Part shown: one piece after another, positions 1-64,000 of the stretch | How the letters are laid out: every line of letters starts with the position of its first letter | Position numbering within the stretch: position 1 is the first letter of the stretch | Source: Candidatus Nomurabacteria bacterium | Lineage (GTDB): Bacteria; Patescibacteriota; Minisyncoccia; Phycocordibacterales; UBA2100 | NCBI GenBank assembly: GCA_943356775.1 | Contig: CALRFU010000005.1 | Coordinates: forward strand, 11,671 to 75,670 | Direction: 5' to 3' | Length of the DNA: 64,000 nucleotides | The notes under the pieces: model-generated | What the model saw: only the letters and a program-made list of their open reading frames with translations | What the model was told of the DNA's origin: nothing | Databases searched by the model: none | Translations under genes and position numbers: made by a program

Positions 1-269
1 TGCACGTACTCTCATCGGCCGTCATCGGTGCGGCCATCGGCATCTCTTTCTATAAGCCCCGCCGGACGAAACACCTCTTTGTTCTTGTGGGAGTTATCCT
101 CGCTATTGTTTTGCACAGTACCTTCAACTTCCTTATACTGAACACACCCGAAGAGCACCTCTTGCGCACGTTCGGGTTTGTCTGGATAGGGGTTATTGCA
201 CTTCTAGCCGTGCTAGAATATATAAAACGCATACATCCCGTAATAAAAAAATCAGTATGGCGCTCCTAA
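1..269 (+). CDS. C-terminal fragment of a membrane protein (5' end outside the window)
   Basis: Open frame runs from the window edge to a stop at 267-269. Translation has hydrophobic helices (LFVLVGVILAIVLHSTFNF..., FVWIGVIALLAVL). Family uncertain, possibly PrsW-like. Confidence 0.45.
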   Translation, partial: HVLSSAVIGAAIGISFYKPRRTKHLFVLVGVILAIVLHSTFNFLILNTPEEHLLRTFGFVWIGVIALLAVLEYIKRIHPVIKKSVWRS

Positions 270-760
270 AAAAACCAGGTTTTTTCTCCCGACTCACCGG
301 AAAGTCCAACGATGAGTACGACGATTTTTTCGAAGGCCCTTCCGCGCACCCTGCCGTATTTGAAGGCGAGGGCGAAGAGCGACATGCTCATATCAATACG
401 CGCGAAGAAGCCTGGTCGGGAGAAGAGCCGAAGGGAGAGCTTGCGGTAGACATCTACCAGACGCCCGACGCCATTGTAGTCAAAGCGCTCGTCGCTGGCG
501 TACAGCCCACCTCTATAGATATTTCCCTCACCCGCGAGATGCTGACCATTTCGGGCATGCGCGAGGATGAACGCGAAGTCGAAGAAGACAACTATTTCCA
601 ACGCGAACTCTACTGGGGCTCATTCTCCCGCACCATCCTTCTCCCCGAAGAAGTCGATGTGGATATGGCGGAAGCGTCCGAAAAGCACGGCATTCTCATG
701 ATTCGCCTCCCCAAGATAAATAAGAAGAGACAGACCAAGCTCAAAGTCCGGAGTCGTTAG
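257..760 (+). CDS. Hsp20/alpha-crystallin family small heat-shock protein
   Basis: 167 aa with an alpha-crystallin domain pattern (AVDIYQTPDAIVVKALVAG...ISLTREMLTISG...GSFSRTILLPEEVD...GILMIRLPK). Confidence 0.8.
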   Translation: MALLKKPGFFSRLTGKSNDEYDDFFEGPSAHPAVFEGEGEERHAHINTREEAWSGEEPKGELAVDIYQTPDAIVVKALVAGVQPTSIDISLTREMLTISGMREDEREVEEDNYFQRELYWGSFSRTILLPEEVDVDMAEASEKHGILMIRLPKINKKRQTKLKVRSR

Positions 761-1601
761 CACTTTCGTCCACTAGCCCGAGACGGTAGATGTCGAAGGA
801 GTTCTCGCCTTCAAACATATCCGACGGATTCGGGAGATAGAGACGTTTGCGACCAATCTCGGTGGTCGCGTCATTGATGAGCCGGTGGAAGACTTCGAAT
901 TCATCCGTGACGTCGGCAAAGTCGATAATGTAGCGCCGCATTTGTGATGAGCCGTCAGCGTTCTTCTTTTTCTTGCATTCCTGCACGATGAATCGCCGCA
1001 CTTCCTTCCCGTACTTTTTTTTGACCGTGTAGTAATTAAATATCGCCTGCATAACGAAAAGCGTCTTCTGCCCCCGCCCCTTGCTGAAGGTATCGACGAA
1101 TTTGTGGTCGACAATGTCGAGCGCCCCCTTCTGAATACGGGACTCGACTACCAAGTCGGAAACGGCTTTGATGGGAAGTGCGAGCCCCTTCACTTCTGCC
1201 GTCGCCACCACCTCGACGCCCACGACCTTGTGCTTCGGTGCCCGCGCTAGGTAGAAGGATACGGCCTGCAGATAGTCTCGCTCCATATGCATACGCTTTT
1301 CTTTTTGTGCGCGGCGCGATTTCGCTTTGCCGAAGTTAACCTCAAAATCCGCAACATTCCTCAGATACTCGAGCCCGAGCGCTACCGCCCCCTCCTTACC
1401 TATCCCGCCATAGAAATGTTGGAGAGCGGTGTGTGCGGCACGACCGATGACAGCCGAGGGATTGGAAGGCGTATCGCGAATATTCTCGACATAGCGCTTG
1501 TACCAGGCAAGCGGATTGCGCAGAAATGCCATGAGCGAGGAATGGCTCCAATGTTTGATGGGAAATGCCTTCTTGCCCCTTTTTGCACTTGCCCCCTTCA
1601 T
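741..1601 (-). CDS. PD-(D/E)XK nuclease superfamily protein (RecB/Cas4-like fold, no Cys cluster)
   Basis: 286 aa. N-terminal HWSHSSLMAFLRNPLAWYKRY motif typical of the PDDEXK_1 family; later D...E/D.K-like motifs (SDLVVESR, LDIVDHK). Its 3' end overlaps the hsp20 gene convergently. Confidence 0.5.
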   Translation of the reverse strand: MKGASAKRGKKAFPIKHWSHSSLMAFLRNPLAWYKRYVENIRDTPSNPSAVIGRAAHTALQHFYGGIGKEGAVALGLEYLRNVADFEVNFGKAKSRRAQKEKRMHMERDYLQAVSFYLARAPKHKVVGVEVVATAEVKGLALPIKAVSDLVVESRIQKGALDIVDHKFVDTFSKGRGQKTLFVMQAIFNYYTVKKKYGKEVRRFIVQECKKKKNADGSSQMRRYIIDFADVTDEFEVFHRLINDATTEIGRKRLYLPNPSDMFEGENSFDIYRLGLVDESANDSGL

Positions 1602-1767
1602 GCCGCGAGTATATCATCGTACCCATCGCGCACACTGAGGATGCGTATCCCCCTTTCAAAATTGACAAAATATGGCTTAGGAATAGGATGTCTGCTGCCG
1701 TTGTTCTTGTATTGTGTCGCGGCAAAGTGTAAAACTGGGAACAACTTTCGGTAAGGGGAATCTGAGA

Positions 1768-2334
1768 ATGACGACTGCATCTCTCGCAGACTATCAACTT
1801 ATTCAAACACTTCGGGGCGTTGGGGTTCTGAAAGACCTCGAAGGACCTCGGATCCCAGCAGAGCGTGGGACAATCGTGATTCCGTGCGCCGACGGCGACC
1901 GGATCACCGATCTTCTCACAAAGCATTGGGGCGTGTGCGACGGCCACCCATGCCATCACACACTCTCCCTGAATGGCGGCCCACTTTTGATTCCCGAATC
2001 TTCTCCAATCGCTAAGCTCGGAGAAGGACAGATCATCAAGGAGCATGCATACGGCGGCCACCGACTGAAAGCGGTGACGACGGTGATGCTCTATGGCCAC
2101 TGGCCATGCGGCGCCGCCATTACCAACGGCCTTTCGCTCTACGACACACTCGTCTGTTGCGTCTCGGCTAAGGACGAAATGCGTACGTTTCTCCAGTCAC
2201 GCGGAATCGAGCCTACGGTTATTCTGTGCTTCCACGTTGACTATGCTGACGGCCGGAAGAAGTCCTATTACTTCGATCGGCGGGCGTGGAATGCGTGGCA
2301 GGCCAGCAAGGCCTCGATACAAGCCGCCGAGTAG
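1768..2334 (+). CDS. Hypothetical Cys/His-rich protein
   Basis: ATG at 1768 preceded by AAGGGG. 188 aa with motifs CADGDR, CDGHPCHH, HWPCG. Followed by a strong terminator. No recognisable family. Confidence 0.5.
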   Translation: MTTASLADYQLIQTLRGVGVLKDLEGPRIPAERGTIVIPCADGDRITDLLTKHWGVCDGHPCHHTLSLNGGPLLIPESSPIAKLGEGQIIKEHAYGGHRLKAVTTVMLYGHWPCGAAITNGLSLYDTLVCCVSAKDEMRTFLQSRGIEPTVILCFHVDYADGRKKSYYFDRRAWNAWQASKASIQAAE

Positions 2335-2354
2335 ATCGGTACGCGATTGACAAC

Positions 2355-2394
2355 GAACCGCCGGCGCTGATGCGTCCGGCGGTTCGATTTTTTA
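2355..2394 (+). terminator. Rho-independent terminator (10-bp GC stem, T6 tail)
   Basis: gaaccgccgg-N11-ccggcggttc followed by gatttttt, directly after the 1768..2334 CDS. Confidence 0.65.
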
Positions 2395-3450
2395 TGACTT
2401 CTTGAGGAGATGGAACGTGCGCGTATTCATATCCACCGTACCCACCAATATTTTGAGCTTTTTCATTATCGCAGGCACCTTTTCCCGCAAGACACGCTCG
2501 GCCTCCCGTTCGAGGTAGAGCGCTTTCTCGTTGGCGACACCGTGGTCGGCCCCAACCGAACGGAACGGGGCAAGGACGAGCAAGAGTGCCCCTTCTTTTT
2601 CAGGGATTCTTTTGGCCTTCATATTTGCTAAAACAATGGTGCCTGCGACCGCGACGGCATTTTCCCACTGAGGGTCGTACGGCCCAATCATGAGCGCCCT
2701 GTTTGGCAGATGGAGCCAGTCGAAGCCGCGGCCGACCGCAATAATCTGCTCTTTGTGTTCCATCTCGACGACAGGGCGATGCGCGGCGCGGATATCACGT
2801 ACATACTTTTGGTTGCCCGCGACGAGCGGGAGTAGATCTTCGAGCACGTTGTCGGGTATATCGGGATACATGTGACGGAGCTCGCTGTGAATACTTTCGA
2901 GTGGCGCATCGGCGTGATTCGCAATATCAAACGTGCGTTTCCCTTTTCCATGAAAGACGAGGCCGCCTTCGTCGGTCTCCATGCCAATGACGAGCGGAAA
3001 GACGGTTGTGTGATTGGCGCCGAATGCCGATTCAAATTGATCGCGCAAACGTACCGCTCCCGCACGCGCGGCATCGGTATCGTATTTATGGCCCGCACAT
3101 CCGCGGTGTACATCCCCTTTCGAGAAGTGGTAGGTCGAGAGCACGTAGGTGGGACGACCCTTGGAGACCGCATGCTCAATATCATCGAGCATGAGGCGAC
3201 CGAAGAACGGCCAACCGAGGTCGAACTTGCCGCCGATGTTGCGGTACGGCTTGATGATGCCCGGCGGCGTGTGGGTCATGACCGAGAGGTTGAGGCGGCC
3301 GTCCATGCACTTGAGGGCGATAATCTCGCTCGGGTGCTGGGCGCGGTAGAGGCGGCGAGCAAGCTGCGAGCCGGGCGAGCGGAAATCGGCGCTCTGGAGC
3401 TTATTGCGCTCAAGTATGAACTTGACCAAATCCTTTTGTTTTTCTGCCAT
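2392..3450 (-). CDS. Beta-carbonic-anhydrase-like domain protein with a roughly 200-aa C-terminal extension
   Basis: 352 aa. CMDGRL (CxDxR) and HRGCAGH (HxxCxG) motifs about 57 residues apart, as in beta-class carbonic anhydrase zinc ligands. The rest is unrecognised. Confidence 0.4.
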   Translation of the reverse strand: MAEKQKDLVKFILERNKLQSADFRSPGSQLARRLYRAQHPSEIIALKCMDGRLNLSVMTHTPPGIIKPYRNIGGKFDLGWPFFGRLMLDDIEHAVSKGRPTYVLSTYHFSKGDVHRGCAGHKYDTDAARAGAVRLRDQFESAFGANHTTVFPLVIGMETDEGGLVFHGKGKRTFDIANHADAPLESIHSELRHMYPDIPDNVLEDLLPLVAGNQKYVRDIRAAHRPVVEMEHKEQIIAVGRGFDWLHLPNRALMIGPYDPQWENAVAVAGTIVLANMKAKRIPEKEGALLLVLAPFRSVGADHGVANEKALYLEREAERVLREKVPAIMKKLKILVGTVDMNTRTFHLLKKS

Positions 3451-3550
3451 ATAAGGGGGTAATGTACTACCAAAGCGCCGAAAAAGGAAGTCTGCGCAGT
3501 GTGTATAGGAATACTATTCATCTAATCTTAAATGGGGTATACTCGCGGAT

Positions 3551-3676
3551 ATGGCAAAACGAGCGAGTCAGGATATAAAGAATAAGAAATCGCGTTCTCG
3601 AAAGACCTCGAAGCGTCTTGCGGCCAAGCGGGCAATGCTCGCTGCGCGCCCGACGAAGCGCAAGAAACACCGATAA
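3551..3676 (+). CDS. Small highly basic peptide (41 aa), possible nucleic-acid-binding or ribosomal-like
   Basis: Translated by hand: MAKRASQDIKNKKSRSRKTSKRLAAKRAMLAARPTKRKKHR. TATACT box 8 nt upstream of the ATG. Below the ORF-track length cutoff. Confidence 0.3.
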   Translation: MAKRASQDIKNKKSRSRKTSKRLAAKRAMLAARPTKRKKHR

Positions 3677-3809
3677 TATCGAAACCAACCTCCCCTCATC
3701 GGGAAGGTTTTGGTATCAGGGCAAACGACCCATTTTCTTGGACAAATCCCGGAGGGAGGTATAGCATTGGAGCTAGGTCCCGCTCTTGAGGACCAAGGAG
3801 GAAACGCCG

Positions 3810-3911
3810 ATGAGGAAGCTCTTCTATCTGCTCTCCGAGCGAGGAGAGCCAACGTTGTTGGCACTGATCGCCTTCGCGGTTTTGATGCTCGCAACAAAGT
3901 TCGCCCATTAG
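3810..3911 (+). CDS. Small single-TM peptide (33 aa)
   Basis: AAGGAGGA Shine-Dalgarno 7 nt upstream of the ATG. MRKLFYLLSERGEPTLLALIAFAVLMLATKFAH. Confidence 0.4.
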   Translation: MRKLFYLLSERGEPTLLALIAFAVLMLATKFAH

Positions 3912-3924
3912 TCAGGGGAACGCA

Positions 3925-4077
3925 ATGGGAGAAATTATCGATCTTGAAAAAGTTCGAGAGGCTATAGCCAAGCGCCTTGAGGAGAGGCTCTGGATAACGC
4001 TGCTTCTTGCGGAGATCAGCTTGCGTGAATTCCGCATAGATACGGCCACGGGCCAGCCGGTCGCGCTCAAAGAGTGA
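3925..4077 (+). CDS. Small hypothetical protein (50 aa)
   Basis: AGGGGA 5 nt upstream of the ATG. MGEIIDLEKVREAIAKRLEERLWITLLLAEISLREFRIDTATGQPVALKE. A 10-bp stem hairpin (ggtcgcgctc/gagcgcgacc) overlaps the 3' end. Confidence 0.35.
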   Translation: MGEIIDLEKVREAIAKRLEERLWITLLLAEISLREFRIDTATGQPVALKE

Positions 4078-4090
4078 GCGCGACCGAATA

Positions 4091-4414
4091 CTATACGTTG
4101 AGGTCGCTTCGTTTGTAGCGCATTGTCCACGTCTTTCCTCCTCTGCTTACTGAAGACTCGAAGCCGAATGGAACAAGTGCGGTTTCTAGGCCTTTTTCCG
4201 CAGGTTCAGTCCATCGTTTCTCGCGAAGCTTGCCAAAGATGATTTCATGGAACATTCCGTTTGTATCACGGTATAGCTCTTCAAGTTCATTGTCGCTCAT
4301 TTTACGAGCGAAATTGAAGGTAAACGTTATGTGTGCTTGGTCTTCAGTAATATCGGAACTGACAACTTCGACACGTTCTGATGTGTTCGGGACTTTAGGG
4401 GCTGATTCGAGCAT
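4091..4414 (-). CDS. Hypothetical protein
   Basis: 107-aa ORF in the AT-richer island, no recognisable domain. Confidence 0.35.
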   Translation of the reverse strand: MLESAPKVPNTSERVEVVSSDITEDQAHITFTFNFARKMSDNELEELYRDTNGMFHEIIFGKLREKRWTEPAEKGLETALVPFGFESSVSRGGKTWTMRYKRSDLNV

Positions 4415-4530
4415 TTTGGCATTCTAACACCCGTGGCCCTGAAACATTTTGGGCATATGAAGAGGGCGTATTTCTAGACAAATGTTAACGAAGGAGTAGC
4501 ATTGCGGTCTGGTCTTTCATGGAGGTTCAC

Positions 4531-4971
4531 ATGCTTCCAGCAATCAGAAGTTCGCTTCCAATCCCGCAAAAAGTAGTCGTACTCATGGTCGGTCCAAAAT
4601 ACGACCGGCCGCCCGTGAAAGATGCCGTCGTCGGCATCGGTGGTGACCCAATGTTGATTCTCTCGGTCCGGGGATACGTCGACTTCCCTGATCTCGCGAT
4701 TGCCTTGATGGCACGGCCGGATGTCGCACTCATCAGCATTTCGAACGAGACTGGCAGATTGCGCGTAGACCTTTCCCGCGAGTGTGTCGACCTAGTAAAG
4801 TTCGTCATGGATCACCCCCAGAGGCCGTGGATCTACTTCGGGGATCCGAAGCTCAACTTTCTCTCGACAATATTCGTGCGAAAGGGGCTGAGGGTCTTCA
4901 ACGGCGACGGGGAGCGCGCAACGATCATCGACTTGGCCCGTATTGCCGGTCAACGGCTCCAACTCGCTTGA
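4531..4971 (+). CDS. Hypothetical protein
   Basis: ATG at 4531 with GGAGG 6 nt upstream; 146 aa; no recognisable domain. Confidence 0.4.
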   Translation: MLPAIRSSLPIPQKVVVLMVGPKYDRPPVKDAVVGIGGDPMLILSVRGYVDFPDLAIALMARPDVALISISNETGRLRVDLSRECVDLVKFVMDHPQRPWIYFGDPKLNFLSTIFVRKGLRVFNGDGERATIIDLARIAGQRLQLA

Positions 4972-5041
4972 GATATCGCGGCCGGACTTCCCTCTCGGAA
5001 GCCCGGCCGCTCCATTTCCACTACTCTGAGATTATTGAAAA

Positions 5042-5326
5042 TTATTCGTTCAAGTGGGGAGGGGATTCATCGGGGGAGATTTGGCCGCTTTTTAGCTTTA
5101 TCTCATAGGCTTCCTGCATACTGACAATTCTGCCTCTCGTTGTGAGCCAGCCTCTCGCCTCCTCCTTCTTGAAATCGTAAGGCACTCCGGGATTCCGCGC
5201 GATGATTTTGTCGTAGCAGTCCTGATGACTCTCACCAAGTATGTTTTCCCGGTCGTACCGGATAACAGCACCCCGTATTTTCTCTGGACCCTTTTTCCGC
5301 TCAAGCCATCTGCCAAACAATCCCAT
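5042..5326 (-). CDS. Hypothetical protein (94 aa) downstream of a regulator-type palindrome
   Basis: ORF whose upstream region (about -95) holds the 28-bp perfect palindrome 5418..5445. Confidence 0.4.
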   Translation of the reverse strand: MGLFGRWLERKKGPEKIRGAVIRYDRENILGESHQDCYDKIIARNPGVPYDFKKEEARGWLTTRGRIVSMQEAYEIKLKSGQISPDESPPHLNE

Positions 5327-5417
5327 CCGAGAATCGTATCACGCCTCTCCTGGGCCCGAGTAGTAGCTCCGCGGCTGCTTGGCGCGGCCATGGAAACGAA
5401 AAGGTTTTCCCCACATA

Positions 5418-5445
5418 CCAAACTTACGCTATAGCGTAAGTTTGG
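5418..5445. promoter_or_regulatory. 28-bp perfect palindrome CCAAACTTACGCTATAGCGTAAGTTTGG (core TACGCTATAGCGTA)
   Basis: Perfect dyad. The same 14-bp core recurs at both ends of the PaaX-like gene 46470..47045. Position is upstream of 5042..5326 and downstream of rpoD. Confidence 0.6.
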
Positions 5446-5473
5446 TGTGTCTAGGTGAGATGAAGGGTAGGCG

Positions 5474-6745
5474 TTAGTACGAACGAAGTTGTTTGGCGCG
5501 GTCGTGGAAACGGATGCGCTCCAGTGCTTTTGCTTCAATCTGACGAATTCTTTCGCGGGTGACGCCGAATTCGCGACCCACCTCTTCGAGGGTAAAGCAA
5601 ATCCCCTCTTCCGTAAGTCCGTTGCGCATTTCCAATATCTTCCGCTCTTTGGGTGAAAGCTCCTCCAGAATTGCTCCCATTTGTTCATTGAGAATGCGGC
5701 GCGAAGCGTCCATATCAGGGCTGGCGATGGTATCGTCTGCGATAAAGCTGCCAAGTGTCGAGCGCTCATCATCGTCCTCACCTACCGGAGACTCGAGTGA
5801 GACGGTGTCCTGATTGATTTTTTGAATAGTGTAGATTTTGTCTATTTCGATACCCATTTCTGCGGCGATTTCTTCGGGGAGCGGGTCGCGGCCGAGGTGC
5901 TGGTTCAATTCACGTACTTTTTGCTTGTATTTAGCGATGGTTTCCACCATGTGCACCGGGATGCGGATGGTGCGGGATTGGTCTGCCAAAGCACGGGTGA
6001 TGGCCTGACGAATCCACCAGGTAGCATAGGTCGAGAATTTGTAGCCTTTTGTGTAATCGAACTTATCTACGGCTTTAAACAAGCCCAAATTCCCCTCCTG
6101 AATCAAGTCGAGGAGCGTGAGGTCTGGTGAGCGATTGACGTATTTCTTCGCGATAGAGACGACGAGGCGAAGGTTGGAGCGGGCGAGGATGTTGCGTGCT
6201 TCGTTGTCTTCTTGGAGGATGCGCTTCGCCAGGTCCTTTTCTTGCTGACCGTTGAGAAGCGGGTACTGACCAATTTCGCGCAAATACATCTGCACGGAGT
6301 CGTAGCCCGCATCCGAGCGGCGGTTCTGTAATTTCTTGCTCGCCAAGACGGAATCAGCGGAGCTATCTTCGAGCATGCCGCCCCCCTCCAAGATGTCGAT
6401 GCCCGCGACGGAGAAACGGTCATAGATTTCTTCGAGCAAAGAGACGTTGTCTTCAATCGTCGGGAATTCGCGGAGAATTTCGTCGTAGGTGATGTATCCG
6501 CGCTCTTTACCCATCAGGATAAGCGCCTCAACTTTATTTTGCCGCTTATCGCCCGCGCCTTTCTTGGTGGATGCGGAAGCGGAAGCCGCTTTCTTATTCC
6601 TGGCTTTAGAAGCCTTTGCGCTCCTTTTGACCGCGCGCTCTTTCTTGGTGCTCGCGACCTTCTTTGTGCGGGAAACGGGCTTCTTGCGCGCAGGCTGTTT
6701 TGCACGTTTTACCGCTTTTTGTTTTTTTTGCTTTTTATTTGCCAT
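5474..6745 (-). CDS. rpoD: RNA polymerase sigma-70 factor RpoD
   Basis: 423 aa with a K/A-rich N-terminus, regions 2-4 ([40 protein letters not shown]) and a C-terminal HTH. Confidence 0.95.
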
Positions 6746-6867
6746 ACTTCAAAAAATGAGTCACGAGGAACCTCCCTCTAGAGAAGGTCGGTCATATGCA
6801 TAGAGTCTTACCATTTGCCGTGCCTTTTTCTTTCAAAATAAGCCACGGGAAGACCAAGCGAAGCAGT

Positions 6868-8613
6868 CTACACTTTCTCGTGCAATTGTCCAATGCGAGT
6901 TGTCAACAGGTTACACACACCCATGAGGCGTGTTATTTCCTCTTCGTCACCGGCGTTTTCAGCCTTCTTTAGAGCCATTGTAGCGTCATCTAGCTCGGCA
7001 GCGAGAAGCTCCTTGAGGATAACTGAGAGCAATACCTTGGTCTCTCTCTCGGGGGTAGGACTCTTGCCGTGGAGGTTTTCGGCCGAAAAACGAAGTGCCT
7101 CCCGCTCCCTCTCGGGGAGGGTGGAGAGGGCTGCAAACGCCTCAGGACCTACCGCGGCCTCTAAGTCGCGGGCATATCCGGCAACATCTATCGAAGGTTT
7201 GCCGAGCGATTGCTGCCAGAGGAGGATAGCAAATGCCTGACGCGCGCGGTCAAAGGCGCGAGCGGCACGCGGTGATATTTTTACTTCAGATTTCACCGGA
7301 GGGGCGGACGAGGTCGACTCCCCTTCGCGCGGAGCTTCGGGATGGCGGGGTAATTTCTCAAGCGCCTCGCTCACCGCCACTTCAGACACTGTAAGCCGGC
7401 GTGCAATCTCGTGTACGTATTGTTCGCGCGCAATTGGGCTCCGCACATCGGACAGAAACGGGAGGACTATCGTTTCTACCGCGCGCCGGAATTTATCCTT
7501 CTGCGGCATGTGCTCTTCAAGGACATCAAGAAGGAATGTGATAATGTCTTTTGAATCCCGTATCGCTTTTTTCCATTCATCGGCACCTTCTTTCTGGATG
7601 AGATCCGCCGGATCGAGCCCCGCCGGCAGCCGTGTCACTTTTACGTTGAGACCTCCCTGCAAAGCCGTCCGCGCTGCGCGCCCCGCGGCCTTTATACCCG
7701 CTTCATCAGCATCAAGCGCAAGTACGATGTTGTCTGTCATGCGCTTGATGAGCGCGGAATGTTCCGGCGTGAATGCGGTACCCGATACCGCAAGAGTATT
7801 TGCCCACCCCGCCTGATGCGATGCGAGCAGGTCCATCTGGCCCTCCACGAGGACCGCGCAATTAAGCTTACGGACGGCCATCTTTGCCTTGTCGAAGCCG
7901 TAGAGGATGCGGGATTTATGAAAGAGGGGCGTTTCCGGACTGTTGAGGTACTTAGGCGCATCGGGCGAGGCATTCTCACCAAATATACGGCCTGAGAATC
8001 CGACGACTCGCCCTGCGGTATCGGCGATGGGAAAGACTATCCGGTTACGGAATTTATCGGTCAGACTCCCCCGCTCGTTCTTTTTGGCCAGCCCCGCATC
8101 CAGTATTTCCTTGTCGGTAAATTTCTTGGCGCGGAGATGCTCCGATGCTTCGCTCCACGTATCTCCCGCGAGCCCGAGCCGGAATGCCTGTATCGTCGCG
8201 TCGGTCAGCCCGCGCTCTTTGAGATATTTCTTTGCAGCATCGTTCAACTTTGACGTATAAAAAATAGTCGCCGCTTCCAGAAGCTCGAAGAGTCGCTCGC
8301 GCTCATCCTTCTTTTCCTTACCTCCACGCTCATAGACCAGCTCAACCCCGGCCCGTTCGGCAAGAATTTTCAGAGCGCCTTTGAAATCGAGACCTTCGAT
8401 AGTTTCGATAAAAGAAAAGATGTCTCCGCCGACATTGCAGCCGAAACAATGATACGTGCCCCTATCCGGCGACACATGGAAAGAAGGTGTGCGCTCGGCG
8501 TGGAACGGGCAGCGCGCGCGAAGCGAAGCTCCCGCGCGCTCGAGCTTCACGTATTGAGATACGACATCGACTATTGAAAGCCGATCTTTTATTTGTTGAA
8601 CGGTGTCGGACAT
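6868..8613 (-). CDS. dnaG: DNA primase DnaG
   Basis: Zinc ribbon CPFHAERTPSFHV...CFGC, TOPRIM (LVEGQMD), immediately upstream of rpoD as in the classic macromolecular-synthesis operon. Confidence 0.93.
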   Translation of the reverse strand: MSDTVQQIKDRLSIVDVVSQYVKLERAGASLRARCPFHAERTPSFHVSPDRGTYHCFGCNVGGDIFSFIETIEGLDFKGALKILAERAGVELVYERGGKEKKDERERLFELLEAATIFYTSKLNDAAKKYLKERGLTDATIQAFRLGLAGDTWSEASEHLRAKKFTDKEILDAGLAKKNERGSLTDKFRNRIVFPIADTAGRVVGFSGRIFGENASPDAPKYLNSPETPLFHKSRILYGFDKAKMAVRKLNCAVLVEGQMDLLASHQAGWANTLAVSGTAFTPEHSALIKRMTDNIVLALDADEAGIKAAGRAARTALQGGLNVKVTRLPAGLDPADLIQKEGADEWKKAIRDSKDIITFLLDVLEEHMPQKDKFRRAVETIVLPFLSDVRSPIAREQYVHEIARRLTVSEVAVSEALEKLPRHPEAPREGESTSSAPPVKSEVKISPRAARAFDRARQAFAILLWQQSLGKPSIDVAGYARDLEAAVGPEAFAALSTLPEREREALRFSAENLHGKSPTPERETKVLLSVILKELLAAELDDATMALKKAENAGDEEEITRLMGVCNLLTTRIGQLHEKV

Positions 8614-9086
8614 AAGGACATTATGCCCTTTTCAATGCCCTAAGGACAGACGGCGATAATATCGAAACGAGCAAAACTTCCTACTCCTCACCTTCTTGCC
8701 TCTTTCGAATCTCGCCGGGATATGTATCGCTTTCCATAGATACGCGACCTTCAATATTAGGATGGCGTGCCGTAAGTAAATCCATAGATTCTTTAGGAGA
8801 CATATTCAATGCGAGTAAATCAGGCATCAGCTTCCGCACACCCTGCCATTCTGCCGTTACTTAATGTGCTATCTCATCAATCATATCCTCAACCTCACCC
8901 GGATGAGCATATATCTCGGTTCCCGGTATTCTGACTCTTGGATATCCTTTATTAAATTTTCCGTCCATATTTTTTCAACCCACTTGATATGACGCTAAGA
9001 GTACCCCCCTTTTTTTGCAATCGATGCATGTGGAAAAGGTGTCAGTCACATACCCGCATCTCCGCCAACTCCCGACTTTTCACCCT

Positions 9087-9125
9087 TATTGTTTAGCTCG
9101 TCCGGTCGGACATATTAAACAATAC
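9087..9125. promoter_or_regulatory. Nested palindrome TATTGTTTA-N20-TAAACAATA with inner TCCGGTCGGA (downstream copy)
   Basis: 9-bp perfect arms plus an inner dyad, 2 nt after the stop of the 9130..9717 gene. A second copy lies at 9717..9755. Confidence 0.6.
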
Positions 9126-9129
9126 TCGT

Positions 9130-9717
9130 TCAATCAAGGGGAAGACCGAATTCCTTGCGCAGCGGCACATCATACTCAATCGCATCCGCAATGATGTAGA
9201 GTAAATCCTTGCCGATGCGCAGCTCTGCTTTGAGAAGCGCGACTGCCTCCTCACAATCATACGGATATGCCCATACGCTGTCTTGCAAGCGGACGAAACC
9301 AAAGCCAGATACAATGCCGCGCGCTTGTGCACGAAGGTAACTCCGCTTTTCTGGGATATCAAAGATGACCAGCCGCCATTTATGATCCCACCGGAGTGGT
9401 CGGGGCAATGGCCCGCGAACAGTGAGCGATCGCAAGTGAGTTTTACCCTTCTCTGTTATTCGTAACGAAACACGACCTCGCTCACGGACGAACGCGACAA
9501 GTTTCTTTTTCTGCAAACGATAGGCAGCCTCGCGAATGCGCTGTCTTGGATCACGTTTGATGAGCCAGTCGGGATCGACGTATTTCAGTAGCTGCAATGT
9601 ATTTGGCGCAGCCATTGCGACAAGGCCTACGCCAGCAACGGCGAGCGTCCCAAGAATTGCGCGCTCTATTTGCCCGCGCTTGGTCCGTTTCTTAGATGTC
9701 TGCTCCATTGTACCCAT
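9130..9717 (-). CDS. PaaX-like (COG3327-type) putative transcriptional regulator, paralog 1
   Basis: 195 aa with WRLVIFDIPEKRSYLR...GFGFVRLQDSVWAYPYDCEE, a C-terminal signature shared with 46470..47045. N-terminal basic and hydrophobic segment. Confidence 0.55.
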   Translation of the reverse strand: MGTMEQTSKKRTKRGQIERAILGTLAVAGVGLVAMAAPNTLQLLKYVDPDWLIKRDPRQRIREAAYRLQKKKLVAFVRERGRVSLRITEKGKTHLRSLTVRGPLPRPLRWDHKWRLVIFDIPEKRSYLRAQARGIVSGFGFVRLQDSVWAYPYDCEEAVALLKAELRIGKDLLYIIADAIEYDVPLRKEFGLPLD

Positions 9718-9755
9718 ATTGTTTATCTTATCCGGTCGGATAAATTAAACAATAA
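9717..9755. promoter_or_regulatory. Nested palindrome TATTGTTTA-N20-TAAACAATA (upstream copy) abutting the start codon
   Basis: Same arm and inner ATCCGGTCGGAT dyad as 9087..9125. Begins 1 nt upstream of the ATG of the 9130..9717 gene. Confidence 0.6.
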
Positions 9756-9816
9756 AGGTTTTACACAGGATTACATTGGAAACGACGGGGAACGAGGCGC
9801 CGACGTTACTGAGACA

Positions 9817-12800
9817 TTACCTCTCCACCGACTCTTTCCGACTCTGGCTTTCTGGAATTTCAGCAGGTGCGGCGGCAGCGAATTCTGCCTCCATTTGCGC
9901 TATCATTTTGTGTTTCTTGCTTCCCTTGAATCCGGTACCGGCAGGGATAAGGCGACCGATGATGACGTTCTCTTTGAGACCGATGAGGCGGTCCACGGCG
10001 CCCGAGACAGCGGCTTCAGCGAGCTTTCGCGGCGTGTTTTGGAATGAGATTGCCGAGAGGAAGGATGCACGTGTGAGCGAGACTTCGGTGATACCGAGCA
10101 AGAGCTGCCTGCCCTTCGCTGGTTCGCCGCCGACTTCTTTTTGCACTTTGTTGATGCGTTCGAATTCGAAATCAGCGACTATCTCTCCTGCTGAGACTCC
10201 TGTGTCGCCTGAGGTTGTGACAGAGACACGAGAGAACATCTGCTTGACGATGACTTCCAAGTGCTTGCGGCCCGTGGATACACCCTGGAGCTCGTAGATG
10301 CGCGTAATTTCGTTGATGATGTATTGCTGTGCACGTTCCTTGCCTGCGAGCATGAAGAGCTCGTCGAGGTCGGCGGAACCGTCGGTGAGGAATTCTCCCT
10401 TGGTGACGGTGGCGCCCTGCTTCACGAGAATCGTGCGAAGTGGGTGGATGCGGTATTCGGTCTCTTTCTTTTGTGCCTTCGCGGTCTTCGCGGTCGAAGC
10501 AACATCAGGGACAATCGTGATGACAGTCTCCTGTCCGTCTTTGATGATATCCGCCACGATACCTGTAACACGCGAGATGGTAGCGGGGAGTTTCGGCTCG
10601 CGGGTTTCGAATACTTCTTCAACGCGTGGAAGACCCATGGTGATGTCTCCGCCTGCAGTCGCGACGCCTCCGGTGTGGAAGGTACGCATAGTGAGCTGAG
10701 TTCCCGGCTCGCCGATAGCCTGGGCGGCGATGACGCCGATTGCTTCTCCGACATCAACGATTTCGCCGGTTGTGAGGTCCATACCGTAGCACTTCTGACA
10801 GACGCCGCGTGCCACCTTACAGGTCATTGGAGAGCGTACAGTGACTTCTGTTGCGTTGCTGTCTTCAACGGCCTTGGCATCATCGCGATTCAAGAGATGA
10901 TTACGCTTGAAGCCTCCTCCATCTTCTGCGAGCACACGACCATTTACACGGTCTCCGAATGAGCCGCCGATATTTTCTTTGCCCGGGCGTGGGATGAGAA
11001 CACCTTCCTTGGTACCGCAGTCTTCTTCCAAGACGACGACGTCGTGAGCGACATCGAAGAGACGGCGCGTGAGGTACCCTGCGCGTGCCGTGTTGAGCGC
11101 GGTGTCGGCAAGACCTTTACGGGCGCCGTGTGTCGAGATGAAGTATTCAATCGGAGTAAGACCTTCTTTGAGTGAAGATGTAATAGGGAATTCGATGATT
11201 TCTCCGCGTGGGTTTGTGATGAGACCTTTCATACCCACCATCTGGTGGAGCTGTACGACGGAACCACGGGCGCCGGATGTAATCATGTCGTGCACAGGGC
11301 CTGTGTTGTCGAGCGCCTCGACGACGTGCTTGCGCAATTCGCCTGATACCCGGCCCCAGATTTCAATGGTCATGCGACGGCGTTCGTCTTCAGTAAGAAG
11401 CCCCTGGTTGTAGTTATCGAGCTCTTTCGCAGCCTGTTCGCGGCCCGCCTTAACCATTTCTTCCTTCACTTCAGGAATAACGACATCGGAAATTGCCCAT
11501 GTGATACCTGCATATGTCGCGTAGCGGAAACCGAATTTCTTGATTGCGTCGAGAATCTTTGGGATACCGTCGAGCTGGTAGTGCGTAACGAGGTTCTGCA
11601 CGAGAGCACTCATGCGCTTGTTGGTGATTTCTTCGTTGAGGAAAGGGAAGTCGCTCGGCAAGACGGAATTGAAGAGAAGACGGCCGACGGTTGTTTCGAA
11701 CACTTTACCTTCGTACTGGGCGTACTTCTTGTTTTCAGTCGGAAGCACTCTGATTTTTGCGCGCAAATCTACCGCGTTGAAATCGTGTGCGGTTATAGCG
11801 GCATTGGTGGAAGGGAATGCACTTCCCTCTCCTTTCAGTCCATCGACGGACTTGGTCATCCAGTAACAACCCAAGACGATATCGAGAAGCTTGGATGCGA
11901 CGACGACGTCGCCCGAACCCGGCTTCAGGATGTTTTTGTTGGCGGACATCATCATCTTCGCTTCCATTTGAGCGGCTTCGGAGAGCGGTACGTGTACAGC
12001 CATCGCGTCGCCGTCGAAGTCGGCGTTGTACGCAGGACAGACGAGCGGATGCACTTGGATAGCATTGCCTTCGATGAGTACCGGGCGGAACGCCTGGATA
12101 GACTGGCGGTGAAGTGTCGGTGCGCGGTTCAAGAGTACGTACTTGTCTTTGATTGCCTCTTCGAGAATTGGCCAGACCTCCGGTGCCTCGTCTTCAATGA
12201 GACGGCCGGCTCCGCGGATGTTGTAAGCGAGTTCACGTGCGAGGAGTCCTTGGATGACGAACGGACGGAAGAGCTCGAGCACCATGTGCTTCGGAAGACC
12301 ACACTCGTCGAGTGCGAGGTCCGGTCCGACGACGATGACAGAGCGGCCCGAGTAATCGACACGCTTACCGAGGAGGTTTTGGCGGAGGTAACCGTGTTTA
12401 CCCTTCAAGTAATCAGCGAGGGATTTGAGTGCGCGGCGGCGGCCACCGAGGATACCGAGCACACCTGCACCACGGCGCATGGAGTTGTCGAGGAGCGCGT
12501 CGACGGCTTCCTGGAGAATGCGCTTTTCGTTGCGGAGAATGACTTCCGGAGCGTGGATGGCGAGCAACCGCTTCAAGCGGTTGTTACGGTTGATGACGCG
12601 GCGGTAGAGGTCGTTCAAGTCGGAAGATGCATGACGACCCCCTTCGAGTGCGACCATCGGGCGGAGTGCCGGCGGTACTACAGGGAGACGCGTCATAAAC
12701 ATCCACTCAGGGCGCACACCTGCACGCTGCAAGCTCTCGGCGAGGCCGAGGCGCTTACGGAGTTTGTCGCGGTCTGCGGCACCGGAGTTTTCGTACTCCT

Positions 12801-13518
12801 CCTTCACCTTCTTGATGAAGACCTCGATGTCGATATTTTTCAAAATGGTGTACAGCGCCTCGGCTCCGATGGATGCACGGAACATAGCGCCGTACTTAAC
12901 GGCGAAGAGATGGTACGCGGCCTCATCGAGGACGACACCCATCCGGACGGATTCTATTTCTTTCTTGGCTTTCGTCGCGCGTTCTTTGAGATCGGTCTTT
13001 ACCTCGGCGGTTGCGGCGGCTTTGTTCTTGGTCGCGAATTCAAGTTCCAATTCCTTGAGCAATCGCTCGCGCTCTTTTTCATCGACATGCGTGACGATGT
13101 AGCCTGCGAAGTAGACGACTTTTTCTACCTCTGCAGCCGAGAGGCCGAGCATGAGTGCGATGCGAGAAGGAATTCCGCGAAGGAACCAGATGTGCGAAAC
13201 GGGTGTCGCGAGGTCGATGTGACCCATGCGCTCACGGCGGACGATAGCGCGAGTGATTTCGACGCCACATTTTTCACACACGATGCCGCGAAAACGGATA
13301 CCCCGGTATTTTCCGCAGTAACATTCGTAGTCTTTCTCAGGTCCGAATACGCGCTCGTCGAAGAGTCCGTTCTTCTCGGGGCGCTGGGTGCGGTAGTTGA
13401 TGGTCTCAGGCTTTGTTATCTCGCCGAAACTCCACTCCAACATGCGGTCAGGAGAGGCGAGTCGCATTGCGACCGCTTCGAAGTCCTGTGGGATGACGTC
13501 TTTCTTTTTTATTGCCAT
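9817..13518 (-). CDS. rpoC: DNA-directed RNA polymerase subunit beta' RpoC
   Basis: 1233 aa with zinc finger CYCGKYRGIRFRGIVCEKCGVEI and the NADFDGDAMAVH catalytic motif. Confidence 0.97.
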   Translation of the reverse strand: MAIKKKDVIPQDFEAVAMRLASPDRMLEWSFGEITKPETINYRTQRPEKNGLFDERVFGPEKDYECYCGKYRGIRFRGIVCEKCGVEITRAIVRRERMGHIDLATPVSHIWFLRGIPSRIALMLGLSAAEVEKVVYFAGYIVTHVDEKERERLLKELELEFATKNKAAATAEVKTDLKERATKAKKEIESVRMGVVLDEAAYHLFAVKYGAMFRASIGAEALYTILKNIDIEVFIKKVKEEYENSGAADRDKLRKRLGLAESLQRAGVRPEWMFMTRLPVVPPALRPMVALEGGRHASSDLNDLYRRVINRNNRLKRLLAIHAPEVILRNEKRILQEAVDALLDNSMRRGAGVLGILGGRRRALKSLADYLKGKHGYLRQNLLGKRVDYSGRSVIVVGPDLALDECGLPKHMVLELFRPFVIQGLLARELAYNIRGAGRLIEDEAPEVWPILEEAIKDKYVLLNRAPTLHRQSIQAFRPVLIEGNAIQVHPLVCPAYNADFDGDAMAVHVPLSEAAQMEAKMMMSANKNILKPGSGDVVVASKLLDIVLGCYWMTKSVDGLKGEGSAFPSTNAAITAHDFNAVDLRAKIRVLPTENKKYAQYEGKVFETTVGRLLFNSVLPSDFPFLNEEITNKRMSALVQNLVTHYQLDGIPKILDAIKKFGFRYATYAGITWAISDVVIPEVKEEMVKAGREQAAKELDNYNQGLLTEDERRRMTIEIWGRVSGELRKHVVEALDNTGPVHDMITSGARGSVVQLHQMVGMKGLITNPRGEIIEFPITSSLKEGLTPIEYFISTHGARKGLADTALNTARAGYLTRRLFDVAHDVVVLEEDCGTKEGVLIPRPGKENIGGSFGDRVNGRVLAEDGGGFKRNHLLNRDDAKAVEDSNATEVTVRSPMTCKVARGVCQKCYGMDLTTGEIVDVGEAIGVIAAQAIGEPGTQLTMRTFHTGGVATAGGDITMGLPRVEEVFETREPKLPATISRVTGIVADIIKDGQETVITIVPDVASTAKTAKAQKKETEYRIHPLRTILVKQGATVTKGEFLTDGSADLDELFMLAGKERAQQYIINEITRIYELQGVSTGRKHLEVIVKQMFSRVSVTTSGDTGVSAGEIVADFEFERINKVQKEVGGEPAKGRQLLLGITEVSLTRASFLSAISFQNTPRKLAEAAVSGAVDRLIGLKENVIIGRLIPAGTGFKGSKKHKMIAQMEAEFAAAAPAEIPESQSRKESVER

Positions 13519-13530
13519 ACAGATGTGTGA

Positions 13531-16500
13531 TTAGAAGTTTTGCGAGCCGCCTTTAAATTCAATGTCGATACCGAGCCCACGCAAATGTCTGACCAGGACA
13601 TTAAACGTAGCCGGTGTATTCGATTCTTGAATGCGTTTGCCGGAAACGATGGCATCGAACGCGGCCGAGCGACCGAGGATGTCGTCGGATTTGATGGTGA
13701 GAATTTCGCGCAGAGAGTATGCGGCGCCGTAACCCAAGAATGCCCAGACTTCCATTTCGCCCACGCGCTGACCGCCGTTCTGAGCTTTACCGCCGAGAGG
13801 CTGCTGCGTCGTGAGTGAGTACGGTCCGATTGAGCGCATGTGAATTTTGTCTTCCACCATGTGGTGAAGCTTGAGGATGTACATGACGCCGACCGATACA
13901 GGCTGAGCGAATGCTTCTCCTGTCCGCCCGTCGAAAAGGATGCGCTTTCCTGTCTCTGAGACGCCCGCTTTCGCAAGTTCGCCGCGAATTTCTTCTTCAG
14001 TCGCGCCTGCAAACGAAGGGACGATGGCCTGATAGCCGAGCATGTCTGCGGCAAGCCCCAGGTGAAGCTCAAGAATTTGTCCGAGGTTCATACGCGAAGG
14101 CACGCCGAGCGGTGTGAGGATGATGTCGACAGGATTGCCGTCCTTATCGAATGGCATGTCTTCTTCCGGCAAGATGCGGGAGATGACGCCTTTGTTGCCG
14201 TGACGGCCGGCGAGCTTGTCTCCGACCGAGATGGTGCGGAGCTGTGCCACTTCGATGTGTACGCGCTTGATGACGCCCGACTCGAGTTGGTCGCCGGTCT
14301 CGCGTGAGAATATTTTGACGCCGATGACACGACCGCGCTTACCTCCTTCCATGCGGAGCGAAGTGTCTTTCACGTCCTTCGCCTTCTCACCGAAGATTGC
14401 GTGCAAGAGGCGCTCTTCCGGCGTGAGCTGCGTCTCGCCTTTCGGAGTGACTTTACCGACGAGGATGTCGCCCGAGCGCACTTCTGCGCCGATGCGGATG
14501 ACTCCGTCTTCGTCGAGGTTGCGGAGTTTGAATTCTGAAACGTTGGGGATGTCGTGAGTCGTCACCTCAGCACCGAGCTTCGTATCGCGGACGACACAGA
14601 TGAACTCTTCCATGTGTATAGAGGTGAAGCGGGCTTCCTTGGCGAGCTTCTCGGAAATGACGATGGCGTCTTCGAAGTTGGCGCCAAACCACGGCAAGAA
14701 CGCCACACGGACGTTTTGTCCGATAGCGAGCTGACCGCCGACGGAGGTGGAAGTATCAGCGAGGACGGTCCCCTTCTTCACCGAATCACCGACCGAGATA
14801 AGCGGGCGCTGGTGGAAAGTGGTGAATCCGTTGGTACGGGAGAAATTGACGAGCGGGTGCTCCTTGGTCTTGCCGTCGGTGTTTTTGACCTTAATCATCT
14901 GGGCATCGGCATAGATGACCTCTCCTGCCTCTTCGGCAATAATGAGACGTCCGGAGTCACGCGCTGCGGCAGCTTCGACACCCGTCGCAACGACCGGAGC
15001 CTCAGGTACCACGAGTGGTACTGCCTGCTTTTGCATGTTCGAACCCATCAGCGCACGGTTGGCGTCGTCGTTTTCAACGAACGGAATGAGCGAGGTTGCA
15101 ACGGAGAACGGTTGGTTGGTCGCGACTTCCATGAAGTCCACGTTTTCGCGCTTCACCAATGTCGGATTCCCTTCACGACGCACTTCTACGACTTTCGGAG
15201 AGATGTGTCCTAATTCGTCGCGTGGGATTCCTGCGTGCGCGATAGCATACTGCTCTTCTTCGAGTGCATTCAAGTAAACGATTTCTTTGGTGACGAGACC
15301 TTTCTCGACTTTTGCGTACGGCGTCTCGATGATGCCGAATTCATTTGGCCGTGCGTAGAGTGACATGTGGAGCACGAGACCGATATTCTTACCTTCAGGG
15401 GTGTGAATCGGGCAGACGCGGCCGTAGTGCGAGGAGTGCACGTCGCGCACTTCAAGACCTGCGCGCTCCGAGGTGAGTCCGCCGCGACCGAGTGTGGAGA
15501 GTGTGCGGAGGTGTTCGATTTCGTCGAGCGTATTGTATTGCTGCATGAGCTGCGAAAGCTGGTCGGTCGTGAAGAATTCACGGATGGCAGCCTGGAACGG
15601 GCGCGGGTTGACGAACGAGACGGGGTTTGTGGTCTCGGCATCCACCATCGCCATACGGTCCTGGATGTTGCGCTTCATGCGGGAAAGACCGACACGCATA
15701 CGGCCTTCGAGGAGCTCTCCGGCGAAACGTACGCGGCGGAAGCCCAAGTGGTCGATGTCGTCTGCCTGTGCCGCAGGATTTGCGTTTGATTCAGCGATGT
15801 GGGTGATGATGCGAATTACATCGGCGAGGGTCAGTGTGACATTGGCGAGGTCTTTTTCTGCGATTCCAAGGCCGAAGCGACGATTGAAATGGAAACGGCC
15901 AACACGCGAGAAGTCGTAGCGCTCGGGCGACAAAATGGATGCGACGTGGTCGCGGGCGGACTCAGGCGTCGCGATATCGCCGTCGCGAAGGCGGCGGTAT
16001 ATCTCTACAAAAGCCTCTTCAGGCGTCTTGGCATGGTCGTGTTCGAGGGTTTTGACCATCGCATCGCGGGCAAGCGGCGATTTCTCGAATTGAGCAAGCA
16101 CCTCTTTCTCGCTGGAGAGTCCCAAGACGCGCAAGAGCGACGTCACGGGGAACTTTCGTTTGCGATCAATCTTTACGTAAATACCGCCGTCTGCATCAGA
16201 CTCTATTTCTATCCAAACGCCGCGCGCCGGAATAATCTTAGCGGCAAAATAGCTCTTACCTTTGTAAGGAATGGATTCAAAGAAAACGCCGTACGACCGG
16301 GCGAGCTGCGGCACGACGATGCGCTCAACCCCGTTGATGACAAAGGTACCGTGCGGAGTCATCCACGGGAAATCCGCGAGGAAGATTTCCTGCTCTTTCT
16401 CGTCGCCGGTCGTTTTGTTCTTGAGACGGACGACCATCGAGAGCGGGGCCTCGTAGGTCTTCATTGCACGCTTCGCGTACTGTTCGTCCCAGCGCAAATC

Positions 16501-16710
16501 GCCGAAAGAAAACTTCACGAGTTTCAATTCGAACTTTTTGCCGGAGTGGTCGGAAATCGGGGAGAATTCCTTGAACACACGTTCAGCACCTCCGTCGACG
16601 AAGTCCTGAAAAGATTTTATCTGCGCTTCAACGAGGCTTGGGAATTTTACGAGTGGCTCGATGAACTTGCCGAAGTACTTCTGCGGTCGCACTGATTTCT
16701 GTTTCGCCAT
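13531..16710 (-). CDS. rpoB: DNA-directed RNA polymerase subunit beta RpoB
   Basis: 1059 aa with conserved C-terminal GGQRVGEMEVWAFLGYGAAYSLREILTIKSDD; immediately upstream of rpoC. Confidence 0.97.
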   Translation of the reverse strand: MAKQKSVRPQKYFGKFIEPLVKFPSLVEAQIKSFQDFVDGGAERVFKEFSPISDHSGKKFELKLVKFSFGDLRWDEQYAKRAMKTYEAPLSMVVRLKNKTTGDEKEQEIFLADFPWMTPHGTFVINGVERIVVPQLARSYGVFFESIPYKGKSYFAAKIIPARGVWIEIESDADGGIYVKIDRKRKFPVTSLLRVLGLSSEKEVLAQFEKSPLARDAMVKTLEHDHAKTPEEAFVEIYRRLRDGDIATPESARDHVASILSPERYDFSRVGRFHFNRRFGLGIAEKDLANVTLTLADVIRIITHIAESNANPAAQADDIDHLGFRRVRFAGELLEGRMRVGLSRMKRNIQDRMAMVDAETTNPVSFVNPRPFQAAIREFFTTDQLSQLMQQYNTLDEIEHLRTLSTLGRGGLTSERAGLEVRDVHSSHYGRVCPIHTPEGKNIGLVLHMSLYARPNEFGIIETPYAKVEKGLVTKEIVYLNALEEEQYAIAHAGIPRDELGHISPKVVEVRREGNPTLVKRENVDFMEVATNQPFSVATSLIPFVENDDANRALMGSNMQKQAVPLVVPEAPVVATGVEAAAARDSGRLIIAEEAGEVIYADAQMIKVKNTDGKTKEHPLVNFSRTNGFTTFHQRPLISVGDSVKKGTVLADTSTSVGGQLAIGQNVRVAFLPWFGANFEDAIVISEKLAKEARFTSIHMEEFICVVRDTKLGAEVTTHDIPNVSEFKLRNLDEDGVIRIGAEVRSGDILVGKVTPKGETQLTPEERLLHAIFGEKAKDVKDTSLRMEGGKRGRVIGVKIFSRETGDQLESGVIKRVHIEVAQLRTISVGDKLAGRHGNKGVISRILPEEDMPFDKDGNPVDIILTPLGVPSRMNLGQILELHLGLAADMLGYQAIVPSFAGATEEEIRGELAKAGVSETGKRILFDGRTGEAFAQPVSVGVMYILKLHHMVEDKIHMRSIGPYSLTTQQPLGGKAQNGGQRVGEMEVWAFLGYGAAYSLREILTIKSDDILGRSAAFDAIVSGKRIQESNTPATFNVLVRHLRGLGIDIEFKGGSQNF

Positions 16711-16973
16711 AATAACAAGGTTTCCGTACGATGCTTCGCATCGCAGGTAAGAATCATTATTAAATTTTTAGTAAAATGAGACTTTCGTCTCATGCTGTCT
16801 GCGTCGCTCGGAAATGAAAACGAGTTTTCATTTCACTCACTATCCTCGACAGACAAAAGGCTTTCCCCGAACCAAAACCTTTTACTAAAAGCGCAGCCAG
16901 AACTCAATCGGCTCGTAGCAAATGTCGGCAGAGTATAAGCGAGACCCCGCCCAGTGTCAAGCGCAAATTTTGG

Positions 16974-17906
16974 CTAATAACCTTTCTCATCAACCGTCAC
17001 CCCGCTGCGAATTCCAATTTGAGCATTTGATTTGGTCGATTCCTTATCTAGTTCATCAAGAAGGCTCCTGAACTCTGTCATCCACGCGGGGTCTAAGTAT
17101 CCTTGTAGATTTCGTGTTAGATTCTTCAATCGATACTCTCCGCCCCCCTTCGGTCCGTGACCGACATAGCTCCTGTACAATATGCCTGCTTCGTCTGCTG
17201 TCCGATGTTCGGACTGGAACGCAAGTATCTCGTATATTAATTGGACAAGATTTGCAGCAAATTCCGTTCGATAGTCTTCCTTGAGACCTCGAGGCAGACT
17301 CATTGATTGAGCCAGTTGTAGAGATTGCCCAAGCCATCTGTCCGCTTTTTCTCCAAAATTAAAAGGGAATTCCTTGTTTATCGCCGCTGCGGCTTTCGTA
17401 AATCTTTCAAAACCTTTCGGAGTAACGTCACCGTGATACGTTTTTACGTGACTCTGATAGGCGTCATACATAACCTTACTTGCCCCCGGAGCGCTTGTGC
17501 CCGTGTCGACCTTCAACAATTTGAACTTGTTCCAATTCTTTTCTTTGACAGCCCTGAGCGCTTCCATAACCAACTCTTGTGTCTGCTTTATTGCTTCGGG
17601 GTCTCTGTTTTGTTCTTTCCCCAAAGAATCAAGTACCGAGCTTTTCGCCGAAAGACCTCCGAGCGTCTGGTCTACTACAGATCTAAACTCGGCAACTTTA
17701 TCAGCCGGAACTTCACCCTTATATGCCAAACGCATATTATCCCACGCTGTAAGAACAGCTGCCTCCGTGGCAAGATCATCTCCCTGTTTTGCAGATTGCT
17801 CAGCCACTGTTAATTGCTCTTTTGCATCATCTGCAAATTTCTCATCCCTCTTTTCATCTCCCTGCACTGAATTACCTTGAGGTTTTATCGCATTAGGCAT
17901 GCTCAC
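16974..17906 (-). CDS. Hypothetical soluble protein (310 aa)
   Basis: Long ORF with no TM segment or recognisable motif, AT-richer than its neighbours, lying between an IS-like element and rpoB. Confidence 0.5.
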   Translation of the reverse strand: MSMPNAIKPQGNSVQGDEKRDEKFADDAKEQLTVAEQSAKQGDDLATEAAVLTAWDNMRLAYKGEVPADKVAEFRSVVDQTLGGLSAKSSVLDSLGKEQNRDPEAIKQTQELVMEALRAVKEKNWNKFKLLKVDTGTSAPGASKVMYDAYQSHVKTYHGDVTPKGFERFTKAAAAINKEFPFNFGEKADRWLGQSLQLAQSMSLPRGLKEDYRTEFAANLVQLIYEILAFQSEHRTADEAGILYRSYVGHGPKGGGEYRLKNLTRNLQGYLDPAWMTEFRSLLDELDKESTKSNAQIGIRSGVTVDEKGY

Positions 17907-17951
17907 ATTTTACACCAAAAAGCACCACGAGCATTGACCAAAATCGACTCT

Positions 17952-18685
17952 CTTCGGAGGTTAAACCTTCGGAGATTCGTGGTACGCTAGACGGATGGCA
18001 ACACGGGCACCATGCGTGACAGACGAGTGGTATCACTGCTACAACAGGGGTGTCGACAAGCGCAAGGTTTTCGAGTCGAAGGCGGACTATGAACGCTTCA
18101 CCGCCCTCTTATATGTTTCAAACGGGGATAAGACCGAGGCTATTTCCGACAGGTACCGCAGAGATTTGCAGTCGATTCTCGCAGGTGACCCCGCGGAGCG
18201 GGGCAGACCCCTCGTAGACATCGCTGCTTTTTCCTTGATGCCTACCCATGTCCACTTGGTGTTACAACAACTGCAAGACGGCGGGATTGCCCGATTCATG
18301 CAGAAAGTATTTACCGGCTACACGATGCATTTCAATGCGAGGCGGGAGCGAACCGGCGCCTTGTTCGCGGGTACATACAAAGCGAAACACATCGACGACG
18401 ATAGATATCTCAAGAAGGTGATTCCGTACGTTATTTTGAATCCTGCGGAGCTATTTGAACCGAAATGGAAACAAGGAAAATGCGATGTTCGAAAGGTGCG
18501 CGCGCAATTGTTGGAATATCCCTACTCCAGTGTGAAAGAGTTCTTCAGTAAAGACGCAACGGCCCAGAAAATCACTGGCGCAGGTATACGAGAATACTTC
18601 GACCGAATGCCGAATCTGACGGAAATGCTTAGAGACGCGCAGGACTACTACCGTGAGTATTCTCCGGAGGTTTAACCTCCGGAGT
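17952..18685 (+). mobile_element. Compact IS-like element: HUH Y1 transposase gene flanked by 23-bp terminal inverted repeats
   Basis: Left end 17952..17974 is CTTCGGAG-GTTAAAC-CTTCGGAG. Right end 18663..18685 is CTCCGGAG-GTTTAAC-CTCCGGAG, the reverse complement of the left end with 2 mismatches. They enclose the 17995..18675 transposase ORF. Confidence 0.6.
17995..18675 (+). CDS. tnpA: IS200/IS605-family (RAYT-like) HUH tyrosine transposase
   Basis: 226 aa with YHCYNRGVDKRKVF..., the HUH motif MPTHVHLVL, and catalytic-Tyr region FTGYTMHFNARRE...GALFAGTYKAKHI. Confidence 0.7.
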   Translation: MATRAPCVTDEWYHCYNRGVDKRKVFESKADYERFTALLYVSNGDKTEAISDRYRRDLQSILAGDPAERGRPLVDIAAFSLMPTHVHLVLQQLQDGGIARFMQKVFTGYTMHFNARRERTGALFAGTYKAKHIDDDRYLKKVIPYVILNPAELFEPKWKQGKCDVRKVRAQLLEYPYSSVKEFFSKDATAQKITGAGIREYFDRMPNLTEMLRDAQDYYREYSPEV

Positions 18686-19321
18686 TTTACGTGATTTCTT
18701 CCATTCCTCGATTTTGGCGTGATGGCCGGAGAGGAGAATCTTGGGGACCCGGTGTTTTTTACCTTTCCACTCAAGAACCTCCGGTCGGGTGTAGACGTCG
18801 GGGCTCGATACACGGGATGCTTCAAGGGATTCTGCCTTACCCAAGACCCCCGGTACAAAGCGGGAAATAGCGTCTATAAGAGTGGCTGCCGGAAGCTCCC
18901 CGCCCGTGAGCACATACGGTCCGACAGAGACTTTCTTTGCCTTCAGTATTTTTTGTACGCGCGCATCTACTCCTTCGTAGTGTCCGCAAATAAAAAGTAT
19001 GTCTTTCTTTTTGGAAAGCTCCTTGGCCATCACCTCATCGAATACCACGCCATCAGTGGCGAAGAATATCTTTTCAACTCCTTTTTTATTCCCTATCGCC
19101 TTCTGCGCCGCGCGCAACATCCCATCCGGCTCTAAAACCATACCGGGTCCGCCACCGTATGGTCGTCTGTCGACACGTCCATGTCTGTCTCGAGTGAACT
19201 TTTTCGGGTCGTAATATGAAATTTTTATTTTTTTTGCGGCAATCGCACGGCCAATGATAGAAGCGTTGAGATACGGCTCAATAGATTCGGGAAACAAAGT
19301 AACGACGTGAAAATGTAGCAT
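18629..19321 (-). CDS. trmD: tRNA (guanine37-N1)-methyltransferase TrmD
   Basis: MLHFHVVTLFPESIEPYLNASIIGRA...DDRPYGGGPGMVL motifs. Its 3' end overlaps the IS-like element's right end. Confidence 0.9.
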   Translation of the reverse strand: MLHFHVVTLFPESIEPYLNASIIGRAIAAKKIKISYYDPKKFTRDRHGRVDRRPYGGGPGMVLEPDGMLRAAQKAIGNKKGVEKIFFATDGVVFDEVMAKELSKKKDILFICGHYEGVDARVQKILKAKKVSVGPYVLTGGELPAATLIDAISRFVPGVLGKAESLEASRVSSPDVYTRPEVLEWKGKKHRVPKILLSGHHAKIEEWKKSRKTPEVKPPENTHGSSPARL

Positions 19322-19448
19322 GCGTATTTCTCAACCTCAGAGAGGCAGCCTGTCTTTTTGGAGACCCCGCAGGGCTTGGCCCGAGGACAGTGCATTTTTC
19401 AGCAGAAAAATGTTGTTCTCCAAAAAGACAGGTTGCTGAACGACCCCC

Positions 19449-19820
19449 TTACTCACCTTTCAAATCTTTGATGACGTCGTCGACGGTGGTGTCGCGCACG
19501 TATGGTTCCGACGAGGGTGCACTTGATGGGCGCTCGCCGCTTCTATCTGGTGCCATGCCTTGTCCACGCTGACTTCCCTCTGGCTCTTCTATCTTGAGAT
19601 TGACACGAGCATCGTTCTTCATGCCGACAACGCGCAATACCGTGCGAATAGCCTTTGCTGTTGCACCTGAGCGACCGATGACTTTACCCATGTCGTCCTG
19701 GTGGACAGAGAGTGTGAGAAGCACGCCCATTTCATCAACGACGCGTGTTATTTTCACCGCCTCTGGGTGGTCTGCAAGCGCCTTCACGACGTACTCCAAA
19801 AATTGCTGATCTTGTTCCAT
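19449..19820 (-). CDS. KH-domain RNA-binding protein (KhpA/YlqC-like)
   Basis: 123 aa with a KH motif (VIGRSGATAKAIRTV), located between rpsP and trmD as in the conserved rpsP-KH-rimM-trmD operon. No rimM is present. Confidence 0.75.
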   Translation of the reverse strand: MEQDQQFLEYVVKALADHPEAVKITRVVDEMGVLLTLSVHQDDMGKVIGRSGATAKAIRTVLRVVGMKNDARVNLKIEEPEGSQRGQGMAPDRSGERPSSAPSSEPYVRDTTVDDVIKDLKGE

Positions 19821-19861
19821 ATCCGTTTGTCTATCTTGGTAATGAATTCAGTATACCAAAC

Positions 19862-20287
19862 CTACGCAGCGGGAGTCTCTTCTTTCGTCTCTTCTACTAC
19901 GGCTACTTCTTCGACAGGAGCGGCTGCTTCTGCAGGTGCTTCAGCTGCGGGCGCAGCCTCGGCAGCGACTTCTTCCTTCTTTGCCTCGCCAGAGTCTTCG
20001 ACGGCGGGTGCCGGTTCCTTAAACTTAGGGAGGACGTTGATTTTCTTGGCGTCAATGATTTTAAGCGACACGAGCATATTGTGGACGGTCGCGCTCGGCT
20101 GTGCACCGACTGATATCCAGTACTTGATGCGCTCTACATCGAGCACCCGTTGCTTGCTCTTGGGGTCGTAGGTACCGACTTTCTCCACGTATTTTCCGGC
20201 CTTTGGGCTGGATGCGTGTTCCAAAACAACTATGCGGTAAGAAGGCGTATTGATGCGCCCGGTGCGTTGCATTCGTATCTTCAACAT
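19862..20287 (-). CDS. rpsP: 30S ribosomal protein S16 with an Ala/Glu/Pro-rich C-terminal extension
   Basis: MLKIRMQRTGRINTPSYRIVVLEHASSPKAGKYVEKVGTYDP... then a low-complexity tail (EAAPAAEAPAEAAAPVEE). Internal Met chosen as the start. Confidence 0.85.
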   Translation of the reverse strand: MLKIRMQRTGRINTPSYRIVVLEHASSPKAGKYVEKVGTYDPKSKQRVLDVERIKYWISVGAQPSATVHNMLVSLKIIDAKKINVLPKFKEPAPAVEDSGEAKKEEVAAEAAPAAEAPAEAAAPVEEVAVVEETKEETPAA

Positions 20288-20315
20288 ATGTCGCGACACT
20301 CTACCTCTTTCGTCC

Positions 20316-22535
20316 TTATTTTGCAACACGCTCAGCTTCCTCGAGCTTCACGGAGAGCAACTTTGATACTCCATCTTGTCCCATCGTGACGCCATACAAT
20401 TCCCCTGCTGCGGCCATGGTCGCTCTGTTGTGGGTGATGACTATGAGCTGCGACTTGTTACCGAGCTCCCGTATCATGTCGGCGTAGCGGCGCGAATTAG
20501 CCTCATCAAGCGCCGCGTCGGTCTCGTCGAGAATAAGAAACGGCGGGGGATTCACTTGGCTCATCGAAAAGATAAGTGCGATTGAGGTAAGTGCCCGTTC
20601 GCCGCCCGAGAGCACATCAAGGCCGCGGATTTTCTTGCGCGGAAGCGCGACATCAATAGAAAGCCCCGCATAAAGCCCCTCTTCCTCCGAGACGAAATCT
20701 TCCTCGTCCTCACTTTCAGCGTCGAGATTCTCACGCGCTGTTTTCCGGCGAGGCTCCTCCACTTCGAGCTTTGCGTGCCCGCCGCCGAAGAGCTTCGCGA
20801 AGAAATTCTGCAACGCGACGTTGATGTGCTTGATGCCCTCGGTGAATCGCGCGTCAATCGTCTTTTCCAATTCTGTGATGATGTCCTGAAGTTTCTGCGC
20901 CGAGCTCTCGAGGTCAACGAGCTCACGCGCGAGAAATTCTTCGCGCTCTTTGGTTTGATTGAATTCTTTGACTACCGCATCCCCTCCTCCTATCCCCGAC
21001 TCTTCTATCTTAATCTTGAGCCGCTCAATCTCGCGCCGACGCTTCTCCTGTGCGTGTCGATCCTCTTCGAGCAGCGCGCCCGCGGGTATATCCGCCTTTT
21101 CCCACCCATGCACGGCAGCACCGATAAGCGCGATTCCTTCCCGCACTTCTTCTTCGAAGCGTTGGCGAAGTCCTGCGATATTCGCGCGTGCCGACCGGAC
21201 ACCGCCGAGCTTGCTTTGCGCCACGCGCACGCTCGATTCCAATTCCATTAAATCGCGCTCGGCAGTAAATCCCGCCTCTCGCGCTTCGGCTATTCTTTGG
21301 CGAAGCGTTTCCAATTCCCCCGCAAGAGCCGCCTCCTGTGTGCGCACGCGCTCGAGCGATTTGGCGAGTGCTTCCACTTGCTGCCGGACTTCTTCGTTGG
21401 TCTCAGGTGCTGCACCTGAAAGACCCTCGACGAAGGCTTTGATGCGCTCGCGTATCTGGCCGAGGCGATTCTTGATGATTGAAATATCGTTTTCGCGCTC
21501 GGCTTCGGCAATAGTCTCGGAAAGCGCGCGGGCAAATTGTCGCACATGCGGTACAGGAACGATTTGTTCGACGGTAACGGTATTTGCTTCCAAGGCACCT
21601 TCGGCGCGACCGAGCTCGCGGGTAATCTGCTCGCTTTCACGACGCGCCTCGGAGAGCTTGCCCTCCCGGTCACCAATCTTCGTTTTCAAATCTGCAGTCG
21701 CGCCTTGCCCCGCCGAAGCCCGTACCGCTCGTGCATGCGATACCGATTCCGCAAGCTTCTTCAACTCAGCATCATGCGTCTTCTCGTCATCGCGAAGGCG
21801 GGCGTCCTCCTGGGTAATCCATGCGTTCTCGCGTGCGAGATACTCGTTCAATCTTACCGCGAGCTCGTCTTTCATTTCGCGCGCCTTCTCTATCTTCTCG
21901 ACTTGGACCCGCAAGAAATTGAGATGCGGCGCAAGCTCCCGGCGGAGTGATTTGGTCTTATCGATATTCATACCCGTCTCTTCGAGCTTGCGTTCGGATT
22001 CGACTTTTTTATGTTGGTAGAGCTTAAGACCAAGCGCATCCTCCACCATCTCCCGGCGCTCACGAGGCGACGCATTCAAAATACGATCTGCTTCACCCTG
22101 TGAGATTATCTGGTAGCCGGAGCCGCCGATATTCGCTCCGGCGAGAAGGCGAATCACATCTTTGAGCCGCACGACTGTGCCGTTCAAAAGGTATTCATTT
22201 TGTCCGTCGCGGTACACAACGCGCTCGACGGTGACATCTTTGAAATCGAGGTCGAGGAGACGTTTGGAATTATCAAAAACAACTTTCACGCCCGCGCGAT
22301 TCATACGTGGAAGTGCCGGCGAGCCGCCCCAGATGAGGTCCTCGCCGCGCTTTCCGCGCATCGATTTCATTGACTGCTCGCCAAGCACAAATCGAAAACC
22401 GTCTGCTACATTACTTTTTCCTGATCCATTCGGGCCCACAATAGAAGAAATGCGCGTCCCAAATTCAAGCGTCGTCTTTTTTCCAAACGACTTAAACCCC
22501 GCAAGCTCGATCGACTTGAGATACATGGCCGTCAT
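20316..22535 (-). CDS. smc: Chromosome segregation protein SMC (compact 739-aa form)
   Basis: Walker A GPNGSGKSN; long coiled coil; C-terminal LSGGERALTSIALIFS...LILDETDAALD signature and Walker B. Confidence 0.85.
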   Translation of the reverse strand: MTAMYLKSIELAGFKSFGKKTTLEFGTRISSIVGPNGSGKSNVADGFRFVLGEQSMKSMRGKRGEDLIWGGSPALPRMNRAGVKVVFDNSKRLLDLDFKDVTVERVVYRDGQNEYLLNGTVVRLKDVIRLLAGANIGGSGYQIISQGEADRILNASPRERREMVEDALGLKLYQHKKVESERKLEETGMNIDKTKSLRRELAPHLNFLRVQVEKIEKAREMKDELAVRLNEYLARENAWITQEDARLRDDEKTHDAELKKLAESVSHARAVRASAGQGATADLKTKIGDREGKLSEARRESEQITRELGRAEGALEANTVTVEQIVPVPHVRQFARALSETIAEAERENDISIIKNRLGQIRERIKAFVEGLSGAAPETNEEVRQQVEALAKSLERVRTQEAALAGELETLRQRIAEAREAGFTAERDLMELESSVRVAQSKLGGVRSARANIAGLRQRFEEEVREGIALIGAAVHGWEKADIPAGALLEEDRHAQEKRRREIERLKIKIEESGIGGGDAVVKEFNQTKEREEFLARELVDLESSAQKLQDIITELEKTIDARFTEGIKHINVALQNFFAKLFGGGHAKLEVEEPRRKTARENLDAESEDEEDFVSEEEGLYAGLSIDVALPRKKIRGLDVLSGGERALTSIALIFSMSQVNPPPFLILDETDAALDEANSRRYADMIRELGNKSQLIVITHNRATMAAAGELYGVTMGQDGVSKLLSVKLEEAERVAK

Positions 22536-22926
22536 TGTAACAAGAAAAACCCTTACCGGCAGATTTTACTTCCCTCTCACTCCACTCTTCAGTTCCACCG
22601 GCTTCAAGCGTGCAAGAGAAATAGCGGGGACAACTGCCCCGATATCCTGCCGCAAGATGCCGACGCGCCGAATTCTATCTTGAGTGATGGGCTCGGGCGC
22701 TTCCGGACGGAAGCGGAGCATGGAGTAGTCTTCGGTACGATAGTGCTGCGACATCGTCGCTTCCTAACGTTGTGTGAGCGGCCTTCCGACCGCAGAGCAG
22801 GGGTCTCCTACTTTTTTGTTACGTATTATCTATGTTCTATTTGTCAATAGCCCAGGCGAGGTGATTTGTCCTCAAATAGAGCCAAGTAACCATTGCTTAA
22901 AGGCCAAGGCATATCATAATAGATAA

Positions 22927-24612
22927 ATGAAATTAGACCGCGAAGAAGTCCCTCGTGCAGCAGGTAAAGGAGGTACTCGCGGCGAACTCCCAAAGCCGAT
23001 CCCTGAAATGATAAAGCCGCATAGTGAAGCCGCTCAGCGTGTCCTTGATTTGCGAAACGCCATCCATAAGATCGGATCTAAGGAGCCTCCCGTAAGCCCT
23101 CAAATCATCAAGGGCTTGTTCCCGTACTACATGGGAGAAAAGAAAATCGCCGACACAATTGAGGGTGATCGAATAACCCGCGAAATCGCGATCAATCTAA
23201 GCGAGATTCAAAATTTTCATAGTGAATGGCGTCAATCATGGATGCTGGATCCAAACAACAAAGAAGCTCTGGAGAGGATGACGGCGAATCCATCGCAGAG
23301 TCGAGGGATGATTCCACTCGGGGTTTCTTTTTCCCCAGAAAGCTCCCGCCGACCTGACGATCTTCCAGAAATACCCAGGTCCCTACGCCTAATGCTTCAT
23401 GAAGATGAAAATGTATCGCATCACGTACGTAGAACATTCGTACTGGCTCTCAGTGGAATGAGTTTCAAGAATACTCCTGAGGGAAAACTGTGTCAGGTTT
23501 TTGCAAAACTCTTTAAAGAGCGAAATAGGGCGCAAATCGATGCCCACGACATCCATATGCGTGGCCAATTTGATAATGCAGCACTTGCGCTTCTTTCGTA
23601 TAAGATAATTTATCCCGTGATTCGAGAACAAGAAAATCGCGATGGTTCAACCACTGAGAAAGTCGGATTCGGGATGAATTTGCGTCTTCTTGAACGCCAC
23701 GCTGAAGTCTTTCTTGCACGTGAACGGTATGAGCGTCTCGAGAAAAGGATTTCAAAAGAAACAGACTCTTCCGTTCGTGCGCAATTGGAAAGCGAGCTTC
23801 TCGCACTCTCCGAAAAAAAGCAAGATGCCGACACGTTCATTGCTAATCTAAAAAAGGGCTTTGGCATTAAAGACCCTGGAACAATCTTTGAGACTTTTGG
23901 CGATCGCCTCTATGTGCGAAGCTCAGACTTACCTGTGTTCGACTCTCCCCAACCAGGTGATACAGCGAAAGGTAGAGCAATTTCGTCTCGAAGTCTTGAC
24001 GCAGCGCTTGAAATGCTTACGAAACGCGAAATACCCGATGAGAAGAAATTTGTTTCTCAAGATTTAAATACGCGATCAGCCGAATTTTCACACCGATTAC
24101 ATTTTGCCACAATTACCTTGGGTGAACTGACTGAGTCAGTCTCTCAATTTAAGGAAGGTATCGTAGACGAGGACACCCGATCAGTTGCTCGCAACCTACT
24201 AAAACAAATTATCGATATCTCAGACGACGTTCGTCGCATCCACGATGCATCAAACCGAACTCTTTCCGTTGAGGGTAAAAGTCCCGAAAGTATGGGGACA
24301 CGAAAAGAGAAATTTGAACCGCTATTAAAACTCGCCGGGAGCTTAAGTAGATCATACGAGACAATTCTTGAAGACCTTAAATCGCTCCTGTTTGCAAAAT
24401 CACAAAATAATCAAGAAAGCACGGCGGGTACAAACGAAGGCACCACCGAACTTCAAGCCCAATTAAATGATGCAATAACAGAAATTGCACAAAATCGCGA
24501 ACTTATGCTGCTTGTCTGCGAATATTTAACTTCGGGCACGCCACCACGTGAGATAATCGAATTCATTAACGAGTATTTAGCACAATCTTCCGCGAGCGAA
24601 CCGAGATCATAG
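22927..24612 (+). CDS. Large hypothetical protein (561 aa), first gene of an island operon
   Basis: Soluble, helical, no recognisable motif. Its stop overlaps the start of the next gene (TAGTATG). Confidence 0.55.
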   Translation: MKLDREEVPRAAGKGGTRGELPKPIPEMIKPHSEAAQRVLDLRNAIHKIGSKEPPVSPQIIKGLFPYYMGEKKIADTIEGDRITREIAINLSEIQNFHSEWRQSWMLDPNNKEALERMTANPSQSRGMIPLGVSFSPESSRRPDDLPEIPRSLRLMLHEDENVSHHVRRTFVLALSGMSFKNTPEGKLCQVFAKLFKERNRAQIDAHDIHMRGQFDNAALALLSYKIIYPVIREQENRDGSTTEKVGFGMNLRLLERHAEVFLARERYERLEKRISKETDSSVRAQLESELLALSEKKQDADTFIANLKKGFGIKDPGTIFETFGDRLYVRSSDLPVFDSPQPGDTAKGRAISSRSLDAALEMLTKREIPDEKKFVSQDLNTRSAEFSHRLHFATITLGELTESVSQFKEGIVDEDTRSVARNLLKQIIDISDDVRRIHDASNRTLSVEGKSPESMGTRKEKFEPLLKLAGSLSRSYETILEDLKSLLFAKSQNNQESTAGTNEGTTELQAQLNDAITEIAQNRELMLLVCEYLTSGTPPREIIEFINEYLAQSSASEPRS

Positions 24613-24613
24613 T

Positions 24614-25624
24614 ATGGCAAACGGCGATAGAATTGCAGGAAGAAATATTGTACTCGAAGCAATGAAAGCCCGCCTTGCTGAAAAAGCAGCACGCAAACAA
24701 GGCGTTCCTACCCCAGAAGCAGCGGACAAACCTGCTTCACCTCAAGCCCCTGAATCGTCAATTCCCACTACACCGCGAGAGTCTGGTCGCACAGTTGCAA
24801 CCCTTGAAAATGCAATGCGCGACACCGCCGACAAAGCACGTTTCGGTAAAGAGCTTGTCGAGGCTTGCGCAAGCTTGAAAGAGAAGATTGACACCCAAGT
24901 CGTCACACTGATGAATATGATGAACAAGGCGCTCGACATTGGTACTGATGGGCGCGCATACACTCACGATACTGCGAATGATTCTATCGTCGCCAACATT
25001 ACTAACCCTGATCTCATTAGTAGTTTCCGTGCAACTGAAGAAGTCACACGAGAACTAGAAGCCGTCGTCCGTGAAATGCCTGTCGAGATTGAAAAACTCT
25101 TTCATGTACTCGATGAATCCCATGGAAAATTCATATCGATAATTACCGGTGAGAAACACGAGGTGCAGAAACGCAGCTTTGATCCCCTACCTTCAATTGA
25201 TACTCTTCCGGAACGCACTTTGCCTACTCGAACACCAAAATCTATAGAGGCTTCGCTACAAACAGCTCTCGGAGAAAGTGCCAACAGGGCTGTGTTCCTG
25301 CAAGCACTTGTCGAAGCTTCGAAAAGACTCAAGGAGAAGATTGATGTGCGTGTGGTTACCCTTCTATCCATGATGAACAAGGCGCTCACTCAAGGCGTCG
25401 ATGATATTGCGTATACATTCGACCCTGGAAATAATCGCATGATGGCTGTCCCACAAGTAGACCTCGTCATAGGGTTCACTACTACCGAAAATGTCGCTCG
25501 CGAACTTGAGGGGGCTGTAATTGACATGCCGCGCGAGATTCAATTATTGATAGAGGAACTCCTGAAAGCAGACGAAGAATTTAAAGAACTCATTGCGCAA
25601 GGATTAGCAGCAGGATCAAATTGA
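24614..25624 (+). CDS. Hypothetical protein (336 aa) with an internal roughly 100-aa tandem domain duplication
   Basis: Two related segments (ARFGKELVEACASLKEKIDTQVVTLMNMMNKAL... and AVFLQALVEASKRLKEKIDVRVVTLLSMMNKAL...). Translationally coupled to its neighbours. Confidence 0.55.
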   Translation: MANGDRIAGRNIVLEAMKARLAEKAARKQGVPTPEAADKPASPQAPESSIPTTPRESGRTVATLENAMRDTADKARFGKELVEACASLKEKIDTQVVTLMNMMNKALDIGTDGRAYTHDTANDSIVANITNPDLISSFRATEEVTRELEAVVREMPVEIEKLFHVLDESHGKFISIITGEKHEVQKRSFDPLPSIDTLPERTLPTRTPKSIEASLQTALGESANRAVFLQALVEASKRLKEKIDVRVVTLLSMMNKALTQGVDDIAYTFDPGNNRMMAVPQVDLVIGFTTTENVARELEGAVIDMPREIQLLIEELLKADEEFKELIAQGLAAGSN

Positions 25625-25630
25625 TACAAT

Positions 25631-25684
25631 ATATGCCAGAATCATTTCTCAGTAAAAATATGCCAGAATCATTTCTCAGTAAAA
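25631..25684 (+). repeat. Perfect 27-nt x2 tandem duplication, in-frame (MPESFLSKN/MPESFLSKK)
   Basis: atatgccagaatcatttctcagtaaaa occurs twice consecutively at the 5' end of the giant gene. Confidence 0.9.
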
Positions 25685-28600
25685 AGAGGGCGGGACGTGG
25701 AGGAGGGCCGACGCTCGGTTCGTACTCGGGCTCTAAGGTAACCGTCGAGCACCAATTACCGACTCCGACTGGTATAGAGTCCAAAGTCAGCGAAGAAGTA
25801 CGCATGGCGATCGAGAAAATCAAGGCAAACGCCGTCAATGAAATGGTCACGCAAATGAAAAGCGTCGGCCTCGATATTGACGATGCTAGCGTTCGGGCGG
25901 CAGTCAATCAATATGAAAAAGATCCTAGTGTGAGGGATGGTGCAATCAATGCGATTCGAGACATGATGAAGGGCCTTAAAGGAAAGGGTCCGGATGAGAT
26001 TGCAGAAACTCTCGCAAACGATGCACAAGCCGTTTTCACTGCAGCAAAAAATAATACGGAAATTCCACTCAATAACGTTCTTATTCCCCTTCTCATATCA
26101 CAGGGGGAGCTAGAACAAACCGAGCTCGATGAAGCTGCTCGAATGAAACTCAGGGGCGTAAAGTTGAGCACGCGACGACTTAAGACGGGCCCTGTTTCTG
26201 CTGCTAAAGGCGTAGTCGGGCGACTCGCAGTCCCCTCAGCGGTACTGCTACACACAACCCTTGCAGTCGTCGACACAGCTGTCATTGAGAAAGCAGCTTC
26301 AGGCGTACTCTCGGACTGGGCCGTAGAAGGTGCCACTAAAGAGGCTCTCGCATGGGGCTTCTCGGGCGCCGGCAACGTTCTTCTCGTCAAACAAAAACTC
26401 AGTGTACGAGGTGAATGGATTCGCGGAACGGCGGATTTTTTCTGGAGCGACACAAACAAAGGCCGAGTATATGGTGCACTCGCGGCATCATTTCTTGCAC
26501 TTGCGACACCGGCAATTCTCGGCCAGGTGAAGCGCGGTACAGTTGATACAGCTGTTTCGGGGGAAGTTGGCCCGAAAATGGGAGCTCGTTACAAGCCAGA
26601 AATTGACAGCATTCAAGAGACAATCAGACTCGCACAAGGGCTCTTTGGGTCTATACAACCATCAATCGACGATAAAATGCGAACAGCTTTCAAAGATGGA
26701 GGAATCGGATGGGGCCGCAGGACGTGGAGCATTAATCGTGTTTTATACGGCAAGAACGCAGAAAGCGACCGCAACTACGAGGCATTCAGGGCGGATCCAA
26801 ATGCATCTGCGACATTTCGAGGAAAACCCATGGCAGAGTTTGCAAGAGGAGTTGTACCGCCTGCAGAATCGCAGCGCCAGTCCGCAACTGCATCGGCCGA
26901 TCTTACACAGGCACGAAAAGAATTGGAAACGCTGAGAAAAACGCCCTCGACCAAGAACGAGACAGGCCAAGCAAAACAAAAAGCCGCTATTAAAGCTGCT
27001 GAACTTAAAGTACGAAATGCTCAGGGCGCTACCAATGCGCCACGTGGCGCAATTCCGGAGGCCAAGTCCACGCCCGGAGCGGGTGCCGGCCCTGATCCCG
27101 ACGCTGTCCAAAAAGCTATGCTATCGCTTAATCAACGCTACGGCCTCAATCCAACTGATGGAGCAGAACAGTATCTGAAGAAACTTACCGATGAAATTGA
27201 AAAAATAAATCCAGAGCAGGTATTCAAAATACTTGATTCACTTCTCAAAGAGAGTGAAATACTTTCAAAATCAGGCATCATCGGAAATATTTTTGGCGTG
27301 CTTGCACCCGTGCCAACAATCATGGGGACTATCGGTTCGAACGTTTGGCGTGGAGAAGGAGCGAGTTCATTCACGAAAAATGTCCCTTGGGAGGATATGT
27401 TCCATAGCTCATCAGGGGTGCGCGCAATGTTCAAAACTGAAGAAAAATATCTTGCACGTCGCAATGAGATGGTAAAAAGTCTAAAGATGATCATGGTTAG
27501 TACGCAATTCGAGAAATACCTCACTGATGTAGCCAAGGAAACGGGAGTCGACACAAAGATGGTGATCCCATCAACAACGTTCACAATCGCAGATGACGCC
27601 ACTGGTATAGATCGCACGCCCTACAAAGTAATGGTTGATAAGACCGTTTTAGATTATGCCTTACCTCTCATGCCGCCTAACGACAGTCCGGAATGGGGGT
27701 ACATCGACACAAGTTTCAAAAATTCAGGAATCACATGGATCGATGTAAAGACTGATGCTGGGAAATATCAGGCAATGGGTCTGCTCGTCGGATTCGTACT
27801 CTTAATTCTTGCTGGAAGTGTCTGGTATACGATCGGCATGAAAAAACTGAGTAAACGATGGGGCATTGACAATGCTTTGCGCGATGATGAGAAGCGAGGG
27901 TTGTTTGCAGTTGAATCGAAAATTGTGAATGACATGGTCAAGCTCGTGCGCGATCGTGAAAAGACGCTCATGGGAGCAATTGCAAAAAGCGGAAGTAGTT
28001 CCCAATTACCGCAACGTGACGAACTAGCACTTGGCGCGGTCTTGCAACGACGCCTGCGCGAAGAAGTCCTTTCGAAGATGCAACAGCCGCTCGATAAAAC
28101 ACCTGAAGGTATCGCGTTTATCAATCGCGAAAACTCCCTCGGTAGTCGTGCACTGCGTATGGAATATGCTGCAAAACTCAACGAATACATCGAGGGCTAC
28201 AAAAATGACCGCAGCGGGGCCGTTGTCACAATTCTCGATGATATCGATGCGGGTAGATATGAGGAGATCAGGGCGCTTCAGGCATTCGTACAACAGAGTC
28301 AGCCCATCGCAACAACAGAACTCGCCGCGAAGAACATTGCCGCGTGGTGGGAACGCATTGATGTCAAGTTCGTTAATGAAGAAGTTGAAGCTCGTAAAGC
28401 TGACATACAAAACCTCTATGCTGAGCGCGAGGCCGTTGTAAATCTTCGCGCGCCGATGCAAATTCTTCTCACCGACAGCGTGGCACCAGGCAGCATCACG
28501 CCCGCTGATATTTTGTATACATCGCGACTGACGGAACTTGATAGTCTTATCGCCACTCAACACGAGGCGATTAAGCAAATCACGAACGGCGCTGTCGATG

Positions 28601-29430
28601 GTCCTATACAACGCGATACTAAGGTAGTCTTTTCGAATGAACAGATAGAGGAGCTTCGCGACGACCTTCAAAACGAAGAACTCAACAACACCCTCGACGG
28701 TAGTGATATTACATCGGTCGCTAAAGAATATAGCGCACTCGCTCAAAGCCTCGGAAAACGCGTCCGCTCTCTTGAGAACTTCGTCACAGCAGCATTCGGC
28801 GACGAAACTGCGGGTGGTCGAATCTCATTTGAATACGCATATCGTCCCGACGTTTTCGGACCCACTATTGTTATCAATCTACAGCGAGCAGACGGAGAGA
28901 CTCTTACCGTACCGCTGCAACAAACGGTACCGAATCGACTCCTTGCCACAGATGAATCGATAATCCAAGCTATGGCCCAGTGGCTACGGCCTGATAGTAA
29001 AGAGATGAGACTAATGCGATTGTACGCTGTCCATGATTCGTATAAAGCAGCTGCTGATGCCGTCAAAAAAGAAATACTTGGTGACGCCTCGAGCGGTCTC
29101 GTTGATGTAGTTAGTTTCGATGATGAGAAATTTGCGGGCGTGCAAGAGTTACTCGAACGTAGCGATGTCATACGCATCCAAAGGCAATTACTGGAACAGA
29201 TCAAGGCTTCTGGTGAACCACTTAATCAAGTACAACAGCGGGTTTTCGAGGAGCCAGATAAAGTGGCTCTCGGAGGTATGTGGAAAAAAGATATCCGAAC
29301 GGTTTTAAAAGCGGCTACCGATCTCAACCCGGACTCAACAGTGCAATACGACGTCGGTACTGAGGAGGTCGTTATCAAGAATACATTGGGAGAACGCAGG
29401 GTGAACGTGCGTAACGTGCCAAGTACCTAA
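25633..29430 (+). CDS. Giant hypothetical membrane protein (about 1265 aa) with coiled coils and a central TM segment
   Basis: ATG at 25633 (the ORF track starts at TTG 25621). Strong TM helix YQAMGLLVGFVLLILAGSVWYTIGM near residue 720 plus 2-3 weaker hydrophobic segments. No recognisable domain. The first 18 aa carry an in-frame tandem duplication. Confidence 0.55.
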   Translation: MPESFLSKNMPESFLSKKRAGRGGGPTLGSYSGSKVTVEHQLPTPTGIESKVSEEVRMAIEKIKANAVNEMVTQMKSVGLDIDDASVRAAVNQYEKDPSVRDGAINAIRDMMKGLKGKGPDEIAETLANDAQAVFTAAKNNTEIPLNNVLIPLLISQGELEQTELDEAARMKLRGVKLSTRRLKTGPVSAAKGVVGRLAVPSAVLLHTTLAVVDTAVIEKAASGVLSDWAVEGATKEALAWGFSGAGNVLLVKQKLSVRGEWIRGTADFFWSDTNKGRVYGALAASFLALATPAILGQVKRGTVDTAVSGEVGPKMGARYKPEIDSIQETIRLAQGLFGSIQPSIDDKMRTAFKDGGIGWGRRTWSINRVLYGKNAESDRNYEAFRADPNASATFRGKPMAEFARGVVPPAESQRQSATASADLTQARKELETLRKTPSTKNETGQAKQKAAIKAAELKVRNAQGATNAPRGAIPEAKSTPGAGAGPDPDAVQKAMLSLNQRYGLNPTDGAEQYLKKLTDEIEKINPEQVFKILDSLLKESEILSKSGIIGNIFGVLAPVPTIMGTIGSNVWRGEGASSFTKNVPWEDMFHSSSGVRAMFKTEEKYLARRNEMVKSLKMIMVSTQFEKYLTDVAKETGVDTKMVIPSTTFTIADDATGIDRTPYKVMVDKTVLDYALPLMPPNDSPEWGYIDTSFKNSGITWIDVKTDAGKYQAMGLLVGFVLLILAGSVWYTIGMKKLSKRWGIDNALRDDEKRGLFAVESKIVNDMVKLVRDREKTLMGAIAKSGSSSQLPQRDELALGAVLQRRLREEVLSKMQQPLDKTPEGIAFINRENSLGSRALRMEYAAKLNEYIEGYKNDRSGAVVTILDDIDAGRYEEIRALQAFVQQSQPIATTELAAKNIAAWWERIDVKFVNEEVEARKADIQNLYAEREAVVNLRAPMQILLTDSVAPGSITPADILYTSRLTELDSLIATQHEAIKQITNGAVDGPIQRDTKVVFSNEQIEELRDDLQNEELNNTLDGSDITSVAKEYSALAQSLGKRVRSLENFVTAAFGDETAGGRISFEYAYRPDVFGPTIVINLQRADGETLTVPLQQTVPNRLLATDESIIQAMAQWLRPDSKEMRLMRLYAVHDSYKAAADAVKKEILGDASSGLVDVVSFDDEKFAGVQELLERSDVIRIQRQLLEQIKASGEPLNQVQQRVFEEPDKVALGGMWKKDIRTVLKAATDLNPDSTVQYDVGTEEVVIKNTLGERRVNVRNVPST

Positions 29431-29473
29431 AAGCAAAAGTCCCCTTGTATTTTCGTATGGGGACTTGGCTTAG

Positions 29474-29655
29474 TTAAAAGATCCTCTTGGCTATGAAATG
29501 CAGGAATGCTCCCAGCATACAGGCTGAGAGCGCGATCGTGATGACAACGGCCAATTTCCGTATATGTGGCACACCTGCGTACTCGAGCGTAAATGTAACC
29601 ACCCAAACTATCAGCACAACCACGAACATGACTGAAAGCGCTTTTCGATTTGTCA
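29474..29655 (-). CDS. Small two-TM membrane protein (60 aa)
   Basis: AAGGAG 8 nt upstream of the ATG. MTNRKALSVMFVVVLIVWVVTFTLEYAGVPHIRKLAVVITIALSACMLGAFLHFIAKRIF. Confidence 0.55.
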
Positions 29656-29742
29656 TGAGACATCTCCTTGCATTTCCATGAAGAGTTAGCCCGCTGCCGA
29701 GTACATTACCATGAACATGCGCTTGGGCAACTTTGGGATGCT

Positions 29743-29835
29743 CTACCACCCCTTCGCAATGAGCGCCTTTTGAGCGGCGTCTTGTTCTGCTTCTTGTTTG
29801 GAGTGACCCTCGCCGAGGGCGATCTTTCGCGAGCG
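29743..29835 (-). pseudogene. Relic copy of the rnc 3' end (last roughly 27 codons plus stop)
   Basis: Minus-strand translation ...KIALGEGHSKQEAEQDAAQKALIAKGW* matches the C-terminus of rnc at 30481..30570 (...KLAIGEGRSKQEAEQDAAQKALIAKGW*) with about 75% nucleotide identity. It is not part of a long ORF. Confidence 0.7.
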
Positions 29836-29895
29836 ATGTAGGCGACGACAAACACCTCGTGATCGGGTTTGAAGCGGGGATCGGGATAGCTCGAG

Positions 29896-30159
29896 CTATT
29901 CGTACAATTCACTATGTGTGCCAATACGGATAAATATACAAGCATCACCGTCGGTGAAATATAGTGCGCGGTAATCTCCCGTGATGTTGATACTTCTGCA
30001 ACCGCCATACTCTCCACTGAGTGAGTGATTCTTCAGCAGCGGATTAAGTGGGTTCGTTTCGAACAACAGCTTACGCTCGACGAACTTGCTACGTATACTC
30101 AAGTCGAGTTTTTTTATATTCTTCAGAAACGATGGGCGCAGGACGATTTTCATGCCCAA
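29896..30159 (-). CDS. relE: Type II toxin, RelE/ParE (YafQ-like) family
   Basis: 87 aa ending LSGEYGGCRSINITGDYRALYF...IFIRIGTHSELYE, the RelE/ParE core. Confidence 0.75.
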   Translation of the reverse strand: MGMKIVLRPSFLKNIKKLDLSIRSKFVERKLLFETNPLNPLLKNHSLSGEYGGCRSINITGDYRALYFTDGDACIFIRIGTHSELYE

Positions 30160-30432
30160 TTAGAGCGACAAGAGATATTCGTCCATCTCTTTCGCGTTTT
30201 TAAAAGCGATCATGTTTTTGCCCGACTTTATATCCCGCATAGCTTCCTTGATCGCCTTCCGTGTTTCGGCATTTGGGATTTCCGGCCGTTCAAACACAAC
30301 GCGCTGATCAGTAACAAAATCCTTCAAGTATCGATTGATTATCGTCCCGAGTGGAAGACCAAGGTCACGTGCCACCTCTTGGGCCTTCTTTTTAAGTTTG
30401 GCGTCCGTTTTGACCGAAAGCATGGTCTTCAT
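30160..30432 (-). CDS. relB: Type II antitoxin, RelB/DinJ family
   Basis: MKTMLSVKTDAKLKKKAQEVARDLGLPLGTIINRYLKDFV..., a DinJ-like RHH N-terminus. Immediately upstream of and abutting the toxin gene. A TTGACG-N-TATATA promoter-like sequence lies at about 30440..30475. Confidence 0.7.
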   Translation of the reverse strand: MKTMLSVKTDAKLKKKAQEVARDLGLPLGTIINRYLKDFVTDQRVVFERPEIPNAETRKAIKEAMRDIKSGKNMIAFKNAKEMDEYLLSL

Positions 30433-30480
30433 ATATCCAAAGTATATACAAAGGATATTACGCGTCAAGCGTGCATAGTA

Positions 30481-31170
30481 TCACCACCCCTTGGCGATGA
30501 GGGCCTTTTGCGCTGCGTCCTGCTCCGCCTCTTGTTTGGACCGGCCTTCGCCTATCGCCAGCTTCTCGGTCCCTATAAACGCGCCGATGAGAAATACTTT
30601 GTCGTGGTCAGGTCCGGTCTGACTCATCACCTGATAGGTGGGCGTGATGCCGTTTTTTTCCTGGGCCACTTCCTGCAACTTGCTTTTGGCGTCCTGCCAG
30701 AGCCTGTTGGCAACGACGTCGTCGGTCTTATGAAAAAGCTGGTCTGCAATGAATTTTTTCGCCGTCTCATACCCTGAATCGAGATACAAAGCACCGATGA
30801 GTGCCTCAAACGCATTCGCAAGGATTATCAATCGCGCACGGCCCACGTCTTTCGATTCCCCCTTCGAGAGCATGAGGTATTCATTTATCCCAAGCTTCGT
30901 CCCCGCATCCGCGATACTCTGCGTATTCACGAGAGCCGCACGAAATGCGGTTAATTCTCCTTCCGGCTTCTCGGGATATTTTGCGTACAAAAATTCGGTG
31001 ACGACGAGTTCCAAGACAGCATCTCCGAGAAATTCGAGGCGCTCGTTGTGCTCACGGCCGGCAGCCCGGTTCTCGTTGAGATACGAACGATGCGTAAAAG
31101 CCGTCTCGAGCAGACGCTTATCGTTGAATGAGTATCCGAGCTTAGTCTCGAAGGCCGCGAGTTCCGCCAT
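30481..31170 (-). CDS. rnc: Ribonuclease III
   Basis: RNase III signature ERLEFLGDAVLELVVTEFLY and a C-terminal dsRBD. Confidence 0.93.
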   Translation of the reverse strand: MAELAAFETKLGYSFNDKRLLETAFTHRSYLNENRAAGREHNERLEFLGDAVLELVVTEFLYAKYPEKPEGELTAFRAALVNTQSIADAGTKLGINEYLMLSKGESKDVGRARLIILANAFEALIGALYLDSGYETAKKFIADQLFHKTDDVVANRLWQDAKSKLQEVAQEKNGITPTYQVMSQTGPDHDKVFLIGAFIGTEKLAIGEGRSKQEAEQDAAQKALIAKGW

Positions 31171-31172
31171 AG

Positions 31173-32126
31173 CTACTTTTTCTTACGCGGACGGGAAGGA
31201 GCCGCAGGCGTGTCGGGCTTTTCTTTTTGCGCGAGCACGTTGATGGCGGGGACAATTATTTTCAAAGTATCGTCGTACAGGTTCAAATCACCGACGGCGG
31301 AGAGTGGAAACCATTGCGCATCGTCGAGACCTCCGCTGCTTCCGAGTCTGATTTCTGAGAAAGGAGATTCGGCGAGGAAGTAGCTCACGCGCTTGCGCTT
31401 CTTGCCGCCTTCGACTTTTGAGTCATTGGCCACATATTCGTTGACGCCGAGTTCTTGGACAATTTTAATATCAAGCCCCATCTCTTCTTTTATTTCGCGA
31501 ATCGCACCAGTCTGCACGTCTTCACCTTCTTCTATCTTGCCTTTTGAGAGCGTCCAGTGACCGAAGATATCGTGGACAAATGCGAGATACGTCTCCCCTT
31601 CTGAACGTGCAAAAACGACAGCACCCGCCAAATGCTCTGTCGGCATTTTTACCGGCTTTTGTCCGACGTCTTTGCGGACGCCGCCCTCATTTTTGCCTGG
31701 CTCGCCAAGCTCGACGTACACAGCACCCAAGACGCCGTTTACGAATCGCCCCGAGGATTCACTGCCGAAAGATTTCGCAAGCTCTATTGCTTCATTGATA
31801 GCGACTTTTGCTGGCACTTGTGTGCGGTCCGAAAAGAGAAGCTCGGTGAGCCCGAGGCGCAGGACGTTGCGGTCGATTGCCGCGATGCGGTCTATCGGCC
31901 ACTCCGGTGCGGCACGCACAATGACTTCGTCTATTTCTTTTTGTTTGGCGACCGCAGTAGAAAGGAGTTCTTTCATGAACGGCATGTCAGAGTCGCGTGC
32001 GCCGAATTCTTTACCGTAATCGAGAAGCCGGGAGACTGCTTCGTCGCTTGTCATCTTGCCCTCCGAAGAGTCGCGCTCAAAGAGCACTTGGAGAACGACT
32101 GAACGAGCAAGGTGTCTATTTGCCAT
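31173..32126 (-). CDS. nusB: NusB-like antitermination domain fused to a C-terminal NUDIX hydrolase domain
   Basis: N-terminus has NusB motifs (ARSVVLQVLFERD...RIAAIDRNVLRLGLTELLF...VAINEAIELAKSFGSESSGRFVNGVLGAV). C-terminus has the Nudix box GKIEEGEDVQTGAIREIKEEMGL. Confidence 0.75.
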   Translation of the reverse strand: MANRHLARSVVLQVLFERDSSEGKMTSDEAVSRLLDYGKEFGARDSDMPFMKELLSTAVAKQKEIDEVIVRAAPEWPIDRIAAIDRNVLRLGLTELLFSDRTQVPAKVAINEAIELAKSFGSESSGRFVNGVLGAVYVELGEPGKNEGGVRKDVGQKPVKMPTEHLAGAVVFARSEGETYLAFVHDIFGHWTLSKGKIEEGEDVQTGAIREIKEEMGLDIKIVQELGVNEYVANDSKVEGGKKRKRVSYFLAESPFSEIRLGSSGGLDDAQWFPLSAVGDLNLYDDTLKIIVPAINVLAQKEKPDTPAAPSRPRKKK

Positions 32127-32268
32127 AATACAAGAGCTGCTTCACAAAGAAGTATACCCCATGAGATACCGACTTCAATTGCGCAAGGTGTTGATTAATA
32201 GATTGTGAGGATCGGCGTCGGATACAAAAATAAAAAACATCTCACGGGGCGAGCACAAAAAGGCGGGC

Positions 32269-32544
32269 TTAGACGGCCTGCGTGGTCTCTTTTTCTTTCG
32301 TCTCTTCGGATTGTCCGCTCGCGCGCAATTCGGTCTGCTTGCGCTTCTGGCGACGCGCGGTGCGCTTAGCGGCCGCGACAATATCGATAACTACTTTACC
32401 GTTGTACTTGCCGCACTCCGGACATGCGCGGTGAGACATGCGGGAAGCGCCACACTCGCATTTTGTGAGGCGTTGACCGGAAATAGCGTGATTGCTGCGC
32501 CGTTTTGCGGTCTGGGAACGATTCTTACGCATTCGTACTACCAT
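32269..32544 (-). CDS. rpmF: 50S ribosomal protein L32 with a C-terminal extension
   Basis: MRKNRSQTAKRRSNHAISGQRLTKCECGASRMSHRACPECGKYNGKVV matches the L32 zinc ribbon. The exact start is uncertain (MVVRM or MRKN). Confidence 0.8.
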   Translation of the reverse strand: MVVRMRKNRSQTAKRRSNHAISGQRLTKCECGASRMSHRACPECGKYNGKVVIDIVAAAKRTARRQKRKQTELRASGQSEETKEKETTQAV

Positions 32545-32555
32545 ATGTGGGAGGA

Positions 32556-33158
32556 TTATACAGACTTTGAGCCAACGTGCAATCTCGAACAGAATGTTGC
32601 GCGGTGTATCTCAGAGAGTCCGCAGCGGGCTATGACCGACAGGTGGGAGGCGGTGCCGTACCCTTTATGGACATGGAAATCGTATGCTGGGTACTTCGGC
32701 GAGAGCCGCTTCATCATTCTGTCCCGTGTGACCTTGGCCATAACGGATGCGAGTGAAATAGCGGGCTCGGTGTCGTCTCCACGGATAATTGTCTCCTGAT
32801 AGATGTACTCTTCCGGCGCCTTGAGGCTGCCGTCCAGCAGCACGCGACAGTCCGCGGGCGCAACTTCGAAGCGGGAAAGTGCTTCGGCGAGTGCGCGCTT
32901 GATGGCAGGCACGATTCCGTACGTATCAATATATGCGGCTGAGGACGTTGATACCGAGAAGCGGAGTGCGGACGTTTTTTCGAGCTCCCGCGTACGCTCA
33001 AATATTTCTTCGCGCACTTTTTCTGAAAGTTTCTTGGAGTCCCGGACGCCTTCTACGAGGCTCCAATCAAAATCTACCGGTACCAAGACCGCGCCGACAG
33101 AAACAGGCCCCGCGAGTGGTCCGCGCCCCGCTTCGTCAATACCTATGAGGTAATTCAT
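32556..33158 (-). CDS. rnhB: Ribonuclease HII
   Basis: GIDEAGRGPLAGPV...DSKKLS...LLDGS..., the RNase HII catalytic motifs. Confidence 0.9.
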   Translation of the reverse strand: MNYLIGIDEAGRGPLAGPVSVGAVLVPVDFDWSLVEGVRDSKKLSEKVREEIFERTRELEKTSALRFSVSTSSAAYIDTYGIVPAIKRALAEALSRFEVAPADCRVLLDGSLKAPEEYIYQETIIRGDDTEPAISLASVMAKVTRDRMMKRLSPKYPAYDFHVHKGYGTASHLSVIARCGLSEIHRATFCSRLHVGSKSV

Positions 33159-33518
33159 TTGTAAATCATAGCAAGAGAAGAGGCCACACGTGGGTGGCCT
33201 CTTCGGTAGCGACGTTTCAGACGTCAGTCAGATTGTGGATTGTCCTCCGGAGCGGATGGCCGTGTCGGCCCCGGGTATGGTCCCATTCGTGCAACCTCTT
33301 CACGTTCGCAGGCGGCCGCCGTTCTGGCCGATGCCTCATCCGCTAAAATGCCTTCTTCAAACTTTTTGCCCTTTGTCCGCCGCGACATTCGAAGTACTCC
33401 ATCGGATTCCGGCTCCGACTTTGTTGTTTGCGCATTATGCGCTTGGTAGCCAGACCGCACTGTAATTTGCAAAGAGCGTGTGGTCAATGTGGAAAACTCT
33501 CGATGATATACTCGACGT

Positions 33519-36500
33519 ATGTCACGCGCCGACTTCGTCCATCTCCATACCCACTCCCACTATTCTCTCCTTGAAGCACTCCCCAAAATCCCCGACCTCG
33601 TCGCCGCGGCGGCCAAAGACGGACAGACAGCACTCGCTTTGACCGACAACGGCAACCTCTACGGCGCGATAGATTTCTACAAAGAGTGCAAAGAAAATGC
33701 GCTCAAACCGATTATCGGCGTCGACTTCTACGTCGCGCCGCGTACGAGAGCGCAAAAAGAACATCGGATTGATGAACACACCTCTCGGCTCGTCTTGCTC
33801 GCCAAAGACGAGACAGGCTACCGCAACCTCATGCAGTTGGTCTCTAAGGCACATCTTGAAGGATTTTATTACCGCCCGCGCATCGACCATGAGCTCATTG
33901 AGGCGCACCGGGAGGGCCTGGTCGCTATACTTCCCTCTTTTGGCGGCGAACACGCGAAGCATCTTCGTGAAGGTAATTCCGGGAAAGCGCGGGAAACGCT
34001 CGATTGGCACAAACGGGTATACGGCGGCGACCTCTTCCTCGAAATTACCCGCCATCCGGAGATAGATGGGCACGAAAAAGAAATGCAGGCACTCATCGCG
34101 CTCGGACGTGAAGCGGAAGTCCCCCTCGTCGCCGCACAAGATACCTACTATCTGAAAAAGGAGGATGCGCTTGCGCGCGAACTCGTGCGAAAAATCCGCA
34201 GTGCGAGCGTTCTTAATCGCGACTTCGAGAACGGCGCGCCTGATTTCTCTTTTACCCCCTATGCTCGGATGCAAGAACTTTTCAAAGATATCCCGGAAGC
34301 GTTGGGGAATACCGGACGCATAGCCGACAGATGCAATCTTGAACTGAAGCTCGGTACCTGGGTATTTCCCGCTTTTCCTATACCCCAAGGAAGCACCGCC
34401 AACGCCGAGCTCCGCGCGCTGGCCGAAAAAGGTTTCCAGACCCGTGGAATCGCCGAGTCCAAAGAGAACAAAGAACGCGTCGAGTATGAACTCTCTATCA
34501 TCGGGAGCAAGGGGTATTCGCCCTATTTTCTCGTCGTCGCCGACCTCCTGCGTCACGCCCGCGAAAAGGGTATTCTCACCAACACAAGAGGAAGTGCCGC
34601 GGGCTCTCTCGTCTCATACCTCTCCGGAATCACCACGGTGAACCCTATCGAATATCAATTGCCGTTCGAGCGCTTCCTGAATCCCGAGCGCCCCAGCCCG
34701 CCTGATATCGACATGGACCTCGCCGACAATCGGCGCGATGAACTCATCGCATATGTGCGTGGAAAATACGGCGAGGACAAGGTCGCGCAAATCGGAACTT
34801 TCGGCACCATGATGGCGCGCGCGGCGGTGCGCGACGTCTCCCGCGCACTCGGACATCCGTACAGTCTCGGCGACACGATTGCGAAGCTCATTCCTTTCGG
34901 CAAACAAGGATTCCCCGTAACGATTCAAAGCGCATTGAAAGAAACACCGGAGTTGGACGAACTGTATAAAAACAACGCGGATGCGCGCGAGGTCCTCGAC
35001 CTCGCACAAAAGGTTGAAGGCAATGCACGGCACGTCGGCGTCCACGCCGCCGGAGTGGTCATCGCTCCGACCGCCGTTACGGATTACTCCCCCATCCAAA
35101 TTGACCCAAAAGGAAATCACATCATTACGCAGTACGATATGTATGCGATTGAAGAGGCGGGCTTACTCAAATTCGACTTTCTTGGTCTCACCAACCTCTC
35201 GGTCCTCGCAGATGCCGTCGCGCGCGTGCAAGACCGACTCAATGTGGCGGTCGACCTCGACACACTCCCACTCGATGATGCAAAAACATTCGAACTCCTT
35301 TCTCGTGGCGAGACGCTCGGAGTCTTCCAACTCGCAGGTGGTGGCATGACGGCTTACCTCGTAGACCTGAAGCCCACGACGATTCACGATATCAACGCGA
35401 TGGTTGCGCTCTACCGCCCGGGTCCGATGGCTTTTATTCCTGCGTACATCGAACGCAAGAAAAATCCAAAACTCGTGGAGTACCTCGACCCGCGCATGGA
35501 GGCAATTCTCAAAAATTCATACGGGGTTATCACCTACCAGGACGACGTCTTGGCACTCGCGATAAATATAGCCGGATACTCCTGGCTCGAAGCCGACAAA
35601 TTCCGTAAAGCGATGGGAAAAAAGATTCCGAAGGAAATGGCCGCGCAAAAGGCAATCTTTATAAAAGGCTGCGTTGCGGGAGGAATGAAGAAAGACGCCG
35701 TGCAAAAACTGTGGGAACAGATAGAAACATTCGCCGCATACGGATTCAACAAAGCGCACGCAGCGAGCTACGGCAACCTTGCCTATAAGACCGCATATAT
35801 GAAAGCCAATTTCCCCGTCGATTACATGTCTGCGGTACTCACCGCCGACGCGGGCGATGTGGAGAAAATCTCTGAAGTCGTTGCCGAATGTAAGCGCATG
35901 GGCATCGAAGTTCTTCCTCCTTCCATCAACGAGAGCAAAGGCAACTTCACCGTTATTAATGAAAAATCTATCCGCTTCGGACTGTATTCAATAAAAAACT
36001 TTGGTGTGGGTGTGGGCGACTCCATCATTGCCGCACGAGAATCAGCCGGACCATTCGTCGATATTGCAGATTTTCTTTCGCGCATCCCCGATAAGAATTT
36101 GAATAAGAAATCCCTCGAATCCTTGATTCAGTGCGGTGCACTCGACCAGCTCGGCGAGCGCGGCTCTCTCATGCACAATTCCGAGCTTCTACTCGGATTC
36201 CATCGTGAGAAAACAAAAGGTCCAATCGACCAAGGTTCGCTCTTTTCCTCGACTGCGCTCGGAACAAGTGGCACCCCCACACTACGCCTTCCTCCGGCGC
36301 CGGAGGCGACACTCGATGAACGCTTGATATGGGAAAAAGAATTGCTCGGCCTGTATATCTCCGGACACCCGCTCGACAAACACAAGAGCAAATTCAACGA
36401 CGAAAAAAAGAGTATCAAGTACGCCAAAGAACATCACAGGGGTGTCGAGACCGTCATCGCGGGATTCGTGGAAAGCTCCCGTATCAACATGACGAAAAAC

Positions 36501-36686
36501 GGAGAAAAGATGGCATTTATCAAACTCGCGGACTTTTCAGATTCAATTGAGATAGTCGTCTTCCCGCGTACATTCAAAGAAAGCGAGAGCATCCTTGCAC
36601 CCGGCCTATGTGTCGCGGTCAAAGGAAGAGTTTCGGAGCGAAACGGCGAAATCAGCTTCGTCGTTGAGCGCGCAAAAGCCCTGTGA
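33519..36686 (+). CDS. dnaE: DNA polymerase III alpha subunit DnaE (compact 1055 aa)
   Basis: PHP domain start FVHLHTHSHYSLLEAL, polymerase core, and a C-terminal OB-like region. Confidence 0.93.
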   Translation: MSRADFVHLHTHSHYSLLEALPKIPDLVAAAAKDGQTALALTDNGNLYGAIDFYKECKENALKPIIGVDFYVAPRTRAQKEHRIDEHTSRLVLLAKDETGYRNLMQLVSKAHLEGFYYRPRIDHELIEAHREGLVAILPSFGGEHAKHLREGNSGKARETLDWHKRVYGGDLFLEITRHPEIDGHEKEMQALIALGREAEVPLVAAQDTYYLKKEDALARELVRKIRSASVLNRDFENGAPDFSFTPYARMQELFKDIPEALGNTGRIADRCNLELKLGTWVFPAFPIPQGSTANAELRALAEKGFQTRGIAESKENKERVEYELSIIGSKGYSPYFLVVADLLRHAREKGILTNTRGSAAGSLVSYLSGITTVNPIEYQLPFERFLNPERPSPPDIDMDLADNRRDELIAYVRGKYGEDKVAQIGTFGTMMARAAVRDVSRALGHPYSLGDTIAKLIPFGKQGFPVTIQSALKETPELDELYKNNADAREVLDLAQKVEGNARHVGVHAAGVVIAPTAVTDYSPIQIDPKGNHIITQYDMYAIEEAGLLKFDFLGLTNLSVLADAVARVQDRLNVAVDLDTLPLDDAKTFELLSRGETLGVFQLAGGGMTAYLVDLKPTTIHDINAMVALYRPGPMAFIPAYIERKKNPKLVEYLDPRMEAILKNSYGVITYQDDVLALAINIAGYSWLEADKFRKAMGKKIPKEMAAQKAIFIKGCVAGGMKKDAVQKLWEQIETFAAYGFNKAHAASYGNLAYKTAYMKANFPVDYMSAVLTADAGDVEKISEVVAECKRMGIEVLPPSINESKGNFTVINEKSIRFGLYSIKNFGVGVGDSIIAARESAGPFVDIADFLSRIPDKNLNKKSLESLIQCGALDQLGERGSLMHNSELLLGFHREKTKGPIDQGSLFSSTALGTSGTPTLRLPPAPEATLDERLIWEKELLGLYISGHPLDKHKSKFNDEKKSIKYAKEHHRGVETVIAGFVESSRINMTKNGEKMAFIKLADFSDSIEIVVFPRTFKESESILAPGLCVAVKGRVSERNGEISFVVERAKAL

Positions 36687-36699
36687 GTATCCGTTGACA

Positions 36700-36900
36700 C
36701 CGAAGCTGCAGAACGCTAGGATGGACGCATCAGAGATTGCTCCGGCTACGAACCGGAGGCCTGCTAAAAACGGGAGCGAAAGCCTAATCTGAAGAGAAAA
36801 AGTGCCCTTCGGGGAAACTAGGTGGGACCGCGGTTCAAGTGAAATCGCCCTAGTGAGTGTACGAACCTTTCGTACGTTCACTCGGGCGCTTTTTATTATC
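36700..36900 (+). promoter_or_regulatory. T-box riboswitch leader (Thr) upstream of thrS
   Basis: aaactaggtgggaccgcgg at 36816..36832 matches the T-box consensus AAUUAGGGUGGNACCGCGG. It is followed by a roughly 20-bp-stem terminator (cgccctagtgagtgtacgaa / ttcgtacgttcactcgggcg) plus cttttt. An ACC Thr codon is present in the candidate specifier region (gaACCgg). Confidence 0.6.
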
Positions 36901-36962
36901 CAATTAATTGATTGACGGCCGCGTAACAATTGACGCCACGCGGCATGATTTCGCAAAATCAC

Positions 36963-38207
36963 ATGGCTAACGAACCTCAGGCAGACGCGAACGAGCGCGA
37001 CCATAAGAAGCTGGGTAAGGAACTCGACCTCTTTACCTTCTCCGACTCCGTCGGCAAAGGACTTCCCCTCTGGACGCCGAAAGGTTCTGCAATCCGCCGC
37101 GAGCTCGAGCGTTTCATCGTTGATGAAGAGATCCGGCGCGGCTACCAGCACGTCTACACACCGGACATCGCAAAGCTCGATCTCTACCGCAAATCCGGAC
37201 ACTATCCGCACTACAAGGATTCGATGTATGCACCGATTGTTATCGACGAGGAGGAATTCATGCTCCGCCCGATGACCTGCCCGCACCACTTCGAGCTCTA
37301 CCTCGACAAGCCGCACAGCTACCGCGAATTGCCGATGCGCATCGCGGAGCTCGCCAAACTCTACCGCTACGAGCAATCAGGAGAATTGATGGGTCTGCAG
37401 CGCGTGCGCTCGTTCTGCCTCGCCGACGCACACATCATCTGTGCTTCCGAAGAACAGGCCGCCGACGAAGTATCCAAGGCGCTTGACCTCATCGTCTACG
37501 TCGCGAGCGTCTTCGGCCTCATACAAGGTGAGAACTATCACTTCCGCCTCTCGCTCGGAGACCGCACCAACACCGAGAAGTACTACAAAAACGATGCAGC
37601 ATGGGAGAAAGGTGAAAAACTTTTGCGCGAACTCCTGGAAAAGCGCGGCGAGAAATTCGAAGAAGCAAAAGACGAAGCGGCTTTCTATGGCCCGAAGATA
37701 GACATCCAGATGAAAAATGTGAATGGCAAAGAAGATACGGCCTTTACCGTGCAATACGACTTCTGCATGCCGGAACGTTTTAATCTCACCTATACGGGAG
37801 CAGACGGAGCCCAGCACCGGGCATTTGTCGTCCACCGCTCATCCATCGGGGCAATCGAGCGCATCGTTGCCTTCCTCATCGAACACTACGCGGGCAACTT
37901 CCCCCTCTGGCTCTCTCCTGTGCAAGCAAAAATCCTTCCAGTGTCCGAGAAGCACGCTGCATACGCACAAGAAATCCTCGAGCAATTCCGTGCGGCCGAT
38001 ATCCGCGTCGAGCTCAGCGCCGATGATTCACTCGGCAAGCGCATCCGTGGTGCAAAGATGGAAAAGGTCCCCTACGTGCTCGTCGTCGGAGATGCCGAGG
38101 TAGAAGCGAAGACGGCTACGCTCGAAGGCCGCGCCGGAAAGATAGGCGCACTCCCTGTTGCTGACATCATCGCGAGACTGAAAGAAGAAATCCGAACTCA
38201 CCAATAA
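36963..38207 (+). CDS. thrS: Threonyl-tRNA synthetase, catalytic and anticodon-binding domains only (no N-terminal editing domain)
   Basis: Class II aaRS motifs (LWTPKGSAIRRELERF, FMLRPMTCPHH, RVRSFCLADAHIICA, QYDFCMPERFNLTY). Only about 415 aa versus about 640 aa for the canonical enzyme. Confidence 0.9.
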   Translation: MANEPQADANERDHKKLGKELDLFTFSDSVGKGLPLWTPKGSAIRRELERFIVDEEIRRGYQHVYTPDIAKLDLYRKSGHYPHYKDSMYAPIVIDEEEFMLRPMTCPHHFELYLDKPHSYRELPMRIAELAKLYRYEQSGELMGLQRVRSFCLADAHIICASEEQAADEVSKALDLIVYVASVFGLIQGENYHFRLSLGDRTNTEKYYKNDAAWEKGEKLLRELLEKRGEKFEEAKDEAAFYGPKIDIQMKNVNGKEDTAFTVQYDFCMPERFNLTYTGADGAQHRAFVVHRSSIGAIERIVAFLIEHYAGNFPLWLSPVQAKILPVSEKHAAYAQEILEQFRAADIRVELSADDSLGKRIRGAKMEKVPYVLVVGDAEVEAKTATLEGRAGKIGALPVADIIARLKEEIRTHQ

Positions 38208-38224
38208 TCTCCCCGAATTACTCA

Positions 38225-38262
38225 ATACATAATAAGCATGCGACCGCATGCTTATTATGTAT
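38225..38262. repeat. 38-bp perfect palindrome (18-bp arms, 2-nt centre)
   Basis: ATACATAATAAGCATGCG-AC-CGCATGCTTATTATGTAT, in the thrS / surface-protein intergenic region. Confidence 0.85.
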
Positions 38263-38302
38263 GTGCGAAAACAGAACTTATTGATGTCTCGGAGAGAAAT
38301 AA

Positions 38303-38336
38303 CAAAAACTCCCCCGTTCGGGGGAGTTTTTGTTTT
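38303..38336. terminator. Bidirectional rho-independent terminator
   Basis: aaaaactcccccg-ttc-gggggagttttt with an A-run upstream and a T-run downstream, between convergent genes. Confidence 0.75.
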
Positions 38337-38360
38337 CACCTTGGAGCGTCGGGCGGCGGG

Positions 38361-39875
38361 CTAGTTGCGGTTGATGACGATGCGGGGAGCATCACCTTCT
38401 TTTGAGATCTCAACCGTCATCGAGTCCGTTGTCTGCTTTGCCGTCGGTGCGACCGGAAGGTTTTCCATCACATCGACAGGGCTTGGCGTCATCGTCTCGA
38501 CAGGAGCTTCGACAACATCGAGCTTCGACTCTTCCGGGATGCGCACGGTCTCGTACGCGTCGGATTGGTGAGAGCTTTTTGCTGAGTTTGCGAAGGCGAG
38601 AACCTGGGTCTTACCTGCCGCGCTGAAGAGTGTACCCGGCACGTAGTAGACCGCGAGGTAGGCACCGGCGACTGCGAAGGAGATGATCGAGAGCCAGTAG
38701 AGCGCGTTGCCCAAGAGCCCCGCGTCGAATCCGGTGTAAGGAATCTGAGAGAGCGAGATGTACGAACCCTGAACCGTCACGTACGCGTTGCAGGTATTCG
38801 TGCCGCCGTATCCGGAGACCGTGAGTGTATAGGTCTTGGATACGTTCGGACGAACTGCGAGCGAACCGTTGACCGCGACCGCACCGATGCCATCAGAGAG
38901 CCATGCGCTTGTCGCACCGCTGGAAGACCATGAGAGGTACGCAGCTTGACCGTTGGCAATCGAACCTTGGGTCGCCGTGATGACACAGTAGGCGTTGGTG
39001 GTCGGGTAGATTGGGTACGTAGGATACGTTGGGTAAATTGGGTAAATTGGGTAGACCGGCTGTTGTGGGTAGACGTACTGTACTGGGTACGTGACCGGAG
39101 TCTGAGCGACGGGGATGACCGATACCGTGTTCACATTCGTGTTGACGTTGTTGTTCGTGTTCACGATGTTAATCGGTGTCGAGCTTTGCTGTTGCTGCTG
39201 TTGCTGGACCGGGCGCTGAGGCTGAGAAGCCGGGTACGAAGGAGCGTACGAGGTGCTCGGAGCGCGACCGAACGAAGGCATTGAGAATCCCCCGCCGGAG
39301 CTAGAGCCGCCGGTAGAACCGTATCCTGTCGAGCCGTAGCCTGAATAATAACCAGTTGCGTATTTGTTGTAGGAGTATCCGACGCCATATTGTTTGATTA
39401 CGTCAGTACCATACACATCGGTACCGAACGTGGTACCGCCCCAGGAGTCAGTGCCGAGGGTCGTTCCGCCCCATGCGTCGCTGCCGAGTGTGGTACCGCC
39501 CCAGGAGTCAGTGCCGAGGGTCGTTCCGCCCCAGCCGTCGTTGTAGGTGGTACCGCCCCATGCGTCGCTACCGTAAGTAGTGTCACCCCAACCGTCGCTG
39601 TAGGTAGTATCACCCCATCCGTCGTTGTAAGTAGTGTCACCCCAACCGTCGCTGTAGGTGGTATCACCCCATCCGTCGTTGTAAGTAGTGTCACCCCAAC
39701 CGTCGCTGTAGGTGGTGTCCCCCCAGGAGTCGCTACCCCACGTAGTGTCGCCCCAGCCGTCGTCGGAATCGGCGTGTACGGCGCTCGGGGCAATAAACCC
39801 AGAAGCGATAGTGATTGCGCAGAGAAGCGCGATGACCACAAAGAACTTGCTTGATTTGCTGTTTGCGAACGTCAT
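38361..39875 (-). CDS. Secreted/surface repeat protein with a signal peptide, about 16 tandem 9-aa repeats, low-complexity regions, a sortase-like IPYTG motif, and a C-terminal TM with tail
   Basis: N-terminal signal peptide (FFVVIALLCAITIASG). Repeats GWGDTTY(S/N)D x about 16, encoded by 27-nt tandem DNA repeats at about 39420..39760. Poly-Q, NVNTN and YPIYPT repeats. ...SQIPYTGFDAGLLGNALYWLSIISFAVAGAYLAVYYV then a 90-aa tail. Confidence 0.7.
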   Translation of the reverse strand: MTFANSKSSKFFVVIALLCAITIASGFIAPSAVHADSDDGWGDTTWGSDSWGDTTYSDGWGDTTYNDGWGDTTYSDGWGDTTYNDGWGDTTYSDGWGDTTYGSDAWGGTTYNDGWGGTTLGTDSWGGTTLGSDAWGGTTLGTDSWGGTTFGTDVYGTDVIKQYGVGYSYNKYATGYYSGYGSTGYGSTGGSSSGGGFSMPSFGRAPSTSYAPSYPASQPQRPVQQQQQQQSSTPINIVNTNNNVNTNVNTVSVIPVAQTPVTYPVQYVYPQQPVYPIYPIYPTYPTYPIYPTTNAYCVITATQGSIANGQAAYLSWSSSGATSAWLSDGIGAVAVNGSLAVRPNVSKTYTLTVSGYGGTNTCNAYVTVQGSYISLSQIPYTGFDAGLLGNALYWLSIISFAVAGAYLAVYYVPGTLFSAAGKTQVLAFANSAKSSHQSDAYETVRIPEESKLDVVEAPVETMTPSPVDVMENLPVAPTAKQTTDSMTVEISKEGDAPRIVINRN

Positions 39876-40072
39876 ACGATTATTTTTTATCTTTTAGTAA
39901 CGATGAATACTATTAATAACTTTTTCTAGGCACTCGGCTCAGCCGAGCGTTGCGACCCGATGAAAGCATGAATCGCTTGATTAGTCAAGTACTCATGCTC
40001 CATGAATCTGATTTTAGAGTGTGGGCGCCGCGAAACTGTCGCAGCGCCCAATACTCGTCTTCGTTGAATCTA

Positions 40073-40369
40073 CTACTTCTTTCCCGTGGCCGCGTCGATG
40101 CAGCCGCGGGCGATTTTCTCAGCGTGCGCCCAGTCCTTGTCAGCCTGGATGCGCGCCTTCCACTGGACGCCGTGCCTGTTGTAGGCGGCGTCGTGTACCA
40201 CCCGGAAATCTTCGGTGGGACGCAGATGGAACTGCTTCCCATCAATGATGCGAAAGGCGCCCTTCTGGACGCACGCCGCAATCTTCGGTCCGATGATGTC
40301 GGCAGCGAAAGTCGGGGCGGCAGTGGCGATGACGGCAACGGTGGCGAGAGCGGGGAGGATGCGGATCAT
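40073..40369 (-). CDS. Small secreted protein (98 aa) with a signal peptide
   Basis: AGGAGA upstream of ATG at 40369; MIRILPALATVAVIATAAPTFA signal peptide. Confidence 0.5.
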   Translation of the reverse strand: MIRILPALATVAVIATAAPTFAADIIGPKIAACVQKGAFRIIDGKQFHLRPTEDFRVVHDAAYNRHGVQWKARIQADKDWAHAEKIARGCIDAATGKK

Positions 40370-40615
40370 GAAAGTCTCCTGTTGAAGCTCCGTAATGAAT
40401 GCGGGACGGAGCACCCGAAAAACGTCCAAATAAGGCGCTTTTCGGATGCTCCGACCCTACCCCTGCATCACCTTGCGAATAGTCTATGAAGACGAGTTGT
40501 GAAAGAGCTTCAACGAATCCAGCAGACATTATATACGATGAATCTGCACTTGTCAAGTACCCTCATATGCCCAAGACATGGTCCTGATTTCGTCCCTAAA
40601 TGGTACTATTCCGCA

Positions 40616-40717
40616 ATGGAAGGAGGTATGGATAGACGTGATTTTCTCAAGCTGACAGGCGGTGTACTCGCCGGAGCCTTGGGTAGCACACTTCGCTCTC
40701 GAGCATTTTTTCCATGA
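40616..40717 (+). CDS. Short ORF encoding only a twin-arginine (Tat) signal peptide; likely the 5' part of the following gene cut off by a frameshift
   Basis: MEGGMDRRDFLKLTGGVLAGALGSTLRSRAFFP*. Its frame stops just after a T6 run at 40706..40711 while the downstream domain continues in the +1 frame. Confidence 0.45.
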   Translation: MEGGMDRRDFLKLTGGVLAGALGSTLRSRAFFP

Positions 40718-41561
40718 CACACCAACCCCTGAAGCGGCGCAAGAGAAGCTCCAGCGCTCCTCCACGATGACCATTCCCGATGCGGCAGAGCTGCTGAAAC
40801 TGCGAGAGCGGAGTGTATACCCGGAAGGCGGGCGAAATGTAAGCGCTATCGATACACTGGCGCTTCAGATACCCGAAGGCAAGTACGGTTTGTATATGGA
40901 TGGCGACAGCCAGAGACTCTATCTGCTTGGGAATCGCGGCGGAGCCGTGGAATTCGTTGCTTCCTTTCTCACTTCGACGTCAGCACAAGAATGGAGCAAC
41001 AAGCCGCAGTCGGGTGGTACTCCGCTTGGAATGCATCGCATGGTTGCCTATCAGAAAGGCAAGCTCGGGCAGGTTCTTTCGAAAACAGACGAGGCAACAA
41101 ACAAATTCCCCCGGGTACCGATAAAGTCAGGCGGTAAAAATACGCAAGAACCTTTTGTCCGCTCTCTCAATCAGGCCGTTGACCCTGCGGCCATCATTAC
41201 GGATGCATTCGCATTGTGGGGGCCGTCTACTCCCCTGAGCAGAGGTGTCTTCATTCATGGAACGAATCGCGAAGACACGCTCGGCGCACGATACAGCGGC
41301 GGATGTGTGAGGATGACCAGCGTGGATGCGCATGTACTTGCGGGCACCGATGAACGGGGCGTCCCGTATATCGAGGTAGGCGCGTTGGACAAAAAAGGTA
41401 AAACCGCGCGAGGCGGTTCACCGGTGATGATTCATGTCTATCCAAGTGAAAAGTCCCGCAAAGCTCCTTCACTAAAACCTGCATGGGAAGCCAACCCGTC
41501 GCGTAACGATACAGTGAGACCGGACGGACTAACGCCAGGGCTTAAAGATGTTACGAAATAA
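40662..41561 (+). CDS. L,D-transpeptidase (YkuD) domain protein; N-terminal Tat signal appears displaced into another frame
   Basis: C-terminal catalytic motif RGVFIHGTN...GARYSGGCVRM (HG...SxGCxR). No in-frame signal peptide unless it is joined to 40616..40717 by a 1-nt change in the T6 run. Confidence 0.65.
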   Translation: MYSPEPWVAHFALEHFFHDTPTPEAAQEKLQRSSTMTIPDAAELLKLRERSVYPEGGRNVSAIDTLALQIPEGKYGLYMDGDSQRLYLLGNRGGAVEFVASFLTSTSAQEWSNKPQSGGTPLGMHRMVAYQKGKLGQVLSKTDEATNKFPRVPIKSGGKNTQEPFVRSLNQAVDPAAIITDAFALWGPSTPLSRGVFIHGTNREDTLGARYSGGCVRMTSVDAHVLAGTDERGVPYIEVGALDKKGKTARGGSPVMIHVYPSEKSRKAPSLKPAWEANPSRNDTVRPDGLTPGLKDVTK

Positions 41562-41666
41562 CAGTGAGTCTGAATATAAAAAGTTCAACCCCGGCTGCGC
41601 AGATGCGCAGCCGGGGTTGTGGTTGTAGTCGAGAAGTGAACATGGATCCCACAGAGCGAGGTGTCA

Positions 41667-42413
41667 CTACCTGGTGACGTCTCGCCATTCAGGACCCAGA
41701 GGCAGCGGAGGATTGATGTCCGTCGTCCAGCCGGAGCCATACGAACCGAGCATGGTAGAGCCCGGGCCGGTATTCACCGGCAACCTGTCGCCGAACAACA
41801 GGAGCAGCAACGTAATCATGCCAACAATGGCGAAGGCGATAAGCACCGCCGTGCCCAAGCCAACCGGAGCCGCAATCGGTACCGCAATCGGTGCGGGACC
41901 GAGAGCCGGCGGAACAATCGGAGCAACAGGCGCAACAGCCGGAGGCGGCGCAATCGAGCGCTGCGTCTGGATGTATTGCCATGCAGCCTTGTGCTTGTGC
42001 CCCTGCAAGAAGCCGACGTCAATCCACGAGAAGATGACGAGACCGAACAGCACCCAGTACGAATTCGGCACAGCGGCCAAACTCGTAATCGGCGTGAAGC
42101 CTTGCACGATTCCCGCGATGCCAAGCACAACCCACACCCCGACGAGATTGAAGGAGAACCAAGCAATCCAGGACGGAACGTAGTCGATCCAATACAGAGC
42201 CGGCGCCCTGCCGGCATCGCCCTGACCCAAGAGGCCGGAGAAGATATTGAACAGGACGTAGCCGATGTAGATGGCCGACGCATACATTACGAAGGCGGTG
42301 AGGGCTAGTCCGATCGGATTGGCCCGCAAAGCCTCAATGTAGTTGACAGGAGCGATCGCGGCAGCAGCGAGAGCTGCGGCGGCAGCGATGATGGTGACGA
42401 TAGTCTTTAGCAT
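41667..42413 (-). CDS. Polytopic membrane protein with a Pro/Ala-rich segment
   Basis: Start at MLKTIVTIIAAAAALAAAAIA. At least 6 hydrophobic helices and a PPPAVAPVAPIVPPALGPAPIAVP linker. Confidence 0.55.
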   Translation of the reverse strand: MLKTIVTIIAAAAALAAAAIAPVNYIEALRANPIGLALTAFVMYASAIYIGYVLFNIFSGLLGQGDAGRAPALYWIDYVPSWIAWFSFNLVGVWVVLGIAGIVQGFTPITSLAAVPNSYWVLFGLVIFSWIDVGFLQGHKHKAAWQYIQTQRSIAPPPAVAPVAPIVPPALGPAPIAVPIAAPVGLGTAVLIAFAIVGMITLLLLLFGDRLPVNTGPGSTMLGSYGSGWTTDINPPLPLGPEWRDVTR

Positions 42414-42477
42414 GACACTTCCTCTAGATTCAGGTTCGGTCTGCGTTGCAGACACTGGTTGCGTATGATTTGCGGGA

Positions 42478-42825
42478 TTAGCTACGGTGGCTTGAGCGCC
42501 GCCGAAGAAACCTCGCAAAGATTGCTAGAAGCACCAAGGTAATCTTGGTGACGAAGGCTATCGTTCCGACCAAGAGCGCGACGCCCCCACCGTTCGAGAC
42601 CATGAACGCTTCGAGATGATCGCCGAAGACCGGCACCAACCCCATAAGCCACGCAAGCGGTTCCCCGACCCACTGTTGATTGAATTTCAACGTGGCCGTG
42701 AACTTTTTCGGGTACATCCCGAAAAGAATTGCTACCGCCGACAGTCCGATGAGGATGCTGGTCGAAGACAGCAGGCCCCACAGGAGCCCTCTTTTGACCA
42801 AGCCCATGTAAGACCTCTCTACCAA
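42478..42825 (-). CDS. Small membrane protein
   Basis: 115-aa ORF with 3 hydrophobic helices; start uncertain. Confidence 0.4.
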   Translation of the reverse strand: MVERSYMGLVKRGLLWGLLSSTSILIGLSAVAILFGMYPKKFTATLKFNQQWVGEPLAWLMGLVPVFGDHLEAFMVSNGGGVALLVGTIAFVTKITLVLLAIFARFLRRRSSHRS

Positions 42826-42975
42826 ATTGTGAAGACCAAGCTGCCAAGCGGAATGCCGACAGCAGCTATTATTATATCATTTTGATTGTTATTGTCAATA
42901 GTACCAAAGAAAACAGCGCGCAGGTCCCGGAGGATTGCTGCGCGCCGTATTTCGACGTTTGCCGCTGATACTGAA

Positions 42976-43314
42976 TCAGCAAGCGTAAGTGCCGATGACT
43001 CTTTTCGGACCAACTCCGCCGGGTTGAACCCACCGGACACATGTGCGGCTCTCCAGGTAGATGAAGGGCTCCACGACGACGACACTCTGACGACCGCCGC
43101 TGCGCCAATGACCGGCGTTGCCATGGCCATACTGGTTGCGGTCAACGTAGGTATCGGGGCGACTTCCCCACCGGGGTTCGCCGGGGCGGAAAATCGCATC
43201 CCGCCCGCATTCGCCACCCTGGTGGATGCCGCACCCAGCCAAAGCCGGAACGGGGGCAAGCGAGAAGGCAGTTGCGATTGCGAGACCGGCGAGTGAAAGA
43301 ACGAACTGGCGCAT
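42976..43314 (-). CDS. Putative lipoprotein (113 aa)
   Basis: GGGAGA upstream of ATG at 43314. Signal peptide MRQFVLSLAGLAIATAFSLAPVPALAGC with an LAGC lipobox. Preferred over the overlapping 222-aa ORF. Confidence 0.5.
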   Translation of the reverse strand: MRQFVLSLAGLAIATAFSLAPVPALAGCGIHQGGECGRDAIFRPGEPRWGSRPDTYVDRNQYGHGNAGHWRSGGRQSVVVVEPFIYLESRTCVRWVQPGGVGPKRVIGTYAC

Positions 43315-43487
43315 TGGTTTTCTCCCTGTGCGCTGCCGCAAACTCCCCATCGGAGTTTGAACGGCATATTTGAATGATACATCAAAAATAGATAAAAGTC
43401 AAGTCCCCCATTGTCTTTATTGTTAGCCATATAAAACGAAAACGGCGGGTGTGGAACCCGCCGTTCATGATTCACGTCCCGAGCCAT

Positions 43488-43928
43488 TCAGGACTGCTGC
43501 TGGACGATAGGCTTCTGGGCAGCGTTGTTGATGGCAAACGCCCCGGACAGTACCGCATCGAGGAGCGCCGCGAGCCACGGCAGAACGAACCACCACTCGA
43601 GACTGCCACTCGCGACAAGCCGTCCATGCCATTCTGTGAGCGCTACGGCCATGACGAGGCTGACGAAGTCGTCCCACTGCAGGTGCCCCACCGAGGTCTT
43701 ACGGTCGACTACGGTATAGGTCTCTGCAGCGAGCCAAACCAGAATGAATCCGGTTGAGATCGCGAGCGCGAGCCACAGTCCGTTGTTGTCCGGCATCGCA
43801 ACCGGAACCTGCAACACCGGAATAAGCGCACCCACTCCCATCATGGCGAGCGGGAACACCGGACGGACGATGCCGATAACCCGGAATGTCTTTCGACATC
43901 CCTTCTTAAAGCCTTCGAAACTAGCCAT
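43488..43928 (-). CDS. Membrane protein (about 147 aa, 4 predicted helices)
   Basis: Start at MASFEGFKKG...; repeated hydrophobic segments. Confidence 0.5.
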   Translation of the reverse strand: MASFEGFKKGCRKTFRVIGIVRPVFPLAMMGVGALIPVLQVPVAMPDNNGLWLALAISTGFILVWLAAETYTVVDRKTSVGHLQWDDFVSLVMAVALTEWHGRLVASGSLEWWFVLPWLAALLDAVLSGAFAINNAAQKPIVQQQS

Positions 43929-44031
43929 TGTTTGATCCCTTTTGAGAACAACCCGTATGAGCACCACGCTCTGGGGCGTCTGACATGAGTACCACGTACT
44001 CAGAAAAATTCAAACCTTTTCCGAAAGCCTG

Positions 44032-44544
44032 TTATTTTGCGAATGTGACCGCGTGGGCTATCTCTATCACGTGTGCGACTTCAACAGGACGGGCTATGGA
44101 GACGGGACGAGCGATTGAGACCGGCCGTGCGATGTCTACCGCGTGACCAACCTCCACTGCCCTACCGACGCTCACGAGTGCAAAAAGCTTGCCCGGTCCG
44201 TAGAGATCGACGGCGCGGGCGATATCGACAACGTGCGCGATGTCTACCGCGTGTGCAACTTCAACGGGATGCGCGACATGTACCGGATAGCCGATACCAA
44301 TAGGATAGCCGATTGAGACGGGACGGGCGACGCTCACGCCATACCCCACATTCACTCCTCGTGCGACCGTGACGCCGTAGCCGACACCGATGGGATACCC
44401 GACAGTTGCAGGACGCGCGACTAATGCGGGACGCGCCACCGAGGCCGGGTATGCCACTGGCTCATACACATACACTGCAGCATAGGTGTAGGGACCGAAG
44501 CTTGCTCCGAACATAACCAAAAAGGTAACGAGTGTTTTTTTCAT
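44032..44544 (-). CDS. Secreted low-complexity repeat protein
   Basis: Signal peptide MKKTLVTFLVMFGASFG. Pentapeptide-like repeats VARPV / IGYPIG / AH.VDIA across 150 aa. Confidence 0.55.
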   Translation of the reverse strand: MKKTLVTFLVMFGASFGPYTYAAVYVYEPVAYPASVARPALVARPATVGYPIGVGYGVTVARGVNVGYGVSVARPVSIGYPIGIGYPVHVAHPVEVAHAVDIAHVVDIARAVDLYGPGKLFALVSVGRAVEVGHAVDIARPVSIARPVSIARPVEVAHVIEIAHAVTFAK

Positions 44545-44550
44545 AGTTTA

Positions 44551-45219
44551 TTATGAGCGCGGCACGATGCCGACGAAGTCGGCTTCGACGATAAAGCGTG
44601 CACTTTTGCCTGTAAGGACATCGCAGGTCGTGAGGGTAAGCTTGGTGCCCTGGGTCGGTGAGATGTCGATGGTGGCGTCCTGCACATCCGCTTTGCGGAC
44701 AGATGTAACCGAGTAGAGATATTCAACACCGCCGCCTAGGACGGAGATAGAATCGCCCGGCTTCAATTTTGAGATATTATTGAACGCCTTAAACATTTGA
44801 TTGCGGACAACAGCGTAGTTGGACGAGTGCGCGAAGATAAGCATGTTGCCAGGGTTCCCAAGCTTCGCCGAGTCGACGTAGCGTGCGGGACCTTTGAGAA
44901 TAGCGGCATCAAGAACCGCGAGGTCACGCGTATCAGGGTTTTGGACGACGACATCGAGACCGATAGCGGCGCTCCGGATGCGCTCGGGGAGAACTCCTTG
45001 TGGTAGTGCGGGAGATTCAGCCAACTGCGGCAAGTCCGAAAGCCTGACCTGTCCGGTGAGCGATTTATCCTGAGCAAAGTCGAAGGAAGTTGAACCATCG
45101 ATGTAGCTGGGGACAAAACCGACCGAATCAGCGGCGCTTACGGTACAGAAGAAAACCAGCACAACCGCGGCAAAAAAGACGCGTTTAGGCGGTTTTTGAG
45201 AGCTTTTAGGTGTATTCAT
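44551..45219 (-). CDS. Sortase-family transpeptidase
   Basis: N-terminal membrane anchor; catalytic motifs LIFAHSS (His), KLTLTTCD (TLxTC Cys), SARFIV (Arg). Confidence 0.75.
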   Translation of the reverse strand: MNTPKSSQKPPKRVFFAAVVLVFFCTVSAADSVGFVPSYIDGSTSFDFAQDKSLTGQVRLSDLPQLAESPALPQGVLPERIRSAAIGLDVVVQNPDTRDLAVLDAAILKGPARYVDSAKLGNPGNMLIFAHSSNYAVVRNQMFKAFNNISKLKPGDSISVLGGGVEYLYSVTSVRKADVQDATIDISPTQGTKLTLTTCDVLTGKSARFIVEADFVGIVPRS

Positions 45220-45253
45220 ATAGCTCGTAGGAATCTGAATAATACACTATAAA

Positions 45254-46327
45254 TTGCTCTCTGTCAAGACACCTCCTTCTCCCCAAGAAGGGATTGACAA
45301 GGGTGCATATATATGGAAATATATTGAAACTATGGCAGACGCCTTAAATACGGATCCCAAGCATTCGGCATACGTACACACTCACGGCGAGCCGAAGGCG
45401 AGCCTCGTCTCCAACGCGCTCGCAATCGTGGGCTTCATCATCGTTATCGTTATCGTGCTCTGGGGACTCTTCCATATCGCAACTCTCGGCATGCCGTGGT
45501 TCTCTTCCCTTTTCGGAGGAGGATCGCAGACCATTACCGTCGAGGCACCTGAAAACGTAACCTCGGGCACCGCATTCGCAATAACGTGGAAGTACAGCAC
45601 CTCCGAGCAAGGCACGTACGCATTTTTGTATCAGTGCAAAGACGTGCTCCACTTTCAGACCGCGGGCGCGGGCGGCACACTGGATACCGTCCCGTGTGGC
45701 GCGGCCTTCACCGTCGCGACGGCCAACAATAGTCTCATGGTAACTCCGCAGCTCTCGGGCACCACCTCGACGAGCGTCCCCCTCACCATTGTCTTTATCC
45801 CGAGCGCGACCACATCTCCGCAAGTACAAGGAAACGCCACGGTCACCGTGAATCCTATCGCCGCCGCAACTCCGGCGGTCGTGCGGCCTGCAACAACGAC
45901 CCCCTCGGTGGTAACACCCGTGATTCCGATAGCACCAGTTGCGACAGGTCCGACCGACCTCTCGGTACAGATACTCTCCGTCGTTCCGGATGGTTCAGGG
46001 GGAGCCATCGCGACATTCGATATCGGCAACGAAGGACTGAGCTCGACGAGTGTCTACTCCTTCACAGCACAATTGCCGACAGCGACGGGATATCTCTATC
46101 AATCACCTTCCCAAAGCTCACTTGCTCCGGGTGACCACATCGTCAACACGCTCCGCTTCTCGCAAGCGGTATCAGGCATCTTCAGCGTCGTCGTTGACCC
46201 TACGAATTCAAAAAACGAATTGAGCGCCGCCAACAACTACGCCTCTCAGCAAATCTCGATGCCATACGTGCAGCAGACCTACCAAACCTATCCGCAGCAA
46301 TATTCACCGTACCCGTACGTGTACTAA
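45254..46327 (+). CDS. N-terminally anchored cell-surface protein (Thr/Ser/Pro-rich)
   Basis: TM anchor ALAIVGFIIVIVIVLWGLF, then extracellular Thr/Val/Pro-rich stretches and a Y/Q/P-rich C-terminus. Start uncertain (TTG 45254 or ATG 45332). Confidence 0.55.
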   Translation: MLSVKTPPSPQEGIDKGAYIWKYIETMADALNTDPKHSAYVHTHGEPKASLVSNALAIVGFIIVIVIVLWGLFHIATLGMPWFSSLFGGGSQTITVEAPENVTSGTAFAITWKYSTSEQGTYAFLYQCKDVLHFQTAGAGGTLDTVPCGAAFTVATANNSLMVTPQLSGTTSTSVPLTIVFIPSATTSPQVQGNATVTVNPIAAATPAVVRPATTTPSVVTPVIPIAPVATGPTDLSVQILSVVPDGSGGAIATFDIGNEGLSSTSVYSFTAQLPTATGYLYQSPSQSSLAPGDHIVNTLRFSQAVSGIFSVVVDPTNSKNELSAANNYASQQISMPYVQQTYQTYPQQYSPYPYVY

Positions 46328-46427
46328 TCTGTGGTGAATTGCAAAACGAAACTAGCCGCCACAGTATGCGGCTCTTTACTTTTGTTTCTTTTGTATTTTG
46401 TATAAATCCTTTCCCACATTTCTTACC

Positions 46428-46465
46428 TATACTATCTTTACGCTATAGCGTAGATATAGTATAGA
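46428..46465. promoter_or_regulatory. Near-perfect 38-bp palindrome with core TACGCTATAGCGTA (downstream copy)
   Basis: CTATACTATCTT-TACGCTATAGCGTA-GATATAGTATAG, 5-8 nt from the stop of the 46470..47045 gene. Confidence 0.6.
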
Positions 46466-46469
46466 TGCC

Positions 46470-47045
46470 TTAAGTGGACTTTTTGAAACCAAATTCTCTC
46501 CTGAGCCTTGCGTCCCCCTCAAGTTCATCAACTATCATGTAGATTACGTCTTTCCCGATTTTGAAGTCAGCCTTTAAAAGAGTTATCAGATCTTCACAGT
46601 CGTATGGGTACACCCACACGCTGTCCTGAAGTCTTACGAACCCGATATGCATAAGTGTGCGGCGGATTTTGTCTCGAACTGCCTTTCGGTATTCAGGCAC
46701 ATCGAAGATGAGGACTCGCCACCTACCATCCCAGCGAGAAGGCTTTTTTATTGAGTATTGCGACTCGAGGATTGCTAAAACCGATGAACCTTTATTGGTC
46801 AATTGGAGTTTTCCATCTTTTTTCGAAAGGAGTCCTTTTTCCAATAGTAGTCGTCGTGCCCGCCCAATGGTGCTTCTACTCTGAAGCGCATTCGGTAGGA
46901 GCCCCATTTTTTGAAGTGCTTGGGGTACGTTTGGAGCCATCACAGTAATACCGACAAGTGCTGATGTTTTTGCAAGAGTTAGAATTGCATATTTAAAATC
47001 CCGCCTTCGCTTCCTTTTTCTTCCAGATTCTTCGATGACACCCAT
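46470..47045 (-). CDS. PaaX-like putative transcriptional regulator, paralog 2
   Basis: 191 aa sharing with 9130..9717 the motifs WRVLIFDVPEYRKAVR...GFVRLQDSVWVYPYDCED...LLKADFKIGKD. Confidence 0.55.
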   Translation of the reverse strand: MGVIEESGRKRKRRRDFKYAILTLAKTSALVGITVMAPNVPQALQKMGLLPNALQSRSTIGRARRLLLEKGLLSKKDGKLQLTNKGSSVLAILESQYSIKKPSRWDGRWRVLIFDVPEYRKAVRDKIRRTLMHIGFVRLQDSVWVYPYDCEDLITLLKADFKIGKDVIYMIVDELEGDARLRREFGFKKST

Positions 47046-47080
47046 ATACTATATCTACGCTATAGCGTAATTATAGTATA
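47045..47080. promoter_or_regulatory. Near-perfect 36-bp palindrome with core TACGCTATAGCGTA (upstream copy) overlapping the start codon
   Basis: TATACTATATC-TACGCTATAGCGTA-ATTATAGTATA, starting at the ATG of the 46470..47045 gene. Confidence 0.6.
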
Positions 47081-47122
47081 CCTTTCTTCAGGATTGATTG
47101 CCCCAGGAATTCCACACCTGGA

Positions 47123-49171
47123 CTAAATGTCCAGGGTCGCTTCTTTCGCGTGTGACTGGATGAATGACTTGCGTGCAGGGACATCGGTACCCATGAGCAT
47201 ATCGAAGACCATGTCGGCCTCTTGAGCGTCTCCTATGTTCACCTGTAAGAGAATGCGGCGGGTAGGGTCCATAGTGGTCTCCCATAATTCATCTGAGTTC
47301 ATTTCTCCCAGACCTTTGTAGCGCTGGACGGATACTTTCGGAGATTTCTTCGCCTTTGTCTCCTCTTCGACTTCTTCGGTCTCCGGCTCTCCCTCCGGCT
47401 CTGCTTCCTCGAGCGGCATATCCTTGCCGACGAGCTTGATGCGTTCCTCATCGGAATATGCGTAATGCACTTCTTTGCCTTTGCGCACCTTGAAGAGCGG
47501 CGGCTGTGCGATGTAGAGGAATCCCCCGTCTATGACCGGGCGGAAGTGGCGGTACATGAGCGTGAGCAAAAGCGTGCGGATGTGTGCGCCGTCCACGTCG
47601 GCATCGGTCGCGATAATGATTTTGTGGTAGCGCAATTTCGTCACGTCGAAGATATCGCCTATTGCGGTACCGAGCGCCACTACCAGGTTGCGAATTTGTT
47701 CTGAAGCGAGCATTTTGTCGATGCGTGCGCGTTCGATGTTGAGTATTTTGCCGCGCAAAGGAAGGATTGCCTGGATGCGGCGGTCGCGGCCCATTTTTGC
47801 AGTACCACCCGCCGAATCTCCTTCCACAATGAAGAGCTCTGATTCTGAAGCGTCTTTTGTCTGACAGTCGGCGAGCTTCCCCGGAAGCGTCATGCCGTCG
47901 AGCGCCCCCTTACGCATGATGCTGTCTTTGGCGGCTTTTGCGGCCTTACGCGCCTTCATCGCGAGCGTAATCTTGCCGAATATGGCACGTGCCTCTTCAG
48001 GGTGTTCTTCAAGGAACATGCTGAACGCCTCACCGAAGACGGTCTCGGTAGCGCCACGCGCCTCGACGCTTCCCAACTTACCCTTGGTCTGACCTTCGAA
48101 TTGAATCTCGCGCAATTTTACCGACACCACAGCCGTGAGGCCTTCGAGTGCATCATCGCCCGTAAAGCTGTCGCTCTCTTTGCCGCCGCCGTTCTTGGCA
48201 TTGAGCGTGCGTGTGAGCGCGGTCTTGAATCCTGTGATGTGCGTGCCGCCTTCGGCGTTGTAAATGTTGTTTGCAAACGCGGATATGCGTGAAGTGATGT
48301 CGTCGACATACTGCAGTGCGATTTCAACTTGTACGCCGTCCTGCTCTTTCTCTACGTAAAAGACGGTCTTGTGTACTGCTTCAAGGTGATGATTTTGGAA
48401 CGAAACGAGACTCCGCAAACCGCCCTCGAAGTAGAAGGTGACCGACGGGGCATCAATCCCGAGTTCGCGCAGATAATACACATCTTCGTCTTTGACCTTT
48501 TCGGCGTTCCGCAAGTCAAGTATTGAAATACGCAGACCCTTTACTAGGTAGGCCTGTTGGCGCATGTGCGCCACAATCGTGTCCCAGTTCAGGACGCGGT
48601 CGGGAAATATCGTTGCGTCCGGTTCGAAAGTGATAATCGTACCGTGCATTTTGGATGTTCCGATTTTCTTGATTTTGCTTACGGGCTTACCGATTTTGTA
48701 CTCCTGTACGTACTGTCCGCCGTCACGATGCACTTCCGCGCGCATGTATGTCGAGAGTGCGTTCACGACCGCGGCACCGACTCCGTGCAAACCTCCGGAC
48801 ACTTTGTAGCCTTCGCCGCCAAACTTTCCTCCGGCGTGCAGTATGGTGAGTACGGTTTCAAGAGTTGAGACCTTTGTCTTGGGGTGCACTTCGACGGGGA
48901 TACCACGACCGTTGTCGGCGACGCGCACGCGATTGTCGGGCAAGAGCGCTATCTCAATGTCATTGGCGAAGTCGCCCATGGCCTCGTCGCGCGAGTTATC
49001 GAAGATTTCCCAGACAAGATGGTGGAGGCCCGCGGTACCGGTGGTGCCGATGTACATGCCCGGCCTCCGGCGTACCGCCTCCAAACCTTCGAGGACGGTA
49101 ATGTCAGAGGCTCCGTAGGAGCCTTGTTTTGTCGCCTTTTCAGGGGCTGCTTTTGCCTTCTTTTCAGCCAT
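47123..49171 (-). CDS. gyrB: DNA gyrase subunit B
   Basis: GHKL ATPase (HAGGKFGGEGYKVSGGLHGVGAAVVNALS), TOPRIM (LFIVEGDSAGG), C-terminal tail. Confidence 0.95.
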   Translation of the reverse strand: MAEKKAKAAPEKATKQGSYGASDITVLEGLEAVRRRPGMYIGTTGTAGLHHLVWEIFDNSRDEAMGDFANDIEIALLPDNRVRVADNGRGIPVEVHPKTKVSTLETVLTILHAGGKFGGEGYKVSGGLHGVGAAVVNALSTYMRAEVHRDGGQYVQEYKIGKPVSKIKKIGTSKMHGTIITFEPDATIFPDRVLNWDTIVAHMRQQAYLVKGLRISILDLRNAEKVKDEDVYYLRELGIDAPSVTFYFEGGLRSLVSFQNHHLEAVHKTVFYVEKEQDGVQVEIALQYVDDITSRISAFANNIYNAEGGTHITGFKTALTRTLNAKNGGGKESDSFTGDDALEGLTAVVSVKLREIQFEGQTKGKLGSVEARGATETVFGEAFSMFLEEHPEEARAIFGKITLAMKARKAAKAAKDSIMRKGALDGMTLPGKLADCQTKDASESELFIVEGDSAGGTAKMGRDRRIQAILPLRGKILNIERARIDKMLASEQIRNLVVALGTAIGDIFDVTKLRYHKIIIATDADVDGAHIRTLLLTLMYRHFRPVIDGGFLYIAQPPLFKVRKGKEVHYAYSDEERIKLVGKDMPLEEAEPEGEPETEEVEEETKAKKSPKVSVQRYKGLGEMNSDELWETTMDPTRRILLQVNIGDAQEADMVFDMLMGTDVPARKSFIQSHAKEATLDI

Positions 49172-49243
49172 ATGTAGTCCTTTGAGTATACCCGAAAATC
49201 ACCGCATTGGGAAGCGGAATTTGGGGAAAAATGCGGCTCTATA

Positions 49244-51043
49244 TCAACGTATTTCGAAACCTTTGCCCTTGAGAAACAGAGAGACCTTTTCCATCACTTT
49301 ATTTGCTTCCTCATCAGTAAGTGTTTTCTCAAATGACTGAAATACGAGCCGGAATGCGAGTGATACTTTCTCACCTTTTTCAAATCGGTCGAAGAGTTCG
49401 CTGCGTACCAGAAGCTCTTTATCCTGAGCAGAGTCGAAGGACCCCGCTTCCTTCCGGATAACTTGCAAGAGATCTTCGGCATCTGTCCCCACCGGTGTCC
49501 ACAGGGCAATATCACGTACGATGAACGGATAGCGCGAGAACGGCTGGTAACGTTCGGTACCCGAGATTGGTAAATCCTCATATGCAGGAGACTCGATTGA
49601 TTCAAGCGGGACTTCTTTCACTCCGCCCTTATCGGCAGTGCCGAGCATAATTTCCTCCTTTCCTCCGCGCCACACGGTGCCGATTTCAAACACATTAACT
49701 TCCTTGAGGCCGAGCAGATCCTTGTTGCGGGAATTTTTCTCCAGGGCATCTTTGAGGCCGTCGGTAAGATTCGCACGAAGGTATGGACGTACACCGTCAA
49801 CTTTGTTTGCGACAAGACGCTCCCCTTTCTCAGCAAAAACACTCGTGAAGACTTCGGAATATCCCTTCGAAGTTAGATCCGCTCGTACTTGCTCGCTCGC
49901 ATAAAAATTGCCATTAATTTGGGGCTTTTGAGGAAACGTGACGAGCTCAGTCGCGGGTATCTTGTCGTACCCCACGATACGCGCCACTTCTTCGACGATA
50001 TCCTCAGGAATGACGAGGTCGAGTCGTTCGAACGATGGGGCGACGGTAAAAACTTCGCCCTCCTGCATGCGTGAGAGGTCAAGACGTTTGAACACGTCGG
50101 CAATATCAGCGGCACCAAGTTTTGTTCCGAGAGTGTCATTAATCTGTTGGAGCGAAACGACCACATGCCTCTGAGTCGACTGACGGGCGCGGGTAATCCC
50201 GTACTCAACAATCTCTCCGCCTGCGACGGAGCGAACGAGTTCTGTGACCGCATAGATACCATATACAGAGAGCTCGTCGGGCATTTCGTTCTCGAACCGT
50301 TTTGCCGCTTCGGTGCGCTGATTGAATCGTTGTGCCGCTTTGCGTGTCTGGGTTGGCTCGAATTTGCTGGCGGAAAGAAGTATTTCGGTCGTATCCCCTG
50401 CTAGCTCTGCACGCATTCCGCCTTTCACTCCGCCGATATCTACCGCTTCACCCGAGGCATTCATGATGACGGCTTCTTCACCCGTAAGCTCGACTGACGC
50501 GCCGCCGAGAAGTGCCAATTGTTCGCCTTTTTTGGAGCATCGTATCCCATACCGAACCACGCCCCCCTCTTTGAACGTTTCCGCTGCAAACGCATGTGTC
50601 GGCATTCCAATGTCGAACATGACGTAGTTCGTCGCATCGACGACGTTGTTGATGGAACGTTGCCCCACAGATTCGAGACGCGCTTTGAGCCATTCTGGGC
50701 TTGGTCCGATTTTGACACCTGTCATATAGGCAGCCGCCCCCACAGGAGCTCGGCCTACATCTTCTACAATCACACTCAATTTCGAACCTAGGGGGGTATT
50801 GGGAAGCTGCGTGCGCAAAGGATCATGCTTCATCGGTATGTCTAAAATAGCAGACAGCTCTTTTGCGATACCGCGATGCGAGAGACAATCGTGCCCGCGA
50901 TTCGGCGTGACTTTTACATCAAGAACTTCTCCTTCTATGCTTTCTATCTCGAACGCGTGGAATGTAAGCGTGTCCCCGAGCACCGCCGCATCCGGTAGCG
51001 GTGCAACAAAATATGTCTGGAGCCATTCGCGTGAGATTTTCAT
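49244..51043 (-). CDS. pheT: Phenylalanyl-tRNA synthetase beta subunit (compact form)
   Basis: 599 aa; B3/B4 and B5 domains recognisable; immediately downstream of pheS. Confidence 0.85.
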   Translation of the reverse strand: MKISREWLQTYFVAPLPDAAVLGDTLTFHAFEIESIEGEVLDVKVTPNRGHDCLSHRGIAKELSAILDIPMKHDPLRTQLPNTPLGSKLSVIVEDVGRAPVGAAAYMTGVKIGPSPEWLKARLESVGQRSINNVVDATNYVMFDIGMPTHAFAAETFKEGGVVRYGIRCSKKGEQLALLGGASVELTGEEAVIMNASGEAVDIGGVKGGMRAELAGDTTEILLSASKFEPTQTRKAAQRFNQRTEAAKRFENEMPDELSVYGIYAVTELVRSVAGGEIVEYGITRARQSTQRHVVVSLQQINDTLGTKLGAADIADVFKRLDLSRMQEGEVFTVAPSFERLDLVIPEDIVEEVARIVGYDKIPATELVTFPQKPQINGNFYASEQVRADLTSKGYSEVFTSVFAEKGERLVANKVDGVRPYLRANLTDGLKDALEKNSRNKDLLGLKEVNVFEIGTVWRGGKEEIMLGTADKGGVKEVPLESIESPAYEDLPISGTERYQPFSRYPFIVRDIALWTPVGTDAEDLLQVIRKEAGSFDSAQDKELLVRSELFDRFEKGEKVSLAFRLVFQSFEKTLTDEEANKVMEKVSLFLKGKGFEIR

Positions 51044-51044
51044 A

Positions 51045-51776
51045 TCAGAATTGATTGATGAATCTCAAATCCGCCGAGTGCATGAGACGAATGTCGTCGA
51101 TACTCCAGCGTAGAATCGCAAGTCGATCCAATCCCATGCCGAAGGCAAAACCGCGATATTTCGAAGGGTCCACTCCCGCGTTTTTCAATACATTCGGATG
51201 AACCATTCCCGCTCCCATCATTTCTACCCAGCGACCTTGCAACTTCTCTGGCACATTTTTGCCTGTAAGCCGCATATCCACTTCAAGCCCCGGTTCGACG
51301 AACGGGAAAAAGCTCGGACGGTATCTGGTTTCGACCTCGATACCATCGAACAATTTTTGTAGGAAATGATTGATGCTCCATTTCATGTGCCCGAGTGTTG
51401 TATCGTCTGATACGACCAACCCTTCGATTTGGAAAAACTCGGCCTCATGCGTCATGTCTGTTGCCTCGTTGCGAAAAACTTTACCCGGCACGATGACGCG
51501 ATATGGCGGAAGAATTCCCTTCTTCATTTGCGCCTCCATGTAGCGGACTTGCACAGGAGAGGTATGCGTGCGAAGCACCATTCCTGGTTCATCCTTGATA
51601 AAAAAGGTGTCCTGCATGTCTCTAGCGGGATGGTCCTTCGGCACATTCAGCGCGTCGAAGTTGTACCATTCGGTCTCAAGAAGTGGACCTTCGGCGAAGG
51701 TGAATCCCATATCGAAAAAGATCCGGTTGGCCTCGCGAATAAGGGATGAGATTGGATGAATGCTCCCAGGCTTCAT
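51045..51776 (-). CDS. pheS: Phenylalanyl-tRNA synthetase alpha subunit (very compact, 243 aa)
   Basis: Class II motifs (FDALNVPKDHPARDMQDTFF, HTSPVQVRYM, FRNEATDMTHEAEFFQIEG, GAGMVHPNVL). Confidence 0.88.
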   Translation of the reverse strand: MKPGSIHPISSLIREANRIFFDMGFTFAEGPLLETEWYNFDALNVPKDHPARDMQDTFFIKDEPGMVLRTHTSPVQVRYMEAQMKKGILPPYRVIVPGKVFRNEATDMTHEAEFFQIEGLVVSDDTTLGHMKWSINHFLQKLFDGIEVETRYRPSFFPFVEPGLEVDMRLTGKNVPEKLQGRWVEMMGAGMVHPNVLKNAGVDPSKYRGFAFGMGLDRLAILRWSIDDIRLMHSADLRFINQF

Positions 51777-51790
51777 AGCCGCTCAGTATA

Positions 51791-52642
51791 CTAGAGTCCT
51801 GTTATCTCGTAGAGTGCGGTGCCGTCCTTCACGATGAGGTGCCCGCCGACGATACGGAAATCCGCTCCGCGCACGGGATAGAGCTGTATCGAGAGCGGCT
51901 CGGGACGGATATCTATCTCTTCGAGAAAAACTCCTCCCTCTTTAGTCGTATACACGACACCGCCGCCGAAAAATTCCGCACTAATTGTATTCTGCTTCCC
52001 GCTCTCAATGAGGATTTCAGTACTACAGGTAGACGGTCCACGACAAAAGCGGCTCGGAGGAAGAACGCCTGCGTCTGTCCAGAGCACTGAGACATTTCCC
52101 TTCTGGATCGCGATGACCTCGTTCGTCGGCTTGTGAAGCGGCTCGGTCGGTGTCGAAGTTGCGCTCGACGGCAGGAATGCCTTTTTATAGGACTCATAGG
52201 TGAGGTGCGGGGTCGCCTTCGTCGATGTTGCAATCGTCGAGGAAGCTACCTTGGCGACATCCACTAGCCGTACAGAGGTAATCTCAAGTGGTACGAGAAA
52301 CGCTTGCGCGTCTGTGACAAGCTCTGGTTCAACGACGAGCGTACGGTGCCACGGATGTTCTCCCTCGCGCGTCACAAGTACCTGATACTGGCCCGGCGCC
52401 AGATTGTCTACATAAAAATTGTGTCGAAGGAAACCGGATGTCCCGATTTCTGCGCCATTGAGGGAGAGGAGCGCATCGCTTTTTGAAATGGAGATAATGA
52501 TGCTCCCCGTACGCACAAACCCTACTCCACTCTTAAATCGGTAACCATTGGCGTAGAACATCACGACGGGAAGACACAGAACGAACACCGTAACGAGCCC
52601 GTAGAGATAGAGACGGCGACGGCGTTTAGACAATGGTTGCAT
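51791..52642 (-). CDS. Membrane-anchored hypothetical protein, possible PEGA-like beta domain
   Basis: N-terminal TM (LYLYGLVTVFVLCLPVVMFYA). NGAEIGTSG...LAPGQYQVLVTREGEHPWHRTLVV resembles PEGA domains. Confidence 0.45.
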   Translation of the reverse strand: MQPLSKRRRRLYLYGLVTVFVLCLPVVMFYANGYRFKSGVGFVRTGSIIISISKSDALLSLNGAEIGTSGFLRHNFYVDNLAPGQYQVLVTREGEHPWHRTLVVEPELVTDAQAFLVPLEITSVRLVDVAKVASSTIATSTKATPHLTYESYKKAFLPSSATSTPTEPLHKPTNEVIAIQKGNVSVLWTDAGVLPPSRFCRGPSTCSTEILIESGKQNTISAEFFGGGVVYTTKEGGVFLEEIDIRPEPLSIQLYPVRGADFRIVGGHLIVKDGTALYEITGL

Positions 52643-52686
52643 GCGGAACAGTATACTCCCAAGACGGCGGGTACTAAAAAGTGGTC

Positions 52687-54243
52687 CTACTGACTTTTCG
52701 GCGCACTCAACTTACGCGATTTTGGAGTCACCCAAAAGCCCAAGTAGCGACCGAACATCAAGCGCATTTGCGCATCGAGACCCGGTATCGCACTGAAGAT
52801 GACCATGGTCATAGGGACCAGTATCCACTGGAGGAAGTGCATGAGGCTGTGGAACCGGGTCTTTTCATTTGGGCGCTCGGGCACCAGCCGCATAGCTATG
52901 GCCGCGGACACAAGAAGTCCGAAAAGGGATGCGGTGAGAAACCCCTTTGCGACAAGCGGCAGATTATATGAGAGAACGGTCGCATTGAACGCGCGGCCGC
53001 CCACGATAAGCGGCAACCAGCCCACAGCGAAGAGCACGAGCGGGTTCGTCGTCAGTGACCAGAAGCCTTCAATCTGCACAAACGCCGCGCGTACCTTTTT
53101 GCCGAATGGTATCCGGGGGTTCTTGATAAATGCAAAAAGAATGTAAGGGATATTTTCGGCTCCGTACGTCCACCGGCGGTGTTGGAGGTAAATATTTTTC
53201 GCGGTACCCCAGAAATTCGATGCGACGTTGGCATCCATAGAAACAGGGTACGCCATCGGTACAACGTCGTAGTCGCCATCGTAGCGGACGAAGAGATTCC
53301 AAAAGATACGGGAGTCCTCGGATACAACATTTTTCTGCCAATACCCGACTTCCCGCAAAGGCTTGAACGGTATCGCGTGAGAAGAGAAGGTCGCAAGGCG
53401 CTCGGGACGCTCCTGTTGAATCATCTGCCAGAAGGAGCTCGAATACGCAATAACGCGCGAGAGCATGGGTGCATCCCAGATGTTGTTGTTGTAAAGCGGT
53501 ATGGGCTGGAACGAGGTGCGCCCCGGCCGCTCCGACGTCAAGAAATGCCACGTGAGGCACCCGAAGTATTGCGGATAGACGACCGTGTCGATATCGAACG
53601 CGGAAACGATGGTTCTTTCGTACGGAATATTGTGTGCATCGAGTATCCGTGTGCGGGCTTCTTCAGCGGCGTATGAAATGTTGGAGCCTTTGCCGGGTAT
53701 TTCTCCGGGGAGGTTGGCGGGATGTTCGGTCACAATAAAAGCTCCGAAGTGACTTCCGAAATCAGCCGCGATGCGGTCCGCGACGGCACGCTGCGCCTTC
53801 CCGGCCCGTTCTTCTGCGGCGATGACAACGGCAATGCGCTTGTGGTCGTATTTTGACGCAAGCAGACCTTTTACACTCTCTGCGACCACTTCGTATCCTT
53901 CTGTATAGAAAGGAAAGATGACGAGATGGGTGATGTCTTGGTGGGAAAGATTTTTGAGACGGTCATTCCAGTCGATGCTCAAATTATGTTGTACGCGCTT
54001 AAAGTTGTGCCGCAAATGCGCCGACAAGTAGACGGTTTTGAGAAGCCAATAAACAGAGAAGATAATCGTGAGGTACGCCGCCCACACAGGCTTCTTGAAA
54101 GACAGGATGATGAACAAGAGGAGCGTGGCAAGTGAGAGAATCCCCGGCAACATCTCGAAAAGCCTGTAGATGACGCGGTCGCGCCCCGTAAGGTCGCTTG
54201 CCCGTCCGACGTGTAAATACCAGTATGTGTCTTTTGGATCCAT
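52687..54243 (-). CDS. Processive family-2 glycosyltransferase (cellulose/chitin-synthase-like), integral membrane
   Basis: N-terminal TM helices; DxD region (SAFDIDTVV); Q-x-x-R-W motif (LQHRRWTYG); C-terminal TM bundle. Confidence 0.7.
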   Translation of the reverse strand: MDPKDTYWYLHVGRASDLTGRDRVIYRLFEMLPGILSLATLLLFIILSFKKPVWAAYLTIIFSVYWLLKTVYLSAHLRHNFKRVQHNLSIDWNDRLKNLSHQDITHLVIFPFYTEGYEVVAESVKGLLASKYDHKRIAVVIAAEERAGKAQRAVADRIAADFGSHFGAFIVTEHPANLPGEIPGKGSNISYAAEEARTRILDAHNIPYERTIVSAFDIDTVVYPQYFGCLTWHFLTSERPGRTSFQPIPLYNNNIWDAPMLSRVIAYSSSFWQMIQQERPERLATFSSHAIPFKPLREVGYWQKNVVSEDSRIFWNLFVRYDGDYDVVPMAYPVSMDANVASNFWGTAKNIYLQHRRWTYGAENIPYILFAFIKNPRIPFGKKVRAAFVQIEGFWSLTTNPLVLFAVGWLPLIVGGRAFNATVLSYNLPLVAKGFLTASLFGLLVSAAIAMRLVPERPNEKTRFHSLMHFLQWILVPMTMVIFSAIPGLDAQMRLMFGRYLGFWVTPKSRKLSAPKSQ

Positions 54244-54274
54244 GGTTATAAGTGTGTATCGAGGGTTACACTTG

Positions 54275-54347
54275 AGCCGCTTCCCAGATTCGAACTGGGG
54301 ACCTTCTCTTTACAAAAGAGTTGCTCTACCAACTGAGCTAAAGCGGC
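54275..54347 (-). tRNA. tRNA-Thr (anticodon UGU)
   Basis: Hand-folded cloverleaf: acceptor GCCGCTT/AAGCGGC, D-arm GCTC-AGTTGGTA-GAGC, anticodon arm ACTCT-TTTGTAA-AGAGA (U33, anticodon TGT), T-arm CCCAG-TTCGAAT-CTGGG. CCA not encoded. Confidence 0.8.
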
Positions 54348-54405
54348 TTCGTGAGGAACAACGTGAGAATATCAGATATTCCCGCTTTTTACGAATGATA
54401 CGAAC

Positions 54406-54813
54406 TTACTGTTCCGTGGTGGAGTCACCGGAGTCATCCACACCCCCGCTCTTGTGCTCCGCTACCTTCTTTAGAAATTCCGAGCGCGTATCCCGCTTCT
54501 CAAAACGGTGCTTGTAAGACACGAGGTCCGCGACCTGATGCGCATACCTCTCGGCCTTACGCGCGAAAGCGGCAAATCCGAGGGCAAACTGGTGAATGCC
54601 GATGCGCGACAAACGGACTGCTCCGGGGGGAATCTTCGAGAGGTCCAAGCGCGCGGCATCAAGCAATTCTTTGATCTGAAGAGCGCGGACATCAGCCTTC
54701 TGTCGCAGCACGGGAAAGAAGACGCGCTCTCGGCGTATTTCCCAGCTCTTGAGAGCAAACAGGAGGATGATGGACAGGAGTGAAATAGAAAAGACGGCAA
54801 TTGCAAGCGTCAT
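54406..54813 (-). CDS. Small membrane-anchored hypothetical protein
   Basis: 135 aa; N-terminal TM (LAIAVFSISLLSIILLFAL), charged C-terminus. Confidence 0.45.
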   Translation of the reverse strand: MTLAIAVFSISLLSIILLFALKSWEIRRERVFFPVLRQKADVRALQIKELLDAARLDLSKIPPGAVRLSRIGIHQFALGFAAFARKAERYAHQVADLVSYKHRFEKRDTRSEFLKKVAEHKSGGVDDSGDSTTEQ

Positions 54814-54819
54814 ACTATG

Positions 54820-55401
54820 CTATTTGACGGAAAGCCGTTCAAAACGCACAACGACTATTTTCTCACCAAACTTTTGCACCGCGGAATCAATGAGTCCCCC
54901 CACGGTAATGCTTGAGTCTTTTACAAACGGCTGCTCGAGAAGCACGCGGTCGCGCAAATAGCTGTCCACCTTCCCCTCAATGGCCTTTGCGCGTGCCGCT
55001 TCTGGAACCTTGGCGGCCTCTTCTGCGAATACCTCACGTGCCGCTTTCAAATCAGCGTCTTTGATGTCATCGCGCGAGGTGAATTGCGGACCCATCGCGG
55101 CAACATGCATTGCGATACCGTAGGCAAGTTTAGAAAATTCCTCGTTCTTTGAGACGAAGTCGGTCTCGCAGCCAAGCACCACCGCACCCACAACCGTTCC
55201 TCCCGCATGGATGTACGCCGCAGCGACACCTGCCCCGAGTGCTCTGTCTGACTTCTTCGCAGCGATGACTGAGCTTATTTTGCGTAGAATGACCTTTGCC
55301 TTCTCGATGTCGCCGCCGGCTTCTTCCAAGGCTTTCTTACACTGCATAATAGCGACACCTGTCTGGTCGCGAAGCTCTTTTATTTCTTCAGTAGTTACCA
55401 T
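54820..55401 (-). CDS. tsf: Elongation factor Ts (compact 193 aa)
   Basis: N-terminal UBA-like EF-Ts motif ELRDQTGVAIMQCKKALEEAGGDIEKA; downstream of rpsB. Confidence 0.9.
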   Translation of the reverse strand: MVTTEEIKELRDQTGVAIMQCKKALEEAGGDIEKAKVILRKISSVIAAKKSDRALGAGVAAAYIHAGGTVVGAVVLGCETDFVSKNEEFSKLAYGIAMHVAAMGPQFTSRDDIKDADLKAAREVFAEEAAKVPEAARAKAIEGKVDSYLRDRVLLEQPFVKDSSITVGGLIDSAVQKFGEKIVVVRFERLSVK

Positions 55402-55446
55402 ATGAAAAATTTCTCTCTCAGTATAACGTATAAACTCATCCGAGGG

Positions 55447-56181
55447 TTACTTCCCTTCCGCTGTCTTTGCGTTTGCCGGAGCGCTCTTCGCCGCAGCGGC
55501 TGCTGATTTGCCCTCGGCGTAGCCCTCTCCTATCGCGTTTGTGACGAGCGCAATCGAACGCACAGACGTGTCATTTCCCGGAACCGGGTACTGTGTGAGC
55601 GAGAAATCGCAATCAGAGCTGGAGAGTCCGATAACGGGAATCTTGAGCTGGTTGGCTTCCAATACCGCGGTTTTCTCGTGACGCGTATCGACGATGAAAA
55701 GGGCGGCGGGAAGGTCGGTCATTTTTACGAGACCGCCGAAACGCCCGAGGAGTTCGGTTATTTCGCGGTCAATCATAAGACGCTCGCGCTTTGTGTACTT
55801 CTCGAGTGCGCCGCTCGCCCGCTCGCTCATGAGCTGCTCGAGACGGTCGATTCGCTTTCGGATGTTCTTGAAATTGGTGAGCGTGCCCCCGATCCAGCGT
55901 CCCGCGACGTACGGAGCCCCTACGCGCTCCGCGACATCTTTCACAATGCCAGTAGCCTCGTGCTTACCGCCGATGAAAACAACCTGCTTACCGGCCGCCA
56001 CAATGGACGTAACGAACGCGCAGGCCGCGTCGAGCCGTTTGGTCGTCTCCTCAAGGTCAAAAATATCAGTGCGGTCTTTTGTGCCGAAAAGAAACGGCGA
56101 AGCTGTCGGGTGCCGGCGCGCGCGGACGTAGCCGAAATGCGCACCTGCCTCAAAAAGCGTCTTAATATCAGATATTGTCAT
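55447..56181 (-). CDS. rpsB: 30S ribosomal protein S2
   Basis: LFEAGAHFGY...VVFIGGKHE...VAGRWIGGTLTNF signature. Confidence 0.93.
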   Translation of the reverse strand: MTISDIKTLFEAGAHFGYVRARRHPTASPFLFGTKDRTDIFDLEETTKRLDAACAFVTSIVAAGKQVVFIGGKHEATGIVKDVAERVGAPYVAGRWIGGTLTNFKNIRKRIDRLEQLMSERASGALEKYTKRERLMIDREITELLGRFGGLVKMTDLPAALFIVDTRHEKTAVLEANQLKIPVIGLSSSDCDFSLTQYPVPGNDTSVRSIALVTNAIGEGYAEGKSAAAAAKSAPANAKTAEGK

Positions 56182-56301
56182 GTGCGGGAGATACTAACAA
56201 AACGGAGCCCCACAAGCAAGCTTGTGGGGCGGAGTCCCGTACCAAAATCAGGGAACGAGGAAAGTCTCCTCAAGATAAAGGGTGAGATTTTTGGTGTGGG
56301 A

Positions 56302-57282
56302 TTAGGCTGCAACACTCTCTCCTTTTTCCGCCTTCTCAAGCGCCTGGAGAATCGGCTCGATACCCCCGGCCATAATCTTCGGTACGTTGGACCACGATTC
56401 CTTGATGCGGTGGTCGGTCACGCGGTCTTGAGGAAAATTGTAGGTACGTATCTTCTCGGAGCGGTCGCCGGTCCCGACTTGCGCCTTGCGATCCGCCGCT
56501 CGCTCGCGTGCCTCACGCTCATCCTGCTTCTGTTGAATACGGCTTATCAGCAATGTCATCGCCTTCTCCTTGTTCTGCGCCTGTGAGCGCTCGGATGTAC
56601 ATTTCACGTCGATGCCCGTCGGCAAGTGGACGATGCGGACGGCGGTCTCTACCTTGTTGACGTTTTGCCCGCCGGCGCCGCCCGAGCGCGACGTCTCTAC
56701 CTCAAGGTCGGACGGATTTATTACAATCTTGGTGCGTTTGTATATCGGAAGAATCGCGACAGAAGCAGTCGACGTGTGGGTGCGTCCGGCCTTCTCTGTA
56801 GCCGGAACACGTTGCACGCGGTGTACGCCCGTTTCGTATTGTAGTGTGCGATAGACATCTCTCCCTTTTATTTCAAACTGCGCCTCCTTGTACCCGCCCA
56901 GGCTGCTGCGCGATTCGTCGAGAGCCTTTGAATTCCATCCCCTGGTCTCCGCATATTTCAAATACATTGCGGCGAGCTCTTCTGCAAAGAGTGCGGCTTC
57001 GTCACCGCCGACTCCGGCACGCACTTCGACGACTACCTCATTCGGCCATTCGCGCTCGTTGTCACCTCCGACGATAGACTCTATCTGACCCATCAGAACG
57101 CTTTTTTGGCTTTCAATATCACTAAGCTCTTTCTCCGCAAGCTCTTTCATTGCGGGGTCCACCTCAATCAACTCCTCCGCATCTTTTTCCGCTTGTGAAA
57201 GACGGTTCCATTCGGTAATAAGGAAAGAGACGCGATTATCGTCCGCGTATTCCTCAAGATTTATTTTCTTTTTTTCCGCCAT
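56302..57282 (-). CDS. prfA: Peptide chain release factor 1
   Basis: GGQ motif ([24 protein letters not shown]). RF1-type tripeptide-anticodon region RVQRVPATE...RTHTS (PAT rather than the RF2 SPF). Confidence 0.9.
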
Positions 57283-57299
57283 AGCGTAAGTATAACGCC

Positions 57300-57328
57300 G
57301 AGCCCCGCTTATGCGGGGCTCGGTCGTA
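57300..57328 (-). terminator. Hairpin terminator after rpmE
   Basis: ccgagccccgc-ttat-gcggggctcgg, an 11-bp GC-rich stem between rpmE and prfA. Confidence 0.5.
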
Positions 57329-57336
57329 GAGTAACG

Positions 57337-57606
57337 TTATTTCTTTGTATTTTTTACCTTCGTGGAAGCTGCGCGTTTCTTGAATTTGTCGACGCGCCCT
57401 GCGGTGTCGATGGTCTTGGCAGTACCCGTGTAAAAAGGGTGTGATGCGCTTGAGATTTCAACCTGGAAGACAGGGTACTCTTTACCGTCGTCCCACTTGT
57501 CGGTCTTATGCGTATCTATCGTAGAACCAATCAAAAAACGCTTCCCCGAGGTCGAATCCTCGAAGATAACCTGTCGGTATGAGTCCGGATGAATGTCTTT
57601 TTTCAT
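57337..57606 (-). CDS. rpmE: 50S ribosomal protein L31 (type B, no Cys zinc ribbon)
   Basis: [29 protein letters not shown]...HPFYTG; the internal Met of the longer ORF is taken as the start. Confidence 0.85.
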
Positions 57607-57718
57607 AGCGATGCAACAATACCTCAAACCGAGCCGAAATACAAGCTCCCTGTTTGTCCAAGAGCGAAGCGATTGGTTACAAACAGCAGTCCCCTTGGGG
57701 GGAGATTTTCCTCTATTA

Positions 57719-59077
57719 CTACTTACCTTCGAGAATATCAATATCCGCTTGATACTCGTCGGCGTATCCCATGACGCCGTTGCCGTAGAACGCGTACGCC
57801 GGCCTCGAAGCGTTGCCCCACCCGGCAAAGTAGCGGAGTGCGGCAAGCCGCTCCGACGCGCGCGTTCTTCCGTCCGCGCCGTTGTCGGCCATGAGGAGTG
57901 CGGTCGCGAATATCGCGGTGCGCGCACTCCACGGATTGGGCGGATTTTGTCCGGTGGTATCCGCAAGCCTGTCCTTGTAAAGCATCCAGGTGGACGGAAT
58001 AAATTGTGCGGGTCCCATAGCCCCTCCATAGCCGCTTGACTGTGGACACGATACGACTTGTGCGAACGGGTCGAGACCGAGCTCGGCGGTGACTGCCATA
58101 AAGGGATCGACATCACGCGAGCCTTTCATAACCTGATTAAAAGCCCGTCCAGTATTCTTTCCTTTGCCGTCGCCCTTGTTGGGAGAATTGGTGAGCAAAC
58201 ACAGTCCCACATTCTCACCCAGGTTTGTCTCCTGCCGGAGAACTCCCAGAATGAGAGCGGGGCGGACTCCCGTTTGCTCCGATGCCTCTTTGGCATATTG
58301 GTACGCGGTACCGAACGGAATGGCGCCAGCGTCCCGCAGGCCGAAGAGCGCCGCGCGGATTGCACCCGCCTGTTTTTTCTTTTCCGTTATCAGTTGCTGA
58401 TAGGTCTTTTCCTGACCCTTCGTTGCGGAGAGAATAGATTGCTTTTTCTTCTCGTCTTCAAGCACCGCCTGCTTCGCCAAGACCTGCACCTGTCTCACCT
58501 TCTTCGCCTCGTCCTCTTTGTCTTCGAGTGCCGCCTTATGGCCCGAAAGATCCTGGCGCAAAGCCGCCATTTCGATGAAAGACTCCCCGAGCGCTTTTTG
58601 TATCGACTGGAAGTCGTCTATATCCTGAAAGAATTCTTCGAGGCTCTCGCCGAGCGCGAGTTGCGTGAGGGAAACGTCGTCGATTTCACGGGTACGCCGC
58701 AGGAGCTGCGCGAGTGATTCCTCGCTGCGGGCGACTTTTGCGTCGATTTGTACGATTGCCTTCAGCTTTTCGGTGATATTCCCCTTGATCTGGGAGAGCG
58801 CAAGATCACTCTGTTTTATATTGAGCTGCGCAATGCGTATCTTATTGTCGAGTATTTTAATATCGCGCTCGAGCGTAGTGCGCTCCGCCTGCAAAGTGCT
58901 CAAGGTGCCCTGATTGTTGGCAATATCTTTTTCTATCTGGTCAAGCTGCGCTTGAAGAGCGGCACGCTCTTCGACACTTGTCGCGGCTCCCACGCCGTGA
59001 GGCATGAGCATAAGCCCCGCGCATACGAGCACAACAAAAAAACTAATCCGCATGGGACCGGGACGCATAATCTGCAA
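57719..59077 (-). CDS. Secreted coiled-coil protein with a C-terminal lytic transglycosylase (SLT/MltB-like) domain
   Basis: Signal peptide ([21 protein letters not shown]), about 230 aa of coiled coil, then RQETNLG...[13 protein letters not shown] resembling SLT catalytic Glu and GLMQxMPxT motifs. Confidence 0.6.
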
Positions 59078-59091
59078 GTATAGCAGACGGT

Positions 59092-59742
59092 CTATTCCTT
59101 CTTTTCCCCTTTTGTGGATGCGGCTTCATCTCCACCCGCTTCCGCTACTTTTTCGGTCGTAATGATGGTCTCAGGAGCCGGAGTTATTTCCTCAGACTCT
59201 TCCTTAAATTCAGTAACGGATGCAACTATTTCTTCGGCATCCGTGACAAGTGTCGCGCTCGGAGGAAGTACGATTTGATCGGCCGTAATGTGATCACCGA
59301 CATTCACGAGCTTGGTGAGGTCGACAGGAAGGTGGTGAGGAAGCTCGGCAGCTGCAACTTCAATCTCAACCTCGTGGAGAGCTTTCACAATGATGTGTCC
59401 GGATTTTTCCGCCGGAGCAGTTCCCTCGAATTCGAGCGGTACGCTTATATTGATTTTCTTGCCTTTCTCGAGAACATAGAAATCCGCGTGCAAAAGTTGA
59501 CCGTTTACCGGATGGAATTGCGTATCATGAATGAGTGTATCCTTATCCTCGCCGAGACCTTTCAAGGTGACGATGGTCGTCTCTCCCGCCTCGCGCCACA
59601 CTGAAGCAAGCTTGCGTGCATCAATAGAAATAGCTGTTGCAGCTTCTTTTGGACCGTAAAAAACGGCCGGTACGGCGCCATTCTTGCGCAGCGTATCTGC
59701 GGATTCGTTTTCCACGCGAGCTTTGACTTCAAGCGTTAACAT
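59092..59742 (-). CDS. rplY: 50S ribosomal protein L25 / general stress protein Ctc
   Basis: L25 N-domain (VKARVENESADTLRKNGAVPAVFYG) plus a Ctc-type C-terminal domain and an acidic tail. Confidence 0.88.
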   Translation of the reverse strand: MLTLEVKARVENESADTLRKNGAVPAVFYGPKEAATAISIDARKLASVWREAGETTIVTLKGLGEDKDTLIHDTQFHPVNGQLLHADFYVLEKGKKINISVPLEFEGTAPAEKSGHIIVKALHEVEIEVAAAELPHHLPVDLTKLVNVGDHITADQIVLPPSATLVTDAEEIVASVTEFKEESEEITPAPETIITTEKVAEAGGDEAASTKGEKKE

Positions 59743-59782
59743 GGGCAGCAGTATACCTATTTTCCTTCACCACGCAACTAAA

Positions 59783-59913
59783 AGCACGCCGCCGCAGCTA
59801 CGCCGAGGAACCTCGCGCAGCAAACATAAGAGATGCTGTTACATATAGTAGTGGTGATTCTATCCACTATTCATCGGAGGGAAAGTTCAACGGCGTAGCT
59901 GCGGCGGCGTGCT
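59783..59913. repeat. MITE-like unit: 23-bp perfect inverted repeats separated by 84 nt
   Basis: AGCACGCCGCCGCAGCTACGCCG at 59783..59806 and its exact reverse complement at 59891..59913, in the divergent rplY / pfkB-kinase intergenic region. Confidence 0.75.
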
Positions 59914-59968
59914 AAAATAAGGGGCCGCGTTTCAAAGGACGGTACGCGGCATAATTTCGCAAAATCAC

Positions 59969-60952
59969 ATGAAATACGATTTCGTCGCCATCGGCGACAT
60001 TACGACAGACGCTTTTATAAAATTGAGGGACGCCGAAGAGCTCATGAATCACGGCACGCGCCAACTGTGCGTGCGCTTCGCGGACAAAGTCCCCTTCGAA
60101 GAAATGATTGAGATTCGCGCAGTGGGCAACGCGGCGAACGCCGCCGTTTCTGCTCAGCGCATCGGGCTTTCTTCGGCACTTATCGCGCGCGTGGGTGATG
60201 ACGAGAACGGCGTACACTGCCGGGAAACGCTCAAAGGCAACGGCGTATCGGATGAATACGTGGAGACGCAAAAAGGGCTTGCTACCAATTATCATTACGT
60301 CCTCATGTTTGGTGCAGAGCGTACGATTCTGGTAAAACAAACGCCCTTTAAATACGCGCTGCCCGCTTTCTCGGAGCCACCCCGCTATATCTATCTCACT
60401 TCACTCGGTGAAAGCGCCAAGGAATTTCATCATGAGGTAGCGAGATATTGTGCCGAGCATCCAGAAACCAAACTCGCCTTCCAGCCCGGGACGTTCCAAA
60501 TAAAGCTCGGCGCAGAAGAGCTCAAGGATGTATATGCGGTGACTGAGATATTCTTCTGCAACAAAGAAGAAGCGCAGACAATACTAAAGACCCAGGAAAC
60601 CGATATCAAAAAGCTTATGGAGGGCTTGCGCGTGCTTGGGCCAAAGACAGTCGTCGTCACCGACGGACCAAACGGCTCGAACATCCTCGATGAAAGCGGA
60701 GCATGGCATGTCCCAATGTATCCAGACCCCGCACCACCAGTTTCGCGCACAGGCGCAGGAGATGCGACCGCATCCACCACCGTTTCGTTCATCCACTTGG
60801 GATTGCCGGCGGGCGAAGCGCTCTTGCGTGGCGTCATCAACGCCGCCTCCGTCGTGCAGGGAATCGGCGCACAGACCAAACTCCTCACCCGCGCGGAGAT
60901 AGAAGAATGGTACGCCAAGCGCCCCGCGGATTTCCGAGCGACACAACTCTAG
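59969..60952 (+). CDS. PfkB-family carbohydrate kinase (ribokinase-like)
   Basis: N-terminal FVAIGDITTD, NAANAAVSAQRIG, C-terminal RTGAGDATAS (pfkB signature 2). Confidence 0.8.
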   Translation: MKYDFVAIGDITTDAFIKLRDAEELMNHGTRQLCVRFADKVPFEEMIEIRAVGNAANAAVSAQRIGLSSALIARVGDDENGVHCRETLKGNGVSDEYVETQKGLATNYHYVLMFGAERTILVKQTPFKYALPAFSEPPRYIYLTSLGESAKEFHHEVARYCAEHPETKLAFQPGTFQIKLGAEELKDVYAVTEIFFCNKEEAQTILKTQETDIKKLMEGLRVLGPKTVVVTDGPNGSNILDESGAWHVPMYPDPAPPVSRTGAGDATASTTVSFIHLGLPAGEALLRGVINAASVVQGIGAQTKLLTRAEIEEWYAKRPADFRATQL

Positions 60953-60957
60953 AAAAG

Positions 60958-61968
60958 TCACTTCCGCACAATCACTTTTTTCACTGCCTCTACGATGTGC
61001 GAGGAGCCCATGCCGTAGTGCTCTATCAATTCCTTGGGTTCGCCTGATTGTCCGAATTGGTCGTGCATGCCGATAAATTCAATCGGCAAAGGGCATTCTT
61101 GTGCGAGCAATTCGGCAATCGCTGAGCCAAAACCGCCCATTATCTGGTGTTCTTCAACGGTGACGACGGCACCCGCCGCACGCGCTTCACGAAGAATCGT
61201 TTCTGTATCGAGCGGTTTTATCGTGTGCACATTGGTGACCGAGACGGCGACGCCTTCTCCTTCGAGCTGCCGCGCAGCGACGAGCGACTGATAGAGAAGG
61301 TGCCCGGTCGCAAAAATAGCTACCTGTGGCGTAACTGACTTGCCCTGAGCATCGTCGAAGGGTTTCCACACGACATTTGCCTTCCCTATCTCAAAGGGCG
61401 TATCAGGCGTTGTCATAATCGGTGTCTTGTCGCGCCCCCACCGCATATAGACGGGCTTCCCGAGCTTCGCGGCAGCGACCGTCGCCTTACGTCCTTCTTC
61501 TGAATCGCATGCAGAAATCACAGTAAAGTGCGGAATGGAACGCATGAGTGCCATGTCTTCAAGTGCCTGATGTGTGGCGCCATCGGGGCCGACGGAAACG
61601 CCCGCGTGCATACCGCAAACGATGACGGGAACGTTGTTGATGCCGATCGTCGTGCGTATCTGCTCCCAATTCCTCCCAGGGTTGAATGCCGCATACGAGG
61701 TGATGAAAGGGATTTTCCCATAGAGTGCCATGCCCGCTGCGACCGTCGCCATGTTTTGCTCGGCGACGCCGCACTGGATGAAGCGCAGAGGAAATGCCTT
61801 TTGAAAATGATGCGCTTGAGTGGATTCAGCAAGGTCAGCTGTGAGCACGACGACGCGCTCGTCGGCCGTGCCCGCTTCGACCGCGCCCTTGCCAAAGCCC
61901 TCGCGTGTGGAGGCCATCGCGGGCTTGTCAAAAATATTCTCTGCGAGTTTTGCGTCTGGGTTCAACAT
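60958..61968 (-). CDS. Transketolase, C-terminal (pyrimidine-binding) subunit
   Basis: FGKGAVEAG...VVLTADLAEST, FIQCGVAEQNM, ITSYAAFNPGRNWEQIRTT, and the C-terminal domain. Start taken at MLNPD (the ORF track's longer start overlaps the upstream gene). Confidence 0.85.
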   Translation of the reverse strand: MLNPDAKLAENIFDKPAMASTREGFGKGAVEAGTADERVVVLTADLAESTQAHHFQKAFPLRFIQCGVAEQNMATVAAGMALYGKIPFITSYAAFNPGRNWEQIRTTIGINNVPVIVCGMHAGVSVGPDGATHQALEDMALMRSIPHFTVISACDSEEGRKATVAAAKLGKPVYMRWGRDKTPIMTTPDTPFEIGKANVVWKPFDDAQGKSVTPQVAIFATGHLLYQSLVAARQLEGEGVAVSVTNVHTIKPLDTETILREARAAGAVVTVEEHQIMGGFGSAIAELLAQECPLPIEFIGMHDQFGQSGEPKELIEHYGMGSSHIVEAVKKVIVRK

Positions 61969-61969
61969 A

Positions 61970-62830
61970 TTATTTAGTACGCAGCTCTTCCAAAAACGCC
62001 TCGGCTTGTTTATCAGCAGGAATTTTATCAGTCGGGCCTTTGCCTGGCGGCGTACCATGCCAGCGATAATCGCCTTCTATTTCGCGAATACCTTTGCCGG
62101 GAATTGTGTGCGCAAGGATCATCGTCGGTTTTTCACGAATGGCCCTTGCCTCGTCGCACGCGGCGATGAATTGGGGGATGTTGTGCCCATCCACTTCGAT
62201 GACATGCCAATTGAACGCCTCATATTTATCACGCAAAGGCTCGAGCGGCATGATGTCTTCGGTATTGCCATCTATCTGGATGTTGTTGCGGTCCATGATG
62301 ACGGTGAGATTGCTCAATCGGTACTTGCCGGCGAACATTATTCCTTCCCAGGTATTTCCCTCTTCATGCTCCCCGTCAGACGTTGCACAGAAAACGCGAA
62401 AGTCTTTCCCATCCATGCGCGCGGCGTACGCGTAGCCAGACGCCTGCGATACTCCTGAGCCGAGCGGCCCTGAGGTGGTTTCCATACCAGGCAACATGTC
62501 GCGTTCGGGGTGCCCTTGGAGTCGACTTTTGAACTTTCGGAGGGTCAAACATTCTTCTACCGGGAAATAGCCCGCATGCGCCATCGCCGCATAACGGACG
62601 GGAACGATATGGCCGTTGGAAAGTATGAGTCTATCGCGCTCGGCCCAATCTGGATTTTTGGGATCGTGTTTTAAGATACGGAAGTAGAGCGCCGCAAAAA
62701 TGTCCGCCATACCTAAAGGACCGGCCGTGTGTCCCGAACCCGCCGCGACGAGCATCTCGATGATGGTCACACGAATATCGTGCGCATGCTCTCCAAGCTC
62801 GCGTATTTGTTCGTCGGTCAACAGCTCCAT
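61970..62830 (-). CDS. Transketolase, N-terminal (TPP-binding) subunit
   Basis: AGSGHTAGPLGMADIFAALY, ILSNGHIVPVRYAAMAHAGYF, GPLGSGVSQASGYAYA, the split-transketolase arrangement. Confidence 0.88.
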   Translation of the reverse strand: MELLTDEQIRELGEHAHDIRVTIIEMLVAAGSGHTAGPLGMADIFAALYFRILKHDPKNPDWAERDRLILSNGHIVPVRYAAMAHAGYFPVEECLTLRKFKSRLQGHPERDMLPGMETTSGPLGSGVSQASGYAYAARMDGKDFRVFCATSDGEHEEGNTWEGIMFAGKYRLSNLTVIMDRNNIQIDGNTEDIMPLEPLRDKYEAFNWHVIEVDGHNIPQFIAACDEARAIREKPTMILAHTIPGKGIREIEGDYRWHGTPPGKGPTDKIPADKQAEAFLEELRTK

Positions 62831-62834
62831 TGCA

Positions 62835-63515
62835 TCATTCTAACGCATTTTCAGCGATGGTTTTTAGATTTTCGTACGCAATTTTGGGATCTGCGGCTTT
62901 TGCGATGGAGGAACCGGCCGCGAACCGAGTAACTCCGGCGCGCGCCAGTTCAGCTATCGTCTTTTCCGACACTCCGATATCAACTTCGAGTTGCAGCGTG
63001 GGATATTTTTTCTTGGTTGCACGTATCCGCTCTATTACACGCGGGTCAAATTGCGCACCTTGCGCCCCTATCCGTGGCGACGACATAAAACAAAGAAAAT
63101 CACAGAGCGGAATAAATGGATCGAGCGTCTCAAGCGGTGTGTCGAATAATACGGCGAATCCCGCTTCACGAGCACCTGCGGCTTTCCAAGAATTGAGCGT
63201 TTCTCGCGCGTCTTCCACGTCACGAAATGTCTCGACGTGTCCGAACACCGCACGCGCGCCCGCGCGCGCGAATGCACGACCTATCTCGCGCGGATCGTGT
63301 ACCATTAAATGAACTTCGACTTCTAATCCGTTCGCTGTACTAAGGTCAACGGTGCCGAATTCCCCCTTTGCCGTATACGGCCAACATACGATTGGCGTAA
63401 GAATTCCGTCATCGGCGTCGATGTGAAAAAGGTTTGAGAATTTTCGAACGAAAGCGGCTCGTTCTGCCAGCTCCTCAATATCTGCAGGTACCGCAGTCGG
63501 GAATATCTCAATCAT
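62835..63515 (-). CDS. rpe: Ribulose-phosphate 3-epimerase family protein
   Basis: TIM-barrel Rpe-like motifs (LFHIDADDG, EVHLMVHDP, SSPRIGAQGAQF, LEVDIGVS); upstream of the transketolase genes. Confidence 0.7.
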   Translation of the reverse strand: MIEIFPTAVPADIEELAERAAFVRKFSNLFHIDADDGILTPIVCWPYTAKGEFGTVDLSTANGLEVEVHLMVHDPREIGRAFARAGARAVFGHVETFRDVEDARETLNSWKAAGAREAGFAVLFDTPLETLDPFIPLCDFLCFMSSPRIGAQGAQFDPRVIERIRATKKKYPTLQLEVDIGVSEKTIAELARAGVTRFAAGSSIAKAADPKIAYENLKTIAENALE

Positions 63516-63525
63516 GCGCTACGCA

Positions 63526-63996
63526 TTACGGACAAACGTATGTATTAGCGGCAAGTACAGATGTCGTAATCTCGGTCTTGCCGTCGCTGTCGACACAATA
63601 CGAAGAGGTATTGGTGGTCTTGAGAGGGACTTCGATAGCATACGCATCGGCGGAATCATGACAGACGGCCGTCGTATCGTGTACCGATGCCGTGGAATCT
63701 GTGAAGCTGAGTATCGTTGCTCCGCCGGAATTCTTTGCTCCCGTAACCTGAAGAACTATATTTGCGTCCTCGCAGACTCCTTCATAACTATTCGGCACTG
63801 CATTGTCATACACGATTTCGGCCTGAGATTGCAAACTCTTAAGCTGCGACTTTATTGCCGCATCAGCTCCTTTGTTGCGAGCGTTGTTCAATGACGCGAG
63901 AATGACTGAAGAAAGAAGTCCGATGATTGCGATGACGACAAGCAACTCAATAAGAGTGAAACCTTTGCTGCTCCGCACCTTCATCTGTTTGTTCAT
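63526..63996 (-). CDS. Type IV pilin / pseudopilin (class III signal peptide)
   Basis: MNKQMKVRSSKGFTLIELLVVIAIIGLLSSVILA prepilin leader and cleavage motif (G/FTLIE). Confidence 0.85.
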   Translation of the reverse strand: MNKQMKVRSSKGFTLIELLVVIAIIGLLSSVILASLNNARNKGADAAIKSQLKSLQSQAEIVYDNAVPNSYEGVCEDANIVLQVTGAKNSGGATILSFTDSTASVHDTTAVCHDSADAYAIEVPLKTTNTSSYCVDSDGKTEITTSVLAANTYVCP

Positions 63997-64000
63997 ATAT

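Follow-up and report, generated by a model that had tools for sequence, protein, structure and literature searches.

A relBE toxin–antitoxin cassette between two diverged copies of the rnc 3' end in a Candidatus Kaiserbacteria genome, and similar brackets in other genomes

The window, which is the whole stretch of 64,000 nucleotides that was analysed, belongs to an uncultivated Candidatus Kaiserbacteria genome. The interval between its rnc gene, encoding RNase III, and an SMC gene is occupied by a relBE toxin–antitoxin (TA) pair, a displaced second copy of the rnc 3' end (hereafter the relic), a small membrane-protein gene and a three-gene operon. The features, beginning with rnc, are as follows.

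30481 to 31170, minus strand: rnc (RNase III), 229 aa, intact; TIGR02191 254.9 bits (cut-off 166), Pfam Ribonucleas_3_3 and dsrm
30481 to 30618, minus strand: functional rnc tail, repeat copy 1, from GPDH to the stop codon; resident-clade type
30433 to 30468, minus strand: relBE promoter-like site with −35 TTGACG (30468 to 30463), −10 TATACT (30446 to 30441) and an overlapping palindrome
30160 to 30432, minus strand: gene of a relB/dinJ-type antitoxin, 90 aa
29896 to 30153, minus strand: gene of a relE/yafQ-type toxin, 85 aa
29873 to 29895, minus strand: short junction between the relE stop codon and the recognisable relic; CCCGATC present twice
29743 to 29872, minus strand: relic rnc 3' end, repeat copy 2, about 44 codons and the stop codon TAG
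29474 to 29656, minus strand: tm60, small membrane-protein gene, colinear with the relic; 77–82% amino-acid identity to the genes behind the functional rnc of L027 and L119
22927 to 29430, plus strand: three-gene operon (561, 336 and 1269 aa), no Pfam match, low GC, convergent with rnc
20316 to 22535, minus strand: SMC gene, the usual neighbour 3' of rnc; 86% amino-acid identity to L001, PF02463 in the L001 homologue

The nearest species representatives of the rnc protein are L001–L005 (86–90% amino-acid identity; L numbers denote the loci compared), and rnc is followed by SMC at 39 of 80 loci. The junction behind relE may be further decayed rnc sequence. Independent assemblies of several samples contain the relBE–relic arrangement with 100% identity, and it is therefore no assembly chimera. 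Samples containing this organism include ERR5863117 and ERZ27280223.

Judged by its sequence, the cassette is an ordinary type II TA module composed of a RelB/DinJ-type antitoxin and a RelE/YafQ-type toxin. Both genes are co-oriented, with the antitoxin first and a gap of 6 nt between them. RelB matches the Pfam RelB model with 26.1 bits (cut-off 22.4) and TIGR02384 with 35.3 bits, a score below the cut-off of 45.65; its amino-acid identity is 84% to L032 and 92% to L113. A metagenome scan with RelB returned only 9 loci, none of which was at rnc. RelE reaches 42 bits against Pfam YafQ_toxin (PF15738, cut-off 30) and 42.4 bits against TIGR02385 (cut-off 27.9). Its best solved relatives are toxins of the H. 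pylori HP0894 type (1z8m, 4ls4; E 1e-7), followed by E. coli YafQ, and it is predicted to be a ribosome-dependent mRNA nuclease.

The promoter-like sequence noted in the preliminary description of this DNA for the rnc–relB spacer is present as TTGACG-16-TATACT at 30468 to 30441. It is overlapped by the palindrome ATATCC..GTATATAC..GGATAT, a putative relBE operator, and both are kept in the homologous cassettes of L032, L113 and L097. The relB ATG follows the −10 box after 8 nt, and the relBE transcript would be almost leaderless. The order of antitoxin and toxin, a toxin above curated cut-offs and a palindrome over the promoter are shared with the RelBE, YafQ–DinJ and HP0894–HP0895 systems, and the C-terminal RIGTHSELY motif of RelE aligns with HP0894 and YafQ. 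The window differs from these systems in the position of its −10 box very near the ATG and in the weak similarity of its proteins to characterised members (E 1e-7 to 1e-3).

The cassette lies between two copies of the rnc 3' end. A repeat search paired 29745–29826 with 30483–30564 (82 nt, 78% identity, spacing 738 nt), and tblastn of the Rnc tail against the downstream DNA gave 82.8% identity over 29 amino acids (E = 5e-12). Besides the rnc pair, no gene-tail repeat was found in the window by nucleotide or translated self-comparison. The peptides of tail and relic are KLAIGEGRSKQEAEQDAAQKALIAKGW and KIALGEGHSKQEAEQDAAQKALIAKGW, as given previously. The two copies share 70–78% nucleotide identity, and the repeat measures 82–130 nt. 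The similarity of the relic runs in the 5' direction to about 29872 (KPDHE-VFVVA-YIARE), and in this part one A run is a nucleotide short (GAAAAG to GAAAG, 29828 to 29824) and 3 nt are missing at two places, while the last 27 codons are free of lesions. From its extent and its deletions, the relic is therefore a pseudogene fragment of about 44 codons. The preliminary description, in which the rnc end recurred at 29743 to 29835, had recognised a real repeat, but the relic is longer, extending to 29872, and frameshifted. The ORF list and inspection of the sequence yielded no longer ORF in the rnc frame through the relic; the relE stop codon is in frame with its intact part. Contrary to two possibilities raised in that description, the segment neither lacks significant similarity to the rnc end nor lies inside a longer gene. 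A 3-nt deletion (PDHDK to PDHE) is common to the relics of the window and L012 and occurs in 0 of 80 functional rnc genes. Folding of 29657 to 29895 gave z = 0.06, and Rfam returned nothing near threshold for the relic region, so that an RNA function was rejected. The relic is without a coding or RNA function of its own.

The differences between the two copies are distributed unevenly. In a codon-wise alignment of the last 27 codons, 18 of 81 nt differ, and 2, 1 and 15 of these fall on codon positions 1, 2 and 3. Synonymous differences (Sd 14, pS 0.78) far outnumber the non-synonymous ones (Nd 4, pN 0.063), as had been claimed beforehand, and none of 20,000 random-substitution simulations had so few non-synonymous changes. 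With 15 of the 18 differences at third positions, local duplication followed by decay does not explain the relic. Within the functional tail, no tail–relic identity run longer than about 11 nt marks a crossover. The sole crossover hint is Ile225, which is present in both window copies and rare elsewhere.

Amino-acid signature and nucleotide distance, with only about 130 nt informative, assign the two tails to different clades. The functional tail carries the signature FLIGAFIGTEKLA, common to L001–L005 and L008, and is assigned to their clade; its mean p-distance is 0.26 to this resident clade and 0.29 to the other. The relic carries VFVVA(A)YIAREKIALGEG, a signature of the foreign-clade type, and is assigned to the clade of L012, L026, L027, L032, L035 and L042. 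Its p-distance to the nearest tails (L012, L035, L032) is 0.18–0.25, as opposed to 0.29–0.34 to the resident clade. On either side of the insert, the backbone is closest to L001–L008. Membership in the other Kaiserbacteria clade, together with almost exclusively synonymous divergence, therefore points to a foreign, once functional rnc end rather than a local duplicate, and the earlier proposal that the relic is an rnc end from another lineage agrees with both signature and distances. The idea that the relics travel with relBE as one lineage is not supported in this form: the relics of the window and L113 are 0.248 apart, no closer than they are to the functional tails of that clade.

Empty sites, at which SMC directly follows rnc, are found at L001, L002, L004, L006 and L008. 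Relative to them, the window contains about 7.9 kb of extra DNA, consisting of relBE, the relic, the small membrane gene and the low-GC three-gene operon. The GC content of this operon, which makes up the variable island between rnc and SMC, is 0.479 and its GC3 0.40–0.46, against 0.53–0.55 and 0.57–0.64 in the backbone; relBE, like the island, is compositionally atypical. The operon is absent from the five empty sites and lies after rnc in L027, L119 and L122. From the relic through the intergenic region and tm60 to the big operon, the window is colinear with L027 (73% over 5 kb) and L119, where the functional rnc tail and the island take the corresponding places. A single rnc tail is present in L027, in L119 and at each of the empty sites. 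The check on related genomes proposed in the preliminary description thus showed relBE to be absent from the empty sites and to accompany a relic at rnc in L032 and L113.

A donor-like genome with the order rnc–relBE–relic–tm60–big was not found; homologues of the 1269-aa protein led to rnc–tm60–big–SMC without relBE (L119, L122). Co-transfer of cassette and island is unproven because no such genome was found. The foreign tail may have arrived with the island, with the TA cassette, or with both. Of the earlier suggestion that the TA cassette brought in a foreign rnc tail by recombination, the foreign tail stands, but the island could be the carrier, and the route is one that we infer.

The bracket at rnc is a recurrent arrangement with several cargo types, and it also occurs at purH, DUF3175 and SMC genes. 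Relics of the rnc tail lie behind small cargo at 7 of 81 rnc loci. In L032 and L113, relBE is likewise followed by a relic that begins 3–4 nt past the relE stop codon, and the relic starts at the same rnc codon as in the window, the Pro of GPDH. Among these three loci, the left junction (from the rnc stop codon to the GCTTGAC promoter) differs, whereas the right junction is common. Other cargo preceding rnc relics comprises MNT/HepT (L012), Phd/RelE (L035), a Y1 transposase-like gene (L030), PaaX_M (L037) and an SNF2 helicase (L043). The relics behind the three TA cargo types start within 5 codons of each other; over all loci, the start ranges from codon 181 to codon 214. In every same-strand case, the stop codon of the cargo is 0–27 nt from the relic. 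Cassettes of the same relBE family lie between duplicated tails of a DUF3175 gene in L097 and of purH in L105 and L107, and an SMC tail forms the bracket in L024. The repeat length varies from about 48 to 140 nt across L012, L030, L032, L035, L037, L043, L097, L105 and L024. Arrays or double relics are present in L113 (relBE–relic–phd/relE) and L012.

In the genomes whose rnc relics follow other cargo, the relic is nearest to the tail of its own genome (81–99% identity), a result in keeping with de novo target duplication at these sites. The identity between the two copies reaches 99% in L032, and high mutual identity holds approximately in L035 and L030. The L032 contig ends inside the repeat. 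A hairpin element of about 130 nt is present in L012 and L035 and confined to those two loci. A tRNA-Ser gene lies just upstream of the homologous cassette in L094. At the window site there is no tRNA gene, and integration of the tRNA type was rejected there for this reason.

Strain comparison indicates that the relic still recombines. Polymorphism between strains is concentrated in it, and the relics of L087 and L084 contain patches identical to the functional tail, with differing tract ends; by their sequence, these patches are gene conversions from the functional tail. The island allele of L087 is swapped, starting exactly behind the relic stop codon, and sequence similarity resumes at the p336/p561 boundary. 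Strains whose Rnc is identical have island alleles with only 21–29% amino-acid identity. Strains L084 and L086 contain rve transposases on the far side of the relic, outside the repeats. The relic is thus a live recombination substrate, which takes up conversion patches and forms the left boundary for swaps of island alleles.

The reading that we prefer, with a probability of about one half, is that an ordinary relBE module in a recombination hot spot 3' of rnc was acquired horizontally together with a displaced foreign rnc tail. In another Kaiserbacteria clade, a cassette would have inserted at the rnc stop codon with long target duplication, an event that would have left rnc intact and displaced the spare tail behind the cargo. 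Later, relBE and this tail, probably with tm60 and the three-gene island, would have moved into the rnc–SMC interval of the present genome. Homologous or short-homology recombination with a left breakpoint at the extreme 3' end of rnc may have brought about this transfer, and natural transformation is a plausible mode of DNA uptake. The combination of differing left junctions with a common right junction is not predicted by a single simple history of this kind, and the abutment of cargo stop codon and relic looks more precise than expected of random illegitimate joining.

Alternatively, the mobile unit might consist of a replacement rnc tail and relBE and enter the chromosome at one fixed position close to the GPDH codons, through a recombinase acting in trans or a RecA single crossover of a circular form. 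In that case, the gene-fused tail would be borne by the element and the relic would be the displaced native tail, comparable to islands in tRNA genes or icd. The shared start codon of the relic behind relBE in three genomes and the narrow range of starts behind the three TA cargo types speak for such a unit, as do the adjoining cargo stop codons. The arrays and double relics of L113 and L012 resemble serial insertion at a live tail, and in the window the relic passes without a break into the downstream island, as expected of a native tail. It is nevertheless unlikely. The inserts lack an integrase or transposase, relic starts do vary between codons 181 and 214, and one fixed attachment site cannot explain the same cassette family between tails of unrelated genes. 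Moreover, the polarity in the window is reversed, with a resident fused tail and a foreign distal one, unless an earlier island import had replaced the tail.

The order of events might also have been the opposite: the rnc–relBE–relic arrangement would have stood beside SMC first, and tm60 with the three-gene island would have come later from another clade. The left crossover would have occurred in the relic instead of the live tail, so that the TA pair was kept and the relic was overwritten by rnc-tail sequence of the donor. The island is native between rnc and SMC in L027 and L119, and both homology arms therefore exist; the relic and the following intergenic region are colinear with L027. 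The conversion patches show that the relic recombines, and L087-type strains carry a different island allele right after the relic stop codon. We regard this course as improbable, since foreign-type sequence (FVVA.YIARE) with old lesions also makes up the 5' half of the relic as far as the relE junction, and the crossover would need the very first bases of the relic. Among the rnc loci compared, no resident-clade genome with relBE at rnc was found.

The arrangement itself, as well as the 99% identical copies of L032, which demonstrate that de novo duplication occurs among these events, would suit a simple local duplication of the rnc 3' end with neutral decay. For the window, this very improbable explanation is refuted by a synonymous pattern that is impossible under neutral decay (P < 5e-5) and by the distances and amino-acid signature that connect the relic to the other clade. 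An artefact (a contig chimera joined at the repeat) or a functional element (peptide, RNA or terminator) is barely credible: the window is evidently metagenome-assembled and the relE stop codon is in frame with intact relic sequence, but the sequence is identical in independent assemblies of several samples, the copies are too diverged for common assembly k-mers, and the relic is frameshifted, devoid of an ORF, inconspicuous in folding and Rfam searches, and the place where strain substitutions pile up.

A broader and rather doubtful proposition is that gene-tail relics are working parts of a recombinase-free movement of small selfish cassettes among Patescibacteria. Small cargo, for example a TA pair, would enter a conserved gene at its stop codon and duplicate 50–150 bp of the target, and the paired gene tails would then serve as portable homology arms. 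After DNA uptake, RecA-dependent recombination could copy, swap and stack the cassettes into the orthologous gene of diverged lineages, post-segregational killing biasing the recombinants to crossovers that keep the cassette. Integron-like arrays such as relBE–relic–phd/relE in L113 would result, and the relics would mark the boundaries of hypervariable islands.

Little is understood of how chromosomal TA modules that lack mobility genes of their own spread from genome to genome, and our literature search found no work on TA cassettes between duplicated gene ends, nor any on the mobility of TA systems in the Candidate Phyla Radiation. Here, duplication of the upstream gene's 3' end is the scar that accompanies one relBE family at each of three unrelated host genes (rnc, purH and DUF3175), and the rnc end gathers at least five kinds of cargo with such a scar. 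A dead gene fragment can evidently stay recombinationally active, as seen from the conversion patches and island allele swaps. A phylogeny of tail versus relic offers a simple sequence test of donor and recipient among uncultivated lineages. In practical terms, gene-tail relics can mislead gene callers and break assemblies.

Chromosomal integron arrays stabilised by TA cassettes are similar in that a slot beside a fixed point gathers small cassettes, often of the TA kind, split by a repeat (L113, L012, L035). Unlike in integrons, the repeated unit is a coding gene tail and not an attC hairpin, and the cassettes have their own promoters. Inverted-repeat scans revealed no attC-like site at the cassette ends, for which reason an integron was rejected, and neither intI nor attI was seen in the insert.

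Homology-facilitated illegitimate recombination (HFIR) has been described for natural transformation in Acinetobacter, Pseudomonas stutzeri and Streptococcus pneumoniae. Similarly, one conserved anchor, such as a gene 3' end or SMC, and one illegitimate joint could import DNA here without mobility genes. The sequences of L105 and L107 agree at 100% of positions from the last 15 nt of purH on, against an identity of about 80% upstream, which places the breakpoint within the last 15 nt of the functional gene. However, the usual outcome of HFIR is a loss of recipient DNA and not a duplicated anchor. Microhomology was not evident at the cassette junctions compared.

Integrative elements that supply a replacement 3' end include islands in tRNA genes as well as e14 and phage 21 in icd. 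As in these, the repeats extend from inside the gene to its end, the gene is kept whole, and its displaced 3' fragment closes the insert on the distal side; synonymous differences between the copies can likewise occur. In contrast to them, there is no integrase in or next to the window insert, which is only about 0.6 kb long, and the repeat starts vary: relBE has a common junction codon in three genomes, but the cargo types as a whole do not. The polarity in the window is also opposite, the gene-fused copy being native-looking and the distal one foreign-looking as far as about 130 informative nt tell.

The closest precedent for the window is insertion with long target duplication, known from restriction–modification genes, which like relBE are small addiction-type units (Nobusato et al. 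2000, cited in Furuta, Abe and Kobayashi 2010, PMC2853133). In the latter paper (PMC2853133), the process is described without mobility genes, mostly from naturally competent species, and with an unknown mechanism. The direct repeats measure tens to hundreds of bp and vary in length, one copy is present at empty sites, and some of the repeats reported extend over a gene's 3' end (PMC2853133). The window likewise has direct repeats longer than 30 bp, a single tail at empty sites, and only relB and relE between the repeats, with no transposase, integrase or other mobile-element gene; repeat length is long and varies between events. Unlike in long target duplication, the window copies are only 70–78% identical and the relic belongs to another clade; high mutual identity holds in L032. 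The window therefore represents a transferred descendant and not a fresh event, and a later horizontal transfer is needed. Further differences are the cargo, which is a TA pair or other small genes instead of restriction–modification genes, the patescibacterial hosts, and the arrays and double relics. The duplicated target is, moreover, consistently the last 16–50 codons of a conserved gene, which therefore stays intact. The present cases extend the signature of long target duplication from restriction–modification systems to cassettes of the TA kind and, among hosts, to Patescibacteria, which are ultra-small and probably scavenge DNA.

In the window, a small toxin–antitoxin cassette lies between the intact end of rnc and a relic, which is a dead second copy of the same gene end. 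Such an arrangement, cargo between a gene's live tail and a displaced duplicate of that tail, is termed a bracket here. In minus-strand order, the locus comprises:

31173..32126, minus: NusB–NUDIX fusion gene, directly upstream of rnc
30481..31170, minus: rnc (229 aa; TIGR02191, 255 bits)
48 nt: spacer between rnc and the antitoxin gene
30160..30432, minus: relB, RelB/DinJ-type antitoxin (90 aa)
29896..30153, minus: relE, RelE/YafQ-type toxin (85 aa)
29743..29872, minus: relic rnc tail (about 44 codons), 3' of relE and before tm60
29474..29656, minus: tm60, gene for a 60-aa membrane protein
22927..29430, plus: convergent three-gene operon (561, 336 and 1269 aa) without Pfam matches
20316..22535: SMC gene

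The rnc loci of species representatives, among which the best matches share 86–90% amino-acid identity with the window Rnc, assign the window to Candidatus Kaiserbacteria (Patescibacteria). The gene 5' of rnc codes for a 317-aa protein, NusB with a NUDIX hydrolase domain attached, and this fusion is kept across the Kaiserbacteria loci. The relBE module is in itself ordinary. Its family assignment is clear, with Helicobacter pylori HP0894-type toxins and E. coli YafQ as the nearest solved relatives of RelE, and it would act as an autoregulated module of the usual kind, for addiction or defence. In its promoter, the -10 box ends only 8 nt before the relB ATG (30432-30446). This spacing and the missing Shine-Dalgarno sequence (none is evident) suggest a leaderless or near-leaderless relB transcript. 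The same spacing occurs in the cassette of L097, one of the homologous loci, contigs and strains compared with the window (L numbers).

The duplicated rnc end that the preliminary description placed beside relBE is real: 29745-29826 and 30483-30564 match over 82 nt at 78% identity, and the Rnc tail detects the downstream DNA by tblastn at E = 5e-12. The peptides and rough nucleotide identity given for both copies are also correct, and an extent of about 27 codons proved too short, since similarity continues to about 29872 (KPDHE-VFVVA-YIARE). Codon-wise alignment, the check proposed there, shows 18 differing nucleotides over the 27 in-frame codons of relic and functional tail (2/1/15 at codon positions 1/2/3), mostly synonymous (Sd 14, Nd 4; pS 0.78, pN 0.063). 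So few non-synonymous changes arose in 0 of 20,000 trials of a random-substitution simulation. The relic has lost 1 nt from an A run (29828-29824) and, at two places, 3 nt; 80 of 80 functional rnc genes lack these deletions. A 3-nt deletion changing PDHDK to PDHE is common to the window relic (29856-29861) and the first relic of L012 (7628-7633), and may reflect either shared pseudogene ancestry or recurrent deletion. No ORF continues the rnc frame through the relic, the relic is not part of a longer gene, and its RNA gave neither a structure signal (z = 0.06) nor an Rfam family match.

The functional tail has the signature FLIGAFIGTEKLA, in common with the window's closest relatives (L001-L005 and L008, the resident clade). 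The relic has VFVVA(A)YIAREKIALGEG, which marks a different clade (L012, L026, L027, L032, L035 and L042). Nucleotide distances, computed over 125-132 nt, put the relic nearest to L012 (0.184), followed by L035 (0.224) and L032 (0.248), and at a mean of 0.32 from the resident clade. For the functional tail, the means are 0.26 (resident clade) and 0.29 (other clade). Within the final 81 nt, 9 sites separate the relic from the L012 functional tail, 14 from the next-best match and 18 from the window's own tail. Because of the signature, the distances and these counts, the relic is probably (roughly 0.8, for a short sample) the formerly functional rnc end of another lineage, the origin previously claimed for it. 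Three clustered synonymous differences (CGG TCC AAA versus CGC TCA AAG) separate the functional tails of the window (30535-30541) and L087, strains whose rnc genes otherwise agree at 99.7%. The match of these sites to L026-type sequence suggests that the live rnc tail, too, receives small conversion patches.

On both sides (dnaE to rnc; SMC onward), the window backbone is 75–84% identical to L001, L002, L004, L006 and L008, in which SMC directly follows rnc and, on the comparison of related genomes proposed earlier, relBE is absent. SMC follows rnc in 39 of 80 loci. Given this order and the position of its SMC gene, the window has about 7.9 kb extra, made up of relBE, the relic, tm60 and the three-gene operon. 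GC content is 0.44-0.46 in relBE, 0.479 in the operon (GC3 0.40-0.46) and 0.53-0.55 in the backbone (GC3 0.57-0.64). The segment from relic through tm60 to the 1269-aa large gene aligns without a break (73% over 5,056 nt) to the functional rnc tail, intergenic region, tm60 and large gene of L027, and L119 has the order rnc, tm60, large gene and eventually SMC, without relBE or relic. From this colinearity and order, the relic sits where genomes bearing this island have their live rnc tail. The operon (window 22927-29430; L087 5072-10249), which has no Pfam match, is hypervariable between rnc and SMC, and in other strains it is replaced by rve-type insertion sequences.

A downstream rnc-tail relic was found in 7 of 81 rnc loci, and the cargo is small in every case:

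Window: relBE
L032: same relBE as the window
L012: MNT/HepT pair, two relics
L035: Phd/RelE pair
L030: Y1 transposase-like gene
L037: PaaX_M gene
L043: SNF2/SWIM helicase

In L032 (101/102 nt), L035 (92.5%), L030 (about 90%) and L012 (about 80%), the relic is closest to its own genome's tail, as fresh target duplication would predict. The metagenome contig L113 (1-1277) carries relBE (RelB 92% identical to the window's), an rnc relic and a second cassette of L035 type (Phd/YefM plus toxin) with the promoter and operator of the L035 cassette, and forms an array. Brackets are not confined to rnc. In L097 (1280-2260), about 40 duplicated codons of a DUF3175 gene enclose a cassette of the same relBE family, which keeps the promoter and palindrome; in L105/L107 (L105 3387-4130), about 21 duplicated purH codons enclose one, and L106 is likewise purH-bracketed. 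In L024 (9584-10418), a 164-aa ORF of unknown function lies between duplicated SMC tails. In 840 kb of these loci there are only 14 local direct repeats with a length of 40 nt or more, and half of them (7/14) are gene-tail brackets. No bracket was seen around this relBE family in about 8 further contexts. Homologues in L094 (1424-1511), L095 (5965-6365) and L114 (5495-5938) occupy classic island insertion neighbourhoods (immediately after tRNA-Ser(tga), about 430 nt from a tmRNA gene, or close to smpB), with no duplicated flank detected.

Several other repeats were seen in these loci. Two window ORFs with a PaaX_M (Cas2-like) domain, 9130..9717 and 46470..47045 (both minus; regions 9082-9754 and 46428-47091), each lie between near-perfect palindromes of about 45 nt arranged as direct repeats (86% and 81% identical). 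The family recurs with such flanks as the L037 cargo and in L026 and L027, and the L113 contig starts with a similar palindrome. An imperfect-hairpin element of roughly 130 nt lies within or beside the rnc relic at L035 2863-2992 and L012 7751-7889, and in none of the other compared loci; its first 60 nt are about 91% identical between the two, and in both, GAAGCCGAGCAAGA, the final 16 codons of rnc, comes after it. Short-period coding repeats occur in the window at 39433-39762 (27-30 nt units, DxWGxTT-like peptide, in ORF 38361..39875, minus) and at 44083-44355.

In the window, L032 and L113, relBE joins the relic at one and the same rnc codon (Pro of GPDH), and the sequence from rnc stop to cassette promoter differs in each. 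A cassette that carries the tail with it and integrates at a fixed point would account for this constant junction and for cargo stop codons lying 0-27 nt from the relic. However, it is unlikely, as the polarity (which copy is foreign) is reversed, the junctions vary over all cargo, and the host genes are unrelated.

Relics are also sites of exchange. Strains with an identical Rnc protein have relic lesions in common and differ mostly within the relic; L086-type strains show 7 substitutions within 54 nt of it, compared with 3 in the remaining 1,700 nt or so. The relics of L087-type strains and L084 match the window's functional tail exactly in central patches, and the differing tract ends indicate gene conversion. 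Immediately past the relic stop, L087-type strains switch to an entirely different sequence, up to the 561-aa gene, where identity resumes; the membrane, large and 336-aa genes are alleles of 21–29% amino-acid identity to the window's. L084 has the order relic, 17 nt, IS3-type element, SMC, and L086 large-gene remnant, rve-type IS, SMC. The L087 allele swap would suit import of the island with an old relic as left homology arm, but the 5' half of the relic is already foreign-type, which makes this reading improbable. A simple local duplication of the rnc end was rejected, as was an assembly artefact, since independent assemblies from several samples have the identical arrangement and exclude a chimeric contig.

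L105 and L107 show 100% identity that starts 15 nt before the end of purH, spans relBE and the relic, and extends for another 3.7 kb (L105 3387-7279). Just upstream, in the purH tail, identity is about 80% and differences are mostly synonymous; a sharp recombination breakpoint therefore lies at the extreme 3' end of live purH. For the foreign relic of the window, the cassette would first have inserted in the other clade, where L032 keeps a 99% identical pair. Cassette and displaced tail, probably with the neighbouring island, would later have moved into the rnc–SMC interval of the window lineage. The left breakpoint may be placed at the very end of rnc, because the highly conserved SKQEAEQDAAQKAL-coding end is the last homology before heterology; the purH case, which shows such a breakpoint directly, is the analogy. 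The rare Ile225, common to both window copies, hints at the same breakpoint. Of the proposed arrival with a foreign rnc tail by recombination at the rnc terminus, the foreign tail stands on signature and distances, and the route is one we infer.

The bracket matches the descriptive class of "insertion with long target duplication", in which direct repeats of the target, long and variable, enclose a small addiction unit that lacks mobility genes. Reported from restriction-modification systems, chiefly those of naturally competent bacteria, the class is described as having an unknown mechanism (PMC2853133). Literature searches found no paper on toxin–antitoxin cassettes with such a bracket. The window departs from the class in one defining feature, as the recipient did not supply both of its copies, and it is therefore read as a descendant of such an insertion. 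The bracket is thus a variant of a known, little-studied phenomenon, with toxin–antitoxin rather than restriction-modification cargo and in Patescibacteria. It is further marked by its targets, the 3' ends of conserved genes, by the occasional stacking of brackets and, in the window, by the foreign relic.

Follow-up and report, generated by a model that had tools for sequence, protein, structure and literature searches.

An ancient NusB-Nudix fusion protein common to a large part of the Paceibacteria/Parcubacteria

The fusion gene and its locus

The window, which is the whole stretch of 64,000 nucleotides that was analysed and comes from a bacterium of the candidate phyla radiation (CPR), carries on its minus strand a gene in which a NusB domain and a Nudix domain are read as one 317-aa ORF with an ATG start and no internal stop, as was found in both the ORF list and the sequence. 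The gene, its domains and its surroundings comprise the following features:

30481 to 31170, minus strand: rnc (RNase III), with matches to Ribonucleas_3_3, Ribonuclease_3 and dsrm; directly downstream of the fusion gene in 80 of 80 loci
31173 to 32126, minus strand: nusB::nudix fusion gene, 317 aa plus a TAG stop, with both Pfam domains; identical protein on 23 contigs
31176 to 31220, minus strand: Lys/Pro-rich C-terminal tail, residues 303-317; non-conserved
31221 to 31646, minus strand: Nudix domain of the Ap4A-hydrolase class, residues 161-302 (PF00293, PDB profile search, Foldseek, AF2)
31473 to 31541, minus strand: Nudix box GKIEEGEDVQTGAIREIKEEMGL, residues 196-218, read from the sequence
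31647 to 31706, minus strand: flexible linker, residues 141-160 (AF2 pLDDT, lowest pairwise identity)
31692 to 31718, minus strand: junction motif Y137-x-E-[LIM]-G-E-P-G-K145, running from the end of helix 7 into the linker (column conservation)
31707 to 32126, minus strand: NusB domain, residues 1-140, seven helices (PF01029, TIGR01951, AF2, Foldseek)
32151 to 32178, minus strand: promoter-like site ahead of the fusion gene (TTGAAG-16-TATACT); a weak match to the consensus only
32241 to 32253, minus strand: terminator-like hairpin and T-run just past rpmF; a weak match to the consensus only
32269 to 32544, minus strand: rpmF (ribosomal protein L32, PF01783), the upstream neighbour
32556 to 33158, minus strand: rnhB (RNase HII, PF01351), upstream of rpmF; present in most of the 80 loci

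The first-pass annotation had described a single ORF that joins two domains directly upstream of rnc, and this description proved accurate. At the sequence level, neither a stop nor a frameshift separates the two halves, the TAG of the fusion (31173-31175) lies 2 nt from the ATG of rnc, and the two genes are adjacent in all of the 80 loci that were inspected. The fusion gene and rnc are probably co-transcribed. The rpmF gene was found upstream in 77 of the 80 loci, while the other three loci end early or give no match, and it is also upstream at the distant fused loci L087 and L088. Unfused relatives have the same order, rpmF-nusB-rnc, with a plain nusB of 140-150 aa in the slot and no Nudix, and so the adjacency to rnc belongs to nusB and says nothing specific about the Nudix domain. 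No second NusB was found in the 64-kb window or within 4 kb at the 80 loci; the fusion gene lies in the rpmF-nusB-rnc slot and is probably the orthologous housekeeping nusB of the organism.

A scan for promoters and terminators found four and nine sites, respectively, compared to 2.9 ± 1.7 and 4.7 ± 2.2 in shuffled sequence, and because these counts are within or modestly above the shuffled range, the operon boundaries are tentative. A search of the window for BoxA (TGCTCTTTAACAA, with up to three mismatches) gave 15 matches against 13.9 expected, which is the chance level. The window contains no rRNA or other Rfam family except for one tRNA, and no S10 gene.

The NusB half, the Nudix half and the junction

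Both halves scored above the Pfam cut-offs. The NusB domain is complete, as had been claimed: PF01029 matches residues 7-136 (E 1.8e-30, 106.4 bits against a cut-off of 23.1), and the score for the nusB equivalog TIGR01951, 117.3 bits, exceeds its cut-off of 88.35. AF2 predicted helices across residues 4-140 with pLDDT above 90, and a Foldseek comparison of this half with 1TZV (T. maritima) and 3R2D (Aquifex) gave a TM of 0.86 and an rmsd of 1.9-2.0 Å. The roles of the NusB residues that contact BoxA, including the U8-stacking F122 and AaE81, have been described previously (PMC3177189). In alignments to 2JR0/3R2C and 1EY1, F128 is the equivalent of F122 and is invariant among the family members (62/62 and 120/120), while D85, the aligned equivalent of AaE81, is present in 120 of 120. 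F16 stands at the position of EcY18, the aromatic residue of the S10 interface, and is F in 119 of 120 members. Moreover, the stretch KVAINEAIELAKSFG of the NusB half is identical in E. coli NusB. Judging from these alignments, the NusB half retains the predicted BoxA RNA- and NusE (S10)-binding residues. It resembles NusB of E. coli (3D3B), Aquifex (3R2C) and T. maritima (1TZV) in its seven helices, the helix-7 KFVNGVL motif, F128 and F16, and the fusion occupies the syntenic nusB slot of related genomes. However, canonical NusB ends a few residues past helix 7, whereas the fusion has about 175 extra C-terminal residues that consist of the junction motif, the flexible linker, the Nudix domain and a basic tail.

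NusB had been taken to be normally a stand-alone protein, which is not always the case because a NusB-like domain also heads the rRNA methyltransferase RsmB. In the fusion protein, the RsmB models match residues 7-136 only, at a sub-threshold 33-40 bits against cut-offs of 269-540, and RsmB identity was rejected; no methyltransferase domain was found with Pfam. The fusion shares with RsmB/Sun, the 16S rRNA m5C967 methyltransferase, the placement of an N-terminal NusB-type RNA-binding domain on an enzyme. Unlike RsmB, it lacks the methyltransferase domain, and its NusB half, encoded at the nusB locus, is a true equivalog rather than a diverged RsmB-type domain.

The assignment of the C-terminal half to the Nudix domains with a canonical box was likewise borne out. 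PF00293 matches residues 171-280 (E 1.8e-16, 60.8 bits against a cut-off of 21.1), and the Nudix box is an exact fit to GX5EX7REUXEEXGU with G196, E202, R210, E211, E214, E215 and G217 all present in the window protein. The Nudix fold was predicted by AF2 with pLDDT above 90 for residues 163-302, and Foldseek returned a probability of 1.00 to many Nudix structures. In the profile search, the closest PDB match was the Aquifex Ap4A hydrolase 3I7U (E 9e-24), which also gave a TM of 0.88-0.90 and an rmsd of 2.1-2.2 Å in Foldseek, followed by CT771 (1e-16), Ndx1 (9e-15) and the C. elegans and human (NUDT2) enzymes (1e-13); among the PDB families, Dcp2, which acts in mRNA decapping, ranked directly behind the Ap4A hydrolases. 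By profile and fold, the Nudix half belongs to the Ap4A/Ap6A (dinucleoside polyphosphate) hydrolase class. The first-pass annotation had suggested a NAD-cap or ppGpp-type Nudix, which has to be abandoned since the equivalogs all fall far under their cut-offs: NudC, the NAD-cap/NAD+ diphosphatase (NF001299, 17.3 bits against 158), RppH (NF001936, 26.6 against 118, and NF001938, 19.3 against 116), YtkD (TIGR02705, 15.7 against 154) and MutT/8-oxo-dGTPase (NF008044, 23.6 against 148, and NF052459, 37.4 against 475). The Nudix half may act as an RppH does without belonging to that family.

The dinucleoside polyphosphate hydrolases with which the fusion was compared were aq_158 (3I7U), the Thermus Ap6A hydrolase Ndx1 (1VC8), Chlamydia CT771 (4ILQ), the C. 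elegans enzyme (1KTG), human NUDT2 (3U53) and mycobacterial MutT1/Rv2985 (5GG5, 9CXX). Common to them and the fusion are the fold, with a target-normalised TM of 0.72-0.90, a W-T/S-x-P/S-K-G stretch and the Nudix box that comes after it. The similarity to MutT1 is limited to the Nudix domain; Rv2985, a mycobacterial MutT1, is called a diadenosine polyphosphatase in the title of 9CXX. These hydrolases stand alone, or in the case of MutT1 are fused to a histidine-phosphatase domain, whereas the Nudix domain of the fusion hangs on NusB. In the alignment to the C. elegans Ap4A hydrolase, W191, K195 and Y284 correspond to CeW32, CeK36 and CeY121, Y231 adjoins CeF75/Y76, and the basic loop 241-246 corresponds to CeK79-K83. 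We take CeY121, CeK36 and CeW32 to line the nucleotide pocket of the Ap4A hydrolases, and CeY76, CeY121, CeK36, CeK79, CeK81 and CeK83 presumably are the adenine-stacking aromatics and the phosphate-binding lysines. The C-terminal aromatics of the fusion align with the presumed adenine-stacking Tyr of the C. elegans enzyme. As read from its sequence, the Nudix half is acidic overall except for the one basic loop.

AF2 predicted two confident domains on a flexible linker (pTM 0.67). The linker has pLDDT values of 54-61, falling below 50 at residues 147-154, and the lowest pairwise identity of the protein (0.53). Around the transition from helix 7 to the linker, none of the 80 sequences without a gap there (of 81 rows, one gapped) deviates at Y137, E139, G141, P143 or K145, while E142 and G144 are kept in 79 and 75 of the 80. 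In the second sample, the residues of the motif are kept in 111-120 of 120 proteins. The motif is missing from the C-termini of the unfused NusB relatives, with the exception of one truncated form, and thus YxE[LIM]GEPGK appears to be specific to the fused proteins. The tail (residues 303-317) differs even between relatives that are at least 78% identical, and its pLDDT is lower, with means of 76-78 per 10-residue block.

Distribution, conservation and repeated loss of catalytic residues

The phylogenetic distribution of the fusion was established using a fusion-specific motif built from 12 closer sequences. It matched at least 592 species genomes of Patescibacteria, including Kaiserbacteria, Adlerbacteria, Campbellbacteria, Taylorbacteria, Nomurabacteria and Paceibacterota. 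All of the best 80 of these loci, which were inspected, are fused, and fused representatives reach down to about 30% identity. In 78 of the 80, the fusion is a single ORF whose NusB match extends over about 140 residues, the exceptions being one locus that ends at the contig end (L055) and one in which the NusB part is split over two frames (L005). The apparently stand-alone Nudix P0246 at L085 was considered as a possible ancestral two-gene state. This reading was rejected because the locus has the fused frame, interrupted once by an in-frame TAA in place of the Y137 codon, which is the only split that was seen. In each of two database searches, the best 120 matches were all proteins of about 280-380 aa in which the two Pfam domains occur together. 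The lesions at L085 and L005 are what can be said for a missed frameshift, stop or chimeric assembly having joined two genes, and the chance of such an artefact is negligible: the ORF is uninterrupted, the identical protein was called on 23 contigs from separate assemblies and the same architecture recurs in 80 genomes, which together exclude it for practical purposes. The fusion is real, ancient and common to a large part of the Paceibacteria/Parcubacteria. A literature search found no paper that couples NusB with Nudix and none on NusB in Patescibacteria; the NusB-Nudix fusion has not been described before.

For dN/dS between the species loci, the synonymous sites were saturated and four pairs were usable; the amino-acid divergence of the two halves was compared instead. 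Across 80 species, the mean pairwise identity was the same in the two halves, at 0.66 each, and among the pairs of species that both lack the catalytic Glu, it was 0.68 for NusB and 0.65 for Nudix. At the level of the alignments, the Nudix half thus appears to be conserved as strongly as the NusB half across species, including the non-catalytic lineages. The pocket residues are invariant in the second sample (120/120) and at least 90% conserved in the diverse representatives. Fully canonical Nudix boxes numbered 10 among the 53 diverse representatives, 40 among 81 species genomes and 83 among the 120 proteins of the second sample, and in many family members the glutamate of the 'RE' pair is swapped for Lys, Val, Ile, Ala or Ser. 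The catalytic glutamates appear to have been lost repeatedly and independently, while the window protein retains every predicted catalytic residue. It has a perfect Nudix box, as do most of its close relatives, and most populated lineages have the full catalytic set. Since the catalytic Glu is lost in many lineages in which the domain is still conserved, binding rather than hydrolysis seems to be the universally selected property.

Possible roles of the Nudix half

We infer that the most likely role of the NusB-tethered module at the rRNA antitermination complex is to bind a nucleoside-polyphosphate 5' end or Np4N, which in this organism it would also hydrolyse. In such a mechanism, NusB-S10 would sit on BoxA in the nascent pre-rRNA leader, inside the antitermination complex, and the linker, which departs from the end of helix 7, the BoxA-binding helix, would keep the Nudix module close enough to contact the upstream RNA. 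The putative pocket (W191, T192, K195, Y231, Y249, W272 and Y284 with the basic loop 241-246) would bind a terminal nucleoside polyphosphate of the leader, either its 5'-triphosphate or an Np4 cap. In the organism studied here, the module would hydrolyse the leader end to a 5'-monophosphate; once RNase III, probably co-expressed with the fusion, has freed the leader, the monophosphate would mark it for 5'-dependent decay, and NusB-S10 would thereby be recycled. In the lineages that lack the 'RE' glutamate, the module would hold the 5' end and cut it slowly or never. The explanation as a whole, a housekeeping nusB fusion with a Nudix domain that acts on the 5' end of the pre-rRNA leader, is tentative, and we hold its chance to be somewhat short of even.

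The NusB-type domain of RsmB has a role in targeting this enzyme, which acts on rRNA, and RsmB is thus a precedent for such targeting. RppH, NUDT2 and Dcp2 belong to the same superfamily as the Nudix half, and NUDT2 to the same sub-class; their chemistry is the pyrophosphate or Np4-cap removal at the RNA 5' end that is proposed here. The human Ap4A hydrolase NUDT2 converts PPP-RNA to P-RNA (PMC8616924), which gives RNA-end chemistry a precedent in this Nudix class. Bacterial RNA carries dinucleoside-polyphosphate caps that are removed by RppH and ApaH (PMC7044304, PMC8833179). Several observations count against the 5'-end model. The nearest characterised relatives are known mainly for hydrolysing free Ap4A/Ap6A, the RppH equivalogs are far under their cut-offs, and an acidic Nudix half with one basic loop is atypical of a general RNA-binding surface. 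The adjacency to rnc is older than the fusion and so gives no independent support, and the BoxA-like matches are at the chance level in a window that has no rRNA operon. The repeated catalytic loss fits a sensor or a scaffold at least as well as 5'-end hydrolysis. That the Nudix domain is a co-transcriptional 5'-end reader/decapper, built into the bacterial rRNA antitermination complex and tethered to the BoxA-binding helix, is doubtful. Were this so, the end would be converted to a monophosphate in the catalytic lineages, coupling antitermination, RNase III processing and leader turnover, and the non-catalytic lineages would only hold the 5' end.

The invariant pocket next to catalytic glutamates that were lost repeatedly and independently, together with the NusB-like conservation of the Nudix half in the non-catalytic lineages, is also what would be expected if the domain sensed a ligand or worked as a self-resetting switch. 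It would then bind free Np4N or a related alarmone, occupancy would alter NusB in antitermination, and the ligand, e.g., Ap4A, would be hydrolysed where the domain is still catalytic, in the manner of NrtR or AraR, transcription factors whose Nudix domain binds the effector. The free Ap4A/Ap6A hydrolases are the nearest relatives, and the Nudix domains of NrtR (3GZ8) and AraR (5BS6) were among the structural and sequence matches. Like those regulators, the fusion has a Nudix fold, often non-catalytic, on a transcription regulator; however, theirs is combined with a winged-helix DNA-binding domain and ADP-ribose-type ligands, while here an RNA-binding elongation factor carries an Ap4A-class Nudix. 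We consider this explanation rather unlikely: with a linker that is predicted to be disordered and no confident interface between the domains, an allosteric route is not evident, the full catalytic set is retained in most populated lineages, that of the window protein among them, and we know of no link between Ap4A and NusB.

A fusion of convenience, in which a neighbouring housekeeping Np_nN hydrolase gene was joined to nusB through the loss of a stop codon in a streamlined genome, each domain working on its own with co-expression as the only gain, is unlikely. The domains do fold independently on a flexible linker, and the small CPR genomes are compact with gene junctions that are 2-nt or overlapping. 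In addition, the Nudix half begins with M161, encoded by ATG in 72 of 80 species, and in the alignment this residue falls on the initiator Met of the stand-alone Aquifex Ap4A hydrolase, as would be expected of a former start codon. No enrichment of a Shine-Dalgarno motif was found at M161, and because the genuine starts of this genome likewise lack such motifs, the test for an internal start there is powerless. However, the fusion was kept at 80/80 loci and in representatives down to about 30% identity, and the junction motif is specific to the fused proteins. Moreover, a plain hydrolase without its catalytic Glu should decay, yet the Nudix half is constrained like NusB.

It is improbable that the Nudix fold is mainly a structural subunit that serves for docking of proteins or RNA in the antitermination complex, with any catalysis being vestigial. 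An enzyme fold in the Nus complex has a precedent in the inositol monophosphatase SuhB, which, at least as outlined in two reports, moonlights as an architectural subunit of the complex in E. coli (PMC6614801, PMC6614797). The catalytic residues are dispensable in many lineages, and a strictly conserved linear motif within predicted disorder suggests a docking site. Nevertheless, the invariant residues line the nucleotide pocket, according to the C. elegans alignment, and not another surface, and the Nudix box is perfect in the window protein and most of its close relatives.

NusB is a core and nearly universal factor of rRNA transcription that is seen as a small non-enzymatic adaptor. A large uncultivated clade has long carried a nucleoside-polyphosphate hydrolase domain on it, under a constraint equal to that of NusB itself, which implies an additional role in the antitermination complex that in model organisms is absent or resides on separate proteins. 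The catalytic losses with a preserved pocket offer a ready comparison of catalytic and binding-only forms, and thousands of database entries that name these proteins simply 'NusB' can be corrected. If the Nudix domain does read or decap the 5' end of the leader, an RNA-end-modifying activity would for the first time be assigned to a Nus factor, and the fusion would provide a natural experiment in which catalysis has repeatedly been turned off.

The NusB-Nudix gene, its distribution and its genomic setting

The fusion gene is a single open reading frame that starts with ATG and has 317 codons and 0 internal stops. It is surrounded by the following genes:

31173..32126, minus strand: nusB::nudix, the fusion gene
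30481..31170, minus strand: rnc, RNase III with a dsRBD (Pfam), its ATG 2 nt from the TAG stop of the fusion gene
32269..32544, minus strand: rpmF, upstream of the fusion gene
32556..33158, minus strand: rnhB, upstream of the fusion gene
start at 33519, divergent: dnaE, beyond rnhB

The first-pass annotation had described one ORF joining NusB to a NUDIX domain with a clear Nudix box, directly upstream of rnc, and all of these points were confirmed. The frame is uninterrupted, Pfam matched PF01029 (NusB) to residues 7-136 (E 1.8e-30, 106 bits) and PF00293 (NUDIX) to residues 171-280 (E 1.8e-16, 61 bits), both far over the gathering score, and the NCBIfam NusB equivalog TIGR01951 scored 117 bits against a cut-off of 88. 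The box, residues 196-218 (GKIEEGEDVQTGAIREIKEEMGL), satisfies every defined position of GX5EX7REUXEEXGU. The suggested check for a stop or frameshift between the halves revealed none in the ORF of the window, and the same 317-aa protein, 100% identical, was called on 23 contigs of several independent assemblies; an artefact has next to no probability.

The fusion is also widespread, as the suggested check of its phylogenetic distribution showed. Both Pfam domains were found in 120/120 of the best database relatives, which were about 280-380 aa long, 78-100% identical and labelled Candidatus Kaiserbacteria or Parcubacteria. An exhaustive HMMER search of 1.84 billion representatives (50% identity) gave 109 matches at E<=1e-30, of which about 52 are full-length fused proteins with an identity down to about 30%, and a profile from the most distant fused members retrieved 7108 proteins at E<=1e-20, the best 120 of which were all two-domain. 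The GTDB contigs (one genome per species) were scanned for VHD[VI][FW]G[YH]W, which is a motif of the Nudix half, and contained at least 599 matching stretches, 592 of which were confirmed by tblastn, which places the fusion in at least 592 species genomes. The MAG labels of the motif-bearing genomes were Kaiserbacteria, Adlerbacteria, Campbellbacteria, Taylorbacteria, Nomurabacteria, Paceibacterota, Parcubacteria and Minisyncoccia; the 'Saccharibacteria' on many third-party-annotation (TPA) MAG records is probably a generic label. The NusB and Nudix matches share one frame in the best 80 of at least 592 loci that were inspected, apart from L005, a public locus in which the NusB part is spread over two frames (about 3479..3712). 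Another locus, L085, was rejected as a two-gene arrangement; it is the fused frame with one in-frame TAA (937..945) in place of the window's Tyr137 (GAV*KELGEP), and the Nudix box of this locus has degenerated too (RSVKEK). Both lesions could stem from sequencing errors or mark the onset of pseudogenisation. The source annotation of the fused proteins was just 'transcription antitermination factor NusB', and literature searches for a NusB-Nudix fusion found nothing. Judging from the sequence databases, the architecture thus appears to be abundant in public data, labelled as NusB only and undescribed in the literature searched. Both domains belong to well-known families; it is their combination that appears to be new.

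The order rpmF - nusB::nudix - rnc was kept in all loci that were long enough among the best 80 of at least 592, in most of which rnhB was upstream of rpmF; L087 and L088, two fused loci that are more distant, have the same three-gene order. In related genomes, a plain nusB of 140-150 aa occurs without the Nudix domain in the order rpmF - nusB - rnc (L086, L090) or after rpmF on contigs that end before the next identifiable gene (L089, L091). Because the fused gene occupies the orthologous nusB slot of these unfused relatives, it is most likely the housekeeping nusB. Since nusB and rnc were neighbours before the fusion arose, their adjacency provides no evidence about the Nudix domain. The fusion gene and rnc are probably in one transcription unit, the operon signals being consensus matches only. 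Met161 (31644..31646), the first residue of the Nudix half, is ATG in 72/80 species and TTG or GTG in four more, and its counterpart in the Aquifex Ap4A hydrolase, a stand-alone enzyme, is the initiator Met1. This is the trace that would be expected from a read-through fusion with a separate downstream nudix gene, and Met161 is probably the relic start codon of that gene.

Structure and class of the two halves

An AlphaFold2 model, which was built from a 62-sequence alignment, predicted seven helices across residues 4-140 with a pLDDT above 90, and in Foldseek this half matched T. maritima and Aquifex NusB with a TM of 0.86 and an rmsd of about 2 A. F128, which is unchanged in 62/62 and 120/120 family members, aligns with F122, the NusB residue that stacks on BoxA U8 (PMC3177189). 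In an alignment to E. coli and Aquifex NusB that was read against the same paper, D85 aligns with AaE81 of Aquifex, and F16 with EcY18 of E. coli, which sits at the NusE interface (PMC3177189). The 15-residue stretch KVAINEAIELAKSFG is the same as in E. coli NusB. No signs of degeneration were found in the fold prediction, alignment or model scores of the NusB half, which is by these measures predicted to be a competent NusB.

The PDB sequences were searched with a profile of 44 diverse Nudix halves, and the matches ranked in the order Aquifex Ap4A hydrolase 3I7U (E 9e-24), Chlamydia CT771 (E 1e-16), Thermus Ndx1 Ap6A hydrolase (E 9e-15), C. elegans and human Ap4A hydrolase (E 1e-13), Dcp2 (E 5e-11) and mycobacterial MutT1 (E 4e-10). 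The modelled Nudix half matched 3I7U with a TM of 0.88-0.90 and an rmsd of 2.1-2.2 A (Foldseek). An identity as RppH, YtkD, NudC or MutT was rejected, all equivalog scores being far under the cut-offs. Because of this ranking, fold similarity and the sub-cut-off equivalogs, the Nudix half is assigned to the dinucleoside-polyphosphate-hydrolase type, and the NAD-cap or ppGpp type that had been suggested earlier was not borne out. In the window's protein it is predicted to be an intact Ap4A-class enzyme domain. A 577-aa database protein, P0263, carries a C-terminal Nudix domain (residues 420-560) that is 39% identical to that of the window, its N-terminal part being unrelated; this Nudix type may also have been recruited into another architecture.

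The tether (residues 141-162) had a pLDDT of 54-61 and the whole model a pTM of 0.67, and among solved chains no whole-model match exceeded about 40% by TM-score (best query-normalised TM 0.40). The model thus depicts two confident domains as beads on a flexible tether, without a confident interface or reliable inter-domain geometry. The tether departs from the end of the BoxA-binding helix. At its start, in a segment predicted to be disordered, lies the junction motif Y137-x-E-[LIM]-G-E-P-G-K145 (31692..31718), in which Y137, E139, G141, P143 and K145 were invariant in 80/80 sequences covering those positions. Apart from one truncated form, no YxE[LIM]GEPGK was found in the tails of the unfused NusB proteins compared, and the motif could be a docking motif.

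Other features of the window

Two strain-variable regions were observed, an island between rnc and smc and an insertion between trmD and rpoB:

22927..30468: strain-variable rnc-smc island
29896..30468, minus strand: RelB / YafQ-ParE toxin-antitoxin pair within the island
16974..18675: strain-variable insertion between trmD (18629..19321) and rpoB (13531..16710)
17995..18675, plus strand: IS200-like Y1 transposase ORF (PF01797, weak, 24 bits)
16974..17906, minus strand: 310-aa ORF in the insertion

The island also has three large plus-strand ORFs of 561 aa, 336 aa and 1269 aa (25621..29430), for which no Pfam match was found. Two loci with an identical NusB-Nudix protein, L002 and L004, have merely two small ORFs between rnc and smc and a trmD-rpoB gap of about 195 bp. 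The 352-aa ORF at 2392..3450 (minus strand) had a weak, partial match (24 bits, 64 residues) to PF20686, the catalytic domain of carboxysome shell carbonic anhydrase; it probably reflects no more than chance or a remote similarity of fold. A Shine-Dalgarno-like motif was found at 0/16 of the gene starts checked in the window (best match to AGGAGG 1-4/6), including rpmF 32544, gyrB 49171, pheS 51776, prf 57282, dnaE 33519 and dnaG 8613, and several of these genes are preceded by a TATAAT- or TATACT-like hexamer that lies only about 6-12 nt ahead of the start codon. This absence, with hexamers so near the start codons, suggests that mRNAs in this organism are leaderless or have a very short leader.

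Constraint on the Nudix pocket and a possible role of the fusion

The most informative result was the evolutionary constraint. Across 80 species, the NusB and Nudix halves both had a mean pairwise identity of 0.66, against 0.53 for the linker, which implies that the Nudix domain is under a constraint as strong as that on an essential transcription factor. Its catalytic Nudix-box positions were not among the most conserved ones. All seven key box residues were present in 10/53 diverse representatives (E211, the 'RE' glutamate, being Glu in only 13/53), in 40/81 species genomes (E211 replaced by Lys in 29) and in 83/120 of a second, profile-ranked sample (Glu in 109/120). Each of these fractions is skewed in its own direction: divergent lineages weigh too heavily among cluster representatives, and a profile ranking puts consensus-like sequences first. 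RE was changed to RK in four relatives at least 78% identical to the window's protein, and the non-Glu states were scattered across a UPGMA clustering of just the NusB halves. This indicates several independent losses of E211, with the reservation that clustering so short a domain by UPGMA is only indicative. The Nudix-half identity of species pairs that both lack E211 was still 0.65. G168, D186, F188, W191, T192, K195, Y231, W272 and Y284 were conserved in 120/120 of the second sample, and G168, W191, T192, K195, Y249, W272 and Y284 in at least 90% of the diverse representatives (D186 in 45/53, F188 in 43/53). These residues align with the W-T-x-P-K-G motif and the C-terminal aromatics of Ap4A hydrolases, e.g., Y284 with C. 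elegans Y121, which presumably line the nucleotide pocket. Ligand binding therefore appears to be universally selected across the family, and hydrolysis seems to be kept in most populated lineages, including the window's organism, yet to be dispensable.

The function of the fusion rests on inference. We tentatively propose that the NusB-tethered Nudix domain might capture the 5' end of the pre-rRNA leader. NusB-S10 would dock on BoxA of the nascent leader and bring the Nudix pocket beside the upstream RNA, where it would capture the 5'-terminal triphosphate or Np4 cap. In the window's organism, the captured end would be converted to a monophosphate, which would ready the RNase III-released leader for 5'-end-dependent decay. 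There is a precedent for each of these elements. The NusB-type domain of RsmB is able to target an enzyme to rRNA. NUDT2, an Ap4A hydrolase, trims PPP-RNA (PMC8616924), and bacterial RNA carries Np_nN caps, which RppH and ApaH remove (PMC7044304, PMC8833179). No rRNA operon or BoxA was identified within the 64-kb window. That the Nudix domain is instead a sensor of free Np4N that switches NusB, following an NrtR-like logic, seems somewhat unlikely. A fusion of convenience, in which the halves are functionally uncoupled, is unlikely considering the universal retention of the fusion, a junction motif specific to fused proteins and a constraint that persists on non-catalytic members. A SuhB-like architectural role of the Nudix domain is quite improbable. 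The strong constraint on the Nudix half, an invariant pocket in which catalysis was repeatedly lost and the conserved junction motif make the fusion more than a curiosity.

Follow-up and report, generated by a model that had tools for sequence, protein, structure and literature searches.

Why should two unrelated genes, thrS and a pfkB-family kinase gene, be preceded by almost the same sequence right up to their start codons? A repeat search of the whole window (the 64,000-nt stretch of Candidatus Nomurabacteria DNA analyzed here) identified a two-copy family of 49-nt direct repeats at 36917-36965 and 59923-59971, in which 42 of 49 positions (86%) are identical, confirming the near-identical stretches that a preliminary description had noted ahead of the two ATGs. 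Six of the seven differences fall in a single 13-nt segment, the loop of the first hairpin described below (hypergeometric estimate, P ~7e-4), and pairwise alignment of the copies shows that the likeness is bounded by a 5′ G and by the ATG. The 28-mer ACGCGGCAT(G/A)ATTTCGCAAAATCACATG, which ends in ATG, occurs exactly twice in the window (36938-36965 and 59944-59971), and not at all in 100 shuffles of it. The downstream open reading frames are as originally described, coding for a 414-amino-acid threonyl-tRNA synthetase (ThrRS) without an editing domain (thrS, 36963..38207, forward strand) and a PfkB-family sugar/nucleoside kinase (pfkB, 59969..60952, forward strand), with homologues named as Candidatus Kaiserbacteria, Paceibacterota, or Patescibacteria; neither gene has a Shine-Dalgarno sequence, again as claimed.

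The repeated unit is an element of 44-45 nt composed of a GC-rich 7-bp stem with a YAANNGACG loop (H1), a single A, and an AU-rich 6-bp stem with a CGNN loop (H2). In the thrS copy (copy 1; 36918..36961, forward strand), H1 pairs 36918-36924 with 36938-36944 around the loop AACAAUUGACGCC (36925-36937), the linker A is at 36945, and H2 pairs 36946-36951 with 36956-36961 around the loop CGCA, followed by C36962 and the thrS ATG at 36963. In the pfkB copy (copy 2; 59924..59967, forward strand), H1 pairs 59924-59930 with 59944-59950 around the loop UUCAAAGGACGGU, the linker A is at 59951, and H2 pairs 59952-59957 with 59962-59967 with one A.C mismatch (UAAUUU/AAAUCA), followed by C59968 and the pfkB ATG at 59969. 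The GCCGCGT/ACGCGGC stem of 7 bp and its 13-nt loop had been recognized previously and are present in both copies, with compensatory changes lending the stem evolutionary support; the stretch that had been taken as a 23-nt tail to the ATG is instead a second hairpin (TGATTT-CGCA-AAATCA) separated from the ATG by one base, and an in-frame ATG at 36945 in the thrS copy had been overlooked. Fold prediction for copy 1 gives both hairpins (minimum free energy -14.2 kcal/mol), and that for the pfkB copy gives H1, with H2 abolished by the A.C mismatch; H1 has a stability of about -12 kcal/mol, as against about -2 for H2. A covariance model built from the copies found in genomes (the genome set), run over the whole window with filters off, reports these two copies only (copy 1, 69.4 bits, E 1.4e-13; copy 2, 75.1 bits, E 8e-15), with the next best match at 10.8 bits, and Rfam 15 contains no family for either window copy, even at E values up to 10.

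The element is widely distributed. In GTDB species genomes (one per species), the 20-mer GCATRATTTCGCAAAATCAC has 30 hits where ~2 are expected, with up to four exact hits per MAG, and 28 of the 30 are in Patescibacteria (Kaiser-, Adler-, Nomura-, and Zambryskibacteria, and Paceibacterota); the two others, from other phyla, look like chance matches. An H1-only pattern matched at least 120 metagenomic loci, with ~100 real among the matches listed, and a structural scan of the collected loci yields at least 109 unique copies. Three copies lie within 3 kb in one locus (L047), and tandem or compound copies occur in L023, L033, L034, L052, L085, and L105, those in L033, L034, and L105 being direct rather than inverted tandems; the viral contigs scanned gave no hits. 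These motif searches in genomes and metagenomes place the element at many unrelated sites, including the insides of genes, and the orthologous thrS and pfkB loci of close relatives lack it (see below), so we regard it as a generic dispersed repeat and not as the thrS/pfkB-specific co-regulatory signal that the preliminary description entertained; nor are the window stretches the terminus of a repeat element, as each is a whole copy. Topic, sequence-string, and peptide-string searches of the literature returned nothing describing it, and a protein database search with a 51-amino-acid concatenate of the element-encoded peptide gave no candidates, probably through a word-index effect; there being no Rfam match and no description in the literature searched, the element is previously undescribed. 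The explanation that best accommodates family membership, a covarying structure, start-codon adjacency, insertion polymorphism, in-frame intragenic copies, and conservation at orthologous sites, all of which we observe, is that of a dispersed, insertion-spread palindromic element that is transcribed as a start-proximal leader (with a probability of roughly 0.7), and the designation as a dispersed insertion element is by itself quite probable.

Both stems are supported by covariation. The loci were gathered by exact patterns, so that intact copies are over-represented; the genome set is unselected for H1 and the metagenome set is unselected for H2. In the genome set, H1 has double changes at four of its seven pairs (none of 500 shuffles reaches the observed score), with the closing pair being U-A in 14 copies and C-G in 12. 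In the metagenome set, H2 has double or compensatory changes at five of six pairs, and 99% of cells are paired, compared with 25-45% in slid controls; its variants include UGAUUU/AAAUCA, UGAUUC/GAAUCA, CGAUUU/AAAUCG, UAAUUU/AAAUUA, and CGGUUU/AAACCG. RNAalifold independently recovers the same two hairpins, and the covariation check across relatives that had been proposed earlier thus bears out both stems. The conserved unpaired positions are GACG on the 3′ side of loop 1, the single linker A, and the CG that begins loop 2, and a purine-rich GGACG loop motif is present in ~60% of the copies. Loop-loop or inner-helix pairing in H1 was considered and rejected, as the only variation is C-G to U.G, with zero double changes. 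C.A and A.C mismatches (8-10) are no rarer than G.U wobbles (4-5), and without a G.U excess on the sense strand the fold is not demonstrably selected on the mRNA strand specifically; the structure could matter as a bottom-strand single-stranded DNA hairpin instead of in mRNA.

The palindromy is internal to two separate hairpins, and the element accordingly has no terminal inverted repeats of the MITE type; its 5′ GCCGCG and 3′ AAATCA ends are not inverted copies of one another. Flank profiles reveal an A-rich context and an avoidance of T at -1 and no clear target-site duplication; A-rich direct repeats flank a few copies (L050, L063, and L102), possibly by chance. With no transposase, terminal inverted repeats, or target-site duplication identified, the term mobile refers to the distribution of the element and not to a mechanism. 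Some copies have their flanks in differing combinations: L099 and L061 have an identical upstream flank and element joined to different downstream genes (KhpA-like in one and another gene in the other), and L041, L073, and L103 have the same KhpA gene with different upstream flanks, which suggests that recombination may occur at element copies.

The position of the element is best viewed against the translation style of its hosts. A large part of bacterial diversity is accounted for by the Patescibacteria (CPR), most of which are uncultured and in which the start of translation is poorly understood. Among 45 curated starts in the window, 15 have a TAnnnT motif 5-9 nt upstream (background 4.7%), and six have a Shine-Dalgarno-like motif, which is at the background level (10.7%); together these point to a leaderless-rich, Shine-Dalgarno-poor lineage, and the genome appears to make wide use of leaderless mRNAs. 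Hexamers such as TATACT, TAGAAT, TAAAAT, and TATGAT lie 6-8 nt before the ATG at many window genes, and -10-type hexamer starts are exemplified by those at 1601, 4414, 33158, 57282, 59742, and 62830 on the reverse strand and 33519 on the forward strand. In an element-bearing Patescibacterium (L127), the 3′ tail of the 16S rRNA (6292-6360, reverse strand) reads GGAAUAUUUCAAAU / GGAAUAUUUCAAAUUGAAC, against the model consensus GGAUCACCUCCUUU, and has no CCUCC anti-Shine-Dalgarno. A stretch of this 16S rRNA, UUCAAAUUGAA, is similar, and also nearly complementary, to some H1 loops (UUCAAUUGACG); complementarity or mimicry between an H1 loop (UUCAAUUGA) and the tail (GGAAUAUUUCAAAUUGAA) is suggestive, but we set it aside because it concerns a single 16S rRNA and the loops vary within one genome.

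Most copies abut a start codon. In 75 of the 109 copies listed (~70%), an AUG lies -1 to +5 nt from where H2 ends, and in 63 of these 75 it is exactly 1 nt after H2, with the remaining 12 elsewhere in that range; the intervening base is C in 48%, U in 34%, and A in 16%. The 1-nt spacing is retained both in copies with a 5-nt H2 loop and in those without an internal AUG, so that the rule is one of structure and not of reading frame. The internal AUG is absent from ~12% of copies, including that at pfkB, and we reject it as the true start both on this account and as the 1-nt spacing is kept even though a 5-nt H2 loop breaks the frame. L100 (248-320) has a DnaX-like gene after the element with AUU, not AUG, at the 1-nt position, and the AUG within the element shares the reading frame of this gene; the start codon may therefore come from the element in some copies, this one being an example. 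Directly 3′ of the element in two unrelated contigs (L034, 1605-1664, and L066, ~157-220) is a conserved 20-amino-acid lysine-rich open reading frame, MGKGNNSRRKE[A/V]KKPKKAKK, which may be an unannotated small protein.

Upstream of the start-adjacent copies lies either a -10 box or the stop codon of the preceding gene. Of the start-adjacent copies whose upstream flank was long enough (75), 35 follow a long open frame on the same strand that stops no more than 60 nt before them, often at 0-15 nt, and are intercistronic. A -10-like hexamer is present 2-16 nt upstream of 42, of which 20 have no upstream open reading frame end; the clearest -10 boxes, judged by eye, are ~5 nt from H1, which is the commonest distance. 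This arrangement bears on the possibility that the repeat acts at the DNA level, as a shared promoter or as a palindromic operator for a dimeric transcription factor just past the -10 box. Two inverted repeats directly 3′ of -10 boxes, with nearly invariant arms, are compatible with such a signal, as is TTGACG-18-CAAAAT within the thrS copy; however, the -10-like hexamer of this pair is only 3 nt from the ATG, compared with 6-8 nt in the leaderless promoters of this genome, the -35-like hexamer is not conserved (most copies have GGACG), the arms undergo compensatory changes within one metagenome, unlike a protein-contacted half-site, and about half of the start-adjacent copies are intercistronic and have no promoter; the copies inside open reading frames also count against it. 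We consider a DNA-level signal extremely improbable. The earlier suggestion of a shared promoter or leader therefore holds for a start-proximal leader of both genes, but not for a promoter, as the sole -35/-10-like pair is inside the thrS copy and is unconserved. As for specific candidates, a promoter inside the element was rejected, since the pfkB copy does not score and the hexamer in the thrS copy ends 3 nt before the ATG, which would put the transcription start on the 3′ side of that codon; a sigma-54-like GG...GC match, examined by eye, is off by one base, and CRP-, Rex-, or LacI-type operators, also by eye, have no half-site match and are at odds with the covariation, which goes against a protein-read DNA half-site.

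The thrS locus illustrates how the element comes and goes. The true thrS start is ATG 36963, because homologues begin with MNEP or MADE, and the internal ATG at 36945 was rejected as a start, homologues beginning at the downstream ATG; public gene calls lengthen the closest thrS homologues by six element-encoded codons (MISQNH). The protein comprises a class II core and an anticodon-binding domain, with no N-terminal editing/TGS region; a few ThrRS homologues of 585-635 amino acids carry a tRNA_SAD domain. Upstream is a T-box leader (36694..36898, forward strand) with a promoter-like TTGACA-17-TAGGAT (36694-36722), a partial T-box core match (36790-36852; 21 bits, below gathering), and a terminator-like hairpin and T-run ending at ~36898, so that the thrS copy does follow a T-box terminator, as had been stated, and sits between it and the thrS ATG. 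Orthologs with 84-98% amino acid identity (L001-L004) are without the element: in L001 (89%), the T-box and terminator are kept with just 17 nt before the ATG, in L002 (93%), only 11 nt separate the dnaE stop from the ATG, and L003 (84%) and L004 (98%) have TATGAT-N8-ATG. A link between the element and the T-box was rejected, as L001 has a T-box without the element. The dnaE-thrS spacer (window 36687-36962, compared with L001-L004) is hypervariable even though the synthetases are 84-98% identical, containing a T-box in the window and L001, an extra small open reading frame and a leaderless promoter in L003 and L004, and just the 11 nt in L002. From these comparisons we infer that insertion placed the element after the T-box terminator and ahead of the ATG.

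At pfkB, a -10 box (TAAAAT, 59913..59918, forward strand) lies 5 nt upstream of H1, and both the divergent L25 gene and a gtgcTAnAnT -10 box are conserved in all of the relatives compared. Three relatives whose PfkB proteins have 94, 89, and 88% identity (L006, L007, and L008) have -10/N6-7/ATG and no element, and two with 93 and 87% identity (L021 and L037) have -10/N5-11/element/C/ATG, as in the window and at the same syntenic site. The L006 box is the same as that in the window and is 6 nt from the ATG (leaderless), so the window pfkB transcript should begin at or beside the first G of H1; we infer that insertion between the TAAAAT box and the ATG would have turned a leaderless mRNA into one with H1 at its 5′ end. 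The covariance model finds no copies at the empty orthologous loci. A third locus behaves similarly: the window gene for a PD-(D/E)XK nuclease (744-1601) is leaderless, and its 82%-identical ortholog in L020 carries the element. L020 and the empty thrS locus L001 are on the same contig (JACRFK010000003.1), and the set of element-bearing genes therefore differs between sister genomes.

Where the element is present at orthologous sites, it is conserved. Among the pfkB genes of the window, L037, and L021, third-codon identity is 0.42-0.54, as against 0.84-0.94 in the 50 nt before the ATG, and sequence farther upstream of the element is unalignable; identity so far above that of synonymous sites reflects either purifying selection or homogenization among copies. 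The inverted repeat that had been reported beside the kinase copy does precede it, lying between the divergent L25 and pfkB genes (59783-59913) with 29-nt arms that are 93% complementary and 73 nt between them. This site is differently filled in L006, on the same base (aaaagcacgcc...gtgctaaaat) and with an internal block, GAACCTCGCGCAGC, common to both, and L037 has a short hairpin only; the inverted repeat could represent another palindromic element that was inserted here, or an RNA of unknown kind.

A further set of copies lies within genes. Among the 109 copies listed, 16 are in the sense orientation inside open reading frames, and all 16 are in one frame, encoding RRVSKDGTRHDSAES-like peptides of the form (R/G/S)R(V/A)S(K/M/N/I)DG(T/A)RHD(S/F)(A/V)(E/K)S; with two antisense copies (in a UDG-like protein in L139, and in L117), the intragenic total is ~18. 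The hosts include a ClpB-type AAA protein, CofD, PfkB, a RecJ-like DHH protein, a Mur ligase, iPGM, FtsK, PGI, YbeY, HolA, and RecA; their Pfam domains flank the insert on both sides or span it, and comparison of RecA between L029 and L012 shows the element as a clean insertion in the former. These copies add 15-residue inserts to proteins, which is a matter for annotation, and the presence of selfish-type palindromic DNA in essential proteins such as RecA, FtsK, ClpB, and Mur ligase was earlier mainly a Rickettsia curiosity.

Genes downstream of the element code for EF-Tu/EF-G, RecA (three), Maf (three), L35, DnaK, PfkB (three), and PD-(D/E)XK, and also for the Ile-, Asp-, Tyr-, and Thr-tRNA synthetases, RRF, RNase III, RuvB, the RNR small chain, CarB, YebC, and ScpB. 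The 53 downstream proteins have 83 Pfam families spanning translation, repair, chaperone, metabolic, and envelope functions, and no functional coherence is apparent across them. Could the element nonetheless be a genuine cis-regulatory RNA, a protein- or ligand-binding leader or translational operator of a conserved Paceibacteria regulon in which intragenic copies are rare accidents? The strong covariation in both stems, the conserved GACG and CG loop bases and linker A, the AUG spacing fixed at 1 nt, the conservation far above synonymous sites, and the recurrence of EF-Tu/EF-G, RecA, Maf, L35, PfkB, and PD-(D/E)XK genes across lineages would all be expected of such a leader, and some stand-alone copies followed by terminators (L039 and L094) could be decoy sRNAs. 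It is unlikely, however, given that the downstream genes are functionally incoherent (membrane proteins among them), that ~18 of the 109 listed copies are inside open reading frames, two of them antisense, that orthologs with up to 98% amino acid identity lack the element and carriers differ between sister genomes, and that the sense strand has no G.U excess.

An insertion-spread element transcribed as a start-proximal leader would work as follows. The family would spread through insertion. An insertion would come between an upstream signal and either an ancestral leaderless start (with the ATG 6 nt from its -10 box) or a closely spaced intercistronic junction, and the element would from then on make up, in the sense orientation, the final 45 nt of the transcribed leader, with 1 nt left between it and the AUG. 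Copies may persist beside starts because the fold is compatible with, or part of, Shine-Dalgarno-independent start-site use, with the stable H1 providing docking or protection and the marginal H2, next to the AUG, being able to melt; in this sense the element would be a mobile leader cassette or translational operator. Selfish spread alone does not readily account for the 1-nt AUG spacing or for the conservation at orthologous sites, and the exact spacing, sense bias, and conservation suggest that the fold is involved in the use of start codons or in mRNA stability, although a real RNA-level role in translation or stability, as read from sequence comparisons, is a tentative proposal to which we give somewhat less than even odds. 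A bolder form of the idea is doubtful. It envisages the element as a mobile, phylum-wide ribosome-loading leader in those Paceibacteria that no longer have Shine-Dalgarno/anti-Shine-Dalgarno pairing and depend on leaderless or coupled starts; the 45-nt two-hairpin cassette would be where the ribosome or an initiation factor docks, with the AUG offered 1 nt past H2. If true, the element would stand in for the Shine-Dalgarno sequence as a transposable, IRES-like module that could be pasted before any gene. The same geometry of H2, 1 nt, and AUG resembles cleavage one base past a stem, and the lineage clearly favors leaderless mRNAs, so the element might instead be a processing signal at which an RNase cuts after H2 to restore, from the inserted leader, a leaderless mRNA beginning at the AUG. 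We find this very unlikely, as 12 of the 75 copies depart from the 1-nt spacing, within a range of -1 to +5, sense intragenic copies in essential genes would also be cut, and Rfam yields no match to a ribozyme or RNase-substrate family.

Among known systems, the leader of E. coli rpsA, with GGA-loop hairpins, and the thrS operator are structured, Shine-Dalgarno-independent leaders that are gene-specific and vertically inherited. The element resembles them in placing hairpins in a Shine-Dalgarno-less leader right before the start codon, with the GGACG loop motif in ~60% of copies, but it differs in that one cassette serves dozens of unrelated genes, is polymorphic in close relatives, and also occurs inside open reading frames. 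REP/REPIN sequences, which go with RAYT (Y1) transposases, are extragenic and often paired as inverted doublets, their typical places being 3′ ends and the spaces separating convergent genes. Like these, the element is a short, GC-rich, imperfect, multi-copy palindrome whose hairpins are kept by compensatory changes, and Y1-transposase-like genes exist in this lineage (window 17995-18672 and L007); unlike them, its copies are single, sense-oriented, and start-adjacent or intragenic. The covariance model gives no hits beside the Y1_Tnp genes of L007. The window gene, a 226-amino-acid open reading frame (17995-18672, forward strand) with a weak match to Y1_Tnp (IS200-like transposase; 24.1 bits, cutoff 23), is flanked by 24-nt inverted repeats with the hairpin GGAGGTTAAACCTTCGGAG in a RAYT/REP-like arrangement (17952-18684); a link between this gene and the element was rejected, the flanking palindrome GGAGGTTAAACCTTCGGAG being unrelated to H1 and H2.

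Rickettsia palindromic elements (RPEs) are portrayed, in the account given in PMC10969869, as dispersed palindromic repeats of ~100-150 bp with no recognizable transposase, found in non-coding DNA as well as in-frame in many unrelated housekeeping open reading frames, where they use one frame and encode a conserved hydrophilic peptide (PMC10969869, summarizing Ogata et al. 2000, 2002). Compared by that description, the element is similarly a dispersed, multi-copy palindrome with single-frame inserts in unrelated open reading frames, a pattern characteristic of RPEs; it differs in its length of 44-45 nt, its Patescibacteria hosts, its two unlike hairpins, the ~70% of copies that end 1 nt before a start codon rather than lying within genes, and a sequence that is conserved in several lineages of candidate phylum or class rank. 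Correia (CREE), ERIC, and other bacterial MITEs are small, non-autonomous, and co-transcribed with their neighbors, whose expression they can alter (PMC10969869). The element is like these in lying mostly just upstream of genes and within the mRNA leader, but MITEs are of 100-200 bp or more with terminal inverted repeats and target-site duplications, neither of which is seen here, and the element has no usable promoter and a fixed 1-nt AUG spacing. It is best filed with the small dispersed palindromic repeats (RPE, REP, and MITE-like), among which it is unusual in its length (45 nt), in having two dissimilar hairpins and no terminal inverted repeats, in its multi-lineage conservation, and in its start-codon adjacency at 1 nt.

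In a lineage where Shine-Dalgarno sequences are used little or not at all, dozens of housekeeping genes have this one conserved fold exactly 1 nt ahead of their start codons, and leaderless and leadered forms of the same gene interconvert between close relatives via a single 45-nt indel. Start-codon choice on leadered and polycistronic mRNAs in this lineage thereby becomes directly testable, and the element is in addition a short and easily searchable marker.

Other repeats are present in the window. Paralogous PaaX_M-domain genes at 9133-9717 and 46473-47045 each lie between a pair of long palindromes (9082-9754 and 46424-47091, respectively), which are ACCCTTATTGTTTA...TAAACAATA and TATACTAT..TACGCTATAGCGTA..ATAGTATA; the TACGCTATAGCGTA core is also found at two other intergenic sites (5410-5446 and 57274-57291), and these palindromes may be operators or another repeat family. 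A 504-amino-acid open reading frame (38361-39875, reverse strand) with no Pfam match contains at least seven units of tandem 27/30-nt repeats (39416-39760) and is probably a repetitive surface protein. At 25628-25681, a 27-nt tandem duplication (AATATATGCCAGAATCATTTCTCAGTA twice, 96% identical) spans the start of a 1265-amino-acid open reading frame, giving two in-frame ATG contexts.
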